A stretch of 64,000 nt of DNA. Source: Escherichia coli. GTDB lineage: Bacteria; Pseudomonadota; Gammaproteobacteria; Enterobacterales; Enterobacteriaceae. The translations under genes were made by a program, and so were the position numbers. Positions 1 to 64,000 of the stretch are shown here, in pieces (positions within the stretch are counted from its first letter, which is position 1; each line of letters opens with the position of its first letter). The DNA lies in NCBI RefSeq assembly GCF_044647545.1, contig NZ_CP172818.1. One strand, written 5' to 3'. The notes below the pieces were generated by a model. That model saw only the letters and a program-made list of their open reading frames with translations. It did no database searches and was not told the origin of the DNA.

Positions 1-216
1 ACTCGCTGGCAACAGGCCGGGCAAAAGGTGAAGCCTGGTTTCAAATTAGCAGGCAAGCTGGTACTTCTTACCGCACTGCGCTATGGCCCGGCGGGTGTGG
101 CGGGCTGGGCGATAAAATCAGTTGCTCGCCGACCGCTGAAAATGTTGCTGGCTGTGGCGCTGGAACCGCTGTTAAGTCGGGCTGCCAATAAACTGGCGCA
201 GCGTTATAAAAGGTGA
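1..216 (+). CDS. pspD: phage shock protein D, 3' portion (start codon lies upstream of window)
   Basis: Frame 1 open from position 1 to TGA at 214-216; translation ...[47 protein letters not shown]... matches recalled PspD; directly upstream of pspE as in the psp operon. Confidence 0.8.
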
Positions 217-290
217 GGGGAGTTTCGCAAAAATTGTTAAAGCTAAGGCGTATTATGGATGGCAATTTTCATCCATAGAAGGACGCTTAC

Positions 291-605
291 ATGTTTAAAA
301 AAGGCTTACTTGCTCTGGCACTGGTGTTTTCACTGCCCGTTTTCGCCGCTGAACACTGGATCGATGTTCGTGTTCCTGAGCAGTATCAGCAAGAGCACGT
401 TCAGGGGGCCATCAATATTCCCCTGAAGGAAGTGAAAGAGCGCATTGCCACCGCCGTTCCGGATAAAAACGACACCGTGAAAGTGTATTGCAATGCCGGA
501 CGCCAGTCAGGGCAGGCAAAAGACATCCTTAGCGAGATGGGATATACCCACGTTGAGAACGCCGGCGGCCTGAAAGACATCGCAATGCCGAAGGTCAAAG
601 GTTAA
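291..605 (+). CDS. pspE: periplasmic rhodanese (thiosulfate sulfurtransferase) PspE
   Basis: 104 aa ORF with signal peptide (MFKKGLLALALVFSLPVFA) and rhodanese active-site region (VYCNAGRQS); position after pspD. Confidence 0.9.
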   Translation: MFKKGLLALALVFSLPVFAAEHWIDVRVPEQYQQEHVQGAINIPLKEVKERIATAVPDKNDTVKVYCNAGRQSGQAKDILSEMGYTHVENAGGLKDIAMPKVKG

Positions 606-618
606 AAGAATCCACCCT

Positions 619-648
619 AAGCGGCGCTTATGCGCCGTTTACTTTTTC
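619..648 (+). terminator. intrinsic terminator downstream of pspE
   Basis: GC-rich hairpin aagcggcgc-ttat-gcgccgttt followed by T-rich run, 14 nt after pspE stop. Confidence 0.5.
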
Positions 649-818
649 TGTCACACCTTATTTACATCCCCATAGATTATTTGCGTCAGCTCACAAATAC
701 GCTTTTTCCCTGGTAAAAAATGATTTCCTGCGTGACTAAAACCCTTGTGCTCAATTGACAGTTTATTTTCTGCGGAGTAGTCTCTCGCTTCATGGGACCG
801 CTACCACGGAAAGGCAAC

Positions 819-2498
819 ATGAAACAGAAAATTACGGATTACCTGGACGAAATCTACGGTGGAACATTTACCACAACTCATTTACAGAAACTTGTAACGC
901 GTCTTGAGAGTGCGAAACGATTAATTACACTGCGACGTAAAAAACACTGGGATGAAAGTGATGTCGTGTTAATCACCTATGCCGATCAATTTCACAGTAA
1001 TGATTTAAAACCACTACCCACATTTAATCAGTTTTACCCTCAATGGCTGCAAAGCATTTTTTCACATGTTCATTTATTACCTTTTTATCCATGGTCATCT
1101 GATGATGGCTTTTCGGTAATTGATTATCAACAGGTCGCTAGTGAAGCGGGGGAGTGGCAGGATATTCAGCAACTCGGTGAATGCAGTCATTTAATGTTTG
1201 ATTTTGTCTGCAACCATATGTCGGCAAAAAGTGAATGGTTTAAAAACTATTTACAACAGCAGCCAGGTTTTGAAGATTTTTTTATTGCCGTTGACCCGCA
1301 AACCGATCTCAGCGTCGTCACTCGCCCGCGTGCGTTACCGTTATTAACGCCATTCCAGATGCGCGATCATTCAACGCGCCATTTATGGACCACCTTTAGT
1401 GACGATCAAATTGACCTGAATTACCGTAGCCCTGAAGTGTTACTGGCGATGGTGGATGTATTGCTGTGCTACCTGGAAAAGGGCGCAGAATATGTCCGTC
1501 TGGATGCCGTTGGCTTTATGTGGAAAGAGCCGGGAACAAGCTGCATCCATCTGGAAAAAACACATCTGATTATCAAACTGTTACGGTCGATTATTGATGA
1601 CGTAGCACCAGGTACAGTGATCATTACCGAGACCAATGTTCCGCACAGAGACAACATTGCTTACTTTGGCAACGGTGATGACGAAGCGCATATGGTGTAC
1701 CAGTTCTCGCTGCCGCCGCTGGTGCTGCATGCGGTGCAAAAACAGAACGTTGAGGCGCTTTGTGCGTGGGCGCAAAACCTGACACTACCTTCCAGCAACA
1801 CCACCTGGTTTAACTTCCTCGCCTCTCACGATGGCATCGGGCTTAACCCACTGCGTGGCTTGCTACCCGAAAGCGAAATATTAGCGCTGGTCGAGGCATT
1901 ACAGCAGGAAGGGGCATTAGTTAACTGGAAAAATAATCCCGACGGTACGCGTAGCCCGTATGAAATGAATGTCACTTATATGGATGCGTTAAACCGCCGC
2001 GAGAGTAGCGATGAAGAACGTTGCGCCAGGTTTATCCTTGCCCATGCGATTTTGTTAAGTTTCCCCGGTGTGCCAGCGATATATATTCAAAGTATTCTGG
2101 GCTCGCGTAATGATTACGCAGGTGTCGAAAAACTGGAATATAACCGTGCGATTAACCGTAAAAAATATTACAGTGAAGAGATCACGACCGAACTGAACAA
2201 TAAAACGACGTTAAGGCACGCGGTATATCATGAATTGTCGCGACTAATTAAAATTCGTCGAAGTCATAACGAGTTTCATCCAGATAATGATTTTACCATC
2301 GACACGGTTAATTCATCCGTAATGTGTATTCAAAGAAGCAACGCGGATGGTAATTGTCTGACAGGATTGTTTAATGTCAGTGAAAATATTCAGCATATAA
2401 ATATTACTGGCCTGCACGGTCGGGATCTGATTAGTGAAGTTGATATAGTGGGTAATGAAATAACGCTGCGCCCCTGGCAGGTTATGTGGATTAAATAA
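819..2498 (+). CDS. ycjM: sucrose-phosphorylase-family glycoside phosphorylase (glucosylglycerate phosphorylase-like)
   Basis: ORF 792-2498; likely ATG at 819 (MKQKITDYL...); GH13-like motifs; first gene of ycjM-V cluster. Confidence 0.85.
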   Translation: MKQKITDYLDEIYGGTFTTTHLQKLVTRLESAKRLITLRRKKHWDESDVVLITYADQFHSNDLKPLPTFNQFYPQWLQSIFSHVHLLPFYPWSSDDGFSVIDYQQVASEAGEWQDIQQLGECSHLMFDFVCNHMSAKSEWFKNYLQQQPGFEDFFIAVDPQTDLSVVTRPRALPLLTPFQMRDHSTRHLWTTFSDDQIDLNYRSPEVLLAMVDVLLCYLEKGAEYVRLDAVGFMWKEPGTSCIHLEKTHLIIKLLRSIIDDVAPGTVIITETNVPHRDNIAYFGNGDDEAHMVYQFSLPPLVLHAVQKQNVEALCAWAQNLTLPSSNTTWFNFLASHDGIGLNPLRGLLPESEILALVEALQQEGALVNWKNNPDGTRSPYEMNVTYMDALNRRESSDEERCARFILAHAILLSFPGVPAIYIQSILGSRNDYAGVEKLEYNRAINRKKYYSEEITTELNNKTTLRHAVYHELSRLIKIRRSHNEFHPDNDFTIDTVNSSVMCIQRSNADGNCLTGLFNVSENIQHINITGLHGRDLISEVDIVGNEITLRPWQVMWIK

Positions 2499-2511
2499 AA
2501 AGGAACATCTC

Positions 2512-3804
2512 ATGATTAAATCAAAAATCGTGCTGTTATCAGCACTGGTTTCCTGCGCCCTGATTTCAGGTTGTAAAGAAGAAAATAAAACGAATGTCTC
2601 CATTGAGTTTATGCATTCTTCGGTGGAACAGGAACGCCAGGCGGTAATTAGTCAGTTAATTGCGCGTTTTGAAAAAGAAAACCCGGGCATCACCGTTAAA
2701 CAAGTGCCCGTGGAAGAAGACGCCTATAACACCAAAGTCATTACCCTTTCACGTAGTGGTTCGCTGCCGGAAGTGATCGAAACCAGCCATGACTACGCCA
2801 AAGTTATGGACAAAGAGCAGCTTATCGATCGCCTGGCGGTTGCCACGGTCATCAGCAACGTCGGTGAAGGCGCGTTCTACGATGGCGTTCTGCGGATTGT
2901 GCGCACCGAAGATGGTAGCGCATGGACCGGTGTTCCTGTCAGCGCCTGGATTGGCGGCATCTGGTATCGCAAAGATGTGCTGGCAAAAGCCGGGCTGGAT
3001 GAGCCGAAAAACTGGCAACAGTTGCTGGATGTCGCACAGAAACTGAACGATCCGGCGAATAAAAAATACGGTATTGCACTGCCGACGGCAGAAAGCGTGC
3101 TGACGGAGCAATCTTTCTCCCAGTTTGCGTTATCCAATCAGGCTAACGTCTTTAACGCCGAAGGCAAAATCACCCTTGATACCCCAGAGATGATGCAGGC
3201 GCTGACCTATTACCGCGACCTTGCTGCCAACACCATGCCGGGTTCTAACGACATTATGGAAGTGAAAGACGCCTTTATGAACGGCACCGCGCCGATGGCG
3301 ATTTACTCCACCTATATCCTTCCGGCTGTGATTAAAGAAGGCGACCCGAAAAATGTCGGTTTCGTGGTGCCAACCGAGAAAAACTCGGCGGTCTACGGCA
3401 TGTTGACCTCGCTAACCATTACCGCCGGGCAAAAGAGCGAAGAGACGGAGGCGGCGGAAAAATTTGTCACCTTTATGGAGCAGGCGGACAACATTGCCGA
3501 CTGGGTGATGATGTCGCCAGGCGCGGCGCTGCCGGTGAACAAAGCGGTTGTGACGACTGCCACCTGGAAAGATAACGACGTGATTAAGGCGCTGGGAGAC
3601 TTGCCGAATCAGTTGATTAGCGAACTGCCAAATATTCAGGTCTTTGGCGCAGTAGGGGATAAAAACTTTACCCGCATGGGCGATGTGACGGGGTCTGGCG
3701 TGGTGAGTTCAATGGTGCATAACGTCACCGTGGGGAAAGCCGATCTCCCTGGCACGCTGCAAGCGAGCCAGAAAAAGCTGGATGAACTGATCGAACAGCA
3801 CTAA
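2512..3804 (+). CDS. ycjN: ABC transporter periplasmic sugar-binding lipoprotein
   Basis: 430 aa ORF, N-terminal lipoprotein signal (LLSALVSCALISGC), family 1 solute-binding protein features, operon context. Confidence 0.85.
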   Translation: MIKSKIVLLSALVSCALISGCKEENKTNVSIEFMHSSVEQERQAVISQLIARFEKENPGITVKQVPVEEDAYNTKVITLSRSGSLPEVIETSHDYAKVMDKEQLIDRLAVATVISNVGEGAFYDGVLRIVRTEDGSAWTGVPVSAWIGGIWYRKDVLAKAGLDEPKNWQQLLDVAQKLNDPANKKYGIALPTAESVLTEQSFSQFALSNQANVFNAEGKITLDTPEMMQALTYYRDLAANTMPGSNDIMEVKDAFMNGTAPMAIYSTYILPAVIKEGDPKNVGFVVPTEKNSAVYGMLTSLTITAGQKSEETEAAEKFVTFMEQADNIADWVMMSPGAALPVNKAVVTTATWKDNDVIKALGDLPNQLISELPNIQVFGAVGDKNFTRMGDVTGSGVVSSMVHNVTVGKADLPGTLQASQKKLDELIEQH

Positions 3805-3824
3805 ACCCAGGACAGGAATCCGCA

Positions 3825-4706
3825 ATGAACAGGCTTTTTTCAGGTCGTTCCGATATGCCTTTTGCACTGCTGCTTCTCGCGCCCAGCTTATTACTGCTGG
3901 GCGGTCTGGTGGCGTGGCCGATGGTGTCGAATATCGAAATCAGTTTTTTACGTCTGCCGCTCAATCCCAACATCGAGTCAACCTTTGTTGGGGTGAGTAA
4001 CTATGTGCGTATTCTCTCCGATCCCGGCTTCTGGCACTCGCTGTGGATGACGGTCTGGTATACCGCGCTGGTGGTGGCGGGCAGCACCGTGCTCGGGCTG
4101 GCCGTGGCGATGTTTTTCAACCGCGAGTTCCGCCTGCGCAAAACCGCGCGTTCGCTGGTGATCCTCTCCTACGTAACGCCGTCTATTTCGCTGGTGTTCG
4201 CCTGGAAATACATGTTCAACAACGGTTACGGCATTGTGAACTACCTCGGCGTCGATCTTCTGCATCTCTATGAGCAGGCACCGCTGTGGTTCGATAATCC
4301 GGGCAGTAGCTTTGTGCTGGTGGTGCTGTTCGCCATCTGGCGCTACTTCCCCTATGCCTTTATTTCGTTTCTGGCGATTTTGCAGACCATCGACAAATCG
4401 CTGTACGAAGCGGCAGAGATGGATGGCGCTAATGCCTGGCAACGGTTTCGTATCGTCACGCTGCCCGCGATTATGCCGGTCCTGGCGACGGTGGTGACCC
4501 TGCGCACCATCTGGATGTTCTACATGTTCGCGGATGTTTATCTGCTGACGACCAAGGTCGATATTCTCGGTGTCTATCTCTACAAAACCGCCTTTGCCTT
4601 TAATGACTTAGGGAAAGCGGCGGCGATCTCGGTGGTGCTCTTCATCATTATTTTCGCTGTCATTCTGCTGACCAGGAAACGGGTGAACCTCAATGGCAAC
4701 AAATAA
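3825..4706 (+). CDS. ycjO: ABC transporter permease (MalF-like)
   Basis: 293 aa multi-TM ORF with permease EAA-like loop; overlaps ycjP start by 14 nt (translational coupling). Confidence 0.85.
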   Translation: MNRLFSGRSDMPFALLLLAPSLLLLGGLVAWPMVSNIEISFLRLPLNPNIESTFVGVSNYVRILSDPGFWHSLWMTVWYTALVVAGSTVLGLAVAMFFNREFRLRKTARSLVILSYVTPSISLVFAWKYMFNNGYGIVNYLGVDLLHLYEQAPLWFDNPGSSFVLVVLFAIWRYFPYAFISFLAILQTIDKSLYEAAEMDGANAWQRFRIVTLPAIMPVLATVVTLRTIWMFYMFADVYLLTTKVDILGVYLYKTAFAFNDLGKAAAISVVLFIIIFAVILLTRKRVNLNGNK

Positions 4707-5535
4707 ACGCACACTCAGTCGCATCGGTTTTTACTGCGGGCTGGCGCTGTTTCTCATCATCACGCTGTTTCCGTTTTTTGTGATGCTGATGACCTCGTTC
4801 AAGAGCGCAAAAGAGGCGATCTCGCTGCATCCTACGCTGCTGCCGCAGCAGTGGACGCTGGAGCATTATGTCGACATTTTTAACCCGATGATTTTCCCGT
4901 TTGTCGATTATTTCCGTAACAGCATGGTGGTGTCGGTAGTTTCATCCGTGATAGCAGTATTTCTCGGCATTCTCGGGGCTTACGCGCTTTCCCGCCTGCG
5001 CTTTAAAGGGCGAATGACCATCAACGCCAGCTTCTACACGGTGTACATGTTCTCCGGCATTTTGCTGGTGGTGCCGCTGTTCAAAATCATCACCGCGCTT
5101 GGCGTTTACGACACCGAGATGGCGCTGATCATCACCATGGTTACGCAAACCCTGCCTACCGCCGTGTTTATGCTGAAAAGCTACTTCGACACCATCCCCG
5201 ATGAAATCGAAGAAGCGGCGATGATGGATGGCCTCAACCGGCTGCAAATCATCTTCCGCATCACGGTACCGCTGGCGATGTCCGGGCTGATATCCGTATT
5301 CGTCTACTGCTTTATGGTGGCATGGAACGACTATCTGTTTGCGTCGATTTTCCTCTCCAGCGCCAGCAATTTCACCTTACCAGTCGGCCTGAACGCGCTG
5401 TTCAGTACGCCTGATTACATCTGGGGACGGATGATGGCGGCCTCGCTGGTGACCGCATTGCCGGTGGTGATTATGTATGCGCTTTCGGAGCGTTTTATTA
5501 AGAGTGGTTTGACCGCCGGTGGCGTGAAGGGCTAA
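4693..5535 (+). CDS. ycjP: ABC transporter permease (MalG-like)
   Basis: 280 aa multi-TM ORF with EAAxxDG motif (EEAAMMDGLNRLQIIFRITVP). Confidence 0.85.
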   Translation: MATNKRTLSRIGFYCGLALFLIITLFPFFVMLMTSFKSAKEAISLHPTLLPQQWTLEHYVDIFNPMIFPFVDYFRNSMVVSVVSSVIAVFLGILGAYALSRLRFKGRMTINASFYTVYMFSGILLVVPLFKIITALGVYDTEMALIITMVTQTLPTAVFMLKSYFDTIPDEIEEAAMMDGLNRLQIIFRITVPLAMSGLISVFVYCFMVAWNDYLFASIFLSSASNFTLPVGLNALFSTPDYIWGRMMAASLVTALPVVIMYALSERFIKSGLTAGGVKG

Positions 5536-5565
5536 AGCGGCCAGTTTCTTGACAAGGAGTTTTAC

Positions 5566-6618
5566 ATGAAAAAGTTAGTAGCCACAGCACCGCGCGTTGC
5601 CGCGCTGGTTGAGTATGAAGATCGGGCGATTTTAGCCAATGAAGTGAAGATCCGCGTGCGTTTCGGCGCACCGAAACACGGAACGGAAGTGGTCGACTTC
5701 CGCGCCGCCAGCCCGTTTATCGATGAAGACTTTAACGGCGAGTGGCAGATGTTCACCCCGCGTCCCGCAGATGCGCCGCGCGGCATTGAGTTTGGCAAAT
5801 TCCAGCTTGGCAACATGGTGGTTGGCGACATTATCGAGTGCGGCAGCGACGTTACCGACTACGCGGTGGGCGACAGCGTATGCGGCTACGGCCCGCTCTC
5901 CGAGACGGTCATCATTAACGCAGTGAATAACTACAAGCTGCGCAAAATGCCGCAAGGCAGCTCCTGGAAAAACGCCGTCTGTTACGACCCGGCGCAGTTT
6001 GCCATGAGCGGCGTGCGCGATGCCAACGTACGCGTAGGGGATTTTGTCGTGGTGGTAGGGCTTGGCGCGATCGGTCAAATTGCCATCCAACTGGCAAAAC
6101 GCGCTGGCGCGTCGGTGGTAATTGGCGTCGATCCTATTACCCGTCGTTGTGAGATTGCCCGTCGCCACGGTGCGGATTTCTGTCTTAACCCCATTGGCGC
6201 TGACGTAGGTAAAGAGATCAAAACGCTGACCGGCAAGCAGGGTGCCGATGTGATTATCGAAACCAGCGGCTACGCCGACGCGCTGCAATCGGCACTTCGC
6301 GGCCTGGCATATGGCGGCACCATCTCGTATGTCGCATTTGCCAAACCATTTGCCGAAGGTTTCAACCTCGGACGTGAAGCCCATTTCAACAACGCCAAAA
6401 TTGTCTTCTCTCGTGCGTGCAGTGAACCGAACCCGGATTATCCGCGCTGGAGTCGCAAGCGTATTGAAGAAACCTGCTGGGAATTGCTGATGAACGGTTA
6501 TCTCAATTGTGAAGATTTGATCGACCCGGTGGTGACCTTTGCCAATAGCCCGGAAAGCTACATGCAGTATGTCGATCAGCATCCGGAACAGAGCATCAAA
6601 ATGGGCGTTACGTTTTAA
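5566..6618 (+). CDS. ycjQ: Zn-dependent medium-chain dehydrogenase (sugar 3-dehydrogenase family)
   Basis: 350 aa ORF with Rossmann GLGAIG motif; RBS aaggag upstream; operon context. Confidence 0.85.
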   Translation: MKKLVATAPRVAALVEYEDRAILANEVKIRVRFGAPKHGTEVVDFRAASPFIDEDFNGEWQMFTPRPADAPRGIEFGKFQLGNMVVGDIIECGSDVTDYAVGDSVCGYGPLSETVIINAVNNYKLRKMPQGSSWKNAVCYDPAQFAMSGVRDANVRVGDFVVVVGLGAIGQIAIQLAKRAGASVVIGVDPITRRCEIARRHGADFCLNPIGADVGKEIKTLTGKQGADVIIETSGYADALQSALRGLAYGGTISYVAFAKPFAEGFNLGREAHFNNAKIVFSRACSEPNPDYPRWSRKRIEETCWELLMNGYLNCEDLIDPVVTFANSPESYMQYVDQHPEQSIKMGVTF

Positions 6619-6635
6619 TTCAAAGGAATGAAAAA

Positions 6636-7424
6636 ATGAAAATAGGCACACAGAATCAGGCATTCTTTCCGGAAAATATTCTGGAGAAATTTCGTTATAT
6701 CAAAGAGATGGGCTTCGATGGTTTTGAGATTGACGGCAAACTGCTGGTCAACAACATCGAAGAAGTCAAAGCGGCAATCAAAGAAACCGGCTTACCGGTG
6801 ACCACCGCCTGCGGCGGCTATGACGGCTGGATTGGCGACTTTATCGAAGAGCGTCGTCTTAATGGCTTAAAGCAGATCGAACGCATTCTTGAAGCGCTGG
6901 CCGAAGTGGGCGGTAAAGGTATCGTCGTTCCTGCTGCATGGGGCATGTTTACCTTCCGTTTACCGCCGATGACCTCGCCGCGCAGCCTGGATGGCGACCG
7001 CAAAATGGTGAGTGATTCCCTGCGCGTACTGGAGCAGGTGGCAGCGCGTACCGGAACCGTGGTGTATCTCGAACCGTTAAACCGTTATCAGGATCACATG
7101 ATCAACACCCTCGCCGATGCCCGCCGTTACATCGTCGAAAACGATCTTAAACATGTACAGATTATCGGCGATTTCTATCACATGAATATCGAAGAAGATA
7201 ACCTGGCGCAGGCGTTGCACGACAACCGCGACTTGCTCGGTCATGTGCATATTGCCGATAACCATCGTTACCAGCCGGGCAGCGGCACCCTCGATTTCCA
7301 CGCGCTGTTTGAACAGCTGCGCGCCGATAACTATCAGGGTTATGTGGTGTATGAAGGGCGTATCCGGGCAGAAGATCCTGCCCAGGCGTACCGTGATTCT
7401 TTGGCCTGGGTGCGTACCTGCTAA
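6636..7424 (+). CDS. ycjR: sugar phosphate isomerase/epimerase (xylose isomerase-like TIM barrel)
   Basis: 262 aa ORF, TIM-barrel epimerase family features, operon context. Confidence 0.85.
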   Translation: MKIGTQNQAFFPENILEKFRYIKEMGFDGFEIDGKLLVNNIEEVKAAIKETGLPVTTACGGYDGWIGDFIEERRLNGLKQIERILEALAEVGGKGIVVPAAWGMFTFRLPPMTSPRSLDGDRKMVSDSLRVLEQVAARTGTVVYLEPLNRYQDHMINTLADARRYIVENDLKHVQIIGDFYHMNIEEDNLAQALHDNRDLLGHVHIADNHRYQPGSGTLDFHALFEQLRADNYQGYVVYEGRIRAEDPAQAYRDSLAWVRTC

Positions 7425-7433
7425 GAGGTCTTT

Positions 7434-8489
7434 GTGAAAAGTGCAATGACAAGCTCTCCGCTGCGAGTCGCGATCATAGGCGCGGGCCAGGTGGCGGATA
7501 AAGTTCATGCTTCGTACTACTGCACCCGCAACGATCTGGAACTGGTGGCTGTCTGTGACAGCCGCCTTTCCCAGGCGCAGGCGCTGGCAGAAAAATACGG
7601 GAATGCATCCGTGTGGGACGATCCGCAGGCCATGCTGCTGGCGGTGAAACCTGATGTGGTTAGCGTCTGCTCACCTAACCGTTTTCATTACGAACATACC
7701 CTGATGGCGCTGGAAGCGGGCTGCCATGTGATGTGCGAAAAACCGCCCGCCATGACGCCAGAACAAGCGCGGGAAATGTGCGATACCGCGCGCAAACAGG
7801 GCAAGGTGCTGGCCTACGACTTTCACCATCGTTTTGCACTCGATACGCAACAGCTGCGTGAACAGGTGACCAACGGCGTTTTGGGAGAGATTTACGTTAC
7901 CACCGCCCGCGCCCTGCGTCGCTGCGGTGTTCCCGGCTGGGGTGTCTTTACTAATAAAGAATTGCAGGGCGGCGGGCCGCTTATTGACATCGGCATTCAT
8001 ATGCTGGATGCGGCGATGTATGTACTGGGCTTTCCGGCGGTGAAAAGCGTGACCGCGCATAGCTTTCAAAAGATCGGAACGCAAAAGAGCTGCGGTCAAT
8101 TTGGCGAGTGGGACCCGGCAACCTACAGCGTCGAAGATTCGCTGTTTGGCACCATTGAATTTCATAACGGCGGCATTCTGTGGCTTGAGACCTCATTTGC
8201 ACTCAACATCCGCGAACAGTCGATTATGAACGTCAGCTTTTGTGGTGATAAAGCCGGGGCGACGCTGTTTCCAGCACATATCTACACCGATAACAACGGT
8301 GAGTTAATGACGCTGATGCAACGGGAAATGGCAGACGACAACCGTCATCTGCGCAGTATGGAAGCCTTTATCAACCACGTACAAGGTAAGCCCGTGATGA
8401 TAGCCGACGCCGAGCAGGGGTACATCATCCAGCAACTGGTGGCGGCGTTGTATCAATCCGCAGAAACAGGAACGCGTGTGGAATTATGA
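7434..8489 (+). CDS. ycjS: Gfo/Idh/MocA family NAD-dependent oxidoreductase
   Basis: 351 aa ORF starting at GTG; N-terminal Rossmann (VAIIGAGQVA); operon context. Confidence 0.85.
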   Translation: MKSAMTSSPLRVAIIGAGQVADKVHASYYCTRNDLELVAVCDSRLSQAQALAEKYGNASVWDDPQAMLLAVKPDVVSVCSPNRFHYEHTLMALEAGCHVMCEKPPAMTPEQAREMCDTARKQGKVLAYDFHHRFALDTQQLREQVTNGVLGEIYVTTARALRRCGVPGWGVFTNKELQGGGPLIDIGIHMLDAAMYVLGFPAVKSVTAHSFQKIGTQKSCGQFGEWDPATYSVEDSLFGTIEFHNGGILWLETSFALNIREQSIMNVSFCGDKAGATLFPAHIYTDNNGELMTLMQREMADDNRHLRSMEAFINHVQGKPVMIADAEQGYIIQQLVAALYQSAETGTRVEL

Positions 8490-10752
8490 CCAGGCCAGTA
8501 ACGTTAACGGAACCCCATTTCAGCCAGCATACCCTGAACAAGTATGCTTCGCTGATGGCGCAGGGGAACGGCTATCTTGGGCTTCGCGCCAGCCATGAAG
8601 AAGATTATACGCGCCAGACACGCGGTATGTATCTGGCGGGGCTTTATCATCGCGCGGGGAAAATGACATCAACGAACTGGTGAACCTGCCTGACGTCATA
8701 GGGATGGAGATTACCTTGAATGGTGAACTTTTTGCGCTATCCCGCGAAACGTGGCAGCGCGAGCTTGACTTCGCCAGTGGTGAATTACGTCGCAATGTCG
8801 TCTGGTCTTCAGCCAGCGGCGCACGTTATGCCATTGCCAGCCGTCGCTTTGTTTCGGCAGAACAACTGCCGCTGATGGCGCTGGAAATCAGCATTACGCC
8901 GCTGGACGCTGACGCGTCAGTGCTGATTTCAACAGGCATTGACGCCACGCAAACCAACCACGGACGACAACATCTCGACGAAACCCAGGTGCGGGTGTTT
9001 GGTCAGCATTTGATGCAGGGGATCTATACCACTCAGGATGGACGCAGTGATGTGGCCATCAGCTGTTGCTGCCAGGTGAGCGGTGACGTGCAGCAATGCT
9101 ATACCGCCAAAGAGCGCCGCTTGCTGCAACATACCAGTGCACAACTACCTGCGGGCAAAACGCTGACGCTGCAAAAACGGGTGTGGATCGACTGGCGGGA
9201 CGACAGACACGTCGCTTTAGACGAGTGGGGTAGTGCATCGCTTCGTCAGCTTGAAATGTGTGTACAGCAGAGTTACGACCAACTTCTTGCAGCATCCACA
9301 GAAAACTGGCGTCAATGGTGGCAGAAACGTCGTATCACGGTAAACGGTGGCGATGCGCACGATCAGCAAGCGTTAGATTATGCGCTTTATCACCTACGCA
9401 TCATGACGCCTGCTCACGACGAGCGCAGCAGTATTGCGGCAAAAGGTTTGACCGGGGAAGGCTACAAAGGCCACGTTTTCTGGGATACGGAAGTATTTTT
9501 ACTGCCGTTCCATCTGTTTAGCGAACCGACGATTGCCAGAAGTTTACTGCGTTATCGCTGGCACAACTTGCCAGGCGCGCAGGAGAAAGCGCGACGCAAC
9601 GGCTGGCAGGGCGCGCTATTTCCGTGGGAAAGCGCGCGCAGCGGCGAAGAAGAGACGCCGGAATTTGCCGCCATTAACATTCGCACCGGGCTGCGGCAAA
9701 AAGTGGCCTCGGCGCAGGCGGAACATCATCTGGTCGCCGATATCGCCTGGGCGGTTGTTCAATACTGGCAGACCACGGGGGATGAAAGTTTCATTGCTCA
9801 TGAAGGCATGGCGCTACTTCTGGAAACTGCAAAGTTCTGGATTAGCCGCACGGTGAGGGTTAACGACCGTCTGGAAATTCATGATGTTATTGGGCCAGAC
9901 GAATATACCGAACATGTCAATAATAACGCCTTCACCAGCTATATGGCGTATTACAACGTCCAGCAGGCGCTGAACATCGCTCGTCAATTTGGCTGTAGCG
10001 ACGATGCGTTTATCCATCGCGCCGAAATGTTCCTTAAAGAACTGCGGCTGCCAGAAATTCAGCCCGACCGCGTTTTGCCGCAGGATGATTCGTTTATGGC
10101 GAAACCAGCGATTAATCTGGCGAAATACAAAGCGGCGGCGGGGAAGCAAACCATTCTGCTGGATTATTCACGCGCAGAAGTGAACGAGATGCAGATCCTC
10201 AAACAAGCTGATGTGGTGATGCTCAATTACATGCTGCCGGAGCAGTACTCAGCGGCATCGTGTCTTGCCAATCTGCAATTTTATGAACCGCGCACCATTC
10301 ACGACTCTTCACTGAGTAAAGCGATCCACGGCATTGTTGCCGCACGCTGTGGCCTGTTGGCGCAAAGTTATCAGTTCTGGCGGGAGGGGACTGAAATCGA
10401 TCTTGGTGCTGATCCGCATAGCTGTGATGACGGTATCCACGCTGCCGCAACTGGCGCAATCTGGTTGGGGGCGATTCAGGGTTTTGCCGGGGCGAGCGTG
10501 CGCAACGGTGAATTACATCTCAATCCGGCGTTACCTGAGCAGTGGCAACAGTTGTCTTTCCCTCTGTTCTGGCAGGGCTGTGAATTACAGGTCACTCTTG
10601 ACGCGCAGCGCATTGCGATTCGGACTTCTGCGCCAGTTTCACTGCGTTTGAACGGTCAGCTTATTTCAGTCTCTGAAGAATCTGTTTTCTGTTTAGGGGA
10701 TTTTATTTTGCCCTTCAATGGGACCGCTACCACGCATCAGGAGGGTGAATGA
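8486..10752 (+). pseudogene. ycjT: kojibiose phosphorylase (GH65) with reading frame interrupted by a 1-nt frameshift near 8665-8680
   Basis: Two consecutive ORFs (8486-8683 and 8680-10752) together give a GH65-like protein of about 755 aa; frame changes inside the A-run ggggaaaatgac (restoring one A gives ...HRAGKNDINELVNLPDVIGMEITLNG...). Confidence 0.7.
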
Positions 10753-11408
10753 AACTGCAAGGGGTAATTTTCGATCTGGATGGAGTAATCACCGATACCG
10801 CACATCTGCATTTCCAGGCGTGGCAGCAGATTGCCGCTGAAATTGGCATCAGCATTGATGCGCAGTTTAACGAATTCCTAAAAGGGATCAGCCGCGATGA
10901 GTCCCTGCGGCGAATTCTGCAGCACGGGGGTAAAGAGGGCGATTTTAACCCACAGGAACGGGCGCAACTGGCGTATCGCAAAAATCTGCTTTACGTCCAC
11001 TCACTGCGCGAACTGACGGTTAATGCTGTGCTGCCTGGCATTCACAATTTGCTGGTAGAGCTCCGAGCACAGCAGATTCCGGTTGGGCTGGCTTCTGTCT
11101 CCCTGAATGCGCCGACGATTTTAGCAGCGCTGGAGCTGCGCGAGTTTTTCACCTTCTGCGCGGACGCTTCCCAACTCAAAAATTCGAAACCGGACCCGGA
11201 AATCTTTCTCGCCGCCTGTGCAGGGCTGGGCGTGCCGCCACAGGCATGTATCGGCATTGAAGATGCGCAGGCGGGCATTGAAGCCATTAACGCCAGCGGT
11301 ATGCGCTCGGTGGGGATCGGCGCGGGCTTAACCGGGGCGCAATTGCTGTTGCCCTCAACGGAATCTCTCACATGGTCGCGGTTATCGGCCTTCTGGCAAA
11401 ACGTATAG
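10749..11408 (+). CDS. ycjU: beta-phosphoglucomutase (HAD superfamily)
   Basis: 219 aa ORF with HAD motif I ([12 protein letters not shown]); start overlaps ycjT stop. Confidence 0.9.
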
Positions 11409-11421
11409 CAAAGGAATCAAC

Positions 11422-12504
11422 ATGGCTCAGCTTTCGTTACAACATATTCAAAAAATCTACGATAACCAGGTGCATGTGGTGAAGGACTTCAACCTGGAAA
11501 TTGCCGATAAAGAGTTCATTGTCTTTGTCGGTCCGTCAGGCTGCGGTAAATCGACTACGCTGCGCATGATTGCCGGGCTTGAGGAGATCAGCGGTGGCGA
11601 TCTGTTGATCGACGGCAAACGAATGAATGACGTTCCAGCCAAAGCGCGCAATATCGCGATGGTGTTCCAGAACTACGCGCTGTATCCGCATATGACGGTC
11701 TACGACAACATGGCGTTTGGCCTGAAGATGCAAAAAATCGCCAAAGAGGTGATTGATGAGCGGGTTAACTGGGCGGCGCAAATCCTCGGCCTGCGTGAGT
11801 ACCTGAAACGCAAGCCGGGCGCGCTTTCTGGCGGGCAACGCCAGCGTGTGGCGCTCGGACGGGCGATTGTGCGCGAAGCGGGCGTGTTTTTAATGGATGA
11901 ACCGCTCTCTAACCTTGATGCCAAGCTGCGCGTACAAATGCGCGCAGAGATCAGCAAGCTGCATCAGAAACTGAACACCACCATGATCTACGTGACCCAC
12001 GATCAGACCGAAGCGATGACCATGGCGACGCGGATTGTGATTATGAAGGATGGGATTGTTCAGCAGGTCGGTGCGCCGAAAACGGTTTATAACCAACCTG
12101 CGAATATGTTTGTTGCCGGATTTATTGGATCGCCTGCGATGAATTTTATTCGCGGCACGATCGATGGCGATAAATTCGTTACGGAAACGCTTAAATTAAC
12201 CATACCCGAAGAGAAATTAGCGGTTCTGAAAACACAGGAAAGTTTGCATAAGCCCATCGTGATGGGAATACGCCCGGAAGATATTCATCCGGACGCGCAA
12301 GAGGAAAATAACATTTCCGCCAAAATTAGCGTGGCAGAATTAACCGGTGCGGAATTTATGCTCTACACCACGGTTGGGGGGCACGAGTTAGTGGTCCGTG
12401 CTGGTGCGTTAAATGATTATCATGCAGGAGAAAATATCACTATTCATTTTGATATGACTAAATGTCATTTCTTTGATGCAGAAACGAAAATAGCAATTCG
12501 CTAA
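11422..12504 (+). CDS. ycjV: ABC transporter ATP-binding protein (MalK-like)
   Basis: 360 aa ORF with Walker A (GPSGCGKST), ABC signature (LSGGQRQRV) and Walker B (FLMDEPLSNLD). Confidence 0.85.
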   Translation: MAQLSLQHIQKIYDNQVHVVKDFNLEIADKEFIVFVGPSGCGKSTTLRMIAGLEEISGGDLLIDGKRMNDVPAKARNIAMVFQNYALYPHMTVYDNMAFGLKMQKIAKEVIDERVNWAAQILGLREYLKRKPGALSGGQRQRVALGRAIVREAGVFLMDEPLSNLDAKLRVQMRAEISKLHQKLNTTMIYVTHDQTEAMTMATRIVIMKDGIVQQVGAPKTVYNQPANMFVAGFIGSPAMNFIRGTIDGDKFVTETLKLTIPEEKLAVLKTQESLHKPIVMGIRPEDIHPDAQEENNISAKISVAELTGAEFMLYTTVGGHELVVRAGALNDYHAGENITIHFDMTKCHFFDAETKIAIR

Positions 12505-12548
12505 ATACAGGGGGAAGGCATTCCCCCAGAATAATACAAGGAACAATA

Positions 12549-13454
12549 ATGAAAAAGTTATTACCCTGTACCGCACTGGTGATGTGTGCGGGAATGGCTT
12601 GCGCACAGGCCGAGGAAAAGAACGACTGGCACTTTAATATCGGCGCGATGTACGAAATAGAAAACGTCGAAGGTTATGGCGAAGATATGGATGGGCTCGC
12701 GGAGCCTTCTGTCTATTTTAATGCCGCCAACGGGCCGTGGAGAATTTCTCTGGCCTATTATCAGGAAGGGCCGGTAGATTATAGCGCGGGTAAACGTGGA
12801 ACGTGGTTTGATCGCCCGGAGCTGGAGGTACATTATCAGTTCCTCGAAAGCGATGATTTCAGTTTCGGTCTGACTGGTGGTTTCCGTAATTATGGTTATC
12901 ACTACGTTGATGAACCGGGTAAAGACACGGCGAATATGCAGCGTTGGAAAATCGCGCCAGACTGGGATGTGAAACTGACTGACGATTTACGTTTCAACGG
13001 TTGGTTATCGATGTATAAATTTGCCAACGATCTGAACACGACCGGTTACGCTGATACCCGAGTCGAAACGGAAACAGGTCTGCAATATACCTTCAACGAA
13101 ACGGTTGCTTTGCGAGTGAACTATTATCTCGAGCGCGGCTTCAATATGGACGACAGCCGCAATAACGGTGAGTTTTCCACGCAAGAAATTCGTGCCTATT
13201 TGCCGCTGACGCTCGGCAACCACTCGGTGACGCCGTATACGCGCATTGGGCTGGATCGCTGGAGTAACTGGGACTGGCTGGATGATATTGAACGTGAAGG
13301 CCATGATTTTAACCGTGTGGGGTTATTTTACGGTTATGATTTCCAGAATGGTCTTTCCGTTTCGCTGGAATACGCGTTTGAGTGGCAGGATCACGACGAA
13401 GGCGACAGCGATAAATTCCATTATGCAGGTGTCGGCGTAAATTACTCGTTCTGA
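12549..13454 (+). CDS. ompG: outer membrane porin OmpG
   Basis: 301 aa ORF with signal peptide and C-terminal aromatic residue (..GVNYSF); sequence matches recalled OmpG. Confidence 0.9.
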   Translation: MKKLLPCTALVMCAGMACAQAEEKNDWHFNIGAMYEIENVEGYGEDMDGLAEPSVYFNAANGPWRISLAYYQEGPVDYSAGKRGTWFDRPELEVHYQFLESDDFSFGLTGGFRNYGYHYVDEPGKDTANMQRWKIAPDWDVKLTDDLRFNGWLSMYKFANDLNTTGYADTRVETETGLQYTFNETVALRVNYYLERGFNMDDSRNNGEFSTQEIRAYLPLTLGNHSVTPYTRIGLDRWSNWDWLDDIEREGHDFNRVGLFYGYDFQNGLSVSLEYAFEWQDHDEGDSDKFHYAGVGVNYSF

Positions 13455-13503
13455 TAATGGGTTAAATTGCCGGATGCGGCGCGAGCGCTAAATCGGCATA
13501 CAT

Positions 13504-14502
13504 TTATTTCAACGACATATGCGTAGCAACGGTAATATTTTGTGGTGACGGTTTTCCGGCAATTAGCTGGAATAATAACTCGCAGCTTTGTTGACCTAAC
13601 TCCTGCGTCGGAACATCGATGCCGCCTGGTGCAGGCGTTAATATAAACGACAGCGTTTCATTACTATAACCCACCACCGCTAACTGCTGCGGAATAGCAA
13701 TGTTTTTCTCTGCCGCCGCACGATAAATACTCATTAATTTCAGGCTGTCAGTAGCAAACACTGCCTCAGGCAACGGTGACTGGCTTAATAATTCCCGTGC
13801 GGCTTGCAAGGCTGTTTCATGGGTATAACCGCCGTCAACAATCCATTCATCACGCACTGCAATATTATGCGTAGCCAGGCTTTGCTTATAACCATTTACC
13901 CGATCCACTGAAACATGAACATCAAGCGGCGCATGCAGGCAGGCAATATTCTTATGCCCGCTTTCAATTAACGCATTGGTCAGCGCAATACTGTCGCCAT
14001 AATTATCGGTATCGACGGAATAAACATGGCTGTATTGACCTTCAACTTTGCCAATTACCACTACCGGGATCTCGTATTTGTCGAGTTGTGCAAAGAAGGA
14101 TTCATCGGCAGGCGAACTTAGCATAATAATGCCTTTAATCATTTTCTGCTTAATTTTGCTTTCGCATTTTTGCAGATCTTCTGCCGGATTGTGCGACGTT
14201 TGTAATATCACGTCGAAACCTTCTTCTTCCGCTTTGGCGGTGATGGCATGCAAAACTTCAGAGAAAAACGGATTACCCGCCGTAGTTTTGGTCGAACGGG
14301 TAGAAATCACCATAATGGCATCAAAACCCGAAGAGGTCAGCGCGCGTGCCAGCTTGTTTGGTTGATACTGTAATTCTTCAATGGCCCGTAACACTTTTTC
14401 GCGCGCTTCCGGGGAGATATTGGTTTGCTTATTCAGCACGCGTGATACGGTGGATTTTGATACGCCTGCAACCCTGGCAATATCATAAATAGTAGGGGAC
14501 AT
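13504..14502 (-). CDS. ycjW: LacI-family transcriptional repressor
   Basis: 332 aa ORF, N-terminal HTH ([24 protein letters not shown]), periplasmic-binding-like C-domain. Confidence 0.9.
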
Positions 14503-14656
14503 AGGTCAGGAACTCCGTCCGAACGTGAATGTTGCACATCTTATGGAGTTCGCCCGTCGATGACAACACGGGCAGTTGATAATCAATGGCCTGGCCCCCA
14601 CATTCATATTCTTACGAATGATTTTTTTCTGGTCTTCAGAGCAGCACAGGACAGCA

Positions 14657-16054
14657 ATGAAGCGACTTAAAAATGAACTTAATGCGCTGGTGAATCGGGG
14701 TGTCGACAGACATCTGCGCCTCGCCGTAACCGGACTTAGCCGCAGCGGCAAAACGGCGTTTATCACTGCGATGGTCAATCAGTTGCTCAATATTCACGCC
14801 GGAGCAAGGTTGCCGCTGTTAAGCGCGGTGCGTGAAGAACGGCTGCTGGGCGTAAAACGCATTCCCCAGCGTGACTTTGGCATTCCGCGCTTCACCTATG
14901 ATGAAGGGCTGGCGCAGTTATATGGCGATCCACCCGCCTGGCCAACGCCAACGCGCGGCGTCAGCGAAATTCGCCTGGCGCTACGTTTTAAATCGAACGA
15001 TTCGCTGCTACGCCACTTTAAGGATACCTCCACGCTGTATCTGGAGATTGTGGATTATCCCGGCGAATGGTTGCTCGACCTGCCGATGCTGGCGCAGGAC
15101 TATTTAAGCTGGTCGCGCCAGATGACGGGCTTACTTAATGGTCAGCGCGGCGAATGGTCGGCGAAATGGCGAATGATGTGCGAAGGGCTGGACCCGCTAG
15201 CGCCTGCCGACGAAAACCGGCTGGCAGACATTGCCGCCGCGTGGACCGATTATCTCCACCACTGTAAACAGCAGGGGCTGCACTTTATTCAGCCTGGGCG
15301 CTTTGTCTTGCCGGGAGATATGGCAGGTGCGCCCGCGCTGCAATTCTTCCCGTGGCCAGATGTTGATGCCTGGGGCGAGTCCAAACTGGCGCAGGCCGAT
15401 AAGCACACCAATGCCGGAATGTTGCGCGAGCGGTTTAATTATTACTGCGAGAAAGTGGTGAAGGGGTTCTATAAGAATCATTTTCTGCGCTTTGACCGCC
15501 AGATTGTGCTGGTGGACTGCCTGCAACCTCTCAACAGTGGGCCACAGGCATTTAATGATATGCGTCTGGCGCTGACGCAACTGATGCAAAGTTTTCACTA
15601 CGGGCAGCGAACCCTGTTCCGGCGTTTGTTTTCACCGGTTATCGATAAGCTATTGTTTGCTGCCACTAAAGCAGACCATGTGACCATCGATCAGCACGCC
15701 AATATGGTTTCATTACTGCAACAACTGATTCAGGATGCCTGGCAAAATGCGGCGTTCGAAGGGATCAGCATGGACTGCCTGGGGCTGGCGTCAGTTCAGG
15801 CGACCACCAGCGGCATTATTGATGTTAACGGTGAGAAAATCCCGGCGCTGCGCGGTAATCGACTCAGCGATGGCGCACCGCTCACTGTTTATCCTGGCGA
15901 AGTTCCCGCTCGTTTGCCCGGTCAGGCGTTCTGGGATAAGCAAGGCTTCCAGTTTGAGGCGTTTCGTCCGCAGGTGATGGATGTTGACAAACCGCTGCCG
16001 CATATTCGCCTTGATGCTGCGCTGGAATTTTTAATAGGAGATAAATTGCGATGA
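14657..16054 (+). CDS. ycjX: conserved P-loop NTPase of unknown function (YcjX family)
   Basis: ORF 14576-16054; likely ATG at 14657 (MKRLKNEL...); Walker A-like GLSRSGKT; stop overlaps ycjF start (ATGA). Confidence 0.85.
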
Positions 16055-17112
16055 CCGAACCGTTAAAACCACGTATTGATTTCGACGGTCCGCTGGATGT
16101 CGATCAGAATCCTGAATTCAGGGCGCAGCAGACCTTTGACGAAAATCAGGCGCAAAATTTTGCCCCGGCCACGCTCGACGAAGCGCAGGAAGAAGAGGGG
16201 CAAGTTGAAGCGGTGATGGACGCAGCGTTACGTCCGAAACGCAGCCTGTGGCGCAAAATGGTGATGGGCGGGCTGGCTCTGTTTGGCGCAAGCGTTGTCG
16301 GGCAGGGGGTACAGTGGACAATGAATGCCTGGCAAACCCAGGACTGGGTAGCGCTGGGTGGATGTGCCGCAGGGGCATTGATTATCGGCGCTGGCGTAGG
16401 TTCTGTGGTAACAGAGTGGCGGCGCTTATGGCGCTTGCGACAGCGCGCCCATGAACGCGACGAAGCGCGTGATTTATTGCACAGCCATGGCACCGGCAAA
16501 GGCCGCGCATTTTGCGAAAAACTGGCGCAGCAGGCGGGCATCGATCAGTCACATCCGGCGCTGCAACGCTGGTATGCCTCAATCCATGAAACGCAAAACG
16601 ACCGTGAAGTGGTCAGTTTGTATGCGCATTTGGTCCAGCCAGTTTTAGATGCCCAGGCACGGCGCGAAATCAGCCGTTCGGCAGCGGAATCAACATTGAT
16701 GATTGCGGTCAGCCCGCTGGCGCTGGTGGATATGGCATTTATCGCCTGGCGCAATCTGCGTTTGATTAATCGCATCGCCACGCTGTATGGCATTGAACTG
16801 GGGTATTACAGCCGTTTGCGCCTGTTCAAGCTGGTATTGCTGAATATCGCTTTCGCCGGAGCCAGCGAACTGGTGCGCGAAGTGGGGATGGACTGGATGT
16901 CGCAAGATCTCGCTGCTCGTTTGTCTACCCGCGCAGCTCAGGGGATTGGTGCAGGACTTCTGACGGCACGACTGGGGATTAAAGCTATGGAGCTTTGCCG
17001 CCCGCTGCCGTGGATTGACGATGACAAGCCACGCCTCGGGGATTTCCGTCGTCAGCTTATCGGTCAGGTGAAAGAAACTCTGCAAAAAGGCAAAACGCCC
17101 AGCGAAAAATAA
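16051..17112 (+). CDS. ycjF: conserved inner-membrane protein of unknown function (YcjF family)
   Basis: 353 aa ORF with hydrophobic segments; translationally coupled to ycjX. Confidence 0.85.
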
Positions 17113-17171
17113 TGCAATATCGGGTGCTGACCGGATATCTTTACGCCGAAGTGCCCGTTTTTCCGTCTTTG

Positions 17172-17189
17172 TGTCAATGATTGTTGACA
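17172..17189 (+). promoter_or_regulatory. TyrR-box-like palindrome upstream of tyrR (candidate autoregulatory site)
   Basis: tgtcaa-tgattg-ttgaca, fits TGTAAA-N6-TTTACA class, about 70 bp upstream of tyrR start. Confidence 0.5.
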
Positions 17190-17259
17190 GAAACCTTCCT
17201 GCTATTCAAATAGTGTCATATCATCATATTAATTGTTCTTTTTTCAGGTGAAGGTTCCC

Positions 17260-18801
17260 ATGCGTCTGGAAGTCTTTTGTGAAGACCGACTCGGTCTGAC
17301 CCGCGAATTACTCGATCTACTCGTGCTAAGAGGCATTGATTTACGCGGTATTGAGATTGATCCCATTGGGCGAATCTACCTCAATTTTGCTGAACTGGAG
17401 TTTGAGAGTTTCAGCAGTCTGATGGCCGAAATACGCCGTATTGCAGGTGTTACCGATGTGCGTACTGTCCCGTGGATGCCTTCCGAACGTGAGCATCTGG
17501 CGTTGAGCGCGTTACTGGAGGCATTGCCTGAACCTGTGCTCTCTGTCGATATGAAAAGCAAAGTGGATATGGCGAACCCGGCGAGCTGTCAGCTTTTTGG
17601 GCAAAAATTGGATCGCCTGCGCAACCATACCGCCGCGCAATTGATTAACGGCTTTAATTTTTTACGCTGGCTGGAAAGCGAACCGCAAGATTCGCATAAC
17701 GAGCATGTCGTTATTAATGGGCAGAATTTCCTGATGGAGATTACGCCTGTTTATCTTCAGGATGAAAATGATCAACACGTCCTGACCGGTGCGGTGGTGA
17801 TGCTGCGATCAACGATTCGTATGGGCCGTCAGTTGCAAAATGTCGCTGCCCAGGACGTCAGCGCCTTTAGTCAAATTGTCGCCGTCAGCCCGAAAATGAA
17901 GCATGTTGTCGAACAGGCGCAGAAACTGGCGATGCTAAGCGCGCCACTGCTGATTACGGGTGATACCGGCACCGGAAAAGATCTCTTTGCCTACGCCTGT
18001 CATCAGGCAAGCCCCAGAGCGAGCAAACCTTACCTGGCGCTGAACTGTGCGTCTATACCGGAAGATGCGGTCGAGAGTGAACTGTTTGGTCATGCTCCGG
18101 AAGGGAAGAAAGGGTTCTTTGAGCAGGCGAACGGTGGTTCGGTGCTGTTGGATGAAATAGGGGAAATGTCACCACGGATGCAGGCGAAATTACTGCGTTT
18201 CCTTAATGATGGCACCTTCCGTCGGGTTGGCGAAGACCATGAGGTGCATGTCGATGTGCGGGTGATTTGTGCTACGCAGAAGAATCTGGTCGAACTGGTG
18301 CAAAAAGGCGTGTTCCGTGAAGATCTCTATTATCGTCTGAACGTGTTGACGCTCAATCTGCCGCCGCTACGTGACTGTCCGCAGGACATCATGCCGTTAA
18401 CCGAGCTGTTCGTCGCCCGCTTTGCCGACGAGCAGGGCGTGCCGCGTCCGAAACTGGCCGCTGATCTGAATACTGTACTTACGCGTTATGCGTGGCCGGG
18501 AAATGTGCGGCAGTTAAAGAACGCTATCTATCGTGCACTGACACAACTGGACGGTTATGAGCTGCGTCCACAGGATATTTTGTTGCCGGATTATGACGCC
18601 GCAACGGTAGCCGTGGGCGAAGATGCGATGGAAGGTTCGCTGGACGAAATCACCAGCCGTTTTGAACGCTCGGTATTAACCCAGCTTTATCGCAATTATC
18701 CCAGCACGCGCAAACTGGCAAAACGTCTCGGCGTTTCACATACCGCGATTGCCAATAAGTTGCGGGAATATGGTCTGAGTCAGAAGAAGAACGAAGAGTA
18801 A
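17260..18801 (+). CDS. tyrR: sigma-54-family-type transcriptional regulator TyrR
   Basis: ORF 17233-18801; likely ATG at 17260 (MRLEVFCEDRLGLT...); AAA+ domain with GDTGTGKDLFA, C-terminal HTH. Confidence 0.9.
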   Translation: MRLEVFCEDRLGLTRELLDLLVLRGIDLRGIEIDPIGRIYLNFAELEFESFSSLMAEIRRIAGVTDVRTVPWMPSEREHLALSALLEALPEPVLSVDMKSKVDMANPASCQLFGQKLDRLRNHTAAQLINGFNFLRWLESEPQDSHNEHVVINGQNFLMEITPVYLQDENDQHVLTGAVVMLRSTIRMGRQLQNVAAQDVSAFSQIVAVSPKMKHVVEQAQKLAMLSAPLLITGDTGTGKDLFAYACHQASPRASKPYLALNCASIPEDAVESELFGHAPEGKKGFFEQANGGSVLLDEIGEMSPRMQAKLLRFLNDGTFRRVGEDHEVHVDVRVICATQKNLVELVQKGVFREDLYYRLNVLTLNLPPLRDCPQDIMPLTELFVARFADEQGVPRPKLAADLNTVLTRYAWPGNVRQLKNAIYRALTQLDGYELRPQDILLPDYDAATVAVGEDAMEGSLDEITSRFERSVLTQLYRNYPSTRKLAKRLGVSHTAIANKLREYGLSQKKNEE

Positions 18802-18807
18802 GCGTGA

Positions 18808-18840
18808 ATATGCCTGATGGTGCAACACCATCAGGCATAT
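18808..18840. terminator. bidirectional intrinsic terminator between convergent tyrR and tpx
   Basis: Perfect 15-bp inverted repeat atatgcctgatggtg-caa-caccatcaggcatat between the two stop codons. Confidence 0.55.
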
Positions 18841-18844
18841 TAAC

Positions 18845-19351
18845 TTATGCTTTCAGTACAGCCAGAGCTGCTTCGTAATCCGGCTCGGTGGTGATTTCAT
18901 CCACCAGCTGGCTGAAAATCACATTGTCATTTTCATCAATAACCACAACGGCACGCGCTGCCAGACCTTTCAGTGGGCCATCAGCAATTGCCACACCGTA
19001 GGCTTGCAGGAATTCAGCGTTACGGAAAGTGGAGAGGGTGATAACGTTGTTCAGACCTTCTGCGCCGCAGAAACGAGACTGGGCGAATGGCAGATCGGCA
19101 GAGATACACAGCACAACGGTGTTGTCGATCTCGGTTGCCAGTTGGTTAAACTTACGTACTGATGCGGCGCAAACACCGGTATCAATACTCGGGAAAATGT
19201 TCAGCACTTTGCGTTTACCCGCAAACTGACCGAGGGTGACGTCAGACAGATCTTTTGCCACGAGAGTAAAAGTCTGCGCTTTGCTACCCGCCTGCGGGAT
19301 GGAATTGGCGACTGTAACCGGGTTGCCCTGGAAATGAACGGTTTGTGACAT
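18845..19351 (-). CDS. tpx: thiol peroxidase
   Basis: 168 aa ORF, peroxiredoxin family with catalytic Cys context (DTGVCAASV); matches recalled Tpx. Confidence 0.9.
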
Positions 19352-19469
19352 GATTATCTTTCCTGTTTACATATAGTTAACGTCACACCTAGTTTATGCT
19401 AACTGTCAATAACACAGCAAACGCTATTTGCGCTTAATCCGCAGACCACCGCGACAACAAGGAGTAAAG

Positions 19470-20435
19470 ATGAGAACCGTTAAGGTATTTGAGGAGGCCT
19501 GGCCCTTACATACCCCGTTTGTGATTGCCCGGGGAAGTCGCAGTGAAGCGCGCGTGGTGGTGGTTGAACTGGAAGAAGATGGCGTCAAAGGTACGGGCGA
19601 ATGTACGCCTTATCCGCGCTATGGCGAAAGTGATGCCTCGGTAATGGCGCAAATTATGAGCGTCGTGCCGCAATTAGAGAAAGGGCTGACACGGGAGGAG
19701 TTGCAAAAAATCCTCCCTGCCGGCGCAGCACGTAATGCGCTGGATTGTGCATTGTGGGATCTGGCGGCGCGAAAACAGCAGCAATCGCTGGCTGATTTGA
19801 TCGGCATAACGCTTCCCGAGACAGTCACCACGGCACAGACGATAGTCATCGGTACGCCTGATCAGATGGCCAATAGTGCATCAACACTCTGGCAGGCAGG
19901 CGCGAAATTACTGAAAGTGAAGCTGGATAACCATCTTATCAGTGAGCGGATGGTGGCAATTCGCACAGCTGTGCCCGATGCGACGCTGATCGTTGATGCA
20001 AATGAATCCTGGCGTGCAGAAGGGTTGGCGGCGCGTTGCCAGCTATTGGCAGATTTAGGCGTTGCGATGCTTGAACAACCGCTTTCTGCGCAGGACGATG
20101 CGGCGCTGGAGAATTTTATTCATCCGTTACCGATTTGTGCTGATGAAAGTTGTCATACTCGTAGCAATCTGAAGGCGCTGAAAGGGCGCTATGAGATGGT
20201 TAACATTAAGCTTGATAAAACCGGTGGTCTGACGGAAGCGCTGGCGCTGGCGACTGAAGCGCGTGCACAAGGTTTTCGTCTGATGCTGGGCTGCATGTTG
20301 TGTACCTCTCGGGCCATTAGCGCCGCTTTACCGCTGGTGCCGCAGGTCAGTTTCGCCGATCTTGACGGACCGACCTGGCTGGCGGTAGATGTGGAACCGG
20401 CGCTTCAGTTCACAACGGGCGAATTGCATCTTTAG
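19470..20435 (+). CDS. ycjG: L-Ala-D/L-Glu epimerase (enolase superfamily)
   Basis: ORF 19428-20435; likely ATG at 19470 (MRTVKVFEEAWPL...); enolase-superfamily features. Confidence 0.85.
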   Translation: MRTVKVFEEAWPLHTPFVIARGSRSEARVVVVELEEDGVKGTGECTPYPRYGESDASVMAQIMSVVPQLEKGLTREELQKILPAGAARNALDCALWDLAARKQQQSLADLIGITLPETVTTAQTIVIGTPDQMANSASTLWQAGAKLLKVKLDNHLISERMVAIRTAVPDATLIVDANESWRAEGLAARCQLLADLGVAMLEQPLSAQDDAALENFIHPLPICADESCHTRSNLKALKGRYEMVNIKLDKTGGLTEALALATEARAQGFRLMLGCMLCTSRAISAALPLVPQVSFADLDGPTWLAVDVEPALQFTTGELHL

Positions 20436-21138
20436 GATGCCAGCGCAGCAAGTTTGCCATCGCAAAGAGATATTTTTCGCTGGCTTCGTCGGAGGAGATG
20501 GGCGGAAACTCTGCGGTGATGCAATGCAGGTTGAGATCCGCACACCAACTGCCGAAAGAGCCAGGCGTTTCATAACCGACGCTGGTTACCAGTGGCAATT
20601 CAAACGCCTGGGCCAGCCATTCACCTAATTCGCTGTGTCTGGGGTCTTCAATACAGGCCAGTGGATCGTGGAATGAGACCACCCAGGCAGGTTGAATGCG
20701 GTGTATAAGCTGGCACAGCGCCTGAGTTTCAGGTTCGGAGCCAGGTTTGTCACCTGTCAGTAAAACGACATCACGTTCTTCAGCGGTGCTGTTCCAGCGA
20801 TAAACTGTTTCACCTTCCTTCCAGTTCGCTGCCGGAAAGTTTCGGTTTAAATCCACACCATTAGCATTGGCCCGTAACCCTAACTGGCAGCCGTCAGGAT
20901 TCACACACAGCACCACATGATGGCGGCGCAAAGACGGTGTCAAAGTCCGCAGAGCACAGGAGAGCGTGACGATCGAAGAGTTTTCATCACCGTGAGTGCC
21001 AGCCAGAATCAAACCACTTTCGTGACTGGCGGCTGGGGCCGGAAACCAGATCAAAGGCGCGCCCAATAATGAACGTCCGTAATGTTCTGTACCGGGCGGA
21101 AATGCGCCGCGTTCGGCGCGTGGGCGAGTTACGGTCAT
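20410..21138 (-). CDS. mpaA: murein peptide amidase A (gamma-D-Glu-Dap amidase, M14-like)
   Basis: ORF 20410-21198; likely start MTVTRPRAERG at 21138; zinc carboxypeptidase-like HGDEN motif. Confidence 0.85.
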   Translation of the reverse strand: MTVTRPRAERGAFPPGTEHYGRSLLGAPLIWFPAPAASHESGLILAGTHGDENSSIVTLSCALRTLTPSLRRHHVVLCVNPDGCQLGLRANANGVDLNRNFPAANWKEGETVYRWNSTAEERDVVLLTGDKPGSEPETQALCQLIHRIQPAWVVSFHDPLACIEDPRHSELGEWLAQAFELPLVTSVGYETPGSFGSWCADLNLHCITAEFPPISSDEASEKYLFAMANLLRWHPKDAIRPL

Positions 21139-21318
21139 GATCGTCTCTGGTTCAGGAAGTATTACAGGCAGTGTTGTGCAAATTTTGCGGATTATCAAAT
21201 CCTTTTCTTCAACGCTATGTTATCGATCTTTTCACTTTTTTGCCGGAAGTTGTTTGCATTTCTTTAAGGCGAAACAAATAATTACGCATCAATTTTAATG
21301 TCGGTTAGAGGGAAACTT

Positions 21319-22932
21319 ATGAAGCACTCTGTTTCAGTCACGTGTTGTGCGCTGTTGGTCAGCAGCATTTCTCTTTCGTATGCTGCTGAAGTTCCGAGCG
21401 GCACAGTACTGGCAGAGAAGCAGGAGCTGGTGCGCCACATTAAAGATGAGCCTGCGTCGCTGGATCCCGCTAAAGCCGTGGGCCTGCCAGAGATTCAGGT
21501 CATTCGCGATCTGTTTGAAGGACTGGTGAATCAGAACGAGAAAGGGGAGATTGTCCCCGGCGTTGCGACTCAGTGGAAAAGTAATGACAACCGTATCTGG
21601 ACATTTACCCTGCGCGATAACGCAAAATGGGCGGATGGCACTCCGGTAACGGCGCAAGATTTTGTCTACAGCTGGCAACGTCTGGTGGACCCAAAAACAT
21701 TGTCGCCATTTGCATGGTTTGCCGCGCTGGCGGGAATCAACAACGCACAGGCGATTATTGATGGTAAAGCCACGCCTGACCAGCTTGGCGTCACCGCAGT
21801 TGATGCCCATACTTTGAAAATCCAGCTTGATAAACCGTTGCCGTGGTTTGTGAATTTAACCGCTAACTTTGCCTTCTTCCCGGTGCAAAAAGCCAACGTA
21901 GAAAGCAGTAAAGAGTGGACGAAACCCGGAAATCTGATCGGCAATGGCGCTTATGTTCTTAAAGAGCGCGTAGTCAATGAAAAACTGGTCGTAGTGCCGA
22001 ATACCCATTATTGGGATAACGCCAAAACGGTACTGCAAAAAGTGACCTTCCTGCCAATTAATCAGGAATCCGCAGCCACTAAGCGTTACCTCGCGGGGGA
22101 TATTGATATCACTGAATCCTTCCCGAAAAATATGTATCAGAAGCTGTTGAAGGATATTCCGGGGCAGGTTTATACGCCGCCGCAGCTCGGGACCTATTAT
22201 TATGCGTTTAACACGCAAAAAGGGCCGACGGCAGATCAGCGCGTTCGCCTGGCATTAAGTATGACGATAGATCGCCGCCTGATGACCGAAAAAGTATTAG
22301 GGACGGGCGAAAAGCCAGCGTGGCATTTTACACCAGATGTTACCGCGGGATTTACGCCGGAACCTTCGCCGTTTGAACAAATGAGTCAGGAAGAACTGAA
22401 TGCGCAGGCAAAAACTTTGTTGAGCGCAGCTGGTTATGGTCCGCAAAAACCGCTGAAGCTGACGCTTTTGTATAACACTTCAGAAAACCATCAAAAAATT
22501 GCGATTGCTGTAGCATCAATGTGGAAAAAGAACCTTGGCGTAGATGTTAAATTGCAAAATCAGGAATGGAAAACCTATATCGATAGCCGTAACACCGGCA
22601 ATTTTGATGTTATCCGCGCCTCGTGGGTAGGGGATTATAATGAACCCTCCACTTTCCTGACATTATTAACGTCAACGCATTCCGGGAATATTTCACGCTT
22701 TAACAATCCGGCATATGACAAAGTTCTGGCCCAGGCATCGACGGAAAATACCGTTAAAGCGCGTAATGCCGATTACAACGCGGCAGAAAAAATCCTCATG
22801 GAGCAAGCACCGATTGCACCAATTTATCAATATACCAATGGACGATTAATCAAGCCGTGGCTGAAAGGTTATCCCATTAATAACCCTGAAGATGTGGCGT
22901 ACAGTCGGACTATGTATATTGTGAAGCATTGA
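21319..22932 (+). CDS. mppA: periplasmic murein tripeptide-binding protein
   Basis: ORF 21298-22932; likely ATG at 21319 (MKHSVSVTCC...); family 5 solute-binding protein with signal peptide. Confidence 0.9.
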   Translation: MKHSVSVTCCALLVSSISLSYAAEVPSGTVLAEKQELVRHIKDEPASLDPAKAVGLPEIQVIRDLFEGLVNQNEKGEIVPGVATQWKSNDNRIWTFTLRDNAKWADGTPVTAQDFVYSWQRLVDPKTLSPFAWFAALAGINNAQAIIDGKATPDQLGVTAVDAHTLKIQLDKPLPWFVNLTANFAFFPVQKANVESSKEWTKPGNLIGNGAYVLKERVVNEKLVVVPNTHYWDNAKTVLQKVTFLPINQESAATKRYLAGDIDITESFPKNMYQKLLKDIPGQVYTPPQLGTYYYAFNTQKGPTADQRVRLALSMTIDRRLMTEKVLGTGEKPAWHFTPDVTAGFTPEPSPFEQMSQEELNAQAKTLLSAAGYGPQKPLKLTLLYNTSENHQKIAIAVASMWKKNLGVDVKLQNQEWKTYIDSRNTGNFDVIRASWVGDYNEPSTFLTLLTSTHSGNISRFNNPAYDKVLAQASTENTVKARNADYNAAEKILMEQAPIAPIYQYTNGRLIKPWLKGYPINNPEDVAYSRTMYIVKH

Positions 22933-22982
22933 TGTGATGAGAACTGGCGTTACCCTTGTGGATAACGCCAGTGATGTCTGAT

Positions 22983-24014
22983 TTAGCGACCCTGGTCCGG
23001 CGGTGTAATGTTATCCATATACAGCGTCTGGCTGGGGAAGGCAAAGTCCGCACCGTGTGACTGTACAATATCGATAATCTTCAAATAAACGTCTTGCTGT
23101 GCAGCAAGCCATTCAGCCCATACCGTGGTTTTGGTAAAGCAATAAACCATAATATTCAATGAGGAGTCAGCAAACTGGTTGAAATAAACCAGTAAGGTTT
23201 GTCGCTGGTCGATGGCCGGGTGATTTTTCAGCATCTCACGTACGGCTTCGACAATAACGCCCACTTTTGCCGCATCCTCATAACGTAAACCAATGGTCGT
23301 GGTAATGCGCCGGTTGGTCATTCGTCCTGGGTTTTCTACGCTGATTGACGAAAACAACGAGTTCGGTACGTACAACGGACGATTATCAAAAGTCGTAATT
23401 TTGGTAATTCGCCAGCCAATTTCCGCTACTGTACCTTCGATATTTCTGTCCGGTGAACGGATCCAGTCGCCAATACTAAAAGGACGGTCGAAATAGAGCA
23501 TAATCCCGGAAAAGAAGTTACTCAAAATATCTTTACCGGCCATACCGACAGCCAGACCACCAATACCACCAAAGGTCAACAAGCCAGAAAGGCTCATGCC
23601 GAAATGTTCGCCATAAAGCAGAACAAGCACCACAATAATGGTGATTTTGATAATGCGCGACATGATCCGCGCACTGGTGATATCGCGACCTTTTTTAATC
23701 TGCTGTTTTTCAAACTGATTAATCAGCAGAAATAGCTTAATCGTCAGAATAACCGCAATCAGGGACGTACAGATAAAATCGATAACGCCTGGGGTGATAA
23801 ATTTGAGTTTATAGTTTTCTATAACATAGTTAATGATGCTACCAACAGCACTAATAATTATGGTGTAGATTAAAAATTGCACCGCATGGAATAAAAATCC
23901 TTTTCTTTTACGATTTCCACGGCGAAACCAAAAGCTCATCAGAATCAATGCTGCGCAGCTACCGAAAATAATGACCAGATTAAGCGCATTATTTGTAAAC
24001 AGTTCAGCGATCAT
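22983..24014 (-). CDS. ynaI: MscS-family mechanosensitive channel
   Basis: 343 aa ORF with N-terminal TM helices and MscS-like core. Confidence 0.85.
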
Positions 24015-24253
24015 TGTTTTATCAGGCTCCTCCAGATAATTGTCGTCATGCCGGAAACCCCTGGCGGGACTATTTTACCGCGACAATTCATTCAGATCAT
24101 CAATAGTCAGGGAAGGAAGTAGCAACTCTAACTAATCAATACGTTGATTGTAAATCCAGCTAAGAGGTGAGGTTTTCAGAGCAGACAACGGTGAAATGTC
24201 ATGGTATTGTTACGTTTAGGTAACAAGAAATTTGTCTGCACAAGGATTACATC

Positions 24254-24511
24254 ATGATTATGGCGAAACTGAAGTCAGCGAAAGGGAAGAAATTTCTCTT
24301 TGGTTTGTTGGCGGTTTTCATTATTGCGGCGTCGGTTGTGACTCGCGCGACCATCGGCGGCGTTATAGAACAGTACAATATTCCGCTGTCTGAGTGGACG
24401 ACATCAATGTATGTGATTCAGTCATCGATGATTTTTGTTTATAGCCTGGTCTTTACTGTGTTGCTGGCAATACCGTTGGGAATTTATTTTCTTGGCGGCG
24501 AAGAGCAGTAA
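24254..24511 (+). CDS. ynaJ: small inner-membrane protein (DUF2534)
   Basis: 85 aa ORF with two hydrophobic helices; conserved position upstream of uspE. Confidence 0.7.
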   Translation: MIMAKLKSAKGKKFLFGLLAVFIIAASVVTRATIGGVIEQYNIPLSEWTTSMYVIQSSMIFVYSLVFTVLLAIPLGIYFLGGEEQ

Positions 24512-24545
24512 GTAAAAAATAGGCCCGATAACTCGGGCCTTGTCA
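24512..24545 (-). terminator. intrinsic terminator downstream of uspE (minus strand)
   Basis: Hairpin aggcccg-ataactc-gggcct followed on the minus strand by a T-run. Confidence 0.45.
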
Positions 24546-24560
24546 GTTATTGAAGAGTCG

Positions 24561-25511
24561 TTAATCGTCTTCTTCGTCATCCAGTTCAACGGGTGTCTGA
24601 TACTGGTCAGGTTTAATGACCAGCAGGTCGCAGCGAAGATGATCAATCACCTGTTCCGCCGTGTTGCCAAGGAATGCTGCTGAAATACCGGTGCGTCCGA
24701 CCGTGCCCAGAACCACAATCCCCGCCTGTAAGTGCTCCGCCAAATCAGGAATCACCTCTTCGGGCAGACCTTTTTCTACGTGCGTCATGTTTTCATTAAT
24801 GCCGAATTTCTGCCGCAGGGCTTTCATTGCCAGCAAATGTTGCCCACGAATGGCATCGTTATAAACGCTCGGATCAAATTCCGGCAGTTCAATCGCGATA
24901 TTAATTGGCGTTACCGGATAAGCGCCAACCAGATGAACTTCGGTATGGTTGACTTGTTCCGCCAGTTCGATCGTCTCTTTGACCAGTTTTTCATTGAGCG
25001 CATTATGGTACGGCTCTTCACTGGCGAGATTCACCGCCACCAGCGCCTTACCCCCTTCCGGCCACGGCTGGTCTTTCACCATCCACACGGGGCTTGGGCA
25101 TTTGCGTAACAGATGCCAGTCCGTTGGCGTAAAAATCACCGCTTCCAGACGGTCATGTTGGTGCGCCATTTTTAGCACCAAATCGTGCCCGCCGCTGATC
25201 ACTTCCTGAATGATGGCTTCGAAAGGACGGTTATGCCAGACCACTTTAATTTCAATGGGAACGCCAGCATTGAGATAATATTTTGCCTGCTCGTGGATCC
25301 AGGCTGTACGCTGGCTGATGACGCCCTGACGCATAGCGGTACGTTCGTCCGGAGAGAGCAGGGTGGTCATTTCGTATGAGAAGTCATAGATCGGCAAAAA
25401 GGCTTTAATTTTGCCACCAATCCGTTGATGTAAATAAACAGCTCGCCGCAATGCTGGTTGGTCGTCCTGGTTAGGATCGATAACAACGAGCATGTTCTGA
25501 TACATAGCCAT
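24561..25511 (-). CDS. uspE: tandem-domain universal stress protein E
   Basis: ORF 24561-25538; likely start [15 protein letters not shown] at 25511; two Usp domains. Confidence 0.85.
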
Positions 25512-25662
25512 ACAGGGTCTCCTTACAACAACTGTCAACGCAGTTTGTAATTAAAAGATTAACCCATATCTGGTGAATGAAACAGTGATGAACCTTCTGT
25601 CAGATCAATAAATCAGAAAAATTTAATGATATGACAGAAGGATAGTGAGTTATGCGGAAGAA

Positions 25663-26415
25663 TCAGGCAACGTTACGCGTGTGACCAGCAAGCTGGGCCA
25701 GCGCATCGTTATTTTCGATAGTGATGTATTTACCTTTGACTGCCAGCATACCGCTTTTCTGGAAGCGACCCAGCAGACGGCTGATGGTTTCAACTGTCAG
25801 GCCCAGATAGTTACCGATATCACCACGAGTCATCGTCAGGCGGAATTCACGAGGGGAGAAGCCGCGTTGGGCAAAACGACGGGACAGGTTGTAGATGAAT
25901 GCAGCCAGACGTTCCTCGGCATTTTTCTTCGACAACAGCAGGATCATGTCCTGATCGCCTTTGATTTCACCGCTCATCAGACGCATCATCTGCTGACGCA
26001 GATTCGGCATTTTACCGGACAAATCGTCCAGCGTTTCGAACGGGATTTCACATACCATCGAGGTTTCCAGCGCCTGAGCGAAGCTCGGGTGATGACCGCT
26101 GCCGATAGCGTCAAATCCCACCAGGTCGCCTGCTAAATGGAAACCAGTGATTTGCTCGTCGCCTTGCTCAGTGATGGTATAACTTTTAATCGTACCGGAG
26201 CGGATGGCATAAAGCGATTTAAGTTCATCACCAGCCTTAAACAGCGTCTGGCCTTTCTGAATAGGCTTCTTCCGCTCAATGATATTATCAAGCTGATCAA
26301 GCTCATGTTCGTTGAGTGTGAACGGGATGCAAAGCTGGCTGATGCTGCAATCCTGGCAATGGATAGCACAACCGCCAGACTGAATGCGCCGTATAATTCG
26401 CTTTTCCGGGATCAT
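25663..26415 (-). CDS. fnr: global anaerobic regulator FNR (CRP/FNR family)
   Basis: ORF 25663-26472; start [29 protein letters not shown] at 26415; N-terminal Cys cluster and C-terminal HTH. Confidence 0.9.
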
Positions 26416-26434
26416 AGGTCTGCTCAAGCCGTAA

Positions 26435-26448
26435 TTGATATTTGTCAA
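26435..26448. promoter_or_regulatory. FNR-box in fnr promoter region (candidate autoregulatory site)
   Basis: ttgat-attt-gtcaa fits TTGAT-N4-ATCAA, 20 bp upstream of the fnr start codon. Confidence 0.5.
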
Positions 26449-26609
26449 TTTTAACATCTTTTTAGGGAGCAAGTAAGTCTAAGCAAACCTTAACAGCAGA
26501 GAATTCCGATATTAGATGTAAATATATGTCTATCTATTTGAAAACCCTTAAGTTGTTAAGGGTAACTTTACATAAAAGTGTGAACAAGCTGGCACAAATT
26601 GTTTAATGT

Positions 26610-27125
26610 TTACAGCAAAAGATAACCTTCGTGGCGCAATAACCACTCTTTTCGCTGAACTCCGCCTGCATATCCGGTCATGGTACCGTTTCTGCCAATG
26701 ACCCGATGACAAGGCACAACAATGCTGATGGGATTCGATCCATTTGCCGCACCTACGGCACGCGCCGCACCGGGGCGGCCCAATTGTTCAGCCAGTTGGC
26801 CGTAATGCATTACCTGCCCGCAGGGGATTGTGCGTAATGTTTTCCAGACTTCGCGCTGAAATGGCGTCCCCCCCGTGGCAGTGGGAAGCGTATCAATAAT
26901 GCTAAGATTACCGGCAAAATATTCACGAAGCTTGTCGCTTAAACCACCTGGGTTGGTGGCAGAAATGCGCTCATAGCCTTCTTTGCGATAATGGATGTCC
27001 AGCAGCTGCACCATGCGTTCGCTGTACTCTTCCCATTCAACCGCCCGCAGGCGAAATTGCTCATCGCAAATCACCCACAGTGGACCCAGTGGCGTGACAA
27101 TTTTTTCTTCAAGTAATCTCAGCAT
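26610..27125 (-). CDS. ogt: O6-alkylguanine-DNA alkyltransferase
   Basis: 171 aa ORF with active-site PCHRV motif ([10 protein letters not shown]). Confidence 0.9.
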
Positions 27126-27135
27126 CCGTTCTCTC

Positions 27136-28668
27136 TTAAGACAAACGTGGGTAAATCCCCGGACCTATCGGCAGACCAACAAGATACCACGCCAGCAACA
27201 TCAGCAGCCATACCACCAAAAAGATAAGTGGATAGGGCAAAACTAACGAATAGTAAGTACCCAGTTTCGCGTCTGGTTTGTAACGTTGCAGGAATCCAAG
27301 AAACAGTGGAACAAAAGGAGATACCGGCGCTAAAGGCAATACGGATGAGTCGGCAATACGAAAGAGGATTTGCGCAAATGCCGGGTGAAAGCCAAGTAGC
27401 ATAAACATTGGTACGAAAATGGGGGCCAGAATCGACCAGATTGCGGAACCGCTGGCGATAAACATGCATAAGAAAGAGGAAAGCAACGCCAGACCGACAA
27501 ACGCCGGGATGCCGCTAAGCCCTGAACTTTCCAGTATATCGGTCAGCCCCACGGCGATGAATTTCCCCATGTTGCTCCAGTTAAACATGGCGACAAACTG
27601 GGCGAGGGGAAAAACCATCACGATAAATCCCGCCATCTCTTTCATCGGTTCAATCATTAAATGCGGTAAATCCGCCTGACGTCGAATTGTGCGGGTAGCG
27701 ATGCCATAAGCCAGCGAGACCACAAAGAAAAAAAGAATGATCAGTGGCACGATACCTTTAATAAAGGGTGATGGCATCACGGTGTGATTAATCGGATCGC
27801 GCAATATCCCGTTTTCCGGGATCACCATCAGCGCAATCGCAGCAATAAAAAGTAGCGATACGACACCTGCTATGTGTAAACCAAAACGCTGACTTTCGGT
27901 CAATGTCTGCAGTTTCTCATCGCTGTTTCCCTGCCATTGACCTAAACGTGGCTCAATGATTTTGTCGGTTATCAGGCCGCCAACAATCGTCAGTACGACT
28001 ACGGAGCTGGCCATAAAATACCAGTTATCAATTACACTGACGTGCATTTGCGGATTGAACGCAGCCGCAGCCTCCGTGCTGATCCCCGACAGCAACACGT
28101 CGGTTGTGACAATCAGTAAATTAGCCGTAAAGCCGCAACCTACGCCTGCAATGGCGGCAAGTAAACCTGCAACTGGATGCCTGCCCACCGCCAGAAAAAT
28201 TAGCGCACCCATCGGTGGCATGATCACTAACGCCGCATCGGAAGAAATGTGGCTGAAAAAAGCAATAAACAGCACCATATAACTGGCGTAGCGGGCATTC
28301 ACATGCGATGCCATTTTAACCATCAACGCTGGCAGTAAGCCGACGCGCTCCGCCAGACCGGCACCTAAAACCAGCGCCAGGATCGCGCCAAGTGGAGCAA
28401 AACCGCTAAAGTTTTTAATAACATTGGGTAAAAACCAGTGTAATCCTTCCACACTGAGCAGGTTTTTCACGACCACTGGCGTACCATCGGTCGGGTTTTT
28501 CGCACTGACGCCAAAGGCCGACAAAATTGCCGTCGTCACCATGAGTACGATAATCAAATAGATAAAGAGCAAAAAAGGATGGGGAACCTTGTTACCAATT
28601 CTTTCGACCCAGCCATAGAGCTTCCCGGATTGGGAGGACGACGGTATGGATGACATACTCATGGGCAT
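27136..28668 (-). CDS. abgT: p-aminobenzoyl-glutamate transporter (AbgT family)
   Basis: 510 aa polytopic membrane ORF; operon with abgA/abgB. Confidence 0.85.
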
Positions 28669-28698
28669 TCCTCGTTTGTTGTGTTTGCGTTGTTGTTG

Positions 28699-30144
28699 TT
28701 ATTTTAAAGGTGACGGTGTCACGTTTTTCGGGATAGGGCAGTGATACGGTTGCGTGTCCGTAACTTGCTGATGCTCTTGTTGGCATTCTTGCAATAGCCC
28801 TGAATCAATGAAGAGATTAAGTGTGGTTGCTGCCATAGTTTTCGCCGCCAGCAGCATTCCTTTATGAGCAATAGATGTTCGCCCCTGGCTAACCAGTTGC
28901 CACGTATGTAGCGGGGTACCGACGGCAAAGCAGGGGCTGAAACACTGGGCAACAGGCAGTTTCCAACTGACGTCGCCGACATCAGTCGATGCCGCAAGCA
29001 CGTTATCGGTGGCGGCATATGGAGCGACTTCATTCGCCAGTACCGTTTCACGATGACGTAGTGCAAAAGCCTTGCCGTTTTCGCCACCGGTTGCAGCGAT
29101 ATTGTTCAAACTGTTTTGCCGATCGTTGGGGGTGAGCGTAGCCTGAATTTGTTTCGCAAAAGCCAGTTCTTCGCAGTTCCATTCCGGGGTACCAAAATGG
29201 GATAGGGCTCGGTACATGGCATTTTCTAAGGTGCGATTCGGGAGATAACTGGAACAGGCTTTGTCGAAGCGGCATTCAACCGTGGTTTCGGTCATCAATG
29301 CCGCACCTTCGGCGATTTTGGCGACCCGATCATAAATATGCTGCACATCGGTCATTTCGGGGGCGCGGATAAGATAAAGCACTTCTGCCTGCGCCTGGAC
29401 CACGTTGGGCGAGATCCCGCCGCTATCTGTGATGGCATAGTGTACGCGCGCTTTTTCAATAATATGTTCGTTGAGGAAGTTGGTGCCAGTGGTCATCAAC
29501 GTTACGGCATCAAGGGCGCTGCGTCCCAAATGAGGGGAATTCGCGGCATGTGCTGCGATCCCTTTAAAGCGCCATGATGCCTGAATGTTTGCCAGCGTGC
29601 GGGTATTGAACATACCGGCAAAGGCTTCCGGGTGCCAGGTGAGTGCCGCATCCACATCATCAAATACCCCCTCGCGGACCATGAACGTTTTACCCGAGCC
29701 GCCTTCTTCGCCAGGACAACCATAAAAGCGCACCGTGCCGCCTTGCCCATATTGTTCCAGCCATTTCTTGACGGCTATTGCAGCGGCAAAGGCGGCGGTT
29801 CCCAGCAAATTGTGTCCGCAACCGTGACCATTTTCACCGGGCGTCGCGGATGTAGGTTGCGCGCAACTTGCTTGCTGACTTAAACCTGCCAGGGCGTCAT
29901 ATTCCCCCAGCAGGGCGATAACCGGTTTGCCTTGACCAAACGAAGCAATAAAGGCATTTGGGATATTGCCTACGTTGCGGGTAACGATGAAGCCTGAAGA
30001 TTCCAGCGCCGAAGCCAGATGCTCCGCTGACCAGAACTCTTCAAAACGTGTTTCTGGATGATCCCAGATTTGATCGGCAATATCGGTATAACGTTGGCGA
30101 TCGGCTTCAATCGCATCGTCGATAAAACGATAGATTTCCTGCAT
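28699..30144 (-). CDS. abgB: p-aminobenzoyl-glutamate hydrolase subunit B (M20 peptidase)
   Basis: 481 aa ORF, M20 metallopeptidase features. Confidence 0.85.
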   Translation of the reverse strand: MQEIYRFIDDAIEADRQRYTDIADQIWDHPETRFEEFWSAEHLASALESSGFIVTRNVGNIPNAFIASFGQGKPVIALLGEYDALAGLSQQASCAQPTSATPGENGHGCGHNLLGTAAFAAAIAVKKWLEQYGQGGTVRFYGCPGEEGGSGKTFMVREGVFDDVDAALTWHPEAFAGMFNTRTLANIQASWRFKGIAAHAANSPHLGRSALDAVTLMTTGTNFLNEHIIEKARVHYAITDSGGISPNVVQAQAEVLYLIRAPEMTDVQHIYDRVAKIAEGAALMTETTVECRFDKACSSYLPNRTLENAMYRALSHFGTPEWNCEELAFAKQIQATLTPNDRQNSLNNIAATGGENGKAFALRHRETVLANEVAPYAATDNVLAASTDVGDVSWKLPVAQCFSPCFAVGTPLHTWQLVSQGRTSIAHKGMLLAAKTMAATTLNLFIDSGLLQECQQEHQQVTDTQPYHCPIPKNVTPSPLK

Positions 30145-30158
30145 CAGATACCTCGCGT

Positions 30159-31469
30159 TCAGGGAAAATTGAGCGCGGTGCGCGCCAGCGTTTCGACGGC
30201 AATAGTGAGAACCTGCTCGTCAAAATCGAATTTTTCGTTGTGGTGACCTGCCGCCAGCTGTGTGCCAAACACCATATAGGAGGCTTGCCCTTGATGTTGC
30301 TGCACGCGGGCCATCATTAATGTGGCATCTTCGGAACCCGCAGGCGCTTCAACACGTTCAATTGCCTGATTGACCCCCGCGACCTGAGCTGCCTGACTTT
30401 GCAACCATGCGACCCATTGCGGCGAAGGAGAACTGGCGGTAGCTGCACCCATCAGACGAGTTTCAACGCCGACACCATACATGGTTGCTGCGCCCTGAAT
30501 CGCTTGTTGTGCACGGTCAAAAACATATTGATTAATGACGTCGCTGGCCCCGCGTGTTTCCACTTTCAGCAACGCTGAGGCGGGAACAACATTACGACCG
30601 CTTCCTGCCTGCATAACGCCCACGTTTACTCTGGAAGCGCCTTCGCTGTGCGGGGCGATTGCATGCAGTGCAAGAGTTGCTTGTGCTGCAGCCAACAAGG
30701 CATTGTGACCGTCTTCTGGTTTTGCGCCTGCGTGAGCGGCGGTCCCGGTGAAGTGCGCGTCAAATTTGGTGGTTGCCATAAAATTATCACTGCCGCACAC
30801 CACGGTGCCCGCAGGTACGCCAGTGCCAATGTGAACGGCAGTAAAATAATCAACATCATCCACTACTCCTGCATCGACCATCGCCCGCGCGCCACGCGTA
30901 CCTTCCTCTGCAGGTTGAAAAATCAGTTTGATGACGCCATGTAGTCCGGACTCGAACTGTTTAAGGGTATGCGCCAGCCCAAGCCCAATGGCGGTATGTC
31001 CATCATGACCACAGGCATGCATCATTCCGGCGTTACATGACGCAAAACCGTCGCGGTAGGGGCGATGGCTGACATCTTGCTCTTCACTGAGATCCAGCGC
31101 GTCCATATCGACACGGAAAGCCATCACCGGACCGGGGCGACCAGTATCCAGGGTAGCGACGATGCCAGTGAAACCGCCTTCAAAAGCCGCAATCCATTGT
31201 TCTAGCGCCCCCTGTTGACGAGCGCGCTCGAATTCGCGTTGTAGAGTGAATTCATCAGGTAATCCCATCCGGCTACTTTCATTAACGACTTCGCGGCCCA
31301 GCGCCAGTGAATAACCGAGCTGGTGCAATTCTTCCGCAACAACGGTGGCAGTGCGGAATTCCACCCAGCCAGACTCTGCATAGTGGTGAAAATCACGTCG
31401 CCAGTGCGATAATTTTGGGGCAAGCGAATTAATAAATTGATTCAAAGACTCCATAACCTTTCCCGTCAT
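30159..31469 (-). CDS. abgA: p-aminobenzoyl-glutamate hydrolase subunit A (M20 peptidase)
   Basis: 436 aa ORF, M20 family, adjacent to abgB. Confidence 0.85.
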   Translation of the reverse strand: MTGKVMESLNQFINSLAPKLSHWRRDFHHYAESGWVEFRTATVVAEELHQLGYSLALGREVVNESSRMGLPDEFTLQREFERARQQGALEQWIAAFEGGFTGIVATLDTGRPGPVMAFRVDMDALDLSEEQDVSHRPYRDGFASCNAGMMHACGHDGHTAIGLGLAHTLKQFESGLHGVIKLIFQPAEEGTRGARAMVDAGVVDDVDYFTAVHIGTGVPAGTVVCGSDNFMATTKFDAHFTGTAAHAGAKPEDGHNALLAAAQATLALHAIAPHSEGASRVNVGVMQAGSGRNVVPASALLKVETRGASDVINQYVFDRAQQAIQGAATMYGVGVETRLMGAATASSPSPQWVAWLQSQAAQVAGVNQAIERVEAPAGSEDATLMMARVQQHQGQASYMVFGTQLAAGHHNEKFDFDEQVLTIAVETLARTALNFP

Positions 31470-31629
31470 CAGTAAAAAGTGTGACCCGGTTCACGTAGCG
31501 ATAGTTTTTACTTATCACTAACTGATTTTTCACAGTTTTAACCGTTCATAAATTACCCTGACACAATCATCTGCATTAAAGTAGATGCCAGTTTCTTTGG
31601 TCTGATAAATAACGGTTATCGGTGGCGTC

Positions 31630-32538
31630 ATGGCTTTTCAGGTAAAAATTCATCAAATTCGGGCTTTTGTTGAAGTGGCTCGTCAGGGCAGCATTCGCGG
31701 AGCGAGCCGAATGTTGAATATGTCGCAACCGGCACTGAGTAAATCTATTCAGGAACTGGAAGAAGGGTTGGCGGCACAACTCTTTTTTCGCCGTAGTAAA
31801 GGCGTGACGTTAACTGATGCCGGTGAAAGTTTTTATCAGCACGCCAGTCTTATTCTTGAAGAGCTGCGCGCAGCGCAAGAGGATATTCGCCAACGACAAG
31901 GGCAACTGGCAGGGCAAATTAATATCGGCATGGGGGCCAGTATTTCCCGCAGTCTGATGCCAGCTGTCATATCTCGTTTTCATCAGCAGCATCCGCAGGT
32001 AAAAGTACGCATTATGGAAGGGCAACTGGTGTCGATGATTAATGAATTGCGCCAGGGAGAACTGGATTTCACCATCAATACCTATTATCAGGGACCCTAC
32101 GACCACGAATTTACTTTTGAGAAATTACTGGAAAAGCAATTCGCGATCTTTTGCCGCCCGGGACATCCCGCCATTGGTGCCCGTTCGATCAAACAGTTAC
32201 TGGACTACAGCTGGACAATGCCGACGCCACACGGCAGCTACTACAAACAGTTGAGTGAATTGCTTGACGATCAGGCGCAAACGCCACAGGTCGGCGTAGT
32301 CTGCGAGACGTTCTCAGCCTGTATCAGTCTGGTGGCAAAAAGCGATTTTCTCAGCATACTACCTGAAGAAATGGGCTGCGATCCCTTGCACGGACAGGGG
32401 CTGGTGATGTTGCCGGTTAGCGAAATTTTACCGAAAGCGGCCTATTATTTGATTCAGCGGCGTGATAGTCGCCAGACACCACTGACCGCGTCATTAATCA
32501 CGCAATTCCGGCGAGAATGCGGCTATCTGCAAAGTTAA
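31630..32538 (+). CDS. abgR: LysR-family transcriptional regulator
   Basis: 302 aa ORF with N-terminal HTH (SIRGASRMLNMSQPALSKSIQELE), divergent from abgABT. Confidence 0.85.
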   Translation: MAFQVKIHQIRAFVEVARQGSIRGASRMLNMSQPALSKSIQELEEGLAAQLFFRRSKGVTLTDAGESFYQHASLILEELRAAQEDIRQRQGQLAGQINIGMGASISRSLMPAVISRFHQQHPQVKVRIMEGQLVSMINELRQGELDFTINTYYQGPYDHEFTFEKLLEKQFAIFCRPGHPAIGARSIKQLLDYSWTMPTPHGSYYKQLSELLDDQAQTPQVGVVCETFSACISLVAKSDFLSILPEEMGCDPLHGQGLVMLPVSEILPKAAYYLIQRRDSRQTPLTASLITQFRRECGYLQS

Positions 32539-32544
32539 AACTGC

Positions 32545-32640
32545 ATAAAAAAATAGAGTCTGTCGACATCCGCCAGACTCTACAGTACACACAGCAGTGC
32601 ATCCGCGTCTTAAATCCGGCATGGTCTCCTCTGCGCCGGT
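32545..32640 (-). ncRNA. mcaS: small regulatory RNA McaS (IsrA)
   Basis: Reverse complement reads ACCGGCGCAGAGGAGAC...GAGTCTGGCGGATGTCGACAGACTCTATTTTTTTAT, matching the recalled McaS sequence including terminator hairpin and U-tail; abgR-smrA intergenic location. Confidence 0.8.
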
Positions 32641-32867
32641 GACTGTGTTATAACGGTTTTAACCTTTAGTTGCCAATTTTCTTCAGTGACAGATTTCACG
32701 AAAATATAAGTTACATTATTAATATCGTGAATGAATAATCATGCATAAGCATTTTGCTTAAAATATCGGCAACATTTGGAACTTATTACTGGAAATTTGG
32801 GTAATACGTTGTTGGACCAGCCCGGTCTGGTTATCATATCGCGCTCTTAATTGCGGGAGGATGTAAC

Positions 32868-33431
32868 ATGAACCTTGACGACAAATCGCTGTTTCTTGAC
32901 GCCATGGAAGATGTCCAGCCGCTGAAACGTGCTACAGATGTCCACTGGCATCCAACGCGTAACCAACGTGCGCCGCAGCGTATCGACACGCTGCAACTTG
33001 ATAATTTCCTCACCACTGGATTTCTCGACATCATCCCGCTAACTCAGCCGCTGGAGTTTCGGCGGGAAGGGTTGCAACATGGGGTGCTGGATAAGCTGCG
33101 CAGTGGTAAATACCCGCAACAGGCGAGCCTGAATCTTTTGCGCCAGCCGGTGGAAGAGTGCCGCAAAATGGTGTTCAGTTTCATTCAACAAGCCCTGGCG
33201 GATGGTTTGCGTAATGTGCTGATTATTCATGGTAAAGGGCGGGAAGATAAATCGCATGCCAATATTGTCCGCAGCTATGTGGCGCGCTGGTTGACCGAAT
33301 TTGATGATGTCCAGGCATATTGTACCGCGCTACCGCATCATGGCGGCAGCGGGGCGTGTTACGTCGCACTACGTAAAACGGCACAGGCAAAGCAAGAAAA
33401 CTGGGAGCGCCACGCTAAGCGCAGTCGTTGA
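32868..33431 (+). CDS. smrA: Smr-domain DNA endonuclease
   Basis: 187 aa ORF with C-terminal Smr domain (LIIHGKG...). Confidence 0.8.
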   Translation: MNLDDKSLFLDAMEDVQPLKRATDVHWHPTRNQRAPQRIDTLQLDNFLTTGFLDIIPLTQPLEFRREGLQHGVLDKLRSGKYPQQASLNLLRQPVEECRKMVFSFIQQALADGLRNVLIIHGKGREDKSHANIVRSYVARWLTEFDDVQAYCTALPHHGGSGACYVALRKTAQAKQENWERHAKRSR

Positions 33432-33451
33432 TCTCGAGACGCATCCGCGGC

Positions 33452-34684
33452 TTATGCCGCCAGCACGCGGTTGCGTCCATCATTTTTCGCCCGATACAAA
33501 GCATCATCAACGCGTTTAAACAGCTCATCGATGCTTTCATTTCCTTCGTGATGCGCCACACCAATGCTGACGGTAAAGCGTGGTAAGCCCGAAATACTCA
33601 CTTTTGCCACGCTTACGCGGATAGTTTCAGCCAGCGAAAGCGCGGTATCCAGTGGGGTTCTTGGTAGCAATAAGACAAACTCTTCGCCTCCCCAACGAAA
33701 CACCAAATCGCCTTTGCGAGCGCAACTTTCGAGGGTGCGGGCGAGGGCGCATAACACCTCATCACCTTTAGAATGCCCATAGAGATCGTTAATGTGTTTA
33801 AAACGATCGGTGTCGATGAGCAATAAGCTGTAATCCTGAGCGATGGCGAGGTGCTGCATTTGGCCAGGCTCGGTAATGTGATAAAACTGTCGCCGATTCA
33901 GTAATCCGGTCATCGCGTCATGGTGGGCAGCATGTTCCAGCTGCTCCTCCAGCCGTTTTTGCTCAGTAATATCATGCACAATACATAACATGAGCTTGTC
34001 GCCATAAATTTCAATCGGCCCAGCATAGGTCTGCACATGACGAGTCGAACCATCCGCCAATTTATGAACAAAATTCAAAGGCTTATGGCCACCGGGTAAA
34101 TGCGAAATTTCATGCATGATAGGCATGACGCGTCGCCCGAGCATATTTATTTCCCAGGTATGTTTCTGGCACATCGTTTCATGGTTATAACCATAGAAAT
34201 TGAGCGCGGCGAGGTTAGCATCAACGATTTGGCCATCTCGTGAGGGGTCAATCAACAACATTGGTGCAGAGTTAGTCAGAAAAAAGCGCGCATAAAAACC
34301 TTGTTTTTTGCGCTGATAATTTGCCGAGCGACTGGCTTTTAAACCCAGCGTTGCCGGCGCTTCGATACCTTCGAAAATAATCACCGGTTCTGTTTCTGTC
34401 AGCTCTCGCAAAACAAGCCGACAGCTTAATGCTGTTTCCTCTTCTTTACGTTGAACGGTGAGGATTTCGATAATATCGTGTTGGTTTTGCAGATCGGAGA
34501 GGTATTTCGGCAGTTCTTTTTGTGAGGAGACGGAATAGGGACCGGTTCGTAGCTGACTAAACGTGAGGTCTTGCATCAACAGTCGCGCCGCGCTGTTGGC
34601 ATAAATTAACTGTTCCTCAAAGGGCGAAACGATCCAGACAGGACTGGTGAGTAAGTCCAGGGTATTGAAGTTGTGCGTAATCAT
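33452..34684 (-). CDS. dgcM: diguanylate cyclase with PAS and GGDEF domains
   Basis: ORF 33452-34744; likely start MITHNFNTL at 34684; GGEEF motif (FRWGGEEFVLLLP). Confidence 0.8.
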   Translation of the reverse strand: MITHNFNTLDLLTSPVWIVSPFEEQLIYANSAARLLMQDLTFSQLRTGPYSVSSQKELPKYLSDLQNQHDIIEILTVQRKEEETALSCRLVLRELTETEPVIIFEGIEAPATLGLKASRSANYQRKKQGFYARFFLTNSAPMLLIDPSRDGQIVDANLAALNFYGYNHETMCQKHTWEINMLGRRVMPIMHEISHLPGGHKPLNFVHKLADGSTRHVQTYAGPIEIYGDKLMLCIVHDITEQKRLEEQLEHAAHHDAMTGLLNRRQFYHITEPGQMQHLAIAQDYSLLLIDTDRFKHINDLYGHSKGDEVLCALARTLESCARKGDLVFRWGGEEFVLLLPRTPLDTALSLAETIRVSVAKVSISGLPRFTVSIGVAHHEGNESIDELFKRVDDALYRAKNDGRNRVLAA

Positions 34685-34917
34685 TGAGATCCCGTTATTT
34701 TTATCAATTTTTGTTGCTATCCGATCGCAAAAAAGCCACGTCATATGATCAGATAATTCTGATAATGATAGACGCTATTTAACACTTCACACGGTTTGTA
34801 TACGGAAAAGCATTTTGCTTTTTGTATTCAATTTAGACAGAATTTTATTAATCATTTCAGGGTAATGGGGTGATGAGATGTTGCGTAACAGGGCCAGAAG
34901 GCTAGACTACAAAATAA

Positions 34918-35922
<1,005 letters not shown>

Positions 35923-35968
35923 CAAAAGCAATTTCTCCGGGATTCTGTATACAAAAACGCCGTAAAGT

Positions 35969-35982
35969 TTGAGCGAAGTCAA
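35969..35982 (+). promoter_or_regulatory. FNR-box-like site upstream of fnrS
   Basis: ttgag-cgaa-gtcaa fits TTGAT-N4-ATCAA, centred about 42 bp upstream of the inferred FnrS 5' end. Confidence 0.5.
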
Positions 35983-36017
35983 TAAACTCCCTACCTATTC
36001 AGGGCAATATCTCTCTC

Positions 36018-36139
36018 GCAGGTGAATGCAACGTCAAGCGATGGGCGTTGCGCTCCATATTGTCTTACTTCCTTTTTTGAATTACTGCATAGCACAATTG
36101 ATTCGTACGACGCCGACTTTGATGAGTCGGCTTTTTTTT
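36018..36139 (+). ncRNA. fnrS: FNR-activated small RNA FnrS
   Basis: Sequence GCAGGTGAATGCAACGTCAAGCGATGGGCG...CGACGCCGACTTTGATGAGTCGGCTTTTTTTT matches recalled FnrS, ending in a terminator hairpin plus 8 Ts; zntB-dbpA intergenic location. Confidence 0.8.
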
Positions 36140-36196
36140 GCCTGTTATTTATCAGCGTCTACCCTTTAAGAGTCCACCCAATGACCGGAGGGAAAT

Positions 36197-36370
36197 ATGA
36201 CGACACTTATTTATTTGCAAATTCCTGTCCCTGAACCGATTCCTGGCGATCCTGTTCCAGTACCAGATCCGATCCCTCGCCCGCAACCCATGCCTGACCC
36301 ACCACCCGATGAAGAACCGATTAAATTGTCGCATCGTGAGCGTAGATCTGCGAGGATACGCGCCTGCTAA
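36197..36370 (+). CDS. hypothetical 57-aa proline-rich small protein
   Basis: ATG preceded by ggaggg Shine-Dalgarno; translation MTTLIYLQIPVPEPIPGDPVPVPDPIPRPQPMPDPPPDEEPIKLSHRERRSARIRAC; lies between fnrS and dbpA; below the 60-aa ORF-track cutoff. Confidence 0.35.
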   Translation: MTTLIYLQIPVPEPIPGDPVPVPDPIPRPQPMPDPPPDEEPIKLSHRERRSARIRAC

Positions 36371-36399
36371 CTTTGCGTCGATGACCACGAGAATAGATT

Positions 36400-37773
36400 G
36401 TGACCGCTTTTTCTACCCTGAATGTTTTGCCTCCCGCCCAACTCACGAACCTTAATGAGTTGGGTTATTTAACTATGACGCCGGTGCAGGCTGCCGCGCT
36501 TCCGGCGATCCTTGCCGGAAAAGATGTTCGCGTGCAGGCGAAAACCGGCAGCGGCAAAACGGCGGCTTTTGGCCTCGGCTTGTTACAGCAAATTGATGCG
36601 TCGCTATTTCAAACCCAGGCTTTAGTGCTGTGTCCTACGCGTGAACTGGCGGATCAGGTGGCAGGTGAATTGCGTCGGCTGGCGCGTTTTCTGCCAAATA
36701 CCAAAATTTTGACGTTGTGCGGTGGTCAACCGTTCGGTATGCAGCGTGATTCGTTGCAACATGCGCCGCATATTATCGTGGCAACGCCGGGCCGTTTGCT
36801 GGATCACTTGCAAAAAGGCACGGTATCACTGGATGCGCTGAATACTTTGGTGATGGATGAGGCCGACCGCATGCTGGATATGGGATTTAGCGATGCCATT
36901 GATGATGTCATCCGTTTTGCGCCTGCATCTCGACAGACGCTTCTGTTTTCGGCAACCTGGCCGGAAGCCATCGCCGCAATCAGCGGAAGAGTGCAGCGCG
37001 ATCCTTTAGCGATTGAAATTGACTCAACAGATGCTCTGCCACCTATTGAACAACAATTTTATGAGACATCCAGCAAAGGCAAAATTCCGTTGTTGCAACG
37101 GTTATTAAGTTTGCATCAGCCATCCTCTTGCGTGGTGTTTTGCAATACCAAAAAAGATTGCCAGGCTGTCTGCGACGCGCTGAATGAAGTAGAGCAAAGT
37201 GCATTGTCGTTACACGGCGATCTGGAGCAACGTGATCGCGATCAGACCCTGGTACGTTTTGCTAACGGTAGCGCCCGTGTACTGGTTGCGACTGATGTTG
37301 CTGCGCGTGGTCTGGATATTAAATCGCTTGAGCTGGTGGTGAACTTTGAGCTGGCGTGGGACCCTGAAGTTCATGTACATCGCATCGGCCGTACAGCGCG
37401 TGCAGGAAATAGCGGTCTGGCGATCAGTTTCTGTGCCCCGGAAGAAGCACAGCGGGCCAATATCATTTCTGACATGTTGCAGATAAAACTTAACTGGCAA
37501 ACGCCGCCAGTTAATAGTTCCATTGTGCCGCTGGAAGCAGAAATGGCAACGTTATGTATCGATGGCGGGAAAAAAGCCAAAATGCGCCCGGGTGATGTAT
37601 TAGGTGCGCTGACAGGAGACATCGGGCTTGATGGCGCAGATATTGGCAAAATCGCCGTGCATCCGGCGCATGTCTATGTCGCGGTGCGTCAGGCTGTTGC
37701 TCATAAAGCATGGAAACAGTTACAGGGCGGGAAGATTAAAGGAAAAACGTGCCGGGTGCGGTTATTAAAATAA
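36400..37773 (+). CDS. dbpA: ATP-dependent RNA helicase DbpA (DEAD-box)
   Basis: 457 aa ORF starting at GTG; DEAD-box motifs (AKTGSGKT, DEAD, SAT, HRIGRTARAG). Confidence 0.9.
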   Translation: MTAFSTLNVLPPAQLTNLNELGYLTMTPVQAAALPAILAGKDVRVQAKTGSGKTAAFGLGLLQQIDASLFQTQALVLCPTRELADQVAGELRRLARFLPNTKILTLCGGQPFGMQRDSLQHAPHIIVATPGRLLDHLQKGTVSLDALNTLVMDEADRMLDMGFSDAIDDVIRFAPASRQTLLFSATWPEAIAAISGRVQRDPLAIEIDSTDALPPIEQQFYETSSKGKIPLLQRLLSLHQPSSCVVFCNTKKDCQAVCDALNEVEQSALSLHGDLEQRDRDQTLVRFANGSARVLVATDVAARGLDIKSLELVVNFELAWDPEVHVHRIGRTARAGNSGLAISFCAPEEAQRANIISDMLQIKLNWQTPPVNSSIVPLEAEMATLCIDGGKKAKMRPGDVLGALTGDIGLDGADIGKIAVHPAHVYVAVRQAVAHKAWKQLQGGKIKGKTCRVRLLK

Positions 37774-37785
37774 TGAAATGTTGAA

Positions 37786-37896
37786 TTGCCGGGTGCAAGA
37801 GTAAACATCTTATTCGGGATTGCCGGATGCGACGCTGGCCGCGTCTTCTCCGGCCTCCATAAGAGTAGCCCGATAAGCTTGCGCATCGGGCGCTAT
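37786..37896. repeat. REP/BIME-like palindromic elements between dbpA and ttcA
   Basis: tgccggatgcgacgctggccgcgtcttctccggcctcc and gcccgataagcttgcgcatcgggcgctatccggg, REP-like GC-rich imperfect palindromes between convergent genes. Confidence 0.45.
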
Positions 37897-37901
37897 CCGG
37901 G

Positions 37902-38837
37902 TTATTTCACTTCAACCACATTCAGTCGTAACTCATCCAACTGATTTTCATCTTCTTCAGGCTGCCAACCCGCCGGTTGTAGAGGGATCTCTTCGCGATC
38001 AAACGCCAGATCACCCCCGTTAACCACTTCAGAACCGTGGGTAATGCCTTTGAAATCGAACAGGTTGGTATCGCACAGATGCGACGGCACCACATTCTGC
38101 ATCGCGCTGAACATCGTCTCGATACGCCCCGGATAACGTTTATCCCAGTCACGCAACATGTCAGCAATCACCTGACGTTGCAGGTTAGGCTGTGAACCGC
38201 ACAGGTTGCACGGAATAATCGGGAACGCTTTTGCATCGGCAAAGCGCTGAATATCTTTCTCGCGGCAGTAGGCCAGCGGACGAATAACGATATGTTTGCC
38301 ATCATCGCTCATCAGTTTCGGAGGCATACCTTTCATCTTGCCGCCGTAGAACATATTTAAGAACAACGTTTGCAGGATATCGTCACGATGGTGACCCAGC
38401 GCGATCTTCGTCGCTCCCAGTTCCGTTGCGGTACGGTAAAGAATTCCGCGACGAAGACGAGAACACAGTGAGCAAGTGGTTTTGCCCTCCGGAATCTTCT
38501 CTTTCACGATACCGTAAGTGTTCTCTTCCACAATCTTGTACTCAACGCCCAGTTTTTCAAGATACTCGGGCAGAACGTGTTCCGGGAAGCCCGGTTGTTT
38601 TTGATCGAGGTTGACAGCCACCAGCGAAAAATTGATTGGCGCGCTTTGCTGCAAATTGCGCAGAATCTCCAGCATGGTATAGCTGTCTTTACCCCCTGAG
38701 AGGCAAACCATGATGCGATCGCCTTCTTCAATCATATTGAAGTCAGCAATGGCTTCGCCCACATTACGACGCAGACGTTTTTGTAATTTGTTCAGGTTGT
38801 ATTGTTCTTTCTTACTAATTTCTTGATTTTCTTGCAT
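37902..38837 (-). CDS. ttcA: tRNA 2-thiocytidine synthase TtcA
   Basis: 311 aa ORF with PP-loop SGGKDS motif and paired CxxC motifs; its 5' end overlaps the prophage attachment repeat. Confidence 0.85.
38788..38830. repeat. prophage attachment-site direct repeat (attL copy)
   Basis: ttgttcaggttgtattgttctttcttactaatttcttgatttt, identical to 61887-61929. Confidence 0.75.
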
Positions 38838-38888
38838 TATTTCAGTTCTCTGGTACTAAATGGGGCAAATTGGGGGCAAACTTTGCAA

Positions 38889-40119
38889 CTACGATAACCG
38901 CGCATTCAACATGGCTATCTGTTCGTCGTTCATGTCATCAATCCACATACCGTAAATTTCATACACCATCTGCGCAGTTTCATGCCCCATTTGGCTGGCT
39001 ATAAATGCCGGGTTCGCTCCTGCCGTCAACAGCCAGCAGGCAAAAGTATGCCGCGTATGGTACGGATTACGGCGGCGAATACCAGCACGTTTTACTGCTG
39101 CATTCCACCTTGCCCCCAAACTGCTTACCGAGTAATAAGGTTTTTGTTTTCCGTTACACACCCTGGGCATGAAAACAAAATGCAGTTTTTGCTTTTCGGT
39201 TCTGCATACTGCCGATAATAAAAGGTGACGACTTTTGCGATGATGCCCGGTCAGTTTGTATTGCTCCTTCAGTGCTTCAAGAGCAGGCTGCAGTAGTGTT
39301 ACTGTTCGGATCCCGGCATTTGTTTTTGGGGGACCGAACATATCGAGCCCTCGTCAGGTTTCTTCTGACATTCACTATTCCCTTTTCGAGATCCACATCC
39401 TCCCACGCCAGAGCTGCCAGTTCCCCGTGACGAAGTCCTGAGTAAACGGCAAAGTTCCACAAGTTCTCGCTATCTCCTTTTTCACTTTCCATTAATGCAT
39501 TGAATTCTGTTTTAGATAACGGATCAGGCTTTATTCTGTTCGCTGTAATTTTTTTACTCCTTCAAATGGTTTGGTTGATATAAATCCGACTGATACGCAA
39601 AACGCAACAGCGAACAGAGCAAGGCAATATCGTATCAACTGTGCGCACGGTTCTTCCTTTTTTGTTGGATCTTGGATTATCCAGGTAAAGCGTTTCTCCA
39701 TGCAGCAGTTCATTCCGGTAGTTTAAGATATCGCTATAACGAATATGTGATATCGGGGTACTTTCACAAATTATTATTCTGAGTGTTTTTAATTGTGATT
39801 TCGTTTTCTTCATTGTGTTTGTTGTTAACTCTGTCTCTTTAATTTTTGTCCAGATATCACAAAGCTCTCCGAACGTTTTTATGACTCTCGTTGTCACCAT
39901 TTTTGCCCCAGTGCTGGACTGGGGAAAACGTCTTAAATACTCAAATTCACCGGAGTTTATTTCATGAACTATCAGCGCTCTTAAATTTCCGGCCTTTTTA
40001 ATATTACTGTTTGTAATCTCCCAGCCTTTTAATGTTTCCCGACATCGTTTTCCTCGAAACATGAACCAGATGCGAATGTATCTACCTCTAATCTCGACAC
40101 CTGTTGGTAATTTAGACAT
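38889..40119 (-). pseudogene. intR: prophage tyrosine integrase, reading frame broken by at least two frameshifts
   Basis: Three consecutive minus-strand ORF fragments (39562-40119, 39277-39492, 38889-39341) together resemble one tyrosine recombinase (MSKLPTGVEIRGRYIRIWF...; ...LRHGELAALAWEDVD...; ...RHTFACWLLTAGANPAFIASQMGH...EIYGMW). Confidence 0.75.
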
Positions 40120-40120
40120 A

Positions 40121-40336
40121 TCATGAGTCTTTGATAAACTGATTTATCTTTGGATAGTTGTACCAGATAATCCCTCGTTTGCTGTCTGGCTTACCTAAAG
40201 GAGATACTCGTTTGAAGTGGAAGCCCTCCACCCAACAGTTCTGGCGGTATGCTTCAATTTGTCTGGCCCCCAGACCAGTGCGAAGCATCAGGCCGTATTC
40301 AACCATCCACTCTTCATTAAAGATTACTTGTGCCAT
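40121..40336 (-). CDS. xisR: excisionase-like protein
   Basis: ORF 40121-40360; likely 71-aa product from [15 protein letters not shown]...; immediately upstream of the integrase as in lambdoid int-xis modules. Confidence 0.7.
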
Positions 40337-40414
40337 CGCATCACCTCTGGCAGGCGCCAATGTTAGACTGAAATTGACGCCCGATGTTGATTATTAATAA
40401 TCAGCTATGAAGTT

Positions 40415-40696
40415 TTAATTTGAATACAATGCAATTCTCGAGGACTGAAGTTTCTCGCAATTAAAATTTATCAGTTTTACTTTCTGCTCTCTGGAAACGC
40501 CTGCTTCTTTTTTACCTGAGAGCATTTTTTCGCATTCTGATTTCGTTAGTTTAGATTTTGAATATCTTGTCCAGTTAGTAGGAGTGCCACCTTCCTTTTC
40601 AATAGTGGCGGTAATTTTATACATGAACACCTCCATTATTATTTCCAGTGGTTCGTTTATTCCATCTTTCGAGTGCTTCTTTTTCACTTCCACCAT
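40415..40696 (-). CDS. ydaC: prophage protein of unknown function (alternative internal starts give a 69-73 aa product)
   Basis: 93 aa maximal ORF; internal Met candidates (MEVFMYKITATIEKEGG...); overlaps the 3' end of ralR. Confidence 0.6.
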   Translation of the reverse strand: MVEVKKKHSKDGINEPLEIIMEVFMYKITATIEKEGGTPTNWTRYSKSKLTKSECEKMLSGKKEAGVSREQKVKLINFNCEKLQSSRIALYSN

Positions 40697-40811
40697 AACC
40701 GGTTCGGGATTCGCATCCGTTACACTTCGCTCGGTAATATCCTGAAATGGCTTTCACCGTTACTGATGGACAACCACAAAATGGACATGGTTTAACATTG
40801 TCATATCTCAT
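40617..40811 (-). CDS. ralR: restriction alleviation protein RalR (Lar-like), toxin of a type I toxin-antitoxin pair
   Basis: ORF 40617-40850; likely 64-aa product MRYDNVKPCPFCGCPSVTVKAISGYYRAKCNGCESRTGYGG... with Cys4 zinc-ribbon pattern. Confidence 0.7.
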   Translation of the reverse strand: MRYDNVKPCPFCGCPSVTVKAISGYYRAKCNGCESRTGYGGSEKEALERWNKRTTGNNNGGVHV

Positions 40812-40867
40812 AATTTTTCTCATAAAAAATATTTCAAGTTGGCGGTGCATTACACCGCCAGGCTGAA

Positions 40868-41677
40868 TTATTCCTCTGAATTATCGATTACACTGTATTC
40901 CCCGGTTAATACAGAGGAATCTGCAGGATCGATTGTCAGTGGTTCCTTTTCATCCATTGATACTGCACGCTGGATCTCAATTGATACGGGCAAATATTTG
41001 AACAGGCGACGAATAGCCGTTTTCTTTGCCATTTCTTCCCAGTGAGTTACCCACGGCCCGTTATTACCAGCTTTACTCAGGCTGCGCACCAGCTCAATCT
41101 GTTTGCGCGTCATAACTTCAAACTGAGTACCTCCGTCTTTCAGTCTTGCGACAGCATAGACGTGGGTAACCGGGGCATCTTCGTTTTCTCCCGGGCGGTG
41201 TATTAACTTTTCATCAAGGCCAAATTCGAAGCTAAACTCGTCACCTTCACGGACAACACGGGCTGACAGGCTGGCGATTTGACCAGAACGGCGAGCCAGA
41301 TCAATCATGCCGCGATAGCCAATGATTAGCTGAACGTTCTTTTTACCGCTCTTTTCGTTTTTATTACCAAAAGGCAGTAAATATGCATGACCGAGGGCGC
41401 TACCTGGCTCAAGTCCGAGCTGTGAACACTGTACGATCGCACTGACAAAACTCATAGTGTCACAGTTTCCTAACGCCGGAACTTTACGAATTTCTGTGGT
41501 GGCGATACGGATCATACGTTCAGCCGTCATATGGCGTGGAAGAGCTGCTGCCAGTTGCTCTTTCATTGATGGCTGGTTAATAAAACTAATCACGTCGCTA
41601 TTTTTAACTGCTGCTGGTGCACGGTTTCCCTGAGTTTTTTGCAGATCGGCTTTTGCGATTGGTGGTTGCTTAGTCAT
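40868..41677 (-). CDS. recT: single-strand annealing recombinase RecT
   Basis: ORF 40868-41734; likely start [16 protein letters not shown] at 41677; matches recalled RecT. Confidence 0.9.
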
Positions 41678-44312
41678 TTGCATATTCCTTAGCCCAGCGG
41701 GGCAGTGATAATGTCTTAATAGCTGGCCATTCATCGGTATTCAGGCAGTCAGACAGGGTTCGCAGATTGCGGTGATATTCCTGTTGACCTGCCAGTTTTG
41801 CTTCTTCGCCCATCATGAAAATTTCAACCGGATAACGTCCGCATTCAATAGTTGTGCTGGCAACCAGAAAAACGAAAGTTGGCTGCACTCCAAACTGTGC
41901 TTCATAACCGTCACTGTAGAATGCATCCTGAACGTGATAGCGGTAGTCGTAATAAGCGGTTTTGAATCGTTGAATATCCGCCGTAGTTTTCACGTCCATG
42001 ATCCAGTGAAATTCAGGGATAATTTTGTCCGGACGGCACCGACACAAAATTCCTGTTTCAGGATCTTCCCAGTAAATTGATGATTCAGCGTGTCCGGCGC
42101 TTTCAACAAGCCATTGCCCCAGCGGCAAAGCCATAACGCTTTGATACATGAGTTCAATTTTCCGGCCTTCTTCCGCAGTGATAACCGTTTTTCCTGTGCT
42201 TGCGCATTCCATCAGAAACGCTTTCTCTTCTTCTTTTCCGGCGTTTGTACGGCGGTTAAATTCAGGTGCTACGATAAAGCGGTTACTGAATTCTTCCGGT
42301 TCAAGTACCCGGCAGTGGAAAGCAGTTCCTAAATCGAGCGTTTTTGTCTTTGTGGTGTCCACGGGGGCATTTTTACGCCACAAATATAGTGCCGGAGTAT
42401 CAGCAATGTCATCGAGCTGAGACTTACTGATACCGGGACCCGCGTGGTAATTCTCATTCGAAATTCCGTAATAAATACCTGGCTCTATGTCTTCTACGAT
42501 TAAGGGATCTGACGCCTCGCCAGTTTCACTATCGCTGGCATGATGCTGATTGCTGCCAGTGTTCTCCTTGTGCTGATGCGCAGTGCCTTCCATTTCCTCC
42601 AGATCATTTTTCTGAACTTCAGGCTGATTCTCTCCATCGAATATTTCCTGGTATGTTGCGTCACCCATCACCGCACCACAATCAGGGCAGTTGCCGCCAC
42701 CGCTCTGACCGCAGGCGGTGCAGATCTTTTCCGGTTCCTGTTGCACTACTGGTTCAGGTTGTTTCGTTTCTGGCTCGTTTTGTTGCGTATTTGGGCTGTT
42801 TTGTTCCGCTTTCTGGTCGTTCTGTTCCGTTTCTTGCTGGTTCTGGTTCACAGAATCGCGGGTCTGGATCCCCTTAATCCATTTCGGATCATTCGGGTCG
42901 CTAATCCCTTCAACAAATTCACCACGTGATACTGCAAGCAGTTCATCGTCATCGACAGGATTTTTTGATGGAATGTTTTTCCGGGCTTCATGGAGTTCTG
43001 CCCGCAGTTCCTGATATTTCGCATCAACAGAATTTACCTGTGACTGAGCATCCAGCGGCTGCGTGTCCTGATGATGTTCAGTTGCGTCCGGTTCCATTGT
43101 TTCAGCCTCTCCCTGTTCAACTGCCGTTGTTCCAGATGGTTGCGGTTTTTCTTCATCATCCTGTTTTCCTTCTTCTGTTACTCGCTGCGGCATCGGGGCA
43201 GAGGAGCGACCGCAGGCAATATCCACGATTTCCGGATCAGGGTTGGCATGATCGGTTTCAGTCAGTACTTTGTTCAGATATTCAGTGACGTGCGCGGGGA
43301 TGACCTCGATCCCAATTGGTGCTTCTTTTACGGACGCAACCACGATGGCGCGGGAATAATCCAGCCCGCCAGGCATGGTGATGAATTTGTCGCGGAAAAC
43401 AGAAAAGGGCGGTTTATTTTCAGCGATAATTTCCTCAATGCGTTTAGCGTGTGCCGGATGAAGGTTATAGATGTCCAGATCCATTGAACGGGCCAGTACG
43501 CCAGTGGCTACGTCGCGCGCCAGTGACGTCAGATCGTGTACGAAACCTTCGCCGCGATCGGTGAGGTTTCCGCCGCCAGCATTAGCACCGGAAGCCGTGC
43601 GAGTGATGTGTGAAACACGATTACCCTTCATCCACTCTTTTGTCAGCAGTCCTCGATCGGTGTAGTCAGCGTTCAGGTATGCTTCGAAAAAAGCAGTTAT
43701 CAGTCCCAGGTTTGAATTACCAGGATTAGGGAAAACTTTGTCAGTGTCACGAACCAGTTTGTGGAGTTCGCGAATTTCCAGCGGGTCGAGCAGGCTGGTT
43801 TTGTGGGAAACAGCCAGGGCAGTAACAGCCGGTAGTTCTTCAGCCCGAGCAATGTGTAATGCCTGGAGTCCGTCGCGTGAAACGTGCGTTACCGGTTTTT
43901 CGCTGCCGTGTTGAGCAAGCCAACGAATGGGCAGTTCCTGGCCAGAAATTGGGAGTAGCATATTCTCCTCAATCTCAGTCATGTCTTCGCCGTTGACGTT
44001 GGTATTGCCTTGATAGTGAGCGTTGTCTGGTGCTGCTCCCGGTTTTAGTTCCCATGTCATGGAGTCTTTGCTGAGTTGATAGCGTTCACTCCAGGTAAAA
44101 TCGATCTCACCTTCAGCGGGCAGGTCATTAACGACAGGAAAATTCGTGGCAACAGCTTTAAAATAGCTGCTCAGTTTTTTACCTGACTTAACGATCAGGT
44201 AGTCCAGAGTGGCACAGGTCGATTCAAAATCGTTGCTTGCCCACAGGACGACGTCAGGTTCACCGGATGATTTTTTCGCTTTCCGTAACAGGAAGAGTGG
44301 TTTTGTGCTCAT
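41670..44312 (-). CDS. recE: exonuclease VIII (RecE)
   Basis: 880 aa ORF beginning [24 protein letters not shown]; Q/E/P-rich central linker; overlaps recT start by 8 nt. Confidence 0.9.
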
Positions 44313-44413
44313 TGTTTTTTAACCTCAACTCAGATTAAAATTCGTTTTGTTCAGTGAATGATCTTGCCGGATACACACTGTTCATAGCCTGCGCCATACG
44401 CAGGCTATTTCTT

Positions 44414-44689
44414 TCAGATTTCACCTTTTAATTTCATTGCAATTAGAGTTGCCAGAAATTCGGCTTTTTTTTCTGCGGGCAGATTCTTTCCGATATGCAC
44501 CAGGCACATTTTTTTGACACCTTCATCAAGTGTTTTTACGTTGCCTGATGGACCATCGATATCAACCACAGTGAATGGGGTTTCTTTATTTTCTGTTTTA
44601 ATTACGTAGCCAATGCGCTTTCCTTCCAGATTCACCTCGTGAACAATGTCATCGGTAGTTACAACAGTGGCTTCATAATTGGTAATCAT
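44414..44689 (-). CDS. racC: prophage protein RacC
   Basis: ORF 44414-44737; likely 91-aa product MITNYEATVVTTDDIVHEV...; upstream of recE. Confidence 0.7.
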   Translation of the reverse strand: MITNYEATVVTTDDIVHEVNLEGKRIGYVIKTENKETPFTVVDIDGPSGNVKTLDEGVKKMCLVHIGKNLPAEKKAEFLATLIAMKLKGEI

Positions 44690-44763
44690 GTTTTTCTCCT
44701 TAATTAAGGTTGAGCGAATACCTGCCATTTCTGGCATAAATTCAGTTTCGAATAGTCAATTAA

Positions 44764-44934
44764 TTAAAGTTCATGTGCCATCTGGTCTTTTTCGGCACAA
44801 GCTTCACTGCAATATTTTCTCGGTTCGTCTTTTGATAAAATCCCGTGCATGAAGTGAAGCATTCTTTCAATAGCTTTGCTTTCTTCAACGTCTTTTTTGC
44901 AAAGGTGGTAAGCACATTTTATTTTCTTAGTCAT
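44764..44934 (-). CDS. ydaE: small prophage protein YdaE (Cys-rich)
   Basis: 56-aa minus-strand [59 protein letters not shown]; start overlaps kilR stop; below ORF-track cutoff. Confidence 0.55.
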   Translation of the reverse strand: MTKKIKCAYHLCKKDVEESKAIERMLHFMHGILSKDEPRKYCSEACAEKDQMAHEL

Positions 44935-45155
44935 CACCATGACTCCGCCTTTACAGGTAAACCATCACGACCGAGGAAGACTTTAATCATGCGGTCAGTA
45001 ATGAATGTTTTTGTGGTCAGGTTACGAATATATAGTTTTCGCTTTTTAATATTGTTTGCCGAGGCAATATATGTCCGGCCTTCATGAAGAACATAATCGC
45101 CAGGAGTCACACACTGACGTGGTATTTCATCAGTTCCGAAGTGATGTGCAATCAT
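44934..45155 (-). CDS. kilR: cell-division inhibitor KilR
   Basis: ORF 44934-45167; 73-aa product [40 protein letters not shown]... matches recalled KilR. Confidence 0.8.
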
Positions 45156-45596
45156 AATTATCTCCATTTTTACAAATGAACTTTGTTGATGCGGTGTCTG
45201 GTGCCTCCAGGTGACTGCAACCAGTTAACAATTACAGTCGGCTTTCCCACCCAAACCAATAAGGACTAACATGACTTTTAACTGTGCCACGTGCGCTTAG
45301 CCGCATTCACCGCATCACAAAATTCACTTTAAAAAGGGCGGACATCAGCCGAACTTCAAGAAAAAAACTGATGCCGCCAGGACTACACACAGCAATGTCG
45401 TTATTTACAACCGGAGGCGCACTCCCACCATTTAAATTTAACAGACAAGACCGACTCTTTATGGATATCGGAAATGCGCCTTCGTGTTGTGCCCGGTTTT
45501 ATTTCACCACCTCCGGGCTTCGGTGGTCTCGGCTATACCCCTACAGCGAGAGCTTGTGTTAACATTTCAATACCCTTACAGTTGAGAGTTATTGAT

Positions 45597-46085
45597 ATGT
45601 TGGATGTATTTACTCCATTGTTGAAACTTTTTGCTAACGAGCCACTCGAAAGACTTATGTATACGATTATCATTTTTGGTCTCACTCTCTGGCTGATACC
45701 GAAAGAGTTTACTGTCGCATTCAATGCTTATACTGAAATACCTTGGCTCTTTCAGATTATCGTTTTTGCCTTTTCTTTCGTGGTCGCCATTTCCTTCTCA
45801 AGATTGCGAGCACATATTCAAAAGCATTATTCATTACTACCAGAGCAACGAGTATTGCTTCGTTTATCTGAGAAAGAAATCGCTGTATTTAAAGATTTCC
45901 TTAAAACAGGAAATCTTATTATCACTTCTCCTTGCCGTAACCCGGTTATGAAAAAATTAGAACGGAAGGGCATCATTCAACATCAGAGTGATAGCGCAAA
46001 CTGTTCTTATTATCTCGTCACCGAAAAATACTCCCATTTTATGAAGTTATTCTGGAACAGCAGGAGTAGACGTTTTAATCGTTAG
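45597..46085 (+). CDS. sieB: superinfection exclusion protein SieB
   Basis: ORF 45474-46085 without upstream in-frame start signal context; likely ATG at 45597 (MLDVFTPLLKLFANEPLERLMYTIIIFGLTLWLIP...), membrane-anchored N-terminus. Confidence 0.8.
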   Translation: MLDVFTPLLKLFANEPLERLMYTIIIFGLTLWLIPKEFTVAFNAYTEIPWLFQIIVFAFSFVVAISFSRLRAHIQKHYSLLPEQRVLLRLSEKEIAVFKDFLKTGNLIITSPCRNPVMKKLERKGIIQHQSDSANCSYYLVTEKYSHFMKLFWNSRSRRFNR

Positions 46086-46237
46086 CTTACTGTGTGCTTC
46101 TCCAACCATCGGCGCGCACCAGTTTCGGTTTTAAATGTTTTGCTTTTGGTATACGTCATGGCAGTGAACGTTCCATCCTGGTTGGGGAACACGCCGCACA
46201 CCAGGGATTCGTTGTTGCCGAGGTCGATTTTTTGCAT
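46082..46237 (-). CDS. ydaF: small prophage protein YdaF
   Basis: 51-aa minus-strand ORF MQKIDLGNNESLVCGVFPNQDGTFTAMTYTKSKTFKTETGARRWLEKHTVS; below ORF-track cutoff. Confidence 0.5.
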   Translation of the reverse strand: MQKIDLGNNESLVCGVFPNQDGTFTAMTYTKSKTFKTETGARRWLEKHTVS

Positions 46238-46247
46238 TTTGCGAATC

Positions 46248-46382
46248 TCACATCTTGTTGCTACGTATAGCGACTTCTGCCTGCCAGAGATCCCAGTCGT
46301 TGCTGCGTAAAGCCTGCACAGCCTGGTTGTAAGTGATACCGCAACAATCCATCAAATACTGAACTACTTCGTAATGCACCAT
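46248..46382 (-). CDS. ydaG: small prophage protein YdaG
   Basis: 44-aa minus-strand ORF MVHYEVVQYLMDCCGITYNQAVQALRSNDWDLWQAEVAIRSNKM; below ORF-track cutoff. Confidence 0.5.
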   Translation of the reverse strand: MVHYEVVQYLMDCCGITYNQAVQALRSNDWDLWQAEVAIRSNKM

Positions 46383-46551
46383 CTTATCTCTCCCCTTAAC
46401 GCCGGGTGGCGGAACTAACTGCTGCACTGCAAAATTTGAATCCCGCCGTCATGTTCATACGCCTCGGGCTGGCTACTTAACCCCTTACCACTGCCTGGTA
46501 ACTCGAAGTATTGCCCGGCGTTCTGTGGGGCGGGGTGGGTGGTATGCTGGA

Positions 46552-46596
46552 ACTATAGGTAATGCCTAATTGATTGTCAATAGGCTATGCCTAATG
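46552..46596 (-). promoter_or_regulatory. leftward early promoter (PL-like) with overlapping operator half-sites, downstream of racR
   Basis: Minus strand reads cctaTTGACAat-17 bp-TATAGT; TGCCTAA/TTAGGC half-sites at 46563-46570 and 46581-46595 (taggc-tat-gccta inverted repeat). Confidence 0.4.
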
Positions 46597-46690
46597 TTTT
46601 GAGCGTAACCTAATAGGTGATGGCGACAGCAGAAAGTGATGGGGGGGTTAAATAACGGAATCCAGGAGTTTTCCGTCAGACCATATAAGT

Positions 46691-47167
46691 TTAAGTTCCA
46701 GTTTTTGTGATGTTCTGGCTTTTCCGTTCAGATTCAAGAGCTTTCAGATACTTACCCACTTTCATTTCCATCGCTGCTATGTAGGCGCGAACATCGTGGT
46801 CAACCCAATCTGGTTCTGTAGCATTTCCAGATAACAGGAAAGCTACAATCGCTCTTATTTCATCAGAGGCTGCTTGATAAAGGTTGTTTATATCTAAAAG
46901 TTCACTTTTTGTATCTGAATTGGTGGGGGTTGGTATGGGGTATTCGTTAAGCCCCCAATGCTCTGGACCAACAACATCAGAAAAGAAACGCCATAATTCT
47001 GGAAGTTTATCTTTACTTATAGAGCCTTTCTTAATCCAGTCATAAATTGATGGTGGTTGGACTTTAAAGTGGCGTGCGACCTCCGCCTTTGATTTGACGG
47101 ATCCCGATGCGATTTTTTTGTTAATGGCCTGCTCTATCGCTCGGCCTAAGTCTTTACCACTAAGCAT
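46691..47167 (-). CDS. racR: prophage repressor RacR (cI-like role)
   Basis: 158 aa ORF with N-terminal HTH-like region; divergent from ydaS; flanked on both sides by operator-like repeats. Confidence 0.8.
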   Translation of the reverse strand: MLSGKDLGRAIEQAINKKIASGSVKSKAEVARHFKVQPPSIYDWIKKGSISKDKLPELWRFFSDVVGPEHWGLNEYPIPTPTNSDTKSELLDINNLYQAASDEIRAIVAFLLSGNATEPDWVDHDVRAYIAAMEMKVGKYLKALESERKSQNITKTGT

Positions 47168-47194
47168 TGCTTAATATTCTCCTATGCGCATTAC

Positions 47195-47264
47195 ATTAGG
47201 CAATCCCTACCCTTACTGCATTAGGCACAGCCTATTGACAATTGCGTTAGGCGTCGCCTAATAT
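47195..47264 (+). promoter_or_regulatory. rightward early promoter (PR-like) with operator repeats between racR and ydaS
   Basis: attaggca at 47195-47202 and 47220-47227; cctaTTGACAat at 47231-47242; perfect palindrome ttaggcg-t-cgcctaa at 47247-47261 in the spacer; TAATAT -10 at 47259-47264. Confidence 0.45.
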
Positions 47265-47290
47265 TTCTGTGTGTTTTTGGAGTTCATTCG

Positions 47291-47587
47291 ATGAAAAAAG
47301 AGAACTATTCATTCAAGCAAGCTTGTGCTGTTGTCGGTGGGCAATCAGCAATGGCTAGGCTTTTAGGTGTATCACCTCCAAGCGTAAATCAATGGATCAA
47401 AGGGGTACGTCAATTGCCTGCCGAGAGATGTCCAGCAATTGAACGTGCAACAAGAGGTGAGGTTCTGTGCGAAGAACTTCGTCCTGATATTGACTGGTCA
47501 TATTTACGACGTTCGGCATGTTGTTCGCAGAATATGTCAGTGAAGCAACTAAATGACAGTAACAAATCCTCATTTGATCATACCTGA
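47291..47587 (+). CDS. ydaS: Cro/HTH-like small DNA-binding protein YdaS
   Basis: 98 aa ORF with HTH (FKQACAVVGGQSAMARLLGVSPPSVNQWIKG); first gene of rightward operon. Confidence 0.8.
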   Translation: MKKENYSFKQACAVVGGQSAMARLLGVSPPSVNQWIKGVRQLPAERCPAIERATRGEVLCEELRPDIDWSYLRRSACCSQNMSVKQLNDSNKSSFDHT

Positions 47588-47609
47588 AACATCAAGAGGC
47601 AAATGATTC

Positions 47610-48032
47610 ATGAAAATCAAGCATGAGCACATCGAATCAGTGTTGTTTGCCCTAGCAGCCGAAAAAGGGCAGGCATGGGTAGCCAATGCAATTACTGAAG
47701 AATATCTGCGCCAGGGGGGCGGCGAATTGCCCCTGGTTCCAGGCAAGGACTGGAACAATCAGCAGAATATCTATCACCGTTGGTTGAAAGGTGAAACGAA
47801 AACGCAAAGAGAAAAAATTCAGAAGCTGATCCCAGCAATTCTGGCAATCCTTCCGCGCGAGCTGCGTCACCGACTCTGCATCTTCGATACCCTGGAACGC
47901 CGTGCATTACTGGCGGCGCAGGAAGCGTTAAGTACGGCAATTGATGCGCATGATGATGCAGTCCAAGCCGTTTACCGGAAAGCGCATTTCAGCGGCGGCG
48001 GTTCTTCCGACGATTCTGTCATTGTTCATTAA
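47610..48032 (+). CDS. ydaT: prophage protein YdaT (cII-position protein)
   Basis: 140 aa ORF immediately downstream of ydaS. Confidence 0.8.
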   Translation: MKIKHEHIESVLFALAAEKGQAWVANAITEEYLRQGGGELPLVPGKDWNNQQNIYHRWLKGETKTQREKIQKLIPAILAILPRELRHRLCIFDTLERRALLAAQEALSTAIDAHDDAVQAVYRKAHFSGGGSSDDSVIVH

Positions 48033-48044
48033 GCAAAAGTTTCC

Positions 48045-48902
48045 ATGCTGTTTGTGCTTATTCTAAGCCACCGGGCAGCATCATACGGGGCAATTATGGC
48101 CGCATTACCATACATGCAACTGTACATAGCTGATTACCTGGCTGACACCATGCATTTGTCAGCAGAGGAGCATGGTGCGTATTTGTTGCTGATGTTCAAT
48201 TACTGGCAAACAGGAAAGCCAATACCTAAAAACAGGCTGGCAAAAATTGCCCGTCTGACTAACGAGCGATGGGCTGATGTTGAACCATCCTTGCAGGAGT
48301 TTTTTTGCGATAACGGCGAGGAATGGGTGCATCTTCGGATTGAGGAAGATCTGGCATCAGTCAGGGAAAAATTAACCAAAAAATCAGCCGCAGGAAAAGC
48401 ATCTGTTCAGGCCAGAAGAAGCAGAAAGGAAGCAGATGTTCAAACAAAACAAGAGAGAAATTTAACAGGTGTTCAAACAGATGTTGAAGTGGTGTTTGAA
48501 CATGATGTCAACACAAAGGCAACTAATAAAGATACAGATAAAGATCTAAAAACAGATCCCCCCCTAAATCCCCCCCGGGGGAATCGAGGTGTCAAAAAGT
48601 TTGACCCTCTGGATATTACTTTGCCGAACTGGATTTCTGTCTCGCTTTGGCGTGAGTGGGTTGAATTTCGCCAGGCATTGCGAAAACCGATTCGAACGGA
48701 GCAGGGCGCTAACGGGGCGATACGGGAGCTGGAAAAATTCCGCCAGCAGGGTTTTTCACCTGAGCAGGTGATTCGACACAGCATCGCCAATGAATACCAG
48801 GGCTTGTTCGCGCCGAAAGGTGTTCGACCTGAGACGTTACTCCGACAGGTTAACACCGTCTCGTTACCGGATAGTGCGATCCCGCCAGGCTTCAGGGGGT
48901 AA
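48045..48902 (+). CDS. ydaU: replication-initiation-like protein YdaU (lambda O position)
   Basis: 285 aa ORF preceding a DnaC-like gene, lambdoid O-P arrangement. Confidence 0.75.
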   Translation: MLFVLILSHRAASYGAIMAALPYMQLYIADYLADTMHLSAEEHGAYLLLMFNYWQTGKPIPKNRLAKIARLTNERWADVEPSLQEFFCDNGEEWVHLRIEEDLASVREKLTKKSAAGKASVQARRSRKEADVQTKQERNLTGVQTDVEVVFEHDVNTKATNKDTDKDLKTDPPLNPPRGNRGVKKFDPLDITLPNWISVSLWREWVEFRQALRKPIRTEQGANGAIRELEKFRQQGFSPEQVIRHSIANEYQGLFAPKGVRPETLLRQVNTVSLPDSAIPPGFRG

Positions 48903-48908
48903 CTGACC

Positions 48909-49655
48909 ATGAAAAATATTGCGACAGGCGATGTTCTTGAACGTATCCGCAGACTGGCCCCGTCACATGTAACCGCGCCATTCAAGACGGTAGCGGAGTG
49001 GCGCGAGTGGCAACTTTCCGAAGGCCAGAAACGTTGTGAGGAGATCAACCGTCAGAATCGTCAGTTGCGGGTGGAAAAAATTCTGAATCGCTCTGGCATC
49101 CAGCCATTGCACCGCAAATGCTCGTTTTCGAATTACCAGGTGCAGAACGAAGGGCAGCGATACGCGTTGAGTCAGGCGAAATCCATCGCTGATGAACTGA
49201 TGACCGGGTGTACAAATTTTGCGTTCAGCGGAAAACCTGGTACCGGGAAGAACCACTTAGCGGCAGCTATCGGGAATCGCCTGCTGAAAGACGGTCAGAC
49301 AGTGATTGTGGTTACCGTGGCTGATGTTATGAGTGCCCTGCACGCCAGCTATGACGATGGGCAGTCAGGCGAAAAATTTTTGCGGGAACTGTGCGAAGTG
49401 GATCTGCTGGTTCTTGATGAAATTGGCATTCAGCGCGAGACGAAAAACGAGCAGGTGGTACTGCACCAGATTGTTGATCGCCGGACAGCGTCGATGCGCA
49501 GCGTGGGGATGCTGACAAACCTGAACTATGAGGCCATGAAAACATTGCTCGGCGAGCGGATTATGGATCGCATGACCATGAACGGCGGGCGATGGGTGAA
49601 TTTTAACTGGGAGAGCTGGCGTCCGAATGTCGTCCAGCCAGGAATTGCGAAGTAA
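48909..49655 (+). CDS. ydaV: DnaC/IstB-like AAA+ replication protein (helicase loader)
   Basis: 248 aa ORF with Walker A ([15 protein letters not shown]) and Walker B (LLVLDEIG). Confidence 0.8.
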
Positions 49656-50199
49656 TTTTTACCGGGAGAAAAATTTAATGGAGACTGTTTTTGACGCACT
49701 GAAAGCAATGGGAAAAGCCACATCCATAGAACTTGCTGCGCGACTTGATATCAGTCGTGAAGAAGTGCTGAACGAACTATGGGAACTGAAAAAGGCTGGT
49801 TTTGTTGATAAAAGCGCGTACACCTGGCGTGTGGCTGATAACAATGTTCAGCAGGAACAGCCAGCGCAGGCAGAACTGCCGGAAGAAATCACCACAGCAA
49901 CAGTAGCGAAAATCTCAGAGTGCGATTTAACCGCGACGATTGAACAACGAGGACCACAAACGGCTGATGAGCTGGCTACATTGTTTGGTACCACATCACG
50001 CAAAGTGGCTTCAACGCTGGCAATGGCAATCAGCAAAGGTCGTCTGATTCGCGTAAATCAGGGCGGTAAATTTCGTTACTGCATACCGGGCGATAATTTA
50101 CCAGCAGAGCCGAAAGCAGCATCGGTATCTCCGCTCTGGTTATCTGCATCATCGTCTGCCTGTCATGGGCTGTTAATCATTACCGTGATAACGCCATGA
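49627..50199 (+). CDS. ydaW: prophage protein YdaW, probably a remnant; 3' end runs out of frame over the Rz N-terminal coding region
   Basis: 190 aa ORF; N-terminal winged-helix-like region; its last ~33 codons overlap sequence that encodes an Rz transmembrane segment in another frame. Confidence 0.5.
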
Positions 50200-50570
50200 C
50201 CTACAAAGAGCAGCGCGATAAAAAAGTCAGTGAGCTGAAGCAGGCGACTGCCACCATTACTGACATGCAGCAGCGCCAGCGTACTGCTGATGCACTTGAT
50301 GCTAAATACACGAAGGAGTTAGCTGATGCGAAAGCTGAAAATGATGCTCTGCGTGATGATGTTGCCGCTGGTCGTCGTCGGTTGCACATCAAAGCAGTCT
50401 GTCAGTCAGTGCGTGAAGCCACCACCGCCTCCGGCGTGGATAATGCAGCCTCCCCCCGACTGGCAGACACCGCTGAACGGGATTATTTCACCCTCCGGGA
50501 ACGACTGGTAATGATGCAGGCCCAACTTGAAGGTGCTCAGCAATACATAACCGAGCAGTGTTTAAAGTAA
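50097..50570 (+). pseudogene. rzpR: Rz-like i-spanin lacking a start codon
   Basis: Frame open from 50097; encodes ...[34 protein letters not shown]... (Rz-like TM helix plus coiled-coil domain) but the first ATG (50196) lies after the TM segment. Confidence 0.65.
50326..50511 (+). CDS. rzoR: Rz1-like o-spanin lipoprotein embedded in the +1 frame of rzpR
   Basis: 61 aa ORF with lipobox ([11 protein letters not shown]) and proline-rich tail ([18 protein letters not shown]), fully nested in rzpR. Confidence 0.7.
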
Positions 50571-50707
50571 AATCTTAACTACAATATGATTCATTTTGAT
50601 GATTGTTTCATAAGGAACAGTGAAGTAAGATCTAAGAGGAGTTAAATTTTATACAGTATAATCATAATATTGCAGCAAGGTGGTTATAATTGAAAGAATA
50701 TTTAGAT

Positions 50708-52165
50708 ATGAATACATCTCATGTAAGAGTTGTTACTCATATGTGTGGGTTCCTGGTTTGGCTCTATAGTCTTTCAATGTTGCCACCAATGGTTGTAGCA
50801 TTGTTTTATAAAGAAAAAAGCCTGTTTGTTTTCTTTATAACTTTCGTTATATTTTTTTGCATTGGTGGCGGAGCGTGGTATACAACTAAGAAATCTGGCA
50901 TTCAATTACGTACCCGTGATGGGTTTATTATAATTGTAATGTTTTGGATTTTGTTTTCTGTTATTAGTGCATTCCCTTTATGGATTGACTCAGAACTTAA
51001 TTTAACGTTCATTGATGCTCTGTTTGAAGGGGTTTCTGGAATAACAACAACAGGAGCAACTGTAATTGATGATGTTAGTTCATTACCTCGGGCATATTTG
51101 TACTATCGGTCACAGTTAAATTTTATAGGTGGTTTAGGAGTTATTGTTCTGGCGGTTGCTGTATTGCCATTATTGGGTATTGGTGGTGCAAAGCTTTATC
51201 AGTCAGAAATGCCGGGGCCATTTAAGGATGACAAACTCACTCCCCGCCTGGCCGATACGTCACGGACACTGTGGATAACTTATTCTTTATTAGGTATTGC
51301 TTGTATTGTCTGTTATAGACTTGCAGGAATGCCTTTGTTTGATGCTATTTGTCACGGGATTTCCACAGTTTCGCTTGGTGGTTTCTCAACTCATAGCGAG
51401 AGTATCGGATATTTTAATAACTATTTGGTTGAGCTGGTGGCTGGTTCTTTTTCCCTGCTATCGGCTTTCAACTTCACTCTTTGGTATATTGTTATTAGCA
51501 GGAAAACGATAAAACCTTTAATCAGAGATATTGAACTTCGTTTCTTTCTGTTAATAGCCTTAGGGGTGATCATTGTTACCTCTTTCCAGGTCTGGCATAT
51601 AGGTATGTATGACTTGCATGGAAGTTTTATTCATTCGTTTTTTCTTGCCAGCTCCATGCTCACTGATAATGGTTTAGCTACGCAGGATTATGCAAGTTGG
51701 CCCACGCACACGATAGTGTTTTTGCTGTTGTCAAGTTTCTTTGGGGGATGTATAGGTTCAACTTGTGGTGGAATTAAGTCACTTCGATTTCTTATACTTT
51801 TCAAACAAAGCAAACACGAGATAAATCAGCTTTCTCATCCCAGAGCGTTGTTGAGTGTAAATGTAGGAGGGAAGATAGTTACAGATCGTGTAATGAGGTC
51901 TGTATGGAGTTTCTTTTTTCTTTATACTCTCTTCACGGTGTTTTTTATACTGGTGTTAAATGGTATGGGATATGATTTTCTTACATCATTTGCAACAGTG
52001 GCTGCATGTATTAATAATATGGGATTAGGTTTTGGGGCTACTGCATCGTCATTCGGAGTGCTTAATGACATTGCAAAATGCTTAATGTGCATAGCTATGA
52101 TTCTTGGTCGCCTTGAAATTTATCCTGTTATTATATTGTTTTCAGGTTTTTTTTGGCGCTCCTAA
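50708..52165 (+). CDS. trkG: Trk-family potassium uptake membrane protein
   Basis: ORF 50690-52165; likely ATG at 50708 (MNTSHVRVVTHMCGF...); polytopic; AT-rich relative to its flanks by eye. Confidence 0.85.
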   Translation: MNTSHVRVVTHMCGFLVWLYSLSMLPPMVVALFYKEKSLFVFFITFVIFFCIGGGAWYTTKKSGIQLRTRDGFIIIVMFWILFSVISAFPLWIDSELNLTFIDALFEGVSGITTTGATVIDDVSSLPRAYLYYRSQLNFIGGLGVIVLAVAVLPLLGIGGAKLYQSEMPGPFKDDKLTPRLADTSRTLWITYSLLGIACIVCYRLAGMPLFDAICHGISTVSLGGFSTHSESIGYFNNYLVELVAGSFSLLSAFNFTLWYIVISRKTIKPLIRDIELRFFLLIALGVIIVTSFQVWHIGMYDLHGSFIHSFFLASSMLTDNGLATQDYASWPTHTIVFLLLSSFFGGCIGSTCGGIKSLRFLILFKQSKHEINQLSHPRALLSVNVGGKIVTDRVMRSVWSFFFLYTLFTVFFILVLNGMGYDFLTSFATVAACINNMGLGFGATASSFGVLNDIAKCLMCIAMILGRLEIYPVIILFSGFFWRS

Positions 52166-52302
52166 TATATGGCTGATTTATAATTGTGAGTTTAATATTA
52201 TGTTGACTCACTCATTGATCCAATACCTAACTTTACCAGCAACACCTCCGTCCCCAGTAGCACTGGCTGCTGGGGTGCGTTTTATTCATAAAGCAAGGCT
52301 GT

Positions 52303-52566
52303 ATGAGCGAGAAATTAAAGATAGTCTATCGCCCATTACAAGAATTGTCACCGTATGCGCACAACGCCAGGACGCACAGTACTGAGCAGGTGGCACAACT
52401 GGTAGAAAGTATTAAGCAATTCGGCTGGACTAATCCGGTGCTGATTGACGAAAAGGGCGAAATTATTGCGGGTCACGGTCGTGTTATGGCGGCTGAAATG
52501 CTCAAAATGGATTCTGTTCCGGTCATTGTTCTGTCTGGCCTGACGGATGAGCAGAAGCAGCGATAA
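52303..52566 (+). CDS. ynaK: ParB-like nuclease-domain protein fragment
   Basis: 87 aa ORF (MSEKLKIVYRPLQELSPYAHNARTHSTEQV...IAGHGR) resembling the N-terminal ParB/Srx domain; overlaps ydaY by 20 nt in another frame. Confidence 0.65.
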   Translation: MSEKLKIVYRPLQELSPYAHNARTHSTEQVAQLVESIKQFGWTNPVLIDEKGEIIAGHGRVMAAEMLKMDSVPVIVLSGLTDEQKQR

Positions 52567-52906
52567 CGATCAGTATCGCTCCCGTAATGCATTAATCCGT
52601 CGCCACATTGAGAAAATGGATGCCAGTTTGCACGTCGGAACGAAGGAGTTTGATATTTCAAAGGTTTCCGAGGTGGATTCTGTTGATGATTTACTCATTG
52701 ATAATGCCGCTCGTTATCTGCTGAAAGACTGGAAAGGGGTTGGTGAACTGGTTAATGGTGTTGAGGTTGCACTGGAATATACGGCAGAACGAGGGATCGC
52801 GCTGCTTAAGCAGAATCCAGAGTTGTACTGGCAGATCCTTGCAGAAGCAGCCAGCATCGCCCAGGGTAAAGAGCAGCAGAAGCAGGATACGATAAAAAAG
52901 CCATAG
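52547..52906 (+). CDS. ydaY: prophage protein YdaY (probable remnant)
   Basis: 119 aa ORF overlapping the end of ynaK in a different frame, suggesting a split ancestral gene. Confidence 0.55.
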   Translation: MSRSSDNDQYRSRNALIRRHIEKMDASLHVGTKEFDISKVSEVDSVDDLLIDNAARYLLKDWKGVGELVNGVEVALEYTAERGIALLKQNPELYWQILAEAASIAQGKEQQKQDTIKKP

Positions 52907-52980
52907 CTGCCCAGCGGTGGTTATCGGAGTTCGGGGGAGAAAGGGGGGAAAAGGCAAGATGGAAGCGAGAAAAACTCAGG

Positions 52981-53214
52981 TTGCCACCGATACCGGAACC
53001 AGAAATAGACCCGGTGCTTAAGGAGTTGTTGTACGCCTATTCGGTAATATCCCGTGCCCGACGTTATGCTGGAATGGCTGGGGTGCCTTTGCCTTTATCT
53101 CTGACAGAGATAAATGAATATTTAGCCACTCATCCGGTATTGATTGAGCGCGATGAATTTGAAGCAGTGATCTTTGCACTGGATGACCAGTATTTTCAGG
53201 AGCAGTGTGTGTAG
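52981..53214 (+). CDS. hypothetical 77-aa ORF (TTG start), possible tail-assembly chaperone remnant
   Basis: ORF directly upstream of the tape-measure fragment, the position occupied by G/GT chaperones in lambdoid tail modules; weak start context. Confidence 0.3.
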   Translation: MPPIPEPEIDPVLKELLYAYSVISRARRYAGMAGVPLPLSLTEINEYLATHPVLIERDEFEAVIFALDDQYFQEQCV

Positions 53215-53332
53215 TTGTTAATTACGTACACTCTGTTACAGAGATGTGATGGTGTCTTTAATTAAATCGATGATGCTCCTGGAGAAAAGCATTGCGTGGC
53301 CTCGTAATCGCTATATCTACTATTATGTCGCC

Positions 53333-53362
53333 TGAAACCCACTTCGCGGTGGGTTTTTTGTT
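53333..53362 (+). terminator. intrinsic terminator-like hairpin upstream of tmpR
   Basis: gaaacccac-ttcgc-ggtgggttt followed by tttttgttg. Confidence 0.45.
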
Positions 53363-53379
53363 GTCAGGAGTTTTAATAA

Positions 53380-54408
53380 ATGGCAGAGCAAACCTCGCGT
53401 CTCGCAATAATTATTGATAGCACTGGAGCGAAAAATAATGCTGACAATCTGACCTCCTCATTAGTCAAAATGACGCAGGCTGGGGAAACTGCTGCAAATA
53501 GCGCAGGGAAAGTGACTAAGGCAACAGAAGATGAGAAGAACGCGCTCGCAAAATTAAAAGCAGCTATTGATCCAGTTGGTGCCGCAATTGATACTGTCGG
53601 TCGACGCTATTCTGAATTAAAGAAATTTTTCGATAAAGGGCTTATTGATAAAGAAGAATATGAATTTCTTGTCCGTAAACTTAATGAAACCACAGAGGAA
53701 TTGAGCGGGGTTGCGCAAGCGCAGAGAGAAGCCGAGAAGGCCGGAAAACTTGCTGCCGCTCAGCAGGAAGCGCAGGCTCAGGCCTTTCAAAGAATGCTGG
53801 ACAAGATCGACCCTCTGGCTGCGGCGCTAAGAAATCTTGAACAACAGCATGATGAACTTAATGCTGCGTTTGCATCCGGGAAAATAAATGGTTCTCAGTT
53901 TGAGAATTATAGCCGAAAAATACAGGAAACACGGCGAGAGCTTACCGGAGAGGCTCAGGCAGAGCGAGAAGCAGCAAAAGCGCATGATGAACAGGTTGTT
54001 GCTTTGCAACGTCTGATTGCTCAACTTGATCCTGTCGGAACTGCTTTTAATCGTCTGGTAGAACAACAGAAACAGCTCAATGAAGCAAAAGCTAAGGGGA
54101 TGCTTTCTCCTGAAATGTATGAGGAGCTTTCTGGAAAACTTCGTGCTATGCGGAGTGAGCTTGAGGTTACTCAATCACAATTAAGCAAAACCGGAATGTC
54201 GGCAAAACAAACGGCTTTTGCTATGCGCATGTTGCCTGCACAAATGACGGATATTGTTGTTGGGTTGTCCACTGGTCAGTCGCCATTTATGGTGTTAATG
54301 CAGCAGGGCGGCCATTCAGCTATGCAGGAGACAAGAATCGCCAGCTTACCCGTTACAGCGATACCCGCTGGCATGAAGATTCAGTGCGTAACCGCTGGTT
54401 CAGCATGA
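53380..54408 (+). CDS. tmpR: tail tape-measure protein fragment (N-terminal coiled-coil part)
   Basis: 342 aa ORF, highly alpha-helical A/E/K/Q-rich sequence; C-terminal ~35 codons overlap lom-frame sequence, indicating a deletion junction. Confidence 0.7.
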
Positions 54409-54524
54409 TGGCGGGGCCATCTGTACGCGTGAATGAATGGTTCAGTGCTTATGCGATGGCGGGTGTGGCTTACAGCCGTGTTTCGACGTTCTCCGGGGAT
54501 TATCTCCGCGTAACTGACAACAAG

Positions 54525-55720
<1,196 letters not shown>

Positions 55721-55935
55721 CAAGGGGAAAACGCACGATGTGCTGACCGGAAGTGATGACGATCGCCACAGCAACACGTCTCTGGCGTGGGGAGCTGGCG
55801 TGCAGTTTAACCCGACCGAATCCGTGGCCATTGACATTGCTTATGAAGGCTCCGGCAGTGGCGACTGGCGCACTGACGGTTTCATCGTGGGTGTCGGTTA
55901 TAAATTCTGATTAGCCAGGTAACACAGTGTTATGA

Positions 55936-55963
55936 CAGCCCGCCGGTTCAGGCGGGCTTTTTT
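55936..55963 (+). terminator. intrinsic terminator downstream of lomR
   Basis: agcccgcc-ggttca-ggcgggct followed by tttttt. Confidence 0.45.
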
Positions 55964-55968
55964 GTGGA

Positions 55969-58900
55969 GTGGATATGGCAGCAGTAAAAATCTCAGGTGT
56001 GCTGAAAGATGGTGCGGGAAAACCAATACAGAACTGCACTATTCAACTGAGGGCAAAGCGTAACAGCACCACGGTACTGGTGAACACGGTGGCCTCTGAA
56101 AATCCGGATGAAGCCGGGCGTTACAGCATGGATGTTGAGTATGGCCAGTACAGCGTCACCCTGCTGGTTGAAGGTTTTCCGCCTTCACATGCCGGAACCA
56201 TTACCGTCTATGAAGGTTCCAGACCAGGTACGCTGAATGATTTTCTCGGTGCCATGACGGAAGATGATGTCATGCCGGAGGCATTGCGTCGTTTTGAGGC
56301 AATGGTGGAAGAAGCGGCACGCAACGCGTCCGCGGTGGCACAGAACACGGCAGCCGCGAAGAAGTCAGCCAGTGATGCCAGCACATCAGCCCGTGAGGCG
56401 GCAACCCATGCGGCTGATGCTGCGGACTCAGCACGCGCAGCCAGCACGTCAGCCGGACAGGCCGCGTCGTCGGCTCAGTCAGCGTCTTCCAGCGCAGGAA
56501 CGGCATCAACAAAGGCCACTGAAGCATCAAAAAGTGCTGCCGCTGCAGAGTCCTCAAAAAGCGCGGCGGCCACCAGTGCCGGTGCGGCGAAAACGTCAGA
56601 AACGAATGCTTCAGCGTCACTACAATCAGCAGCCACATCTGCATCCACCGCGACCACGAAGGCATCAGAAGCTGCGACCTCGGCCCGGGATGCGGCGGCC
56701 TCAAAAGAAGCGGCAAAATCATCAGAAACGAACGCATCATCAAGCGCCAGTAGTGCAGCTTCCTCGGCAACGGCGGCAGGAAATTCCGCGAAGGCGGCAA
56801 AAACGTCCGAGACGAACGCCAGGTCTTCTGAAACGGCAGCGGGACAGAGCGCCTCGGCTGCGGCAGGCTCAAAAACAGCGGCTGCGTCGTCTGCCAGTGC
56901 AGCGTCAACAAGTGCCGGGCAGGCCTCAGCCAGTGCCACCGCCGCCGGAAAATCGGCAGAAAGCGCCGCATCGTCTGCTTCAACAGCCACAACGAAGGCT
57001 GGCGAAGCCACTGAACAGGCCAGCGCAGCAGCGAGGTCTGCTTCCGCAGCGAAGACATCCGAAACGAACGCGAAAGCGTCGGAAACAAGCGCAGAATCCT
57101 CAAAAACGGCTGCCGCATCGTCAGCCAGTTCGGCGGCGTCATCGGCATCATCGGCGTCTGCTTCAAAAGATGAGGCGACCAGACAAGCGTCAGCAGCGAA
57201 GAGCAGCGCCACGACGGCATCCACGAAGGCGACAGAGGCTGCTGGCAGTGCGACGGCGGCAGCTCAGAGCAAAAGTACGGCGGAATCCGCGGCAACGCGC
57301 GCCGAGACAGCAGCTAAACGGGCAGAGGATATTGCATCCGCCGTGGCGCTTGAGGATGCAAGTACGACGAAAAAGGGGATAGTACAGCTCAGCAGTGCGA
57401 CCAACAGTACGTCTGAAACGCTGGCGGCAACGCCAAAGGCAGTAAAATCAGCCTATGACAATGCAGAGAAACGTCTGCAGAAAGACCAGAACGGCGCTGA
57501 TATACCCGATAAGGGATGCTTCCTGAACAACATTAACGCGGTCAGTAAAACAGACTTTGCTGATAAGCGTGGTATGCGTTATGTGCGGGTTAACGCTCCT
57601 GCAGGTGCAACATCTGGAAAATATTACCCTGTTGTTGTTATGCGTTCTGCTGGCTCAGTAAGCGAACTGGCATCAAGAGTCATTATCACCACGGCAACGC
57701 GAACCGCAGGCGATCCGATGAATAACTGCGAGTTTAACGGATTTGTTATGCCTGGTGGCTGGACTGACAGGGGGCGTTATGCTTATGGCATGTTCTGGCA
57801 ATATCAAAACAATGAACGAGCCATTCACTCAATAATGATGAGTAATAAGGGCGATGATTTGCGCTCTGTGTTCTATGTTGATGGCGCTGCTTTCCCTGTT
57901 TTTGCGTTTATTGAAGATGGCCTGTCAATATCCGCACCTGGTGCTGATCTCGTTGTTAATGATACGACCTATAAGTTTGGGGCAACAAATCCGGCGACTG
58001 AATGTATCGCGGCGGACGTTATCCTTGATTTTAAGAGTGGGCGTGGTTTTTATGAGTCTCATTCGTTAATCGTTAACGATAACTTGTCGTGCAAAAAACT
58101 TTTTGCCACAGACGAAATTGTAGCGCGTGGTGGTAATCAGATTCGAATGATAGGTGGGGAGTATGGTGCATTATGGCGTAATGATGGCGCTAAAACTTAC
58201 CTGCTGCTTACCAATCAAGGTGATGTTTATGGTGGCTGGAATACATTAAGACCGTTTGCTATTGATAACGCAACCGGCGAACTGGTTATTGGAACCAAAC
58301 TGTCCGCAAGTCTGAACGGTAATGCATTAACAGCAACAAAGCTGCAAACGCCAAGACGGGTTTCTGGTGTTGAGTTTGATGGTTCCAAAGATATTACTTT
58401 AACCGCCGCGCATGTGGCTGCTTTTGCCAGAAGGGCAACGGATACATATGCCGATGCGGATGGTGGCGTTCCATGGAATGCCGAATCTGGCGCTTACAAT
58501 GTCACCCGCTCTGGCGACAGCTATATTCTGGTTAACTTCTATACCGGAGTCGGAAGTTGCCGGACCCTGCAGATGAAGGCGCATTACAGAAATGGTGGTC
58601 TGTTCTACCGTTCTTCAAGAGACGGTTATGGTTTTGAGGAAGACTGGGCAGAAGTTTATACCTCGAAAAATCTTCCACCAGAAAGCTACCCAGTCGGCGC
58701 ACCAATCCCGTGGCCATCAGATACGCCACCTGCAGGTTATGCAATCATGCAGGGGCAGACGTTTGATAAGGCAGCATATCCGAAACTGGCTATTGCCTAT
58801 CCTTCTGGTGTTATTCCAGATATGCGCGGCTGGACAATCAAGGGCAAACCCGCCAGTGGTCGGGCCGTATTGTCTCAGGAACAGGATGGCATTAAATCGC

Positions 58901-59340
58901 ACACCCACAGTGCCAGCGCATCCAGTACGGATTTGGGTACGAAAACCACATCGTCGTTTGATTACGGTACTAAATCAACGAATAACACAGGTGCACATAC
59001 CCACAATGTATCTGGTACTGCAAATAGTGCTGGCGCACATACTCATACCGTTCCATTAAGGAGACCAAACAGTGGCGGTATGAATTTCGACTGGCTGGAT
59101 GGTTCATCAAGTGGCACGGTGGTGGGGAATGGAACTGTGCCTTCTTCTGGCGCACATACCCACTCAGTATCAGGTACCGCTACAAGTGCTGGGGCACATG
59201 CACACACTGTTGGTATTGGCGCTCATACGCACTCTGTTAAGATTGGTTCACATGGACACACCATCACCGTTAACGCTGCTGGTAACGCGGAAAACACCGT
59301 TAAAAACATCGCATTTAATTATATTGTGAGGCTTGCATAA
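55969..59340 (+). CDS. stfR: side tail fibre protein
   Basis: 1123 aa ORF (GTG at 55969; ATG at 55975); long Ala/Ser/Thr-rich low-complexity central region and C-terminal His-rich repeats (GAHTHxVSGTA). Confidence 0.85.
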
Positions 59341-59915
59341 TGGCATTCAGAATGAGTGAACAATCACGTACCGTAAAAATTTATAACCTGCTGGCCGGAA
59401 CTAATGAGTTTATTGGTGAAGGTGACGCATATATTCCACCTCATACAGGGCTGCCAGCTAATTCTACAGATATCGCCCCACCGGAAATTCCTGCTGGCTT
59501 TGTGGCAGTTTTTAACAGTGAAAATGAATCGTGGAATATTGTTGAAGACCATCGTGGTAAAACGGTCTATGACGTGGCGTCGGGGGACGCATTGTTTATT
59601 TCTGAACTCGGACCGCTACCAGAGAATGTCACCTGGTTGTCGCCAGCAGGGGAGTATCAGAAGTGGGACGGCGTATCCTGGGTGAATGATGAGGAAGCAG
59701 AAAAACTGTTTCGGATACGGGAAGCGGAAGAAAGAAAAAGCAACCTGATGCAGGTAGCCAGTGAGCATATTGCGCCGCTTCAGGATGCTGCAGATCTGGA
59801 AATTGCAACGGAGGAAGAAACCCCGTTGCTGGAAGCATGGAAAAAGTATCGGGTATTGCTGAACCGTGTTGATACGTCAACTGCACAGGATATTGAATGG
59901 CCAGCACTGCCGTAG
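59340..59915 (+). CDS. tfaR: tail fibre assembly protein
   Basis: 191 aa ORF whose ATG overlaps the stfR stop (TAATG); Tfa family. Confidence 0.85.
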
Positions 59916-60012
59916 GGTAAAACATATAAATTCTATAATTAGATGTATCTTTCCATTTACGGCAAGGAAGGGGGCTTGGAAGACGTAAAGCATCTCACAC
60001 CGAGATTATTTT

Positions 60013-60603
60013 TTATATGTCAGGTGTCTGAAGTTTTGCTTTGGCTCTTAAAATGGTTTGCCGCGAGGTTTTGAATTCCCGGGCAATGGCACTTATACTT
60101 ACACCTGACTTAATTCGTTCGAATACCACCTGTTTCTGTTCTTCATTTAACACAGGTGGTCGACCAAAACGTTTCCCTGCGCCGCGGGCTCTTACTATCC
60201 CGGAATGAGTGCGTTCAAGTAAAAGGTCTCGTTCAAATTCAGCGACTGCTGAAATTACTTGCATCATCATTTTTCCTGTTGGACTGGTCAGGTCAATGCC
60301 ACCCAATGCTAAGCAATGCACTCTGATACCTGTTTCGGTCAGTTGTTCCACTGTTTTCCTGATATCCATTGCATTACAACCAAGGCGATCCAGTTTTGTC
60401 ACAATCAATTGATCACCACATTTCAGGCGAGCAAGCAACCGGTTAAAACCAGGACGCTCACTGGTTGCTGCTGAGCCGCTAATGTGTTCTTCGATTATTT
60501 GCTGAGGTTTGATTTTAAAACCTGCACTTTCGATTTCCCGGCGTTGATTTTCGGTGGTCTGATCCAGCGTTGATATCCGACAGTAAGCAAAAATTCGAGA
60601 CAT
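60013..60603 (-). CDS. pinR: serine-recombinase DNA invertase (Pin/Hin/Gin family)
   Basis: 196 aa ORF with N-terminal resolvase catalytic region ([15 protein letters not shown]) and C-terminal HTH. Confidence 0.85.
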
Positions 60604-60919
60604 AGTGAGACTCTATACGAAATTGGTGTTCATATCATAATGCATCTCAGAAAATAATTATGATTATTTTTGTGCATATTTGTATGTACACGTTCGAAAA
60701 TAAACGAATGCGTATGCAACCCCGTAATTTTGGTGAGACCCAAAATCGATTTTGTGAAAAAAGGCTTTAACTCGGTTTGTTTTTCGAGTTCCGGGCGGAC
60801 TCAAGGAAGAAGAATAGTGTTGCGTGTTATTTTAACCAGATTTCAAGTTGTTTGGTCGTGGAAAAGTGGAGCAAAATGTTGTTAAAGTGGAAAAATGATA
60901 AAAAAGTAAGTTTATTATA

Positions 60920-61153
60920 TTACATTTTACCATTTAAATTTTGGTTGTCTTTAAGAACTGATATCGCTGTTTGTAATAATTCTTTGTTATCCAGCCATGA
61001 TTTTTTCTTTATGTTTCCTTCAATGTAATCAAGCAATGTTCTGGTATTGATAGGTCTTCCCTGTTTTGCTACTTCCACTACAGCATCCCCTAGGATAATT
61101 CTTACTTCAGGAAGCTGCGCAGGGAACCACTTTAGGGTGTCTTTTGATTTCAT
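60920..61153 (-). CDS. ynaE: prophage protein YnaE (YdfK-like)
   Basis: ORF 60920-61258; likely 77-aa product MKSKDTLKWFPAQLPEVRIILGDAVVEVAKQGRPINTRTLL... Confidence 0.65.
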   Translation of the reverse strand: MKSKDTLKWFPAQLPEVRIILGDAVVEVAKQGRPINTRTLLDYIEGNIKKKSWLDNKELLQTAISVLKDNQNLNGKM

Positions 61154-61882
61154 GAAGATATTCCTTAAAATATTATTGATTTTCATTGCGATATTGTATG
61201 TCTGATTCAGGATATGTTGACTTATACATCGGTTTTGTCTGGTTATTGGATATGCCAATCCCTAATTTTATTAGAGCATGACTAAAAATGCTGAATATGA
61301 TAAGGAGCGAAGTGATTATCAGTATGCTGTTCATATAGCCTCGAATTAGTAATGTGTTATATATGATATAGTTGACAATTTTTATCCTGGGTGTTCTTAA
61401 AGTTCGTAGATAAACATTGTCGTTTCAGGTATACAGGAATGCTAACAGGTGGCGGCAAAAATCAGGCGGTTTATGGCGCAAGCTGAAGTGGCAACTGCAA
61501 ACTATCTTATGCAGAGACTCTACACGGATTGGGTTTAAAAGTATACATAGATAACAGTTTTTATCTGAAGAAGAAAAATATCAAGGTGATATAGCCTATA
61601 TGCCTTTGATGCGGAGGAATGAATGTGATGGGAGTGATGTATCTGAATAGTTGAAAAACCGCAGTCACGTCGTATGCAAGAACGTGCTGCGGTTGGTTTG
61701 ACTTTGATTGAGACGTTTTGGAATTTTTTTCGGTGGCAAAAATGGGGCAAAACGCTGCAAAAGGGGCAAAAAAGGGGCAAAAAAAGAGTGGATTATCGTA
61801 GCTTATTGTTGTCGCTGATGATATTTAACACATTGAAAAATAAGTAAAATACTTATGAGTCAGAGAGTTGTGATTTTTGCCC

Positions 61883-61936
61883 TTACTTGTTCAGGTTGTA
61901 TTGTTCTTTCTTACTAATTTCTTGATTTTGCGACAT
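61883..61936 (-). pseudogene. ttcC: displaced N-terminal fragment of ttcA (17 codons)
   Basis: Minus-strand ATG at 61934-61936 encodes [17 protein letters not shown] then stop; parallels ttcA N-terminus [17 protein letters not shown]. Confidence 0.5.
61887..61929. repeat. prophage attachment-site direct repeat (attR copy)
   Basis: Identical 43-bp copy of 38788-38830. Confidence 0.75.
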
Positions 61937-62111
61937 TTAAAAGCGACTCAATTCGTTATATGGCATCAGAAGAGTATGCGTCATGCCGGAACGCCCAGCA
62001 TAAGAAATCTGATATAAAAACTGTGGCGTGTATGGTACGGATTAGAGGGGAAAATGTCAGCACATTTGCGAAATGAATCAAAAAGCCCGCAGCAATGTGC
62101 GGGCGTTAGTG

Positions 62112-62627
<516 letters not shown>

Positions 62628-62686
62628 TTAGATCAAAGGAGGAAGAATAAGCAGAAAAAGCCCGCCATAACAGCGGGCAGGAGGAT

Positions 62687-63820
62687 TTAGAACTGATAAA
62701 CCAGACCTAAAGCGACAATATCATCGGTAGAGATGCCGTTGGCAGCGTAGAAGCTGTCATCTTCATCCAACAGGTTGATTTTATAGTCAACGTAGGTGGA
62801 CATATTTTTGTTGAAATAGTAAGTCGCGCCAACATCGGCGTATTTAACCAGATCTTTATCATCAACACCTGCCGGGTTGTCTGCACCACCGGCAGCGTGA
62901 AGGTCACGGCCTTTAGACATCAGGAAAGAGACTGCCGGACGCAGACCAAAATCAAACTGGTACTGTGCAGTAACTTCAAAGTTCTGGGTTTTGTTCGCAA
63001 CTGCATAATCGCTGTCGCCAAACGGGGTCATGTTACGCGTTTCTGAATACATGGTTGCCAGGTAAATATTGTTAGCATCGTATTTTAGCCCAGCAGTCCA
63101 CGCGTCTGCTTTATCACCACCTGCCGCAGTATGGTTAACCTGGTCATTGGTGCGGTCAGATGAGGTGTATGCCGCACCAGCGCTAAAGCCCATGCCTAAA
63201 TCATATGTTGTGGAAAGACCCCAGCCGTCACCGTTTTCATGGCGAACATCACGTCCGTTGTTGGTGCCTTCCTGACCATTACTGGCACCTTCGTTGTTAC
63301 CTTGATACTGCACCGCGAAGTTCAGACCATTTACCAGACCGAAGAAATCAGTATTACGATAAGTCGCGACGCCGTTGGCACGACCAGTCATAAAGTTGTC
63401 TGCATTGGTATAAGAGTCACCGCCAAATTCAGGCAGCATATCGGTCCAGCCTTCGATGTCGTACATTACGCCATAATTACGTCCGTAATCGAAAGAACCG
63501 TAATCTGCAAATTTCAGTCCGGCAAATGCCAGACGGGTCCATGACTGGTTTGTTGAAGATTCAGTGTTGTTTGCCTGAATATTGTATTCCCATTGACCGT
63601 AGCCAGTGAGTTGATCGTTAATTTGGGTTTCGCCTTTAAAACCCAGACGCGCATAGCTCTGGTCGCCATCTTTCGCTGAATTATCAGAAAAATAATGCAG
63701 GCCATCAACTTTGCCATACAGATCCAATTTGTTGCCGTCTTTATTATAAACTTCGGCTGCATGTGCAGCACCTGCGGCGAGCAGGGCAGGAATTAAAAGT
63801 GCCAGTACTTTGCTTTTCAT
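62687..63820 (-). CDS. ompN: outer membrane porin OmpN (OmpC/OmpF family)
   Basis: 377 aa ORF with signal peptide ([21 protein letters not shown]) and C-terminal ...LGLVYQF. Confidence 0.85.
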
Positions 63821-64000
63821 TGAATAAATCCTTTAGTTATTTTATTTGCCTTTTATCCCCATTTCGGGGAGTGAAAACATCCTAAAGGAGAAGTTCAGTT
63901 AGCCGATAAATATCATTTGTTACGCCTTAAGTAAAACCTTAATCAAATAATTCTACGGAAATGATAATAAGTTTGGTGAATATATTGTTGGCGACATATA

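Follow-up and report, generated by a model that had tools for sequence, protein, structure and literature searches.

The integrase gene intR of the cryptic lambdoid prophage Rac is broken into three open reading frames (ORFs) in the E. coli record analyzed here, and all of its differences from the K-12 gene are confined to a single patch of 429 bp (39205–39633). The patch stems from one local event, whether in the cell or in the computer. Sequence comparisons make it quite probable that this event was an error, confined to one record, in the local consensus or assembly, and we infer that it took place during sequencing or assembly and not in the cell. Such an error is favored because the changes are private to the record, their spectrum is biased toward deletions in homopolymers, the ratio of transitions to transversions is odd, and the same record carries other private deletions. 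The breakage of intR is in itself ordinary and presents nothing new, and the gene is the well-studied Rac integrase.

The Rac integrase gene and its fragments

The window, i.e., the whole 64-kb stretch of DNA that was analyzed, runs from ycjN to ydbK and contains Rac at positions 38831–61886. The region 38889–40119 on the minus strand was identified as intR, the homolog of K-12 b1345, on the basis of megablast, the MG1655 annotation, and tblastn of the K-12 region proteins against the window. The megablast search matched over 1,800 E. coli chromosomes that carry the annotation "intR: tyrosine-type recombinase/integrase | xisR". The gene extends from the ATG codon at 40119–40117 to the stop codon at 38891–38889 and comprises 1231 nt, vs. 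1236 nt (411 aa) in K-12; the alignment of the two genes has 98.4% identity, with flanks that are 100% identical. With the K-12 IntR protein as a query, tblastn returned a broken match in the window. The neighbors of intR, both also on the minus strand, are ttcA (37902–38837), the host gene with the Rac attachment site, which is intact according to the ORFs and tblastn, and xisR (40124–40336), an intact excisionase gene whose protein is 100% identical to that of K-12 by tblastn. The preliminary description had recognized here the integrase of a ttcA-inserted prophage, with a coding region traceable from end to end and an intact version of 411 aa; the K-12 alignment and Pfam identify this integrase as Rac IntR, and the predicted length is that of the K-12 protein.

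The ORF listing and a three-frame translation divide intR into three minus-strand ORFs, which are 185, 71, and 150 aa long. The first of them (39562–40119, WP_400165234.1) begins with authentic IntR (residues 1–162), which comprises the Arm DNA-binding domain together with a portion of the SAM-like core-binding domain, and its final 23 aa are out of frame; the corresponding Pfam matches are PF12167 at residues 5–69 (E = 1e-26) and PF14659 at residues 82–139. The second ORF (39277–39492, WP_400165233.1), which carries GLRHGELAALAWEDVD, is approximately equivalent to IntR residues 211–257, among which is the arginine motif of box I (LRHGELAAL), and then continues into a tail that is out of frame; it matches model positions 25–62 of PF00589. 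The third ORF (38889–39341, WP_400165232.1) corresponds approximately to IntR residues 261–411, including the HxxR and Tyr motifs (HTRHTFACW and the C-terminal YEIYG), and aligns with model positions 65–165 of PF00589; it also holds an internal scrambled stretch of 9 aa between a net −2 and a −1 deletion. The integrase had been described as split into three frame-shifted fragments, with its coding sequence spread over three frames. Three ORFs do exist, and the homology passes through all three frames, but the first two ORFs share one frame, with the third in another, and the breakage involves six indel events, not two.

In K-12 the whole Pfam architecture is found on the single chain of IntR, where PF00589 is matched at model positions 6–165. 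In the window, the N-terminal Arm DNA-binding domain (PF12167) characteristic of these tyrosine recombinases is present as in K-12 IntR; the box I arginine, the HxxR motif, and the tyrosine are not found together on one polypeptide, as stop codons separate the pieces. Joined up, the pieces would, by their domain content, constitute a member of the Arm-type tyrosine integrases.

Composition of the patch and its absence from other genomes

Outside the patch, the first 486 and the final 317 coding nucleotides of intR are 100% identical to those of K-12. Within it, the alignment to K-12 intR contains 22–23 changed columns, namely, approximately 16 substitutions and 7 indel columns (6 deleted bases and 1 inserted base). 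The indels form six frame-shifting events (−1, −1, −1, +1, −2, and −1) with a net loss of 5 nt: AA to A at 39633, GGG to GG at 39586, AAA to AA at 39539, an insertion of one base within a change of TACTT to GGGCTC at 39348, a net −2 event at 39229–39231, and GG to G at 39205. Four of the deletions thus shorten short homopolymers (AA, GGG, AAA, and GG). The deletions at 39633, 39586, and 39539 jointly restore the frame, with the K-12 codons 163–194 scrambled between them and a stop codon in this stretch.

The spectrum of these changes is unlike that of natural intR variation. Transitions and transversions occur in the patch in a ratio of 8:8, vs. 131:42 at natural intR polymorphic sites (p = 0.037), and the six indel events of the patch compare with none in natural alleles (p = 1e-6). 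In the original frame, approximately 4 of 14 substitutions are synonymous, a proportion that cannot be told apart from a random outcome. Inspection of the changed sites by eye revealed no GATC or CCWGG methylation motifs at them.

Natural variation of the gene was represented by 106 full-length intR copies from viral contigs of IMG/VR, which constitute 65 distinct alleles. None of these 65 alleles contains an indel in intR, and the base of the window is shared at just 2 of the 23 changed columns, each time in a single allele. Further, four diverse natural alleles have the K-12 base at every site changed in the patch, and the window agrees with K-12 at the sites where these alleles are polymorphic.

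The patch was likewise found in no other record searched. The stretch that includes it is held by 1,865 complete E. coli genomes, none of which matches it with an identity above 95.3%; its length is 466 nt here vs. 471 nt in the matches listed. Among approximately 15 billion proteins, each of the three fragment proteins (WP_400165234.1, WP_400165233.1, and WP_400165232.1) occurs on one contig only (4,499,902 bp), and no copy of them was found in the Logan read assemblies. Exact 21–30-mers of the patch gave no matches in GTDB representative genomes, IMG/VR, and JGI metagenomes, whereas a wild-type 21-mer used as a positive control matched 111 IMG/VR contigs. The genome CP092703.1, which has the same flank and the same attL as the window, carries an intact 411-aa intR. 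The disruptions are therefore not common to independent genomes, as those of an inherited pseudogene or a programmed frameshift would be.

Three other public assemblies (JAPXCL010000012.1, CP055158.1, and a third, L010) contain extra indels in intR relative to K-12, and no intR gene was called in the first two of them. In CP055158.1, 36 gap openings are scattered along the whole locus (10.9 kb), and the record looks like a noisy long-read assembly. These intR indels demonstrate that noisy records of the locus exist.

The rest of Rac and its chromosomal context

The patch stands out against a prophage that is otherwise close to that of K-12. A total of 18,887 bp of Rac falls into long blocks with zero differences from MG1655, intergenic DNA included; the segment 39634–42502 lies wholly inside such blocks, and the remaining 807 nt of intR show no differences from K-12. 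Zero differences in 18.9 kb mean that the real divergence time is approximately zero. Given the 95% upper bound on Rac divergence, at most 0.07 changes are expected in the patch, vs. approximately 16 events seen, and their clustering has a Poisson probability of about 1e-32 and a scan probability of about 1.5e-13.

The gene content and order are those of the K-12-type Rac (intR-xisR-rcbA-ralR-recT-recE ... trkG ... stfR-tfaR-pinR, with IS5 in lomR), and most of the K-12 Rac proteins, all of which were used as tblastn queries, have matches with 100% identity. This includes the proteins from xisR to ydaV, RecE excepted. The recE gene (41673–44312) is intact and encodes 880 aa, compared with 866 aa for K-12, with an in-frame length difference of 39 nt; its variable linker (42503–42944) is highly divergent, with a best full-length match of 90.4% among 5,426 complete genomes. 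Dense substitution patches relative to K-12 that leave the frames unbroken are also seen at 50151–50303 (the end of ydaW and rzpR), 55739–56322 (the 5′ end of stfR), and 58725–59823 (the 3′ part of stfR and tfaR); the stfR 3′/tfaR stretch is precisely as long as in K-12 (1601 nt) but is only 88.4% identical to it. Parts of the recE linker and of the stfR 3′/tfaR patch, the two patches searched, reach at least 99% identity in some records. The recE linker, ydaW/rzpR, and stfR/tfaR patches probably reflect ordinary lambdoid mosaicism. The intR patch is unlike them in that no genome matches its stretch above the limit given above.

Rac is inserted at the 5′ end of ttcA and flanked by a perfect 43-bp direct repeat, as revealed by comparison with the lineage that lacks the prophage. 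The attL copy (38788–38830) lies inside the 5′ end of ttcA, and the attR copy (61887–61929) belongs to the ttcC remnant; the sequence found at 28485–28527 of a Rac-free genome (L019) is present at both prophage ends, and the genome of the Rac-free lineage aligns collinearly through this site. The window attL differs from that of K-12 at 38814, 38815, and 38822 and is also found in several other genomes (five, including CP092703.1). In K-12, Rac excision is mediated by IntR and XisR and, as attL and attR differ, alters the N-terminus of TtcA (Liu et al. 2015, PMC4632033). The TtcA start in the window has the form that K-12 gains only on Rac excision (PMC4632033), though Rac is present.

The flanks of the prophage (1–38830 and 61887–64000) are identical to those of the lineage without Rac (NZ_AP022098.1, in which ttcA is located beside uspF) and differ by 1–5% from K-12, while Rac itself is of the K-12 type, including IS5 in lomR. 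The combination of a K-12-type Rac with non-K-12 flanks implies that Rac may have moved recently from one background to another, that recombination may have occurred at its ends, or that the assembly may be chimeric. The possibility that the record is an early error-laden K-12 sequence was rejected, as the core genes are 1–5% different from MG1655, and a source in Shigella or another species is unneeded, as an E. coli lineage (e.g., NZ_AP022098.1) matches the core with 100% identity.

To characterize other private differences in the record, the core DNA (the two flanks, approximately 41 kb) was compared with the Rac-free lineage genome NZ_AP022098.1 and at least 11 others. Relative to this otherwise 100% identical lineage, the core has 1 substitution (12487), 5 small deletion events, and no insertions. 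A 5:1 ratio of indels to substitutions, with all indels being deletions, is typical of long-read consensus error and not of E. coli evolution. One of the deletions shortens a run of five A to four at approximately 8660 (8655–8665) and causes a frameshift in ycjT that is private to the record; the gene is intact, with five A, in 12 or more genomes of the lineage, which show 100% identity over the remainder of 2000–21000. The homopolymer frameshift in ycjT noticed by the preliminary description is thus real in the record and bears on its data quality; the frameshift is probably spurious. The other private deletions are intergenic: at 13494, a REP-like hairpin has C in place of CC; at 21231–21232, GTA is reduced to T, which was aligned as two separate 1-bp deletions; and at 24127–24128, ATTAG is reduced to T.

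The deletions at 13494, 21231, and 24127 are located at or beside structural differences from K-12, namely, a replacement of 78 bp vs. 17 bp, the 2.4-kb ymjC-pgrR segment, and the IS5F target CTAA. At 12376, in the ycjV region, the window has one extra G relative to K-12, where ycjV is annotated as a pseudogene. In the lineage genome, the same region is annotated as an intact ABC transporter ATP-binding protein, from which it follows that the K-12 ycjV is a defective copy.

Origin of the patch and comparison with known integrases

The proposed course of events would start from an ordinary K-12-type Rac intR that encodes an intact 411-aa tyrosine recombinase. Weak support or inadequate polishing in one part of the assembly would have introduced a burst of errors over 429 bp in the middle of the gene, and the resulting six small indel events and approximately 16 substitutions would have led to the annotation of three ORFs. 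The observations agree with what is expected of a consensus error, i.e., changes that are private and deletion-biased, that affect homopolymers, and that have similar indels elsewhere in the record. A few features fit this explanation less well, and we hold it to be probable rather than certain. For an otherwise nearly clean assembly to have a local error rate of 5%, something unusual must have happened, for example bridging at low coverage, polishing that failed, or a finishing read of poor quality; moreover, transversions of the C-to-G type are not a well-known hallmark of any one sequencing platform in current use. The indels come in frame-restoring sets (−1, −1, −1 and −2, −1), which could be a coincidence but is mildly odd for random error. 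Finally, the record passed RefSeq with three proteins annotated instead of a flagged pseudogene.

Were the changes real, a localized mutational catastrophe would have struck the middle of intR, for example, through error-prone repair synthesis or the integration of badly copied DNA; we regard this as less likely than an error. The integrase would then be dead, and Rac, deprived of its own excision enzyme, would be locked in place despite xisR and the perfect att repeats. It is consistent with this explanation that no encoded polypeptide combines the box I arginine with HxxR and the tyrosine and that natural inactivation of intR is known, e.g., by IS1 in JX21CE35, and the frame-restoring sets of indels hint at more than pure noise. 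However, we know of no bacterial process that gives approximately 5% changes and six indels over 429 bp and leaves the 18.9 kb around untouched; in addition, the spectrum differs from natural polymorphism, the other private deletions of the record are typical of consensus error, and no second genome has the changes. It is very improbable that the patch represents a single, extremely localized hypermutation by an undescribed process of error-prone synthesis or targeted mutagenesis that affects a recombination gene of a prophage, in which case Rac would be immobilized. Equally doubtful is gene conversion, in which a paralogous but diverged integrase, or a pseudogene of one, located elsewhere in the genome would have overwritten the middle of intR. 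The recE linker and stfR/tfaR of this Rac copy are indeed dense patches resembling natural mosaicism, but the intR patch retains the K-12 state at natural polymorphic sites and alters sites that are invariant in the 65 alleles, and searches of 5,426 E. coli genomes, GTDB representatives, IMG/VR, and metagenomes revealed no k-mer that could point to a donor. A second copy of the patch was not found in the 64-kb window.

Rac is a cryptic, defective prophage, and loss of the integrase is a common end state of such prophages, which would suit a gradual pseudogene decay in an old domesticated element. Such decay is nevertheless extremely improbable, as neutral change cannot confine itself to 429 bp (P ~1e-32) while 807 nt of intR and 18.9 kb of Rac stay unchanged; it is this absence of differences around the patch that excludes neutral decay. 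Between the two options that had been offered at the outset, decay of the integrase and indel errors of the assembly, the evidence accordingly favors the latter, and gradual decay is refuted by the zero divergence around the patch. The probability that the gene encodes a functional split or programmed-frameshift integrase, or has undergone targeted diversification of the kind carried out by diversity-generating retroelements, is close to nil. Nothing beyond the existence of three ORFs speaks for it, whereas no other genome shares the frameshifts and the first scrambled stretch contains an in-frame stop; a retroelement is contradicted by the lack of a template repeat in the 64-kb window and by substitutions that are of all types, not adenine-specific, and accompanied by indels. 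A K-12-reference-guided or chimeric assembly, which the K-12-identical Rac within non-K-12 flanks and the small scars at K-12 structural-variant junctions might suggest, is a conceivable but unnecessary assumption: CP092703.1 has the same flank, attL, and K-12-like start of Rac, the attL is present in several other genomes, and a reference-based consensus would not create the 39-nt in-frame length difference in recE.

The biological weight of the case is small, given that even a genuine inactivation would just extend the list of cryptic prophages with a nonfunctional integrase. If the changes were real, the Rac of this strain would be predicted to be unable to excise by means of its own integrase. 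The consensus error that we favor has its main consequence for data quality, as three spurious-looking RefSeq proteins (WP_400165232, WP_400165233, and WP_400165234) are assigned to one E. coli chromosome, which probably also carries the spurious ycjT frameshift. Inferences of a "locked" prophage from such records need confirmation at the read level.

The closest known system is the K-12 IntR (b1345) itself, which occupies the same place beside attL in ttcA, shares 807 identical coding nucleotides and the neighbors xisR, rcbA, ralR, recT, and recE, and has the same Pfam architecture once the pieces are joined; the K-12 ORF of 411 aa is uninterrupted, whereas in the window the central patch breaks the frame. 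The intR::IS1 allele of JX21CE35 (NZ_CP139182.1) is likewise split into an Arm-domain and a catalytic fragment, and both disruptions would lock the prophage. That allele, however, is a clean single insertion, while the window has a dense burst of point changes without a mobile element. With the noisy assemblies CP055158.1 and JAPXCL010000012.1, the window shares extra small indels and the lack of a called intact integrase; in CP055158.1 the indels are spread along the locus, whereas in the window they are packed into one 429-bp patch of nearly clean sequence.

Follow-up and report, generated by a model that had tools for sequence, protein, structure and literature searches.

What restrains the reported toxin RalR in this genome, where is the restraining RNA encoded and on which transcript does it act? 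The question concerns positions 40415-40850 of a 64,000-nucleotide stretch of an Escherichia coli contig (NZ_CP172818.1; hereafter, the window), which an initial annotation had marked as a ralR restriction-alleviation or toxin locus with an antisense RNA antitoxin expected nearby. We assign this interval to the known ralR/ralA/rcbA module of Rac, a cryptic lambdoid prophage, and read it as a type I toxin-antitoxin pair whose antitoxin acts in trans (probability, roughly 85%). The locus is already known: ralR (b1348), ralA (b4714) and rcbA (also ydaC; b1347) are all annotated in E. coli K-12.

Identity and layout of the Rac interval

Direct alignment with E. coli K-12 MG1655 (NC_000913.3) gave 100% identity over positions 39633-42502 of the window, so the K-12 annotation carries over directly. 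On the minus strand lie recT (40868-41677), ralR (lar; 40617-40811), rcbA (40415-40624) and xisR (40121-40336), in the K-12 gene order recT-ralR-rcbA-xisR-intR. ralR encodes a 64-aa Lar-family Cys4 zinc-ribbon protein, reported to be a DNase toxin, and rcbA encodes a 69-aa DUF1187 protein. The 179-nt ralA noncoding RNA occupies 40440-40618 on the plus strand, the same span in the K-12 annotation and in Rfam RF02694. Compared with the K-12 Rac RalR/RalA system (PMC4041452, RF02694), the whole interval is identical, and the gene order and the 16-nt repeat agree; the differences lie only outside it, in intR indels and in the central repeat region of recE. By megablast, the segment 40100-41000 is found in about 1920-1929 of 5426 complete E. 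coli genomes, with K-12 MG1655 at 100% identity.

Both reading frames of the initial annotation are present. In the open reading frame listing, ralR forms the last 64 codons (MRYDNVKPCPFCGC...GGVHV) of a minus-strand frame at 40617-40850, and the YdaC sequence is contained in a minus-strand frame at 40415-40696. The boundary at 40850 is the start of the longest frame, whereas the annotated ralR start is 40811. RalR had also been said to overlap the 5′ region of ydaC on the same strand; this is true, with an overlap of only 8 nt (ATGTATAA, 40617-40624). A GGAGG motif (40634-40630) lies within the 3′ end of ralR, 5 nt upstream of the rcbA ATG.

In the mechanism that we favor, ralR and rcbA, downstream of recE-recT and upstream of xisR-intR, would be translationally coupled on the minus strand by their 8-nt overlap, and the 179-nt RalA would be transcribed on the plus strand from inside rcbA. 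RalR would be toxic when overproduced, cutting DNA nonspecifically as described in the literature, and less of it would be made when RalA, together with Hfq, pairs through its nucleotides 63-78 with the ralR coding region (PMC4041452).

Ends, signals and structure of RalA

The initial annotation held that the ends of the antisense RNA could not be placed, which applies only to reading without tools: RF02694 matches 40440-40618 on the plus strand at 225.1 bits (gathering threshold, 170) and covers model positions 1-179 of 179. The expected strand and neighborhood were correct, but the RNA is antisense to rcbA rather than to ralR. RalA lies wholly opposite rcbA; with ralR it shares just 2 nt (40617-40618), in the ralR stop codon. 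The assignment of RalA as a cis-antisense RNA to rcbA that acts in trans on ralR is supported, with the trans action taken from PMC4041452.

In the work of Guo et al. (PMC4041452), primer extension located the 5′ end at 40440, with RNA expressed from a plasmid that carried the stretch between the ralR start and the ydaC stop (equivalent to 40415-40811), and the 3′ end at 40618 is no more than a prediction based on a weak terminator hairpin. The same study followed RalA by qRT-PCR, found by EMSA that Hfq binds RalA and that Hfq is required, and rescued RalR toxicity in trans with pBAD-ralA, which supplies the RNA only. No Northern blot for RalA is reported in that 2014 paper. RalA was seen in all eight conditions of a 2025 RNA-seq study (PMC12266141), and a mapping study of RNase III reported no cleavage at ralR/ralA (PMC6212723). 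The accessible portion of the Term-seq tables of PMC7815308 holds no entry for a 3′ end at this locus, and our literature search for RIL-seq or ribosome-profiling evidence returned none.

The plus-strand search for a promoter and a terminator that the initial annotation had proposed was run; it found a promoter-like site, which misfits the mapped 5′ end, and called no terminator. Read from the sequence, the likely -10 element of ralA is TACAAT at 40425-40430 (plus strand), 9 nt ahead of the 5′ end found by primer extension. All 12 alleles examined keep this element, with TATAAT in four, and no good -35 accompanies it. The best-scoring plus-strand site of the promoter scan, TTGACG-16-AATAAT at 40374-40401 (10 of 12 matches), would start transcription near 40408 and was not part of the plasmid insert on which primer extension was done. 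Because it misfits the 5′ end at 40440, we rejected it as the ralA promoter and retain it as an alternative only; alleles that have another excisionase lack its -35.

The minimum free energy fold of RalA equals the Rfam consensus and includes a predicted 5′ stem-loop (40441-40478) and a predicted weak terminator (40585-40618) composed of a 6-bp stem (40585-40590/40605-40610), a 14-nt loop and UUUU at 40615-40618. The terminator scan called no site on the plus strand, since the 14-nt loop and four U residues of the published terminator fall outside its rules. Relative to shuffled sequences the fold has no extra stability (z = -0.26). Among 25 distinct 179-nt alleles, whose divergence is too low to be decisive, no compensatory pair was found; helices 1, 5 and 6 contain pairs disrupted by substitutions, and 7 of the 13 pairs of the 5′ stem-loop are broken in some alleles. 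Distant DUF1187 loci score only 24-36 bits with the RalA model and have lost the 5′ hairpin and the terminator stem. We rejected them as carriers of RalA and attribute these scores to coding-sequence homology, not to a conserved RNA. The structure, the terminator and the pairing of RalA have no comparative support beyond Rac.

Pairing with ralR and its natural variation

In the account of Guo et al., a 16-nt imperfect repeat allows RalA to pair within the ralR coding region, and mutants were made in both partners (PMC4041452). In the window, the RalA pairing region (RalA nucleotides 63-78, TGCTTCTTTTTTACCT) spans 40502-40517 on the plus strand and is a direct repeat of 40674-40689. The target in the ralR mRNA, AAGUGAAAAAGAAGCA, occupies 40674-40689 on the minus strand and comprises the codons for G-S-E-K-E-A. 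Our repeat search independently recovered 40502-40515 versus 40674-40687, and the pairing region agrees with the T and G at RalA positions 63 and 64 that Guo et al. mutated (PMC4041452). The 16-nt duplex between RalA UGCUUCUUUUUUACCU and its ralR target has a predicted energy of -17.5 kcal/mol and contains 14 consecutive pairs, consisting of 11 Watson-Crick pairs, one G.U and then two more. A full-length RNAduplex calculation of RalA versus the ralR mRNA gave a meaningless end-to-end hybrid and was set aside in favor of the longest perfect complement and the 16-nt duplex. Of 2000 shuffles that preserve dinucleotides, 2.7% yield a perfect RalA/ralR complement of 11 nt. Taken alone, the complementarity is suggestive and not compelling, and the functional claim rests on the published experiments.

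The pairing was followed through an allele sample made up of 11 diverged alleles from genomes and phages together with 80 IMG/VR loci, which yielded 46 distinct sequences. A 10-nt core, AAAAAGAAGC, is invariant in both ralR and rcbA. This conservation is uninformative, because both sites encode K-E-A in the same frame of conserved proteins. At the terminal pair, a double change keeps pairing in one allele (L011), another has G.U (L003) and two have a broken pair (L023, L038). Within the RalA site, position 13 coincides with a third codon position in rcbA and can be A, C or T; pairing there is broken in about 28 of 92 loci. In a distant locus that carries both Lar and DUF1187 genes (L015), we found no complementarity of the RalA/ralR type beyond 8 nt.

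Three of the 92 loci have lost most of the RalA pairing core through an in-frame deletion of 12 nt (40498-40509). Among 1912 complete E. coli genomes, about 33-35 share this seed deletion, for example E. coli M3 (NZ_CP010183.1); the carriers come from mouse, human, cat and frog (alleles including L002, L019 and L098-L100). Each of four such genomes that we checked encodes an intact K-12-type RalR (WP_001317028.1). Pairing is therefore not conserved wherever the toxin is intact, as the seed deletions and the L015 locus illustrate. Comparison of these genomes indicates that some natural strains can do without the RalA pairing core, which would fit a ralR that is poorly expressed or only mildly toxic in the uninduced prophage.

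Other sequence changes cluster at the repeats. The RalA seed contains a T6 run (40508-40513; A6 in the rcbA sense) that is a frameshift hot spot: one allele (L074) has an extra A in the A6 run, and three database proteins (P0039, P0070 and P0076) are frameshifted there. An NCBI sequence on a 125-kb contig (P0082) encodes a 67-aa RalR(1-46)::RcbA(42-62) fusion, equivalent to deletion of 40518-40689. Recombination between the two 16-nt direct repeats, both of which read K-E-A in one frame, would be expected to give this product, and such a deletion also takes out the 3′ two-thirds of ralA.

The architecture of the pair can be set beside other type I systems. In the passage of PMC4041452 that compares them, the trans-acting, divergently encoded systems IstR-1/tisB, OhsC/shoB and OrzO/zorO share with RalA a short, imperfect complementarity of 16-21 nt and an antitoxin gene located beside the toxin gene, not opposite the target site. 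Unlike IstR-1, OhsC and OrzO, RalA pairs inside a coding region, reportedly needs Hfq and is wholly antisense to the conserved rcbA; RalR, in turn, is a soluble zinc-ribbon protein and reported DNase, whereas toxins of the tisB, shoB and zorO type are small membrane peptides. SR6/yonT-yoyJ of the Bacillus subtilis prophage SPbeta likewise involves a prophage-encoded antisense RNA, one overlapping a pair of neighboring small genes (PMC5848175). SR6 acts through an extended cis-antisense overlap with both genes, in contrast to the 2-nt ralR overlap and trans targeting of RalA.

RalR, RcbA and competing readings of the module

RalR matches Pfam PF14354 (Lar_restr_allev) at 53.5 bits (cut-off, 28.6) and has the CPFC...CxxC...WNxR signature and the size of that family. 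The Cys4 assignment of the initial annotation was borne out: C9, C12, C30 and C33 are invariant among 52 single-domain Lar members, as are W50, N51 and R53. HMMER retrieved 909 representative Lar clusters, with tandem Lar domains in many. Variable sites in ralR fall 7:5:21 by codon position (p = 3.5e-4). The AlphaFold2 model (pLDDT 80.5) predicts a beta-hairpin and a C-terminal helix; a Foldseek search of this model against the PDB gave no significant match (none with E below 0.3) and no nuclease fold, and the listed entries, all nonsignificant, are mostly zinc ribbons (eIF2-beta, TFIIB/Brf, ELOF1, Rpb9/C11 and ZifS). A PDB sequence search found no solved structure among RalR relatives; CbpD appeared there with chance-level matches only and was rejected as a relative. 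Two natural ralR alleles may be inactive, one with W50* (E. coli O26 RM10386; L012) and one with its start codon changed from ATG to TTG (CH458; L003).

Experimentally, overproduction of RalR is toxic, and purified RalR cleaves methylated and unmethylated DNA nonspecifically, an activity that the K52Q mutant lacks (Guo et al. 2014; PMC4041452). Those authors describe RalR as a DNase and deny it a role in restriction alleviation, in contrast to the name of its family. The "restriction alleviation" label has two sources, the name of the Pfam family and King & Murray 1995, who reported such alleviation according to the citation in PMC4041452.

RcbA matches Pfam PF06688 (DUF1187) at 131.7 bits (cut-off, 20.7). 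Variable sites in rcbA fall 10:6:23 by codon position (p = 9e-4), a bias as strong as that of ralR. DUF1187 homologs of 59-65% identity (P0052, P0054, P0060 and P0063) retain open reading frames of 61-64 aa, and the differences between distant homologs and the window fall at about 15:12:30. The neighbors of DUF1187 genes vary, being a Lar gene in one locus (L015), a Dam-type methylase in another (L016) and unrelated genes in two more (L013 and L017). An AlphaFold2 model of RcbA reached a pLDDT of 79.6 from only eight sequences. The RcbA sequence had no match in the PDB, and a likeness of its model to phage p56/p6 was rejected as not significant (Foldseek versus the PDB; nothing with E below 0.3). 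On these patterns, rcbA is very probably a true gene for a protein, encoded in the same DNA as ralA. Guo et al. could not detect a His-tagged form of YdaC and judged ydaC untranslated, and ydaC DNA still protected when a stop codon was introduced or the start codon was mutated (PMC4041452). Their data show that the RNA suffices as the antitoxin but are no proof that RcbA is not produced.

The length of RcbA differs among alleles. Codon 40436-40438 is AGA (Arg63) in K-12 and in the window; in the first set of diverged alleles, 10 of 11 have TGA, as do about half of the 46 distinct alleles. With TGA the commoner state, the usual RcbA would be 62 aa and the 69-aa form of K-12 and the window a 7-residue read-through. 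The common stop (40438-40436) lies shortly before the RalA 5′ end (40440).

How the three genes relate functionally can be read in other ways. In one, which we consider possible at less than even odds, rcbA is the primary gene and encodes a real DUF1187 phage protein with a role of its own; RalA is mainly its cis-antisense RNA; and the match to ralR is lineage-specific. The 16-nt match would then be partly fortuitous, because both genes encode K-E-A with A-rich codons in the same frame. The codon-position bias of rcbA and its retention as an open frame in diverged homologs speak for this reading, as do the DUF1187 loci without a Lar neighbor (L013, L016 and L017), the confidence of the RcbA model despite its few input sequences, the GGAGG before the rcbA ATG, the frequency of an 11-nt complement among shuffles and the low RalA scores of distant loci. 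The missing His-tagged YdaC, the protection by stop and start mutants and the rescue by RNA-only pBAD-ralA weigh against it (PMC4041452). A related reading, which we put forward only tentatively, is a three-part module: RcbA a genuine phage protein with its own role, shared at 59-65% identity with further enterobacterial prophages of which some lack an adjacent RalR gene, RalA primarily its cis-antisense RNA, and the RalA-ralR pairing a recent addition of the Rac lineage that some strains have lost while keeping ralR. Somewhat less probable, and in our judgment unlikely, is that RalR is natively a phage restriction-alleviation (Lar) protein, its toxicity and DNase activity being effects of overexpression and the toxin-antitoxin label overinterpreted. 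The size of the Lar family and its frequent tandem domains, the invariant Cys4 and WNxR residues, the alleviation ascribed to King & Murray 1995 in the citing text of PMC4041452, a predicted zinc-ribbon-like model with no nuclease fold, the coexistence of seed-deleted ralA alleles with intact ralR and the place of ralR beside recET in an early recombination operon all agree with it. Against it stand the findings that RalR did not inhibit restriction and that the purified protein, but not K52Q, cut both methylated and unmethylated DNA (PMC4041452).

Highly improbable is the proposal that no discrete functional small RNA exists and that pervasive antisense transcription across rcbA accounts for the plus-strand signal. 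It can draw on the weak promoter lacking a -35, the weak terminator, the absence of structural covariation, a fold no better than that of shuffles and the lack of an RNase III site (PMC6212723). However, rescue in trans by the RNA alone, Hfq binding and a 5′ end mapped by primer extension (PMC4041452), detection by RNA-seq in all conditions (PMC12266141) and a conserved -10, improved to TATAAT in four alleles, contradict it. Our preferred reading remains the Rac type I pair with a trans-acting RalA. To the published picture of this pair, the coding signature of rcbA and the seed-deleted ralA alleles add a modest correction, and both bear on whether RalR/RalA is a true addiction-type toxin-antitoxin system or an overexpression phenotype of a phage Lar protein. 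Together, they leave room for a reading in which the RalA-ralR interaction would be a dispensable layer specific to Rac.

Several features of the surrounding sequence were recorded alongside. The recT-ralR intergenic region (40828-40872) contains a GC-rich inverted repeat, GGCGGTG/CACCGCC with a 5-nt loop, whose stem is conserved and whose loop is variable among alleles; no T-run follows directly on either strand. A recT-ralR-rcbA segment 91% identical to E. coli Rac is deposited as positions 1-1183 of PP818812.1 (L011), "Actinobacillus phage vB_Apl-pPE4", in which ralR is unannotated and the host assignment looks doubtful. Relative to K-12, intR (38884-40119) has mismatches and seven single-base indels, including those at 39204, 39228, 39348, 39538, 39585 and 39632, and is split into open reading frames of 150, 71 and 185 aa, which suggests either a pseudogene of the Rac integrase in this strain or indel errors in the assembly. 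The central acidic/repeat region of recE (42400-43000) differs from K-12 in about 110 alignment columns, including a 42-nt insertion, and the RecE open reading frame in the window is 880 aa. RalA is one of four Rfam matches at gathering level in the 64-kb window; the others, McaS/IsrA, FnrS and IS009, lie at 32545-32640 (minus strand), 36018-36135 (plus strand) and 59683-59881 (plus strand).

Follow-up and report, generated by a model that had tools for sequence, protein, structure and literature searches.

An intact recET module in the early-left operon of a Rac prophage, with a recE cassette matching a lambdoid phage exonuclease gene

Introduction

RecET is the founding recombineering system, and the left operon of the Rac prophage is a textbook silenced prophage module; finding the pair once more adds nothing new. 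In E. coli K-12, RecE resects double-strand ends in the 5′-to-3′ direction, and RecT pairs the resulting 3′ overhang with a complementary strand, giving RecA-independent recombination (the "RecE pathway"). The locus described here raises a narrower question: from where are recE and recT transcribed, are both genes intact, and what makes this RecE 880 aa long instead of the 866 aa of K-12? We addressed it in a 64-kb stretch of E. coli DNA, hereafter the window.

Results

A Rac early-left operon carries the five genes

Five genes in the order kilR-ydaE-racC-recE-recT, all on the minus strand, were recovered from the list of open reading frames, at the coordinates of the original prediction:

40868-41677, minus strand: recT, single-strand annealing protein, 269 aa; 100% identical to K-12 RecT; PF03837 (E=1e-55), RecT structure PDB 7UB2 (E=2e-14)
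41670-44312, minus strand: recE, exodeoxyribonuclease VIII, 880 aa, uninterrupted; PF06630, PF12684, PDB 3H4R
44414-44689, minus strand: racC, 91 aa; DNA identical to K-12; phrog_4778
44764-44934, minus strand: ydaE, 56 aa, small Cys/His-rich protein; DNA identical to K-12; phrog_1520
44934-45155, minus strand: kilR, 73 aa, inhibitor of FtsZ and MreB; DNA identical to K-12; phrog_294 (PMC12482147)

The Rac genes of K-12 map one-to-one onto these five, with order and coordinates in agreement, and the reading frames, the K-12 comparison and Pfam together bear out the prediction that recE and recT lie intact downstream of racC, ydaE and kilR. RecT, RacC, YdaE and KilR show no differences from the K-12 proteins. 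RecT belongs to its family by both fold and sequence (PF03837, K-12 identity, PDB 7UB2), and KilR matches phrog_294, "Kil protein for bacterial septation inhibition" (E=7.5e-35). The ydaE start overlaps the kilR stop (TGATG), and the first 8 nt of recT lie within the 3′ end of recE, as read from the junction sequence; the longest recT reading frame begins at 41734, the K-12 start being at 41677.

The operon continues past recT into ralR, rcbA, xisR and intR, and the wider neighbourhood reads as follows:

~38892-40119, minus strand: intR pseudogene, frameshifted; left prophage end beside ttcA
40121-40336, minus strand: xisR; left prophage end
40415-40624, minus strand: rcbA/ydaC, downstream operon continuation; K-12 annotation, Pfam
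40440-40618, plus strand: RalA antisense sRNA; Rfam RF02694, 225 bits
40617-40811, minus strand: ralR, downstream operon continuation; K-12 annotation, Pfam
45597-46085, plus strand: sieB, superinfection exclusion; PF14163 (E=1.5e-31), K-12 annotation
46082-46237, minus strand: ydaF; PF07151 (DUF1391), K-12 annotation
46248-46382, minus strand: ydaG; K-12 annotation, UBA-like domain (Pfam)

Insertion beside ttcA and a gene order that follows K-12 from intR through ydaS mark the element as Rac, and the region is the early-left operon of that prophage in a non-K-12 E. coli. The chromosomal flanks of the prophage are 1-5% diverged from K-12; positions 39700-50000 are identical to MG1655 apart from a patch in recE, with zero differences from K-12 over 43000-50000, a span that covers racC, ydaE and kilR. 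Indels relative to K-12 are few across the window and cluster in intR, in the recE patch and at ~59000-59150; their small number and local distribution rule out a generally poor assembly. Six of them fall in intR, splitting IntR over three frames (tblastn) and leaving a single 185-aa N-terminal reading frame.

A predicted leftward promoter is overlapped by two predicted RacR operators

The controlling elements upstream of the five genes are:

46552-46580, minus strand: PL-like leftward promoter, TTGACA-17-TATAGT; top scan site (11/12), same in K-12
46555-46594, minus strand: two RacR-operator-like palindromes, 25 bp apart; match the consensus of PMC9638921
46691-47167, minus strand: racR, prophage repressor (cI analogue); K-12 annotation, PMC5700373, PMC9638921
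47197-47264, no strand assigned: three RacR operator consensus palindromes between racR and ydaS, with the rightward ydaS promoter TTGACA-18-TAATAT; scans here, footprinting and primer extension in PMC9638921

The promoter that had been named at 46580 proved to be the best sigma-70 match, at 11 of 12 positions, in a 7 kb scan (40300-47400). That scan returned nine promoter-like sites where 10.7 were expected by chance, so the scan alone is weak evidence. We then considered the RacR operator consensus, (T/A)TAGGC-n3-GCCTA(T/A) (PMC9638921). One match, TTAGGCATAGCCTAT (46594-46580), abuts the −35 element of the leftward promoter, and a second, TTAGGCATTACCTAT (46569-46555), overlaps its −10 element. 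With at most one mismatch allowed, the core pattern was found at five places in the 64-kb window (expected: 1.09), a count that none of 100 shuffles reached, and all five matches are confined to 46556-47260. The three intergenic operators are spaced 25-26 bp apart; O3 as published is to their left and covers the racR start codon, at ~47161-47173 (PMC9638921). A strong promoter overlapped by repressor operators, as in a lambdoid PL-type operon, is thus present at the level of sequence. In the literature consulted we found no description of RacR operators or RacR binding at the two leftward sites; the placement of these predicted operators over the −35 and −10 supports the 46580 site as the controlling promoter.

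The first genes downstream of this promoter are ydaG and ydaF, whose Pfam matches are to a UBA-like domain and DUF1391 and not to N; depletion of RacR induces both ~40-fold (PMC6765115). On the opposite strand, sieB lies within the path of the leftward transcript.

Read-through and Rho/NusG termination would together set recET expression

From the sequence and the K-12 literature, we propose that a single promoter at ~46580-46552 would send transcripts leftward through ydaG, ydaF, sieB in antisense, a 440-nt untranslated stretch, kilR, ydaE, racC, recE and recT, and then into ralR, rcbA and xisR, so that recET would depend on read-through from 46580. In the lysogen, RacR would sit on the two operators over the −35 and −10, and Rho/NusG would end stray transcripts, and recE and recT would thus stay silent. 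Should repression fail, the genes would be made together, with the stop/start overlaps at kilR/ydaE and recE/recT probably coupling translation.

Several published observations bear on this scheme. Lowering RacR in K-12 raises ydaG, ydaF, kilR, ydaE, racC, ralA and ydaC 40-70-fold (PMC6765115). These induced genes flank recET on both sides; recE and recT are not themselves named there. A deletion from sieB to ydaU, which removes racR and keeps kilR, is viable (PMC5700373). The Rho terminator trac and NusG/OxyS control kilR (PMC4150792, PMC12482147); silencing depends also on Rho/NusG termination, which refines the original account based on the promoter.

That account had also held that recE and recT lack an obvious strong promoter of their own, and our scan agrees: from 46552 to 44312 the minus strand has no site that reaches 10/12, and the DNA immediately before recE has none either. 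Might either gene nevertheless be driven independently of read-through from 46580, from the racC-recE gap or from a site inside recE? A TTTAAT hexamer resembling a −10 lies ~20 nt upstream of the recE start, but it has no acceptable −35 and fails the scan. A 10/12 sigma-70-like site on the minus strand at 42412-42383, inside recE and ~700 nt upstream of recT, might in principle drive recT; however, it is one of the nine sites found where 10.7 are expected by chance. Moreover, recET is reported to be fully repressed in MG1655 and to need sbcA mutations for activation (PMC3945230, PMC6379578), and the flanking genes rise together when RacR falls (PMC6765115). We consider an independent promoter very unlikely, and favour read-through from 46580.

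We detected no intrinsic-terminator-like site on the minus strand from 46552 to 42405. One structure in this interval was considered as an intrinsic terminator of the leftward operon and rejected:

44384-44408, minus strand: stable hairpin with an 11-bp stem between racC and recE; fold energy −25.3 kcal/mol, z=−3.2

Its U-rich tail is on the other strand, and without a U-run on the operon strand it is not intrinsic-terminator-like for leftward transcripts.

RecE is intact and differs from K-12 in its linker

In RecE a low-complexity linker joins the N-terminal region to a C-terminal PD-DXK nuclease domain; the roles of RecE domains are described in PMC11611040. PF06630, the enterobacterial ExoVIII N-terminal region, covers aa 2-178 (E=5e-98), PF12684 covers aa 629-864 (E=4e-28), and the solved RecE domain PDB 3H4R matches aa 619-880 (E=3e-180). 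The PD-(D/E)XK domain, the ExoVIII N-terminal region and the adjacent annealing-protein gene recT together identify the protein as RecE. The exact 880-aa sequence is WP_400165235.1. It shares 94% identity with the 866-aa K-12 RecE: aa 1-455 are identical to K-12, and aa 605-880 equal K-12 residues 591-866, and therefore all catalytic residues are kept. Neither recE nor recT carries an inactivating mutation, a change that would have spoken against the original prediction. Since the catalytic domain is untouched by the altered segment described below, the 880-aa RecE should, judging from its residues, keep its activity.

The Q/E/P-rich linker that had been predicted for the 880-aa reading frame is present: 48% of RecE aa 380-605 are Q, E, P, D or N, against 26-27% in the flanking domains. 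It contains the following repeat:

42759-42842, minus strand: degenerate 21-bp (7-aa) tandem array, 4 copies; TRF period 21, 4.0 copies, 74% matches

K-12 recE has two repeat units fewer, appearing as a 42-bp insertion here at 42773. A comparison across strains confirmed the further prediction that linker length differs between them. Full-length RecE relatives are 866, 877, 878, 880, 885, 889, 891-893 or 899 aa long. Measured between KGI[QE]T and CPDCG as anchors, which was possible in 130 of 134 RecE relatives, linker length fell into five classes: 57 aa (n=88), 58 aa (n=27), 43 aa (the K-12 type; n=13), 51 aa (n=1) and 65 aa (n=1). The 21-bp array is the source of this variation, in 7-aa steps. 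The linker changes by repeat-unit steps and by cassette exchange, and not in length alone.

A 450-bp cassette of recE matches a phage exonuclease gene

All 111 base differences between this recE and that of K-12 fall at 42503-42944, and all 111 equal the ECONIH1 exonuclease gene. They define one segment:

42499-42948, minus strand: replaced cassette, RecE aa 456-605; matches the middle of an 823-aa DEDD-type phage exonuclease

The cassette is made up of a tract rich in Q, E, N and P, a CxxC-x7-CxxC knuckle and an acidic tail. Over its 450 bp (408 bp in the K-12 counterpart) it is 100% identical to the ECONIH1 exonuclease gene, and it is 99.8% identical to its counterpart in the complete genome of phage mEp460_ev081, where the donor family also occurs. 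Parts of the patch are only ~72% identical to the K-12 version, and each junction has four identical bases. Outside the patch, recE is that of K-12, whereas the ECONIH1 exonuclease gene is unrelated; proteins of the 823-aa donor family carry a DEDD domain (PF16473) and lack a PD-(D/E)XK one. Base for base, then, this recE is a K-12 recE with a whole-cassette swap, apparently from the exonuclease family of mEp460-like lambdoid phages.

A trivial origin has to be weighed, namely that assembly or polishing mixed in reads from a paralogous exonuclease gene of the same genome. The patch borders coincide with the similarity limits of the two gene families, as mis-mapped reads could give; the exact 880-aa protein was found on one contig only; and the hybrid is absent from the complete E. 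coli genomes of the collection, among which 42350-43050 has a best full-length match of 91.5%. However, the 42-bp length difference, the ~72% stretches and junction identities of four bases make it unlikely that mis-mapped reads or k-mer graph joins lie behind the patch, the frame is exactly preserved, and the few, local indels of the window do not indicate an assembly that is error-prone in general. Other RecE alleles also carry shorter exact donor stretches of 40-56 aa, from which it follows that exchange between the two families occurs in nature. We saw these with a longest-exact-match scan, which replaced a global blastp of the 823-aa exonuclease against 134 RecE proteins whose long gapped alignments hid the patches. 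We regard an artefact as extremely improbable, and take the swap as real.

The second issue is direction. The 823-aa family could have taken its cassette from such a recE, or this could be an old recE lineage that underwent no recent conversion. Both families carry the cassette as a discrete module whose borders in K-12 recE are the same, and the 57-aa form of the repeat tract found here is the commonest among RecE relatives (88/130). The C-terminal third of the cassette tells otherwise: for aa 541-610, identity to the 133 other RecE sequences never exceeds 69%, but a 211-bp probe covering this third (42490-42700) finds matches of 99% identity or more in 56 complete E. coli genomes. All twelve of those listed are 100% identical over 42499-42700 and are annotated "exonuclease" and not exodeoxyribonuclease VIII. 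The whole cassette is, moreover, 99.8% identical in a phage, and both flanks are 100% identical to K-12 for kilobases, as would be expected more of a recent import into a K-12-type recE than of an old lineage. Transfer in the opposite direction, or an old lineage, is in our judgement unlikely; import into recE is the direction we infer.

Most likely, this import would have come about by annealing-type recombination of Rac with an mEp460-like phage, either resident in the same cell or infecting it. Both junctions are found no more than 4 bp from where homology ends, a pattern not readily accounted for by ordinary homologous crossing-over. Junctions at exact homology limits are the pattern expected if a single strand annealed and its non-matching tails were trimmed. 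Tentatively, we go one step further and suggest, as a possibility of which we are far from convinced, that the RecE linker is a self-contained cassette and not a passive spacer, common to large prophage exonucleases of two unrelated families, between which it passes as a unit, and that the exchange here was a very recent one, in which the recombinase gene was itself the target of "relaxed" recombination of the RecT/Beta type. The mEp460-like phage would have supplied a long single strand that annealed over the whole cassette at a replication fork, with the tails that found no match then trimmed off. The patch and its surroundings show zero mismatches to either parent, taken here as a sign of a very recent event.

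Discussion

We consider it highly probable that the locus as a whole is the Rac early-left operon, served by a RacR-repressed promoter at 46580-46552 and containing a recE with an imported cassette. The recE-recT module itself is already known; it is intact and, by design, probably silent, and its sole oddity is the 450-base swap in recE.

The closest relative is the Rac recE-recT region of K-12, which shares the ttcA-side insertion and the order intR, xisR, rcbA, ralR, recT, recE, racC, ydaE, kilR, sieB, ydaF, ydaG, racR, ydaS. The two agree completely in RecT, RacC, YdaE and KilR, in the promoter and its operators, and in RecE aa 1-455 and the whole nuclease domain. The differences are the frameshifted intR and a 450-bp cassette in place of the 408-bp one, with two extra 7-aa units and the 111 base changes, giving a RecE of 880 aa and not 866.

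The arrangement also resembles the PL operon of lambda, with its Red genes exo, bet, gam and kil, in that a repressor gene is transcribed towards an operator-bearing leftward promoter, and in that a long operon holds a cell-division inhibitor (kil/kilR), an exonuclease and annealing-protein pair, and then xis and int. Unlike lambda, the Rac operon has sieB in antisense inside it, and RecT is no sequence relative of Beta. RecE and lambda Exo share the PD-(D/E)XK fold and both act in pairs with their partners, but RecE is four times larger and a tetramer, whereas Exo is a trimer (PMC11611040). RacR is ~15% identical to lambda cI (PMC5700373).

The 823-aa "exonuclease" of mEp460/CP-933P-type lambdoid phages (PHROG 2082) occupies, like recE, the slot just upstream of xis-int in a leftward operon and has the central cassette in common with RecE, at 100% over 450 bp in the window. 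It differs in its catalytic domain, a DEDD 3′-5′ one (PF16473) instead of PD-(D/E)XK, in an N-terminal 450 aa at most weakly similar to RecE, and in having no adjoining recT or bet.

Two RacR-type sites on the leftward promoter would give a direct, testable reason for the co-repression of recET, kilR and ralR with ydaS-ydaT. As for RecE, efficient linear-linear cloning relies on the full-length protein, and we know of no function assigned to its N-terminal 600 residues. A natural allele that carries a whole central cassette from another exonuclease family would offer a ready-made test of whether the cassette matters.

The recET module is intact

Five module genes were read from the open reading frames (ORFs) of 39500-48500:

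40868-41677, minus strand: recT, 269 aa when read from the K-12 start; a start at 41734 would give the longest ORF
41670-44312, minus strand: recE, 880 aa
44414-44689, minus strand: racC, 91 aa
44764-44934, minus strand: ydaE, 56 aa
44934-45155, minus strand: kilR, 73 aa

These ORFs, their mapping to MG1655 and the domain matches agree with the original prediction of an intact recE and recT accompanied by racC, ydaE and kilR, with RecE at the anticipated 880 aa. K-12 strains matched 40000-47000 over its full length at 99.0% (megablast, complete E. coli genomes), with recE, recT, racC, kilR, sieB and racR annotated beneath the match, and the window genes corresponded one-to-one with the MG1655 annotation. 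RecT (PF03837) was 100% identical to K-12 RecT and matched PDB 7UB2, while RecE (PF06630 and PF12684) was 94% identical with a single 14-aa insertion, its nuclease domain matching 3H4R; KilR was assigned to the Kil family. An inactivating change, which had been named as grounds for refuting the prediction, was found in neither recE nor recT. Just downstream of recT lies the RalA antitoxin sRNA (40440-40618, plus strand; Rfam RF02694, 225 bits), antisense to rcbA/ralR.

RacR-type operators at the predicted leftward promoter

A consensus scan of 40300-47400 picked up nine promoter-like sites where chance would give 10.7, so the scan by itself proves little. Its top site (minus strand 46580-46552, TTGACA-17-TATAGT, 11/12) is the predicted PL-like promoter. 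The next minus-strand site, at 10/12, falls inside recE (42412-42383), and from 46552 to the start of recE no site scored high enough to pass, consistent with the claim that recE has no obvious promoter of its own upstream.

The 46580 promoter bears two palindromes spaced 25 bp apart, TTAGGCATAGCCTAT abutting the -35 and TTAGGCATTACCTAT overlapping the -10. As read from the sequence, both match the RacR operator consensus (T/A)TAGGC-n3-GCCTA(T/A) published from footprinting of the racR-ydaS intergenic region (PMC9638921). Allowing up to one mismatch, the 64-kb window holds five copies of TAGGC-N3-GCCTA where 1.09 are expected, a count that 0 of 100 shuffles reached; all five fall within 46556-47260, where three belong to the known operator region and two sit on the 46580 promoter. 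We found no description of the two leftward RacR-type operators in the literature consulted.

In K-12, lowered RacR raised ydaG, ydaF, kilR, ydaE, racC, ralA and ydaC 40-70-fold (PMC6765115), and these genes flank recET on either side. A sieB-to-ydaU deletion that removes racR but keeps kilR is viable (PMC5700373), which fits a kilR promoter within the deleted interval. MG1655 recET is fully repressed and is turned on by sbcA mutations (PMC3945230, PMC6379578). Taken together, the sequence and the published K-12 work make a RacR-controlled leftward operon a well-supported model for recET.

In K-12, kilR is also silenced by Rho, via the trac terminator, and by NusG (PMC4150792, PMC12482147). 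We found no intrinsic-terminator-like site on the minus strand from the promoter to recE. A hairpin in the racC-recE gap (44384-44408; perfect 11-bp stem, -25.3 kcal/mol, z=-3.2) has its U-/T-rich tail on the plus strand, opposite to the operon, and might act as a terminator for antisense transcripts or lend stability to the 3' end of racC. To reach kilR, the leftward transcript would have to run antisense through sieB (45597-46085, plus strand) and then through 440 nt without an annotated gene (45156-45596); this stretch is a likely place for Rho-dependent termination.

The RecE linker varies by repeat units

Residues 380-605 of RecE contain 48% Q/E/P/D/N, compared with 26-27% in the flanking domains. 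Tandem Repeats Finder detected a four-copy, 21-bp array at 42759-42842, and the 14 residues extra over K-12 are two 7-aa units (a 42-bp insertion at 42773). Measured between two conserved anchors in 130 of 134 RecE relatives, the linker stretch was 57 aa in 88, 58 in 27, 43 (the K-12 type) in 13, and 51 and 65 in one each, changing by one or two repeat units and bearing out the prediction of a Q/E/P-rich linker variable between strains. An alternative N-terminal 100 aa, 11 residues longer, is a second source of length difference and gives the common 891-aa form. Rare alleles of 774 aa (P0003) and 785 aa (P0013) have lost the greater part of the linker through large in-frame deletions, suggesting that it is dispensable in some strains.

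Within this low-complexity region, C531, C534, C542 and C545 are nearly invariant. This CxxC-x7-CxxC motif (42678-42722, aa 531-545), a possible zinc knuckle, is conserved in RecE and in a family of 823-aa DEDD exonucleases carried by mEp460-like lambdoid phages.

A cassette in recE matches a phage exonuclease gene

All 111 base differences from K-12 recE fall within 42503-42944. Among the complete E. coli genomes of the collection, full-length matches to 42350-43050 reached no more than 91.5%, and none of 133 other RecE proteins exceeded 69% identity to the patch's C-terminal third (aa 541-610). A 211-bp probe covering that third (42490-42700) found matches of 99% identity or more in 56 complete genomes. 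The 12 matches listed agreed with 42499-42700 at 100% and lie in genes whose annotation reads simply 'exonuclease'. In the copy of strain ECONIH1, the 823-aa product ends in a DEDD 3'-5' exonuclease domain (PF16473, E=7e-67) rather than a PD-(D/E)XK nuclease; the gene adjoins xis and int, has dicB upstream and lacks a neighbouring recT. This gene and window 42499-42948 (aa 456-605) were 100% identical over 450 bp, and beyond these limits we detected no DNA similarity between it and the window recE, which there equals K-12. The complete genome of lambdoid phage mEp460_ev081 has a gene of this kind as well, with the cassette at 99.8% identity.

The most economical explanation would be that a K-12-type recE recently acquired the entire cassette from an mEp460-type gene: cassette and surrounding recE match their respective parents with zero mismatches. 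Both junctions lie no more than 4 bp from where similarity between the gene families ends. That the patch is an assembly artefact is unlikely, since the junctions have just four bases in common, the patch holds a 42-bp length difference, and indels are few across the remaining window. Transfer in the reverse direction, from recE to the 823-aa gene, is less likely because the cassette is common in 823-aa genes and unique among sampled RecE proteins. Ordinary homologous crossing-over needs matching sequence beyond the converted tract, which is absent. We infer that a long donor single strand may have annealed over the entire shared cassette, its unmatched tails then being trimmed; phage annealing proteins tolerate diverged partners (PMC3945230). 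The longest exact run shared with the 823-aa exonuclease is 150 aa here and 40-56 aa in other RecE alleles, the latter indicating that exchange between the families recurs. The 880-aa protein is WP_400165235.1 in NCBI and was seen on one 4.5-Mb contig.

The exchange leaves the nuclease domain unaltered, the last changed residue being L604 (K-12 V590). K-12 RecE fragments that begin at residue 564 or 588 are enough to support recombination (PMC11611040, PMC3945230), so the 880-aa allele should be active; linear-linear recombination is better with full-length RecE (PMC11611040).

The surrounding prophage

The chromosomal flanks are 1-5% diverged from MG1655 (23-147 substitutions per 2 kb), and alignment to MG1655 gave 95-98% identity for them; the strain is not K-12. 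By comparison, 39700-42400 and 43000-50000 show zero differences, so that some 10 kb of prophage (39700-50000) equals MG1655 base for base save for the recE patch, suggesting recent exchange of this segment between lineages. The Rac integrase gene intR (38892-40119; best match among complete E. coli genomes, 98.4%) has six small indels relative to K-12, is broken up across three reading frames and retains only a 185-aa N-terminal ORF; this Rac copy is probably unable to excise through its own integrase. Further right in the prophage, 58000-60000 departs sharply from K-12, with 162 substitutions over 2 kb and more than 20 small indels inside 140 bp (59009-59146) close to an Rfam IS009 match (59683-59881). 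An IS5-family element within the prophage (54523-55720) is 91% identical to the K-12 chromosomal IS5 copy, and the K-12 IS5 near ynaJ is missing at the equivalent place of the window. The left chromosomal flank carries the sRNA genes fnrS (RF01796; 36018-36135, plus strand) and mcaS (RF00115; 32545-32640, minus strand).

Overall, the locus is the recET module already familiar from Rac, ordinary in layout and control. The original observation and its interpretation both hold, refined by Rho/NusG silencing, the cassette swap and repeat-unit variation of the linker; the swap, like the two leftward RacR-type operators, adds a minor point that can be checked.

Follow-up and report, generated by a model that had tools for sequence, protein, structure and literature searches.

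The kilR–sieB spacer of the Rac prophage carries KilS, a DicF-related small RNA with an RprA-type seed, and a structured kilR leader

Introduction

RprA is a core-genome, Rcs-induced small RNA (sRNA) of the envelope stress response. Its processed form consists of the last 47 nt, and yncL is an RprA target in both TRIC-seq and RIL-seq. The Qin prophage encodes the RNA DicF, whose 3′ part pairs with ftsZ; a 72-nt DicF arises by RNase III cleavage, 19 nt past the 53-nt form. In phage P22, control of sieB/esc is reportedly exerted by the antisense RNA sas. Finally, STnc100 has been described beside genes of Fels-1 and also downstream of stx2 (STnc100/PasD family: Zhu, Shabalina & Storz 2026, preprint).

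In Escherichia coli K-12, leaky expression of kilR explains the essentiality of Rho and NusG and underlies the growth arrest induced by OxyS, with kilR being switched on by transcriptional read-through when OxyS lowers NusG; the sequence directly upstream of kilR therefore matters. From this region the sRNA KilS was predicted by RIL-seq and verified by northern blotting, with a signal in the wild type that is lost upon deletion of hfq, and it accumulates in stationary phase (Bar et al. 2021, PMC8175672). The same study places its transcription start at 1418502 (G45428 in the numbering used here), names yncL as its RIL-seq partner and describes KilS as a new 5′-UTR-derived sRNA, with DicF and RprA unmentioned (PMC8175672). 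Because KilS has only three RIL-seq interactions with low sRNA scores (Bar et al. 2021, PMC8175672), a trans-acting role is thinly supported.

Here we compare the spacer between kilR and sieB with these systems. The window, a stretch of 64,000 nucleotides, represents the Rac prophage of E. coli K-12 (100% match to K-12), and its coordinates equal those of MG1655 minus 1,373,074.

Results

Layout of the kilR–sieB spacer

In the early-left region of the cryptic prophage Rac, recE, racC, ydaE and kilR are encoded on the minus strand and sieB on the plus strand, followed by ydaF, ydaG and racR. Since kilR starts at 45155 (−) and sieB at 45597 (+), the spacer extends from 45156 to 45596 and comprises 441 bp. 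An earlier note on this DNA, drawn up from the letters alone, had called the spacer unusually long, and it is indeed the longest intergenic gap of the annotated Rac early region, the next being that between ydaG and racR (308 bp). The note had also surmised that a structured RNA or regulatory site might be found here. An RNA is present, but on the minus strand and not on that of sieB, and the structured RNA is 80–350 bp distant from the GC-rich repeat that the note had quoted. This RNA is already known: in locus, strand and both ends it is the annotated and published kilS (b4833; Bar et al. 2021), flanked by kilR and sieB. The significant inverted repeats of the spacer are a pair of 28-nt arms (45169–45196 / 45308–45335) and the terminator hairpin of KilS. 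Taken together, KilS, its promoter and the kilR leader account for ~300 of the 441 bp (Table 1).

Table 1. Features of the kilR–sieB spacer and its borders, in window coordinates
Feature	Position	Strand	Basis or comment
kilR	44934–45155	−	FtsZ inhibitor; annotation and sequence
kilR Shine-Dalgarno, GGAG	45162–45165	−	Sequence
Structured kilR leader, 165 nt	~45166–45330	−	Fold and covariation; homologous to the Qin dicF–dicB spacer, distantly to STnc100
KilS (kilS, b4833), 98 nt	45331–45428	−	RefSeq MG1655 1418405–1418502(−)
KilS terminator hairpin, GGCGGCAUCAG ... CUGAUG-U-CCGCC	45337–45378	−	Fold and Rfam DicF structure alignment
KilS single-stranded seed, AUUGCUGUGUGUAGUC (KilS nt 33–48)	45381–45396	−	Processed RprA starts with the same 16 nt
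KilS RNase E site, nt 32, GAC↓AUUGCUG	45397	−	Bar et al. 2021, Supplementary Table 6
Candidate extended −10 of kilS, TGT-TAAATT	45435–45443	−	Ends 6 nt upstream of the mapped start
Spurious ORF antisense to KilS	45284–45562	+	GTG start, 92 aa
Quoted GC-rich inverted repeat, caccacctccgggcttcggtggtctcgg	45505–45532		Weak hairpin at mosaic junction; function unsupported
sieB-proximal block	45535–45596	+	Likely sieB promoter and 5′ UTR, from sequence

Expression signals of KilS

KilS folds with a free energy of −34.9 kcal/mol (z −3.28), and none of 200 shuffled sequences folded as well. Its terminator hairpin is followed by a C and five U residues (45331–45336); with a loop larger than the 8 nt allowed, it escaped a simple terminator scan, which gave no hit in the spacer. 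Across 44 distinct family members the hairpin is 89.5% paired, and covariation in this set amounts to one pair with double changes (four sequences) and is mostly no better than in shuffles. Upstream of the kilS start, the sequence contains no good −35 hexamer. The element TGT-TAAATT is conserved in Rac-SA53 and in other Rac-like loci and, judged by its sequence and position, may be the kilS promoter, a candidate weak extended −10. A second, degenerate copy of the leader upstream of KilS was considered and rejected (local alignment, p = 0.41). Supplementary Table 6 of Bar et al. 2021 (PMC8175672), according to our interpretation of its columns, assigns to KilS an RNase E site at 1418471 (45397), and a cut at this position is predicted to release a ~66-nt KilS that starts with the seed.

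Relationship of KilS to DicF

The Rfam model of DicF (RF00039) aligns over its full length (model positions 1–52) with 45336–45391(−), scoring 39.1 bits with E values of 4.7e-7 in a 551-nt search and of 5.4e-5 over the whole 64-kb window. This is below the gathering threshold of 48 bits, and genuine DicF copies score 72–77 bits with the same model. The genomic setting is that of DicF: the gene order dicA, ydfA (DUF1391), ydfB, ydfC, dicF, dicB in Qin is paralleled by racR, ydaG, ydaF (DUF1391), then the inserted sieB, kilS and kilR in Rac; in each early-left operon of these lambdoid prophages, a repressor gene comes first, then ydfA/ydaF-type genes and the sRNA, and next the conserved leader and an inhibitor of division. 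Over this region as a whole, Qin and Rac align at 79%. Near-identity sets in at the 3′ terminator arm, holds over ~170 nt of leader and reaches as far as the ribosome-binding sites of dicB and kilR, two unrelated genes. Among phages, Evi carries a genuine DicF (76 bits) upstream of a kilR-type gene, KilS-type RNAs (29–41 bits) precede kilR-type genes in Rac-SA53, phiSTEC1589 and PhiR5_2, and GER2 keeps a KilS-like RNA without leader or kilR.

KilS has a published start of its own, an internal RNase E site aligned to the DicF 5′ end and a dependence on Hfq, and a processed form is predicted. Its sequence is unrelated to the ftsZ-pairing region of DicF, which a windowed duplex scan located to DicF nt 32–53 opposite ftsZ −29 to −7. 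KilS is a paralogue or relative of DicF without being another DicF, and the Rfam threshold places it outside RF00039. In the searchable literature, which covers part of all journals, we found no paper linking KilS with DicF or RprA. We regard the kinship with DicF, the seed of RprA type and the kilR leader with its covariation as new connections, and the first two as a modest lead.

An RprA-type seed

In a local alignment, KilS nt 23–48 and RprA nt 51–75 are identical at 24 of 26 positions, 16 of them consecutive (AUUGCUGUGUGUAGUC). The alignment score is 40, whereas 20,000 shuffles averaged 14.5 and peaked at 32 (Gumbel p ~3e-7), and in a phage variant the match grows to ~30 of 34 positions. 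The seed is placed directly 5′ of the terminator in both RNAs. With the 47-nt form positioned on the RprA sequence, processed RprA begins at AUUGCUG, and the RNase E site of KilS at nt 32 is one base before the same heptamer, where AC↓AUU fits the known preference of the enzyme. KilS thereby displays the arrangement of RprA, a seed at an RNase E site in front of the terminator, with 16 of 16 seed positions identical. Conservation among 17 distinct KilS-type sequences, selected regardless of the seed, peaks in the seed, at 97.4% identity versus 72.8% for the hairpin loop.

The single partner on record that KilS and RprA have in common is yncL. The predicted pairing of KilS with this mRNA (−18.9 kcal/mol at −40 to −16) ranks only within the top 8% of the background. 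Pairing of the common seed with ftsA, a listed RprA partner, was rejected, as the best duplex (−16.3 kcal/mol) falls within a background of −15.3 to −23.7 kcal/mol. The Rfam model of RprA (RF00034) aligns its conserved core with KilS but scores it at 28.1 bits (E 0.38) against a threshold of 70, and the two genes occupy different loci, rprA being located at 1770372–1770477 between ydiK and ydiL and kilS in the Rac prophage. In the rpoS leader, the top predicted sites of RprA lie in −134 to −93, whereas none of the top three KilS sites does, and KilS is thus not predicted to reach the rpoS site of RprA. KilS thus resembles processed RprA and not full-length RprA, and the functions of KilS and RprA may overlap.

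The kilR leader

The leader of kilR folds from 45330 to ~45173 into a multi-branch structure with three conserved inner hairpins and a closing helix of ~20 bp, whose arms (45308–45330 / 45173–45196) form the top inverted repeat of the spacer. Its predicted free energy is −63.5 kcal/mol (z −3.97), and its sequence is near-identical to positions 4436–4615 of the Qin locus L002. An alignment of 30 diverse relatives, among them a Klebsiella phage and the P1-like phage D6, in which tciA follows the element, comprises 41 pairs that are 98.5% paired; 10 of these pairs have changed on both sides, a value reached by 0 of 500 shuffles, while slid controls gave at most 2.

The STnc100 model (RF02076) matches 45148–45334(−) at 28 bits (E 3e-4), under its threshold of 47, and relatives score 28–50 bits with it, for instance Rac-SA53 at 43.8 and the Rac-like locus of Citrobacter braakii at 49.7. 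The Rac leader has the nested multi-hairpin architecture of STnc100, maintained by compensatory changes (10 of 41 pairs). The position at which RNase III cuts in Qin falls in the 5′ arm of the helix that is homologous to the one in the Rac leader, and by this homology RNase III may cleave the Rac leader as well.

Exchange of modules and spread beyond Rac

A scan of IMG/VR for the terminator–leader motif yielded at least 120 loci. Among the matches listed, the RNAs preceding the motif are of the DicF type, the KilS type and several other seed types, and hairpin modules have been exchanged as well. Chimeras of the KilS seed and the 3′ half of DicF occur at 6–7 loci among these listed matches, and in the same set the seed type only loosely tracks the downstream gene. 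No prior description of such seed and hairpin mixing upstream of kilR or dicB was found in the searchable literature.

Beyond Rac, a scan with a single genome for each species looked for KilS seeds joined to GGCGG. One group of hits consists of Rac-type copies in E. coli and Citrobacter braakii. The other has a longer hairpin and prophage-like surroundings and was found in Enterobacter, Citrobacter, Pseudocitrobacter, Erwinia, Superficieibacter, Trabulsiella, Izhakiella, Raoultella, Mixta and Serratia, and in Klebsiella spallanzanii. The seed-bearing RNAs of this second group (GGCGG...CCGCCCUUUUU hairpin, about a dozen genera) are covered by no Rfam family. A conserved micro-ORF in their long hairpins was rejected, as its length and sequence vary and one locus has ACG for ATG.

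The quoted repeat and the sieB side

The GC-rich inverted repeat singled out in the earlier note does exist: a 6-bp stem of ACCACC (45506–45511) and GGTGGT (45522–45527) encloses a 10-nt loop, and a GCCCGG/CCGGGC repeat overlaps and competes with this hairpin. Its stability, however, is that of dinucleotide-shuffled sequence. Structure prediction, one of the checks that the note had proposed, returned −8 to −11 kcal/mol, inside the shuffle range, with z values between +0.43 and −1.18 over both strands and three context sizes (plus and minus strand, respectively: +0.39 and −1.18 in 41 nt, +0.43 and −0.08 in 91 nt, −0.21 and −0.65 in 148 nt). As a U-run is absent from both strands, the hairpin is not an intrinsic (Rho-independent) terminator, and a consensus scan for promoter elements gave no match to it. 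Comparison of four Rac-like prophages revealed homology that spans the repeat and stops right after ~45530, with or without sieB. Since sieB-less prophages, SC418 and PEC399 for example, retain the repeat, it is part of the kilS/kilR side of the mosaic junction and not of the sieB side. As to conservation across Rac-like prophages, a further check named in the note, the repeat is present in several of them but absent from Rac-SA53. We rejected the quoted hairpin both as a structure and as a terminator or promoter element.

On the sieB side, the last 63 bp before the gene are common to K-12 and STEC309, and the sieB coding sequences diverge right after the start codon. A 12-nt inverted repeat (45561–45572 / 45590–45601) spans the sieB AUG. 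A consensus scan found no sigma-70-like promoter in the spacer; a weak candidate for sieB within the 63 bp, with 8 of 12 matches, consists of TTGTGT (45554–45559) and TACAGT (45577–45582) separated by 17 nt. Going by the sequence, the sieB promoter probably resides in the last ~60 bp of the spacer.

Discussion

We consider it highly probable that most of the kilR–sieB spacer is control sequence upstream of kilR, read on the minus strand and made up of KilS, a DicF paralogue with an RprA-type seed, and the structured leader. As others have shown, transcription from a promoter just upstream of 45428 mostly ends 98 nt further on at the intrinsic terminator, giving the published KilS. RNase E cleavage at 45397 would convert it into a ~66-nt form with the seed at its 5′ end, which may then pair with mRNAs that RprA binds as well, such as yncL. 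Read-through RNA, originating either from the kilS promoter or from further upstream under weakened Rho/NusG termination, would continue into the 165-nt leader, as suggested by homology to Qin. The closing helix of the leader, the presumed counterpart of the RNase III site between dicF and dicB, ends 7 nt before the kilR ribosome-binding site, and its cleavage by RNase III would separate the sRNA from a kilR mRNA starting ~10–20 nt before GGAG. Terminator and leader would jointly keep the toxic kilR low. Such a combination of termination and leader cleavage fits the tight silencing of kilR and its release under weakened NusG-dependent termination, and a terminator-ended sRNA followed by a covarying leader in common with dicB offers a concrete map of possible kilR control points.

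The same terminator could, however, be all that matters: KilS would then be a mere by-product of a cis-acting attenuator that silences kilR, a 98-nt RNA without targets of its own. Its location in the kilR 5′ UTR, the controlled read-through into a toxic gene, the three RIL-seq interactions with low sRNA scores and the weak computational support for pairing with yncL all agree with such an origin. A passive by-product would hardly be expected to depend on Hfq, to conserve its seed above all other segments while hairpin loops are freely exchanged, or to have both a seed identical to that of RprA and the partner yncL in common with it. The same seed moreover occurs on different terminators, in phage GER2, which lacks kilR, and, in about a dozen further genera, within prophage-like regions. 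We therefore regard the by-product explanation as rather unlikely. Still less probable, in our judgement, is that KilS acts in the manner of DicF, blocking the ftsZ ribosome-binding site so that sRNA and KilR both inhibit division. A DicF-family RNA upstream of a division inhibitor invites this idea, and natural chimeras do join the KilS seed to the ftsZ-pairing half of DicF. In KilS itself that half (predicted nt 32–53 of DicF) is not conserved and has been replaced, the best predicted duplexes with ftsZ lie at −40 to −17 and miss the Shine-Dalgarno sequence, pairing with ftsA does not rise above background, and no ftsZ chimera has been reported for KilS; we accordingly rejected a DicF-like action on ftsZ.

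Two further explanations look to the sieB strand. According to one, the quoted repeat is a structured RNA or regulatory site for sieB, and the spacer owes its length to the sieB promoter and leader. The repeat exists and is conserved in several Rac-like prophages, two divergent sieB alleles have the adjoining 63 bp in common, and an inverted repeat spans the sieB AUG. Yet the quoted repeat folds no better than shuffles on either strand, has neither a U-run nor a promoter-like match and is kept where sieB is absent (SC418, PEC399), and KilS, its promoter and the kilR leader already explain ~300 of the 441 bp, which makes this account very improbable. The other, that the spacer encodes a small protein, either the ORF antisense to KilS or a SieB of 203 aa extended N-terminally from 45474, we hold to be extremely unlikely. 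Both frames are open in K-12, and strain STEC309 has a PGAP-annotated SieB of 210 aa that includes the extension. The 92-aa ORF, which the earlier note had rightly distrusted for want of a ribosome-binding site, has no match in a Pfam search and is shortened by indel frameshifts to 25–49 aa in six of eight close relatives checked (L016, L017, L020, L024, L031 and L146), and we rejected it as a gene. The extended SieB was rejected too, given that the Pfam SieB domain begins only past the annotated start codon, its first residue being number 62 in the long form and number 21 in the annotated protein of 162 aa; in addition, the upstream ATG lacks a ribosome-binding site, and prophages without sieB carry the same DNA.

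Returning to KilS as part of the kilR control region, we put forward as a more tentative view, about which we are somewhat less than evenly convinced, that it belongs to a modular family of prophage sRNAs with a common DicF-type terminator and leader and exchanged seeds, in which the KilS seed copies that of processed RprA. If this is true, Rac and many Enterobacterales prophages make an RprA look-alike, which would regulate part of the RprA target set, for example yncL, independently of the Rcs signal; alternatively, the 3′ half of RprA and phage RNAs of the KilS type may have a common ancestry. The links to DicF and RprA would turn KilS from an orphan sRNA with one weak partner into a testable case, both of seed swapping within a prophage sRNA family and of a prophage RNA and a core stress sRNA having one seed. 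They also call for caution in work on RprA, as probes and seed mutants for RprA nt 59–75 match KilS as well in Rac-positive strains.

Comparison with known systems

With DicF, KilS has in common the terminator scaffold GGCGG...CCGCCC-U5, the slot between a DUF1391 gene on one side and, on the other, a conserved leader with its division-inhibitor gene, the binding of Hfq, an RNase E site (45397) that aligns with the RNase E-made 5′ end of Qin DicF, and a near-identical downstream leader. KilS differs from DicF in its own start site and 31 extra 5′ nucleotides, in lacking the ftsZ-pairing 3′ region and having another 5′ seed, and in being followed by kilR, whereas DicF is followed by dicB. To RprA it is linked by the 24/26 match with the 16-nt identical seed directly before the terminator, by RNase E cleavage at the 5′ edge of this seed and by the common partner yncL, while the locus (prophage versus ydiK–ydiL), the terminator and the 5′ domain are different. 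The leader aligns with STnc100/PasD over the full model, and the two have the GGUGAAU... and ...UCACCNGGAGGCACCNGGCACC... cores and the nested-helix layout in common; unlike STnc100/PasD, the Rac element is not a free-standing sRNA but the leader of an mRNA, with an sRNA on one side and a toxic gene on the other. As for P22 sas, in both phages sieB faces the early-left operon with a small RNA nearby on the opposite strand. Whereas sas is antisense to the translation start of sieB, KilS stops 169 bp short of that gene's start codon and shows no complementarity with the sieB mRNA as annotated.

Seed exchange among prophage small RNAs

The seed that the Hfq-dependent sRNA KilS shares with processed RprA also occurs in other RNAs. 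Natural chimeric sRNAs join a KilS/RprA-like seed to the 3′ half of DicF, the part that pairs with ftsZ, and kilR-type genes lie downstream of most of them. At one IMG/VR locus the 5′ part of KilS (GCGCUUCCGGUUGUG) is retained and an unrelated seed stands where the RprA-like seed would be, so that seed exchange extends to RNAs built on the KilS backbone itself. In about a dozen genera of Enterobacterales, prophage-like regions carry the RprA/KilS seed UGCUGUGUGUAGUC fused to UUGGCGG...CCGCCCUUUUU, forming a hairpin of greater length with a conserved GAAGAUAAUGUUCU inside. Compared with Rfam, these RNAs matched no family, DicF scoring just 17.8 bits, and the tiny ORF starting at the AUG of GAAGAUAAUGUUCU is not conserved among them.

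The published KilS northern probe 2 is AGGACTACACACAGCAATGTCGTTATTTAC, with its target at 45381-45410 on the minus strand (Bar et al. 2021, PMC8175672). We find this probe to be complementary to RprA as well, across the shared 16-nt seed and its flanks. RprA resembles KilS in size, depends on Hfq and is plentiful in stationary-phase cells, so probe 2 may cross-hybridize with it. The target of probe 1, the terminator loop, is specific to KilS.

The sieB start and further features

The sieB start codon (45597) is spanned by a 12-nt inverted repeat (11/12 complementary), which could occlude the start in the mRNA or serve as a protein-binding site. Strain STEC309 harbours a divergent sieB allele annotated at 210 aa, whose N-terminal extension overlies the GC-rich hairpin at 45505-45532 quoted in an earlier note. 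Since the Pfam SieB domain of this protein begins no earlier than residue 62, these additional N-terminal residues probably reflect a misannotated start. In E. coli strain H1, an IS1 element lies inside the kilR-sieB spacer, which matches in two pieces flanking the IS1A transposase. An Rfam scan of the whole window also located the RNA genes RalA, FnrS, McaS and IS009, each above its own threshold.

Features of the window and of relative loci (L-numbers)
Feature	Position	Strand	Remark
sieB-start inverted repeat	45561-45572 / 45590-45601		AACATTTCAATA / TATTGATATGTT
RalA	40440-40618	+	Rfam
FnrS	36018-36135	+	Rfam
McaS	32545-32640	-	Rfam
IS009	59683-59881	+	Rfam
Seed-DicF chimera	L026:2439-2511	-	
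Seed-DicF chimera	L037:6483-6555	+	
Seed-DicF chimera	L050:6260-6332	+	
KilS 5′ part, unrelated seed	L063:287-359	+	IMG/VR
Seed + UUGGCGG hairpin	L138, L139, L142, L143, L147, L148, L151, L153-L159		
STEC309 sieB	L015:1272-1904		
Spacer match with IS1, strain H1	NZ_CP010160.1 4551667-4552994		
Leader, D6	L013:1201-1321		
Leader, Kp4865-4	L014:1177-1385		

The STnc100-like leader beyond kilR and dicB

In the P1-like phage D6, an STnc100-like leader precedes tciA, a gene whose annotation reads 'inhibition of cell division by homology'; P7 matches the leader too, and Klebsiella phage Kp4865-4 also has one. The leader that lies upstream of kilR in Rac and of dicB in Qin thus accompanies varied toxic or division-related genes.

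Follow-up and report, generated by a model that had tools for sequence, protein, structure and literature searches.

The window (the whole 64-kb stretch of DNA that was analyzed) carries Rac, a cryptic prophage of E. coli K-12 that is approximately 23 kb in length, and a window coordinate equals the MG1655 coordinate minus 1,373,074. The repressor gene racR (46691-47167, minus strand) encodes a protein of 158 amino acids. A 123-bp intergenic region separates it from ydaS (47291-47587, plus strand), which encodes a Cro-like protein of PHROG 35 (transcriptional repressor) and is followed on the right arm by ydaT, ydaU, and ydaV. On the left arm, ydaG, ydaF, kilS, kilR, ydaE, racC, recE, recT, ralR, rcbA, xisR, and intR lie on the minus strand, and only sieB and ralA lie on the opposite strand. 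This open reading frame and gene map agrees with the gene order that an earlier reading of this DNA (the original prediction) had given for both arms. For comparison with other genomes we used 219 loci with 104 distinct flank pairs, whose RacR proteins form 8 clusters at 90% identity; these lineages come from Escherichia, Mixta, Morganella, and Proteus and share 56-99% protein identity.

Two outward-facing early promoters flank racR. Leftward, a PL-like promoter on the minus strand (46580 to 46552) matches the consensus used in our scan at 11 of 12 positions. It consists of the -35 element TTGACA (46575-46580), a 17-bp spacer, and the -10 element TATAGT (46552-46557). It is the top sigma-70 match of the entire left arm (38800-46600), in which no second 11/12 promoter was found. 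A -35 element of the form TTGAC(A/T) is retained in all 8 RacR lineages, and the -10 element is TATAGT among the E. coli lineages and TAATAT among most distant lineages; in one, a viral contig that we call L129, it is TACCAT. The predicted start site, 4-7 nt past the -10 element, would lie at 46545-46548 (MG1655 1,419,619-1,419,622). Rightward, PydaS, the equivalent of PR, lies on the plus strand at 47235-47264 and has the structure TTGACA-18-TAATAT, a 10/12 match. The scan therefore recovers both of the outward promoters with 17-18 bp spacers that had been proposed from the sequence. The 12-mer said to be shared by the two sides of racR, CCTATTGACAAT, is likewise present, with exactly two copies in the 64 kb, at 46573-46584 on the minus strand and 47231-47242 on the plus strand, in opposite orientation. 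Allowing up to one mismatch, the expected number of copies is 0.35 and two copies were reached in 4 of 100 shuffles; by itself the count is marginally non-random. A mirrored similarity of 83% extends over 35 nt across racR (46573-46607 against 47208-47242). The case for these cassettes is carried by their operator dyads and by the comparison among lineages, not by the count of the 12-mer.

The RacR-type sites around these promoters are best parsed as 15-bp dyads, TTAGGC-N3-GCCTAA. On each side of racR the order of elements is [TTAGGC-N3-GCCTA]-TTGACA-N5-[TTAGGC-N3-GCCTA]-(-10), such that one dyad adjoins the -35 element, its final base doubling as the first T of TTGACA, and the other occupies the spacer and reaches into the first bases of the -10 element. 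The half-sites listed in the original prediction are all where it placed them, but its parse was incomplete. On the left it gave TAGGC-TAT-GCCTA and missed that the site in the spacer, TAGGT-AAT-GCCTA, is a full dyad too; on the right it gave a palindrome and two copies of attaggca, both of which are the left halves of full dyads. Five dyads with at most 2 mismatches occur in the 64 kb, all of them inside 710 bp around racR, and hence none occurs elsewhere in the 23-kb prophage. In 200 shuffles that preserved dinucleotides, no more than 2 such dyads fell within 750 bp, against the five seen here. The hexamer TTAGGC itself is under-represented in the window (11 copies observed, 25 expected), and 7 of its 11 copies fall in 46564-47261. 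Neighboring dyads are spaced, center to center, by 25 bp on the left and by 25 and 26 bp on the right. Each promoter is overlapped by operators of a single consensus, with two dyads and a weak third on the left, and three and a weak fourth on the right.

On the left, OL1 (46555-46569; ATAGGT-AAT-GCCTAA, 2 mismatches) lies in the spacer of the PL-like promoter and shares 3 bp with its -10 element (46555-46557). Its half-sites are unchanged in alleles that are 86% identical and are found in all lineages examined. OL2 (46580-46594; ATAGGC-TAT-GCCTAA, 1 mismatch) adjoins the -35 element and is likewise kept in all lineages examined, with a variable N3 spacer. A weak candidate for OL3 (46599-46613; TTGAGC-GTA-ACCTAA) is centered 19 bp from OL2. 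It has 3 mismatches in K-12 and 2 in some alleles, and its conservation is limited to the E. coli lineages; 41 of the 104 distinct loci have a third downstream site with at most 2 mismatches. Overlapping this candidate is a perfect 11-bp palindrome, ACCTAATAGGT (46608-46618), which is invariant in all aligned E. coli racR alleles amid variable flanks and is absent at the Mixta, Morganella, and Proteus loci. Its half-sites are arranged in reverse, tail to tail. Read as a standard operator spaced at 25/26 bp, it misfits the dyad consensus, and we favored the weak dyad at 46599-46613 instead.

On the right, OR1 (47247-47261; TTAGGC-GTC-GCCTAA, no mismatches) lies in the spacer of PydaS and overlaps its -10 element, OR2 (47221-47235; TTAGGC-ACA-GCCTAT) adjoins the -35 element, and OR3 lies at 47196-47210 (TTAGGC-AAT-CCCTAC); the latter two have at most 2 mismatches. 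A weak dyad with 3 mismatches, CTAAGC-ATT-GCTTAA, covers the racR start codon (47160-47174) and matches better in distant lineages (1-2 mismatches). These sites are known. OR1 is the site protected by RacR at the lowest concentration in a published footprint, OR2 is also among the published RacR sites, OR3 falls within the DNase I protection over the racR promoters, and the dyad over the start codon is the published operator O3, i.e., the fourth repeat (PMC9638921). Krishnamurthi et al. (2017) reported three repeats between racR and ydaS, demonstrated binding of RacR by thermal shift, ChIP-qPCR, and EMSA, and found the ydaS promoter to be silenced in a RacR-dependent manner (PMC5700373). By primer extension, Wisniewska et al. 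(2022) located a single start site for ydaS; they also abolished promoter activity by replacing the TAATAT -10 element, mapped three racR promoters, one of them leaderless, and derived from a RacR DNase I footprint the half-site ATTAGGC and the W-TAGGC-n3-GCCTA-W dyads that they named O1-O3 (PMC9638921). Later work counts four inverted repeats (PMC11014345), and the promoter, called PydaST and recognized as the equivalent of PR, reaches up to 25,000 Miller units (PMC11879457). The motif and the right-hand sites described here are the same as those of the published operators (PMC5700373, PMC9638921, PMC11014345). Given that the start site, the -10 element, and the RacR footprints had already been published, the right-hand part of the original prediction is a rediscovery. 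As a prediction of operators, it is not new for this half, which was published between 2017 and 2025 (PMC5700373, PMC9638921, PMC11879457); for the left half it is strongly backed by comparison.

For that left half, the searchable literature yielded no description of either the dyads or the promoter that lie downstream of racR (46552-46594), and an earlier description elsewhere is possible. In the text available to us of the published RacR operator papers (PMC5700373, PMC9638921, PMC11014345), only sequence upstream of racR is analyzed. A search for published start-site, ChIP-exo, or CRISPRi data over a ydaG promoter returned nothing usable; a PL that is silent in wild-type cells would be missed by standard start-site maps.

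We compared the sequence downstream of racR across lineages. The left cassette is found there in 8 of 8 lineages and at all 104 distinct loci, amid unrelated flanks. Wherever a locus has enough flanking sequence, at least 2 dyads follow racR, with one apparent exception, L129, in which the cassette is intact but displaced by a further 1.1 kb downstream, beyond three inserted open reading frames. These encode 108, 89, and 124 amino acids and lie between the racR homolog and the OL/PL cassette of that viral contig (1969-3068), in the position that is taken by rexAB in lambda or by the paaA2-parE2 pair in CP-933P. Comparison of racR alleles with approximately 86% DNA identity shows that half-sites, -35 element, and -10 element are invariant, and changes fall in the N3 spacers and the linkers between operators. 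In Mixta, Morganella, and Proteus, where RacR identity is 57-62%, the N-terminal 75 residues are the same and racR again has these dyads on either side. Their downstream cassette reads TTAGGC-N3-GCCTA-TTGAC(A/T)-N5-ATTAGG(C/T)-N3-(A/G)CCTA-ATAT, and it lies in flanks without recognizable similarity to K-12. The left and right cassettes mirror one another, as copies of one design, in each lineage in which our pattern search recovered both. This pattern points to clear purifying selection on the left cassette across genera, and the identity of the left dyads to the right-hand ones, along with their conservation, suggests that RacR binds them. Two contigs in our collection, whose RacR regions match at 100% and 92%, are labeled as 'Candidatus Nanosynbacter' and 'Lachnospiraceae' metagenome-assembled genomes; almost certainly they come from E. 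coli prophages and were mis-binned.

The boundaries of the immunity region can be read from phages that carry other repressors. Phage vB_EcoS-666R9, which has a different repressor, is 99.7% identical to positions 44000-46544 of the window, is unrelated over 46545-47603, and resumes homology at 47604, shortly before ydaT. Its replacement segment carries a repeat family of its own, flanking its own repressor on both sides. The same junction recurs in thousands of E. coli genomes, whose prophages of other immunity lose homology at 46544-46549. In this collection the ydaG leader is matched in 3768 of 5426 genomes and the RacR-type region in just 1085; the partial matches stop at 46535-46549, and mostly at 46542-46549. 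The junction coincides with the predicted PL start, 4-7 nt downstream of TATAGT. Since the break in homology falls at this point, we assign the left operators to the RacR specificity module. The module, PL/OL-racR-OR/PR-ydaS, spans 1.06 kb (46545-47603), and the repressor, the cro-like gene, and both operator sets are swapped as one mosaic unit. YdaS travels with it, as is expected of a Cro analog. Phage vB_EcoS-683R6 (ON470595.1, a 55.7-kb record) has the whole RacR-type region with both cassettes at 97.6% identity (21340-22260), and the RacR module may therefore also reside in complete, possibly viable, phages, beyond the defective K-12 prophage.

From the predicted PL start to the ATG of ydaG, a leader of approximately 165 nt (46380-46544, minus strand) is 85-99% identical among prophages and phages with quite different immunity regions. 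At its 5' end the leader reads AUACCACCCACCCCGCCCCACAG, a stretch rich in C and poor in G that resembles a Rho-loading (rut) site. A structured RNA or nut-like element in this leader was considered and rejected, given that no Rfam match was found over 45900-47700, which is weak evidence against a structured RNA or nut site, and that the predicted fold is unremarkable (z = -1.76). N/nut antitermination at PL was not detected, and ydaG and ydaF match only PHROGs with no known function.

Published depletion experiments bear directly on whether a leftward promoter is under RacR control. When RacR was depleted by blocking racR transcription, racR mRNA fell approximately 100-fold (PMC6765115, PMC11014345). 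Under these conditions ydaC, kilR, and ralA rose more than 70-fold and ydaF, ydaG, ydaE, and racC approximately 40-fold (PMC6765115), and xisR and intR rose approximately 100-fold (PMC11014345). On both arms of the prophage, increases of 40- to 100-fold upon loss of the repressor have been published (PMC6765115, PMC11014345). Since transcription of racR was itself blocked, read-through from the racR promoters cannot be the source of the leftward increase, and since the leftward genes rise while racR mRNA falls, a separate RacR-sensitive leftward promoter is required. Zygotic induction of the rac recombination genes is also on record, as cited in PMC5917428.

Three other explanations of the left cassette were weighed against these data. 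One is that there is no dedicated PL, such that leftward transcripts come from read-through past trac or from an indirect effect of YdaS or YdaT, and the left cassette is a decaying duplicate. A Rho-dependent terminator, trac, has indeed been reported inside racR, where it guards cells against expression of kilR, and read-through from the racR promoter upon failure of trac is a second route to kilR (PMC4150792). In addition, expression of YdaS reportedly triggers excision of Rac (PMC11879457), and the leftward derepression that follows loss of RacR could be partly indirect, via YdaS or YdaT. As a full account, however, this explanation appears very unlikely to us, because it must accommodate a 40- to 100-fold increase in leftward transcripts while racR transcription is cut approximately 100-fold (PMC11014345), a cassette under clear purifying selection across genera, and its retention in L129 despite displacement by 1.1 kb.

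The left dyads might instead be auxiliary operators only, like lac O2 and O3, that serve looping for repression of PydaS and autoregulation of racR, with the embedded promoter going unused. An octameric repressor (PMC11014345) and dyads paired on either side of racR would suit such looping. We consider it very unlikely that this is their whole role, given that an 11/12 promoter is embedded among the dyads, with TTGAC(A/T) in 8 of 8 lineages amid unrelated flanks and a good -10 element in all lineages but L129; that the module junction falls exactly at the predicted +1; and that the leftward genes are derepressed while racR mRNA drops (PMC6765115, PMC11014345). There is next to no chance that the palindromes are intrinsic terminator hairpins rather than protein-binding sites: a consensus scan flags 46581-46593 and 47246-47262 on the plus strand as terminator-like, but the stems measure just 5-7 bp, the left hairpin is antisense to racR, loops change with no compensatory substitutions and with the half-sites held fixed, and the right palindromes are footprinted by RacR (PMC9638921), so both flags were discarded as false positives.

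We therefore return to the reading in which the region is, very probably, a complete lambdoid immunity region, with mirrored promoter-operator cassettes around racR and with RacR silencing both arms. The arrangement of PL, repressor, and PR put forward in the original prediction is supported by the conservation of the left cassette in 8 of 8 lineages and by the module edge at the predicted PL start. RacR dimers would bind the TTAGGC-N3-GCCTAA dyads via the conserved N-terminal helix-turn-helix. One dyad (O1) would cover the spacer and the first -10 bases and the other (O2) would adjoin the -35 element, so that RNA polymerase would be excluded. On the right, RacR silences PydaS and with it ydaS-ydaT-ydaU-ydaV, a step that has been demonstrated experimentally in the literature. 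On the left, RacR on OL1 and OL2 would silence the strong PL-like promoter, whose transcript would begin near 46545 and run through ydaG, ydaF, kilR, ydaE, racC, recE, recT, ralR, and rcbA to xisR and intR; no convincing intrinsic terminator was found on the minus strand of the left arm. A drop in the RacR level would cause both arms to fire at once.

The RacR protein is not a member of the CI/LexA-type family. Its N-terminal 75 residues are near-invariant between genera. Its helix-turn-helix yields only weak profile matches (HTH_17, 0.0047; YdaS_toxin, 0.073). Neither a Peptidase_S24 match nor any Pfam match at E ≤ 0.001 was found, and a sequence search of the PDB found no relatives. In published models the N-terminal domain is CI-like, with five helices, and the C-terminal domain has a different, unrelated fold (PMC11014345). 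Residues 18-46 of RacR and residues 9-37 of YdaS (46694-47167 and 47291-47584 compared) are 41% identical over 29 residues of the helix-turn-helix, a stretch that includes the PPS(I/V)xxWIK recognition segment. This suggests that the TTAGGC half-site is recognized by RacR and YdaS alike, perhaps at OL as well.

RacR is an octamer by size-exclusion chromatography, and the authors of that work assign the octamer to the four dyads in the racR-ydaS intergenic region rather than to bridging between OL and OR (PMC11014345). Given the spacing of adjacent dyads (25-26 bp) and the reported octamer, the four strong sites might be bridged by a single octamer on OL1, OL2, OR1, and OR2, whose centers on the two sides lie 641-692 bp apart, which would loop out approximately 0.65 kb containing racR. 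That the octamer forms such a lambda-style bridge, rather than four dimers on the intergenic region, is a possibility that we rate at somewhat less than even odds. If it is true, the switch would be a case of long-range looping that evolved convergently, built on a C-terminal oligomerization domain unrelated to that of CI, with autoregulation set by the weak OL3 together with the dyad at the racR ATG. The distances from OL2 to OR2 in the window (46587 to 47228) and five other loci (L002, L003, L129, L173, and L176) are 641, 642, 639, 611, 613, and 1610 bp, or 61.05, 61.14, 60.86, 58.19, 58.38, and 153.33 turns at 10.5 bp per turn. The three E. coli values are near whole turns and the other three are not. 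Helical phasing was dropped as evidence because independent lineages are too few.

The arrangement resembles that of lambda, OL1-3/PL - rexBA - cI - PRM/OR1-3/PR - cro - cII with OL-OR looping by the CI octamer. In Rac, too, outward early promoters flank the repressor gene, each under tandem dyads of a single consensus that lie approximately 2.4 helical turns apart, and one repressor mRNA is leaderless (the published PracR3). The right arm has Cro-like and CII-like genes, the left arm has recombination, kil, xis, and int genes, the immunity region is swappable as a module, and the repressor is oligomeric (octameric). The insertion between the racR homolog and OL in L129 recalls rexAB, which lies between cI and OL. 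The two systems also differ. The Rac dyads are 15 bp (6+3+6) and those of lambda 17 bp; OL and OR are approximately 0.65 kb apart in Rac and 2.3 kb apart in lambda; the first gene under PL is ydaG, whose product has 44 amino acids, rather than N, and no nut site was detected; a fourth dyad covers the racR start codon; and YdaS is reported not to repress racR (PMC9638921). The C-terminal domain of RacR is not an S24 peptidase, and hence RacR would lack the RecA-mediated cleavage of CI. Because RacR lacks the LexA/CI-type S24 domain, with its autocleavage, the label 'lambda-like' given in the original prediction fits the PL-repressor-PR wiring of the system and does not extend to membership in the CI family.

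Another close parallel is the PaaR2/YdaS/YdaT switch of CP-933P in E. coli O157:H7, which has the same gene layout, homologs of YdaS and YdaT, and reported repeats both in the repressor-ydaS intergenic region and in a downstream region with the promoter PL933P (PMC8630535). It differs from Rac in its repressor, PaaR2, in its operators, which are 18-bp palindromes of the GTTTAGTAA type, and in the toxin-antitoxin pair between repressor and PL (PMC8630535). The insertion in L129 is comparable to this pair. Since PL933P had already been noted, the concept of a PL in such a region has a precedent with a different repressor. The left half of the Rac region is an element to be expected in this well-understood type of switch, though one that appears not to have been mapped. 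The layout is an ordinary lambdoid one of modest novelty, and it leaves the general picture of lambdoid regulation unchanged.

What the left half adds concerns RacR itself and the genes that it guards. An exact 1.06-kb immunity module, swapped among very common E. coli prophages, is now defined, and the reported RacR octamer becomes a testable model of OL-OR looping. Few transcription factors of E. coli K-12 are essential, and RacR is among them; the published explanation for this runs solely via PydaS. A mapped PL/OL would place under direct RacR control KilR, an inhibitor of FtsZ and MreB, the RalR toxin, the RecET recombination genes that are used in recombineering and known from the classical zygotic induction of rac, and the excision genes xisR and intR.

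Follow-up and report, generated by a model that had tools for sequence, protein, structure and literature searches.

The closest described system is the racR-ydaS-ydaT locus of the Rac prophage in Escherichia coli K-12 (Krishnamurthi 2017; Bindal 2017; Wisniewska 2022; Gucwa 2023; Wons 2025). The repressor function of RacR is experimentally established (PMC5700373, PMC9638921); the protein binds the racR-ydaS intergenic region (PMC5700373), and its footprints have been mapped together with three racR promoters, one of them leaderless (PMC9638921). The ydaS transcription start, mutagenesis of its -10 element and in vitro transcription are also on record (PMC9638921), and ydaS and ydaT are carried on one mRNA, ydaT having no promoter of its own (PMC11879457). 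The same architecture and the same YdaT family are found in paaR2-ydaS-ydaT of prophage CP-933P from E. coli O157:H7 (Jurenas 2021; Prolic-Kalinsek 2023; PDB 8bt1), although there the repressor operon includes a parDE-type toxin-antitoxin pair (paaA2-parE2), YdaT does not bind the repressor-cro intergenic region, and YdaS represses PRM more strongly than in Rac. The cI-PRM/OR/PR-cro-cII region of phage lambda shares with Rac a divergent repressor, an OR of three to four operators, a strong PR and a Cro-type first gene; in both, the second gene encodes a tetrameric activator of a leftward, cro-antisense repressor promoter, and replication genes come next. Finally, type II toxin-antitoxin modules, the class suggested by the original RASTA/Pfam annotation, resemble ydaST in having two small adjacent genes, one of them encoding a helix-turn-helix (HTH) protein, whose expression is harmful, and in needing a repressor for viability.

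We analysed a 64,000-nucleotide stretch of E. coli DNA, referred to below as the window. Over positions 46400-48100 (1.7 kb) it matches Rac of E. coli K-12 at every nucleotide (100% identity to MG1655, C600, J53 and others), so that we are dealing with the published Rac locus without any sequence difference. At a coverage of at least 80% this 1.7-kb module is present in 554 of 5426 complete E. coli genomes, and some part of it in 3770. The genes of the region are as follows; racR, ydaS, ydaT and ydaU agree with the RefSeq annotation of the matching K-12 stretch.

46691-47167, minus strand: racR, the CI-analogue repressor, 158 aa (open reading frame; NCBIfam RacR equivalog; RefSeq)
47291-47587, plus strand: ydaS, open reading frame of 98 aa, annotated in RefSeq
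47610-48032, plus strand: ydaT, open reading frame of 140 aa, annotated in RefSeq
48045-49655, plus strand: ydaU (O-like/primosomal; PHROG_6451/678) and ydaV (DnaC-like helicase loader; PHROG_50, NCBIfam PRK12377)

The interval 47291-48032 opens with the start codon of ydaS and closes with the final base of the stop codon of ydaT, and both are real genes rather than chance open reading frames. Only 22 nt separate them, and Rac differs from lambda here in having no tR1/N antitermination gap between its first and second genes. The match of racR to the NCBIfam RacR equivalog is strong (4e-73; 245 bits, with the cut-off at 200). According to the literature, RacR has no detectable sequence similarity to CI (PMC11014345, PMC5700373). 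The gene order is thus racR, a divergent promoter with operators, Cro-family YdaS, CII-like YdaT, O-like ydaU and DnaC-like ydaV. This order, with the family matches given below, upholds the original prediction that ydaS and ydaT occupy the cro/cII position. We conclude that ydaS-ydaT is very probably the early-right regulatory operon of the Rac immunity region and the functional counterpart of lambda cro-cII. The finding is confirmed and its interpretation supported, and both are already known for this very prophage. A search of 46400-48100 against Rfam returned nothing.

The published PydaST, RacR operators, PracR4 and YdaT-box could each be located in the window. The rightward promoter and its operators, the latter found by pattern search, are these:

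47235-47264, plus strand: PydaST, the PR analogue, with -35 TTGACA at 47235-47240, an 18-nt spacer and -10 TAATAT at 47259-47264
47160-47261, no strand assigned: OR-type cluster of RacR operators, motif (T/A)TAGGC-N3-GCCTA(T/A)
47247-47261: RacR operator inside the PydaST spacer, the perfect palindrome TTAGGCGTCGCCTAA
47221-47235: RacR operator of the OR cluster
47196-47210: RacR operator of the OR cluster
47160-47174: weaker RacR operator of the OR cluster, whose central CAT is the racR start codon

In a consensus scan PydaST is a near-consensus promoter (10 of 12 positions), and it would start transcription near 47271, about 20 nt 5' of the ydaS ATG; in isolation its activity is approximately 25,000 Miller units (PMC11879457). 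The operators of the OR cluster repeat every 25-26 bp, and the motif agrees with the operator derived from RacR footprints (PMC9638921). Allowing at most two mismatches, TTAGGC-N3-GCCTAA occurs at five sites in the whole 64 kb (47247, 47221, 47196, 46580 and 46555), and all five flank racR in two clusters. It is these close matches and their clustering that are informative, for at three mismatches or fewer the same pattern occurs 17 times over the whole window against 22.6 expected and is not enriched. The pattern TTAGGC-N4-GCCTAA recovered no operator flanking racR (17 matches against about 23 by chance), and N3 is the correct spacing. Two terminator-like features (47246-47262 and 46581-46593) were likewise rejected, being operator palindromes with T-rich DNA 5' of transcription starts. 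The arrangement bears out the claim that ydaS-ydaT lies under a rightward promoter controlled by racR. Published experiments show that RacR occupies the (T/A)TAGGC-N3-GCCTA(T/A) operators that overlap PydaST and thereby silences the promoter, and that a fall in RacR releases a single bicistronic ydaS-ydaT mRNA.

The second operator cluster forms part of a mirror element on the other side of racR, not mapped in the Rac papers considered here.

46552-46613, minus strand: PL/OL-like element 3' of racR, with TTGACA (46580 to 46575), a 17-nt spacer and TATAGT (46557 to 46552)
46555-46569, 46580-46594 and, weaker, 46599-46613: RacR-type operators overlapping the PL-like promoter (pattern search)

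The PL-like promoter matches the consensus at 11 of 12 positions, and the element is connected with the PR region by a 35-nt inverted repeat (46573-46607 and 47208-47242). We read it as a putative PL/OL of Rac, from which ydaG, ydaF, kilR, racC and recET would be transcribed. Depletion of RacR induces ydaF, ydaG, kilR, ydaE and racC 40-70-fold (PMC6765115), which fits this reading. OL and OR would lie about 690 bp apart, and looping by a RacR octamer is conceivable. An explicit mapping of PL/OL in Rac was not found in the open-access literature, whereas in CP-933P both PL and OL operators have been tested (PMC8630535). Further to the left, just upstream of kilR and on the leftward strand, two sub-threshold Rfam matches recall dicF-dicB of prophage Qin: a DicF-like match at 45336-45391 (minus strand; 39.1 bits against a gathering score of 48, E 5.5e-6) and an STnc100-like match at 45148-45334 (minus strand; 28 bits against 47).

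YdaS belongs to the Cro family. It matches Pfam YdaS_toxin (PF15943; 3.2e-31), P22_Cro (PF14549; 4.8e-9) and PHROG_35, as well as the solved Cro proteins PDB 3bd1 (3.9e-10), 5w8y, 8co2, 8c7k and P22 Cro 1rzs; the Cro-like domain comprises residues 9-71, with a tail of 27 aa behind it. Its gene also stands in the position of cro, as the first one 3' of PydaST (the -10 ends at 47264 and the ATG is at 47291) with racR divergent. Experiments have shown that YdaS represses its own promoter PydaST (PMC9638921), 16-fold in one study (PMC11879457), and that it favours Rac excision (PMC11014345). Unlike lambda Cro it does not repress racR (PMC9638921), which counts against an equivalence with cro. The YdaS homologue goes under different names in phage records ('repressor protein cI', 'cro' or 'hypothetical protein').

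YdaT is assigned to the YdaT/CII-like family both by profile (Pfam PF06254, 9.6e-11; PHROG_163 'CII-like transcriptional activator', 2.2e-37) and by full-length matches to the solved YdaT homologues 3c4r and 8bt1. Residues 23-162 of 8bt1, the YdaT of CP-933P, align to residues 2-140 with 30% identity (E 4e-14). The recognition-helix arginine R57 is invariant in an alignment of seven sequences (A1), in which H56 is variable; YdaT with H56A and R57A loses DNA binding (PMC11879457). A Pfam scan of YdaT gave no lambda CII match, only YdaT_toxin and a chance match to SCAN, and YdaT is therefore a CII analogue rather than a member of the CII family; others likewise report that similarity to lambda CII is not detectable (PMC9986795). 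The protein is a tetramer, of 77.6 kDa by size-exclusion chromatography, whose oligomerisation is disrupted by L107P/A110P (PMC11879457), and a crystal structure of the CP-933P homologue is available (PMC9986795); members of the family are expected to tetramerise through a C-terminal four-helix bundle. Besides the box at its own ATG, YdaT footprints cover sites between racR and ydaS and others 5' of rcsA, a host gene (PMC11879457). Rac excision is unaffected by YdaT (PMC11014345), a result that counts against the lambda-like reading. Given that YdaS does not repress racR and that YdaT has no effect on excision, the circuit resembles that of lambda without being identical to it. A role in lysis and lysogeny is not demonstrable in K-12, because Rac is defective.

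The original prediction expected, from what is reported of related cryptic prophages, that the ydaST products inhibit growth when derepressed and that racR is conditionally essential. Both expectations hold, and both properties have been demonstrated in the Rac prophage itself, not only in related ones; the experiments then proposed are those already published. Silencing racR by CRISPRi raises ydaST expression and causes killing and filamentation, effects that are abolished in ΔydaSΔydaT (PMC5700377), and deletion of racR failed in wild type and in ΔkilR but was possible in ΔydaS-T or Δrac (PMC5700373). That a prophage repressor is listed with the 'essential genes' of E. coli K-12 is hence explained by this locus. 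Which product kills is disputed between reports, and this counts against our main reading. The 2017 papers attributed killing to YdaS and filamentation to YdaT (PMC5700373, PMC5700377), with YdaS lethal and YdaT alone inactive and possibly insoluble (PMC5700373), whereas in 2023 YdaT was found to be toxic and YdaS not (PMC11014345). Toxicity of YdaT falls from 69-fold to 12-fold in an rcsA mutant, and is thus only partly dependent on rcsA (PMC11014345). Published experiments show that YdaT binds upstream of rcsA and that the rise in RcsA disturbs cell division and LPS, with filaments and death as the outcome; this harm is why racR can be dispensed with only in cells that lack ydaST or all of Rac.

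On a different account, which is also how the 2017 papers frame the locus, one or both of YdaS and YdaT serve as dedicated toxins; racR-ydaST would then form an atypical 'toxin-repressor' or toxin-antitoxin addiction module, selected to kill cells that lose the repressor. The essentiality of racR speaks for it, as does the constant co-occurrence of ydaS with racR in 154 genomes (PMC5700373), and the Pfam (PF15943/PF06254) and RefSeq names are still 'toxin YdaS' and 'toxin YdaT family protein'. The homologues behind these names, however, are DNA-binding regulators of Cro and CII type. YdaS and YdaT match HTH DNA-binding families and structures only, with solved Cro and YdaT homologues and without the toxin-type domain or fold of a type II module, and YdaS, YdaT and RacR gave no matches in the PADLOC defence library. 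Single ΔydaS and ΔydaT mutants are viable and the two products do not neutralise each other (PMC5700373, PMC5700377); co-expression of ydaS and ydaT is not protective (PMC5700373, PMC5700377, PMC11014345), and control lies with a third, divergently encoded repressor alone. Loss of RacR leads to excision that relieves toxicity, which is the opposite of addiction (PMC11014345), and the same genes fill the cro/cII slot of functional phages (Rac-SA53, mEp237). The YdaT of CP-933P, unlike that of Rac, is non-toxic (PMC8630535), which argues against a dedicated toxin and is also to be counted against our main reading. Jobling (2018) criticised the toxin interpretation, regarding YdaS and YdaT as Cro and CII analogues and pointing out that lambda CII is toxic when overexpressed as well (PMC5917428); work on CP-933P, in which bistability was shown, likewise treats them as regulators and not toxins (PMC8630535, PMC9986795). 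An addiction module is therefore most improbable, and the best description of YdaS and YdaT is that of phage regulators which do harm when expressed ectopically. The databases still name them for toxicity ('toxin') and not for their function (Cro and CII analogues), a textbook example of names that have fallen behind.

Our reading departs from the published description of Rac on one point, the leftward promoter that YdaT activates. Three features are involved:

47603-47620, no strand assigned: YdaT-box ATGATTCATGAAAATCAA, an inverted repeat spanning the ydaT ATG at 47610 (pattern search)
47381-47413, minus strand: PracR4, the published reverse promoter within ydaS, with -35 TTGACG (47413 to 47408) and -10 TACGCT (47386 to 47381)
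47577-47582, minus strand (47582 to 47577): candidate -10 TATGAT of a box-adjacent, PRE-like leftward promoter (comparative sequence)

By direct count the hexamers of PracR4 lie 21 nt apart, and the usual sigma-70 spacer is 16-19 nt, so PracR4 is unlikely to be a strong promoter. The YdaT-box has one mismatch to TTGATT-N6-AATCAA, and a cognate box is thus present at the gene start; YdaT binds an inverted repeat, whereas lambda CII recognises direct TTGC repeats. DNase I footprinting and mutagenesis support the box (PMC11879457), and YdaT with an intact box raises leftward transcription 29-fold and increases racR expression (PMC11879457). Published experiments thus show that tetrameric YdaT, an HTH protein, binds the inverted repeat across its own start codon and switches on leftward transcription that raises racR expression, a PRE-like loop that would restore lysogeny. 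A plus-strand sequence at 47553-47581 (ATGACA-17-GATCAT, 9 of 12 positions) was considered as a promoter for ydaT and rejected, the ydaS-ydaT spacer being inactive in published reporter assays (PMC11879457, PMC9638921).

For comparison we took YdaT loci from seven phage records, 80 IMG/VR loci retrieved with the YdaT alignment and 80 more retrieved with the CP-933P YdaT as query. In nearly all of them a box-like inverted repeat lies at or near the beginning of the part homologous to YdaT; most of these boxes have 0-2 mismatches, a few 3-4. The first 30 nt of ydaT from the ATG are 73-100% similar to the window, and in relatives of at least 90% the similarity is still 83-100% deeper in the gene. 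From 30 nt upstream of ydaT it falls to random (about 25%), and we therefore place a mosaic junction at the YdaT-box, that is, at the ydaT start codon. Copies of ydaT at least 90% identical to that of Rac are preceded by many unrelated cro-type genes, for example dicA/dicC in the functional phage Rac-SA53.

The flanks of 165 loci fall into 25 unrelated clusters, and across this junction 24 of these clusters keep a hexamer TAnnnT at a distance of 20-22 nt to the left of the box (binomial P about 4e-35; clusters share less than 70% identity with one another, and the TAnnnT background is 1.1% per offset). With the clustering threshold set at 50% the rule holds in 16 of 17 clusters, and it holds in all nine clusters of CP-933P type; CP-933P itself has a nearly identical box across the ydaT ATG and a box-to-(-10) spacing equal to that of Rac. 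Only the inner bases of the hexamer vary, T1, A2 and T6 being constant, as expected of -10 elements. Two other origins of the hexamer were rejected. It is not a by-product of the stop codon of the upstream gene, since the window and one of the compared loci (L002) have their stop codons at other positions, and it is not a YdaT half-site, the variable inner bases suiting a -10 rather than TGAT/ATCA. No match to a -35 is present in the candidate promoter, which fits dependence on an activator. Taken as a -10, TATGAT would set the transcription start near 47570 and the centre of the YdaT-box at -41.5, the classical class-II activator position (CRP-type, cI/PRM-type activation); the lambda CII site, in contrast, flanks the -35. 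On these comparisons the YdaT-activated PRE analogue of Rac is probably the box-adjacent class-II promoter and not PracR4, which may be a separate weak antisense promoter. As part of the same reading, and held with the same confidence, the box-to-(-10) geometry would be a family-wide rule kept across the mosaic junction, from which it follows that each exchangeable immunity/cro cassette would supply its own correctly spaced -10. A YdaT-dependent promoter of PRE type, directed leftward, has been demonstrated on a ydaS-ydaT junction fragment of CP-933P (PMC8630535), in support of the box-adjacent position.

The published assignment, by which YdaT activates racR at a distance through PracR4, about 190 bp from the box (PMC11879457), and the TAnnnT next to the box is not a promoter element, is possible though we think it doubtful. 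The 29-fold activation, dependent on YdaT and on the box, was measured with a fusion containing PracR4, and tetrameric YdaT could loop the DNA (PMC11879457); the activated fragment, on the other hand, also included the box-adjacent region, and in the main text of that paper we found neither start-site mapping nor a test of PracR4 mutants under YdaT induction (PMC11879457). Mutation of the PracR4 -35 raised the output of the convergent PydaST (PMC11879457), so that PracR4 must have some activity, and this counts against the box-adjacent reading. Apart from its long spacer, PracR4 has against it that it sits in ydaS: most YdaT loci carry some unrelated cro-type gene in place of ydaS, yet TAnnnT is retained in all but one of the flank clusters. 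The new content of our analysis is this hypothesis on promoter placement only, namely a putative conserved -10 beside the box and a mosaic breakpoint exactly at the box. If confirmed, the box-adjacent -10 corrects the promoter assignment of Rac and provides a simple sequence rule for finding PRE-type promoters in many lambdoid prophages with YdaT-family genes.

The conserved geometry also bears on the suggestion of a domesticated YdaT that now serves the host as a stress regulator, with OxyR as its repressor and rcsA as its target, the operon being kept for the benefit of the host and its part in the phage switch being vestigial. OxyR does repress ydaT, YdaT does bind upstream of rcsA and the toxic locus stays unmutated (PMC11879457), and the module is intact in the 554 genomes mentioned above. 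Nevertheless, the site at rcsA matches the box in degenerate form and could be adventitious, and ydaST is not known to be expressed naturally under any condition (PMC5700373). Retention of the box and its -10 spacing across phage mosaics is selection that the phage circuit alone explains, and we consider domestication improbable.

A subgroup of CII-like proteins from mEp237 and Klebsiella (L003 3468-3485, L005 and L007) has its box 48 nt inside an annotated open reading frame of 178-179 aa. The annotated N-terminal extensions of this subgroup may be mis-called starts; in phage mEp237 (L003) the box begins with an in-frame ATG.
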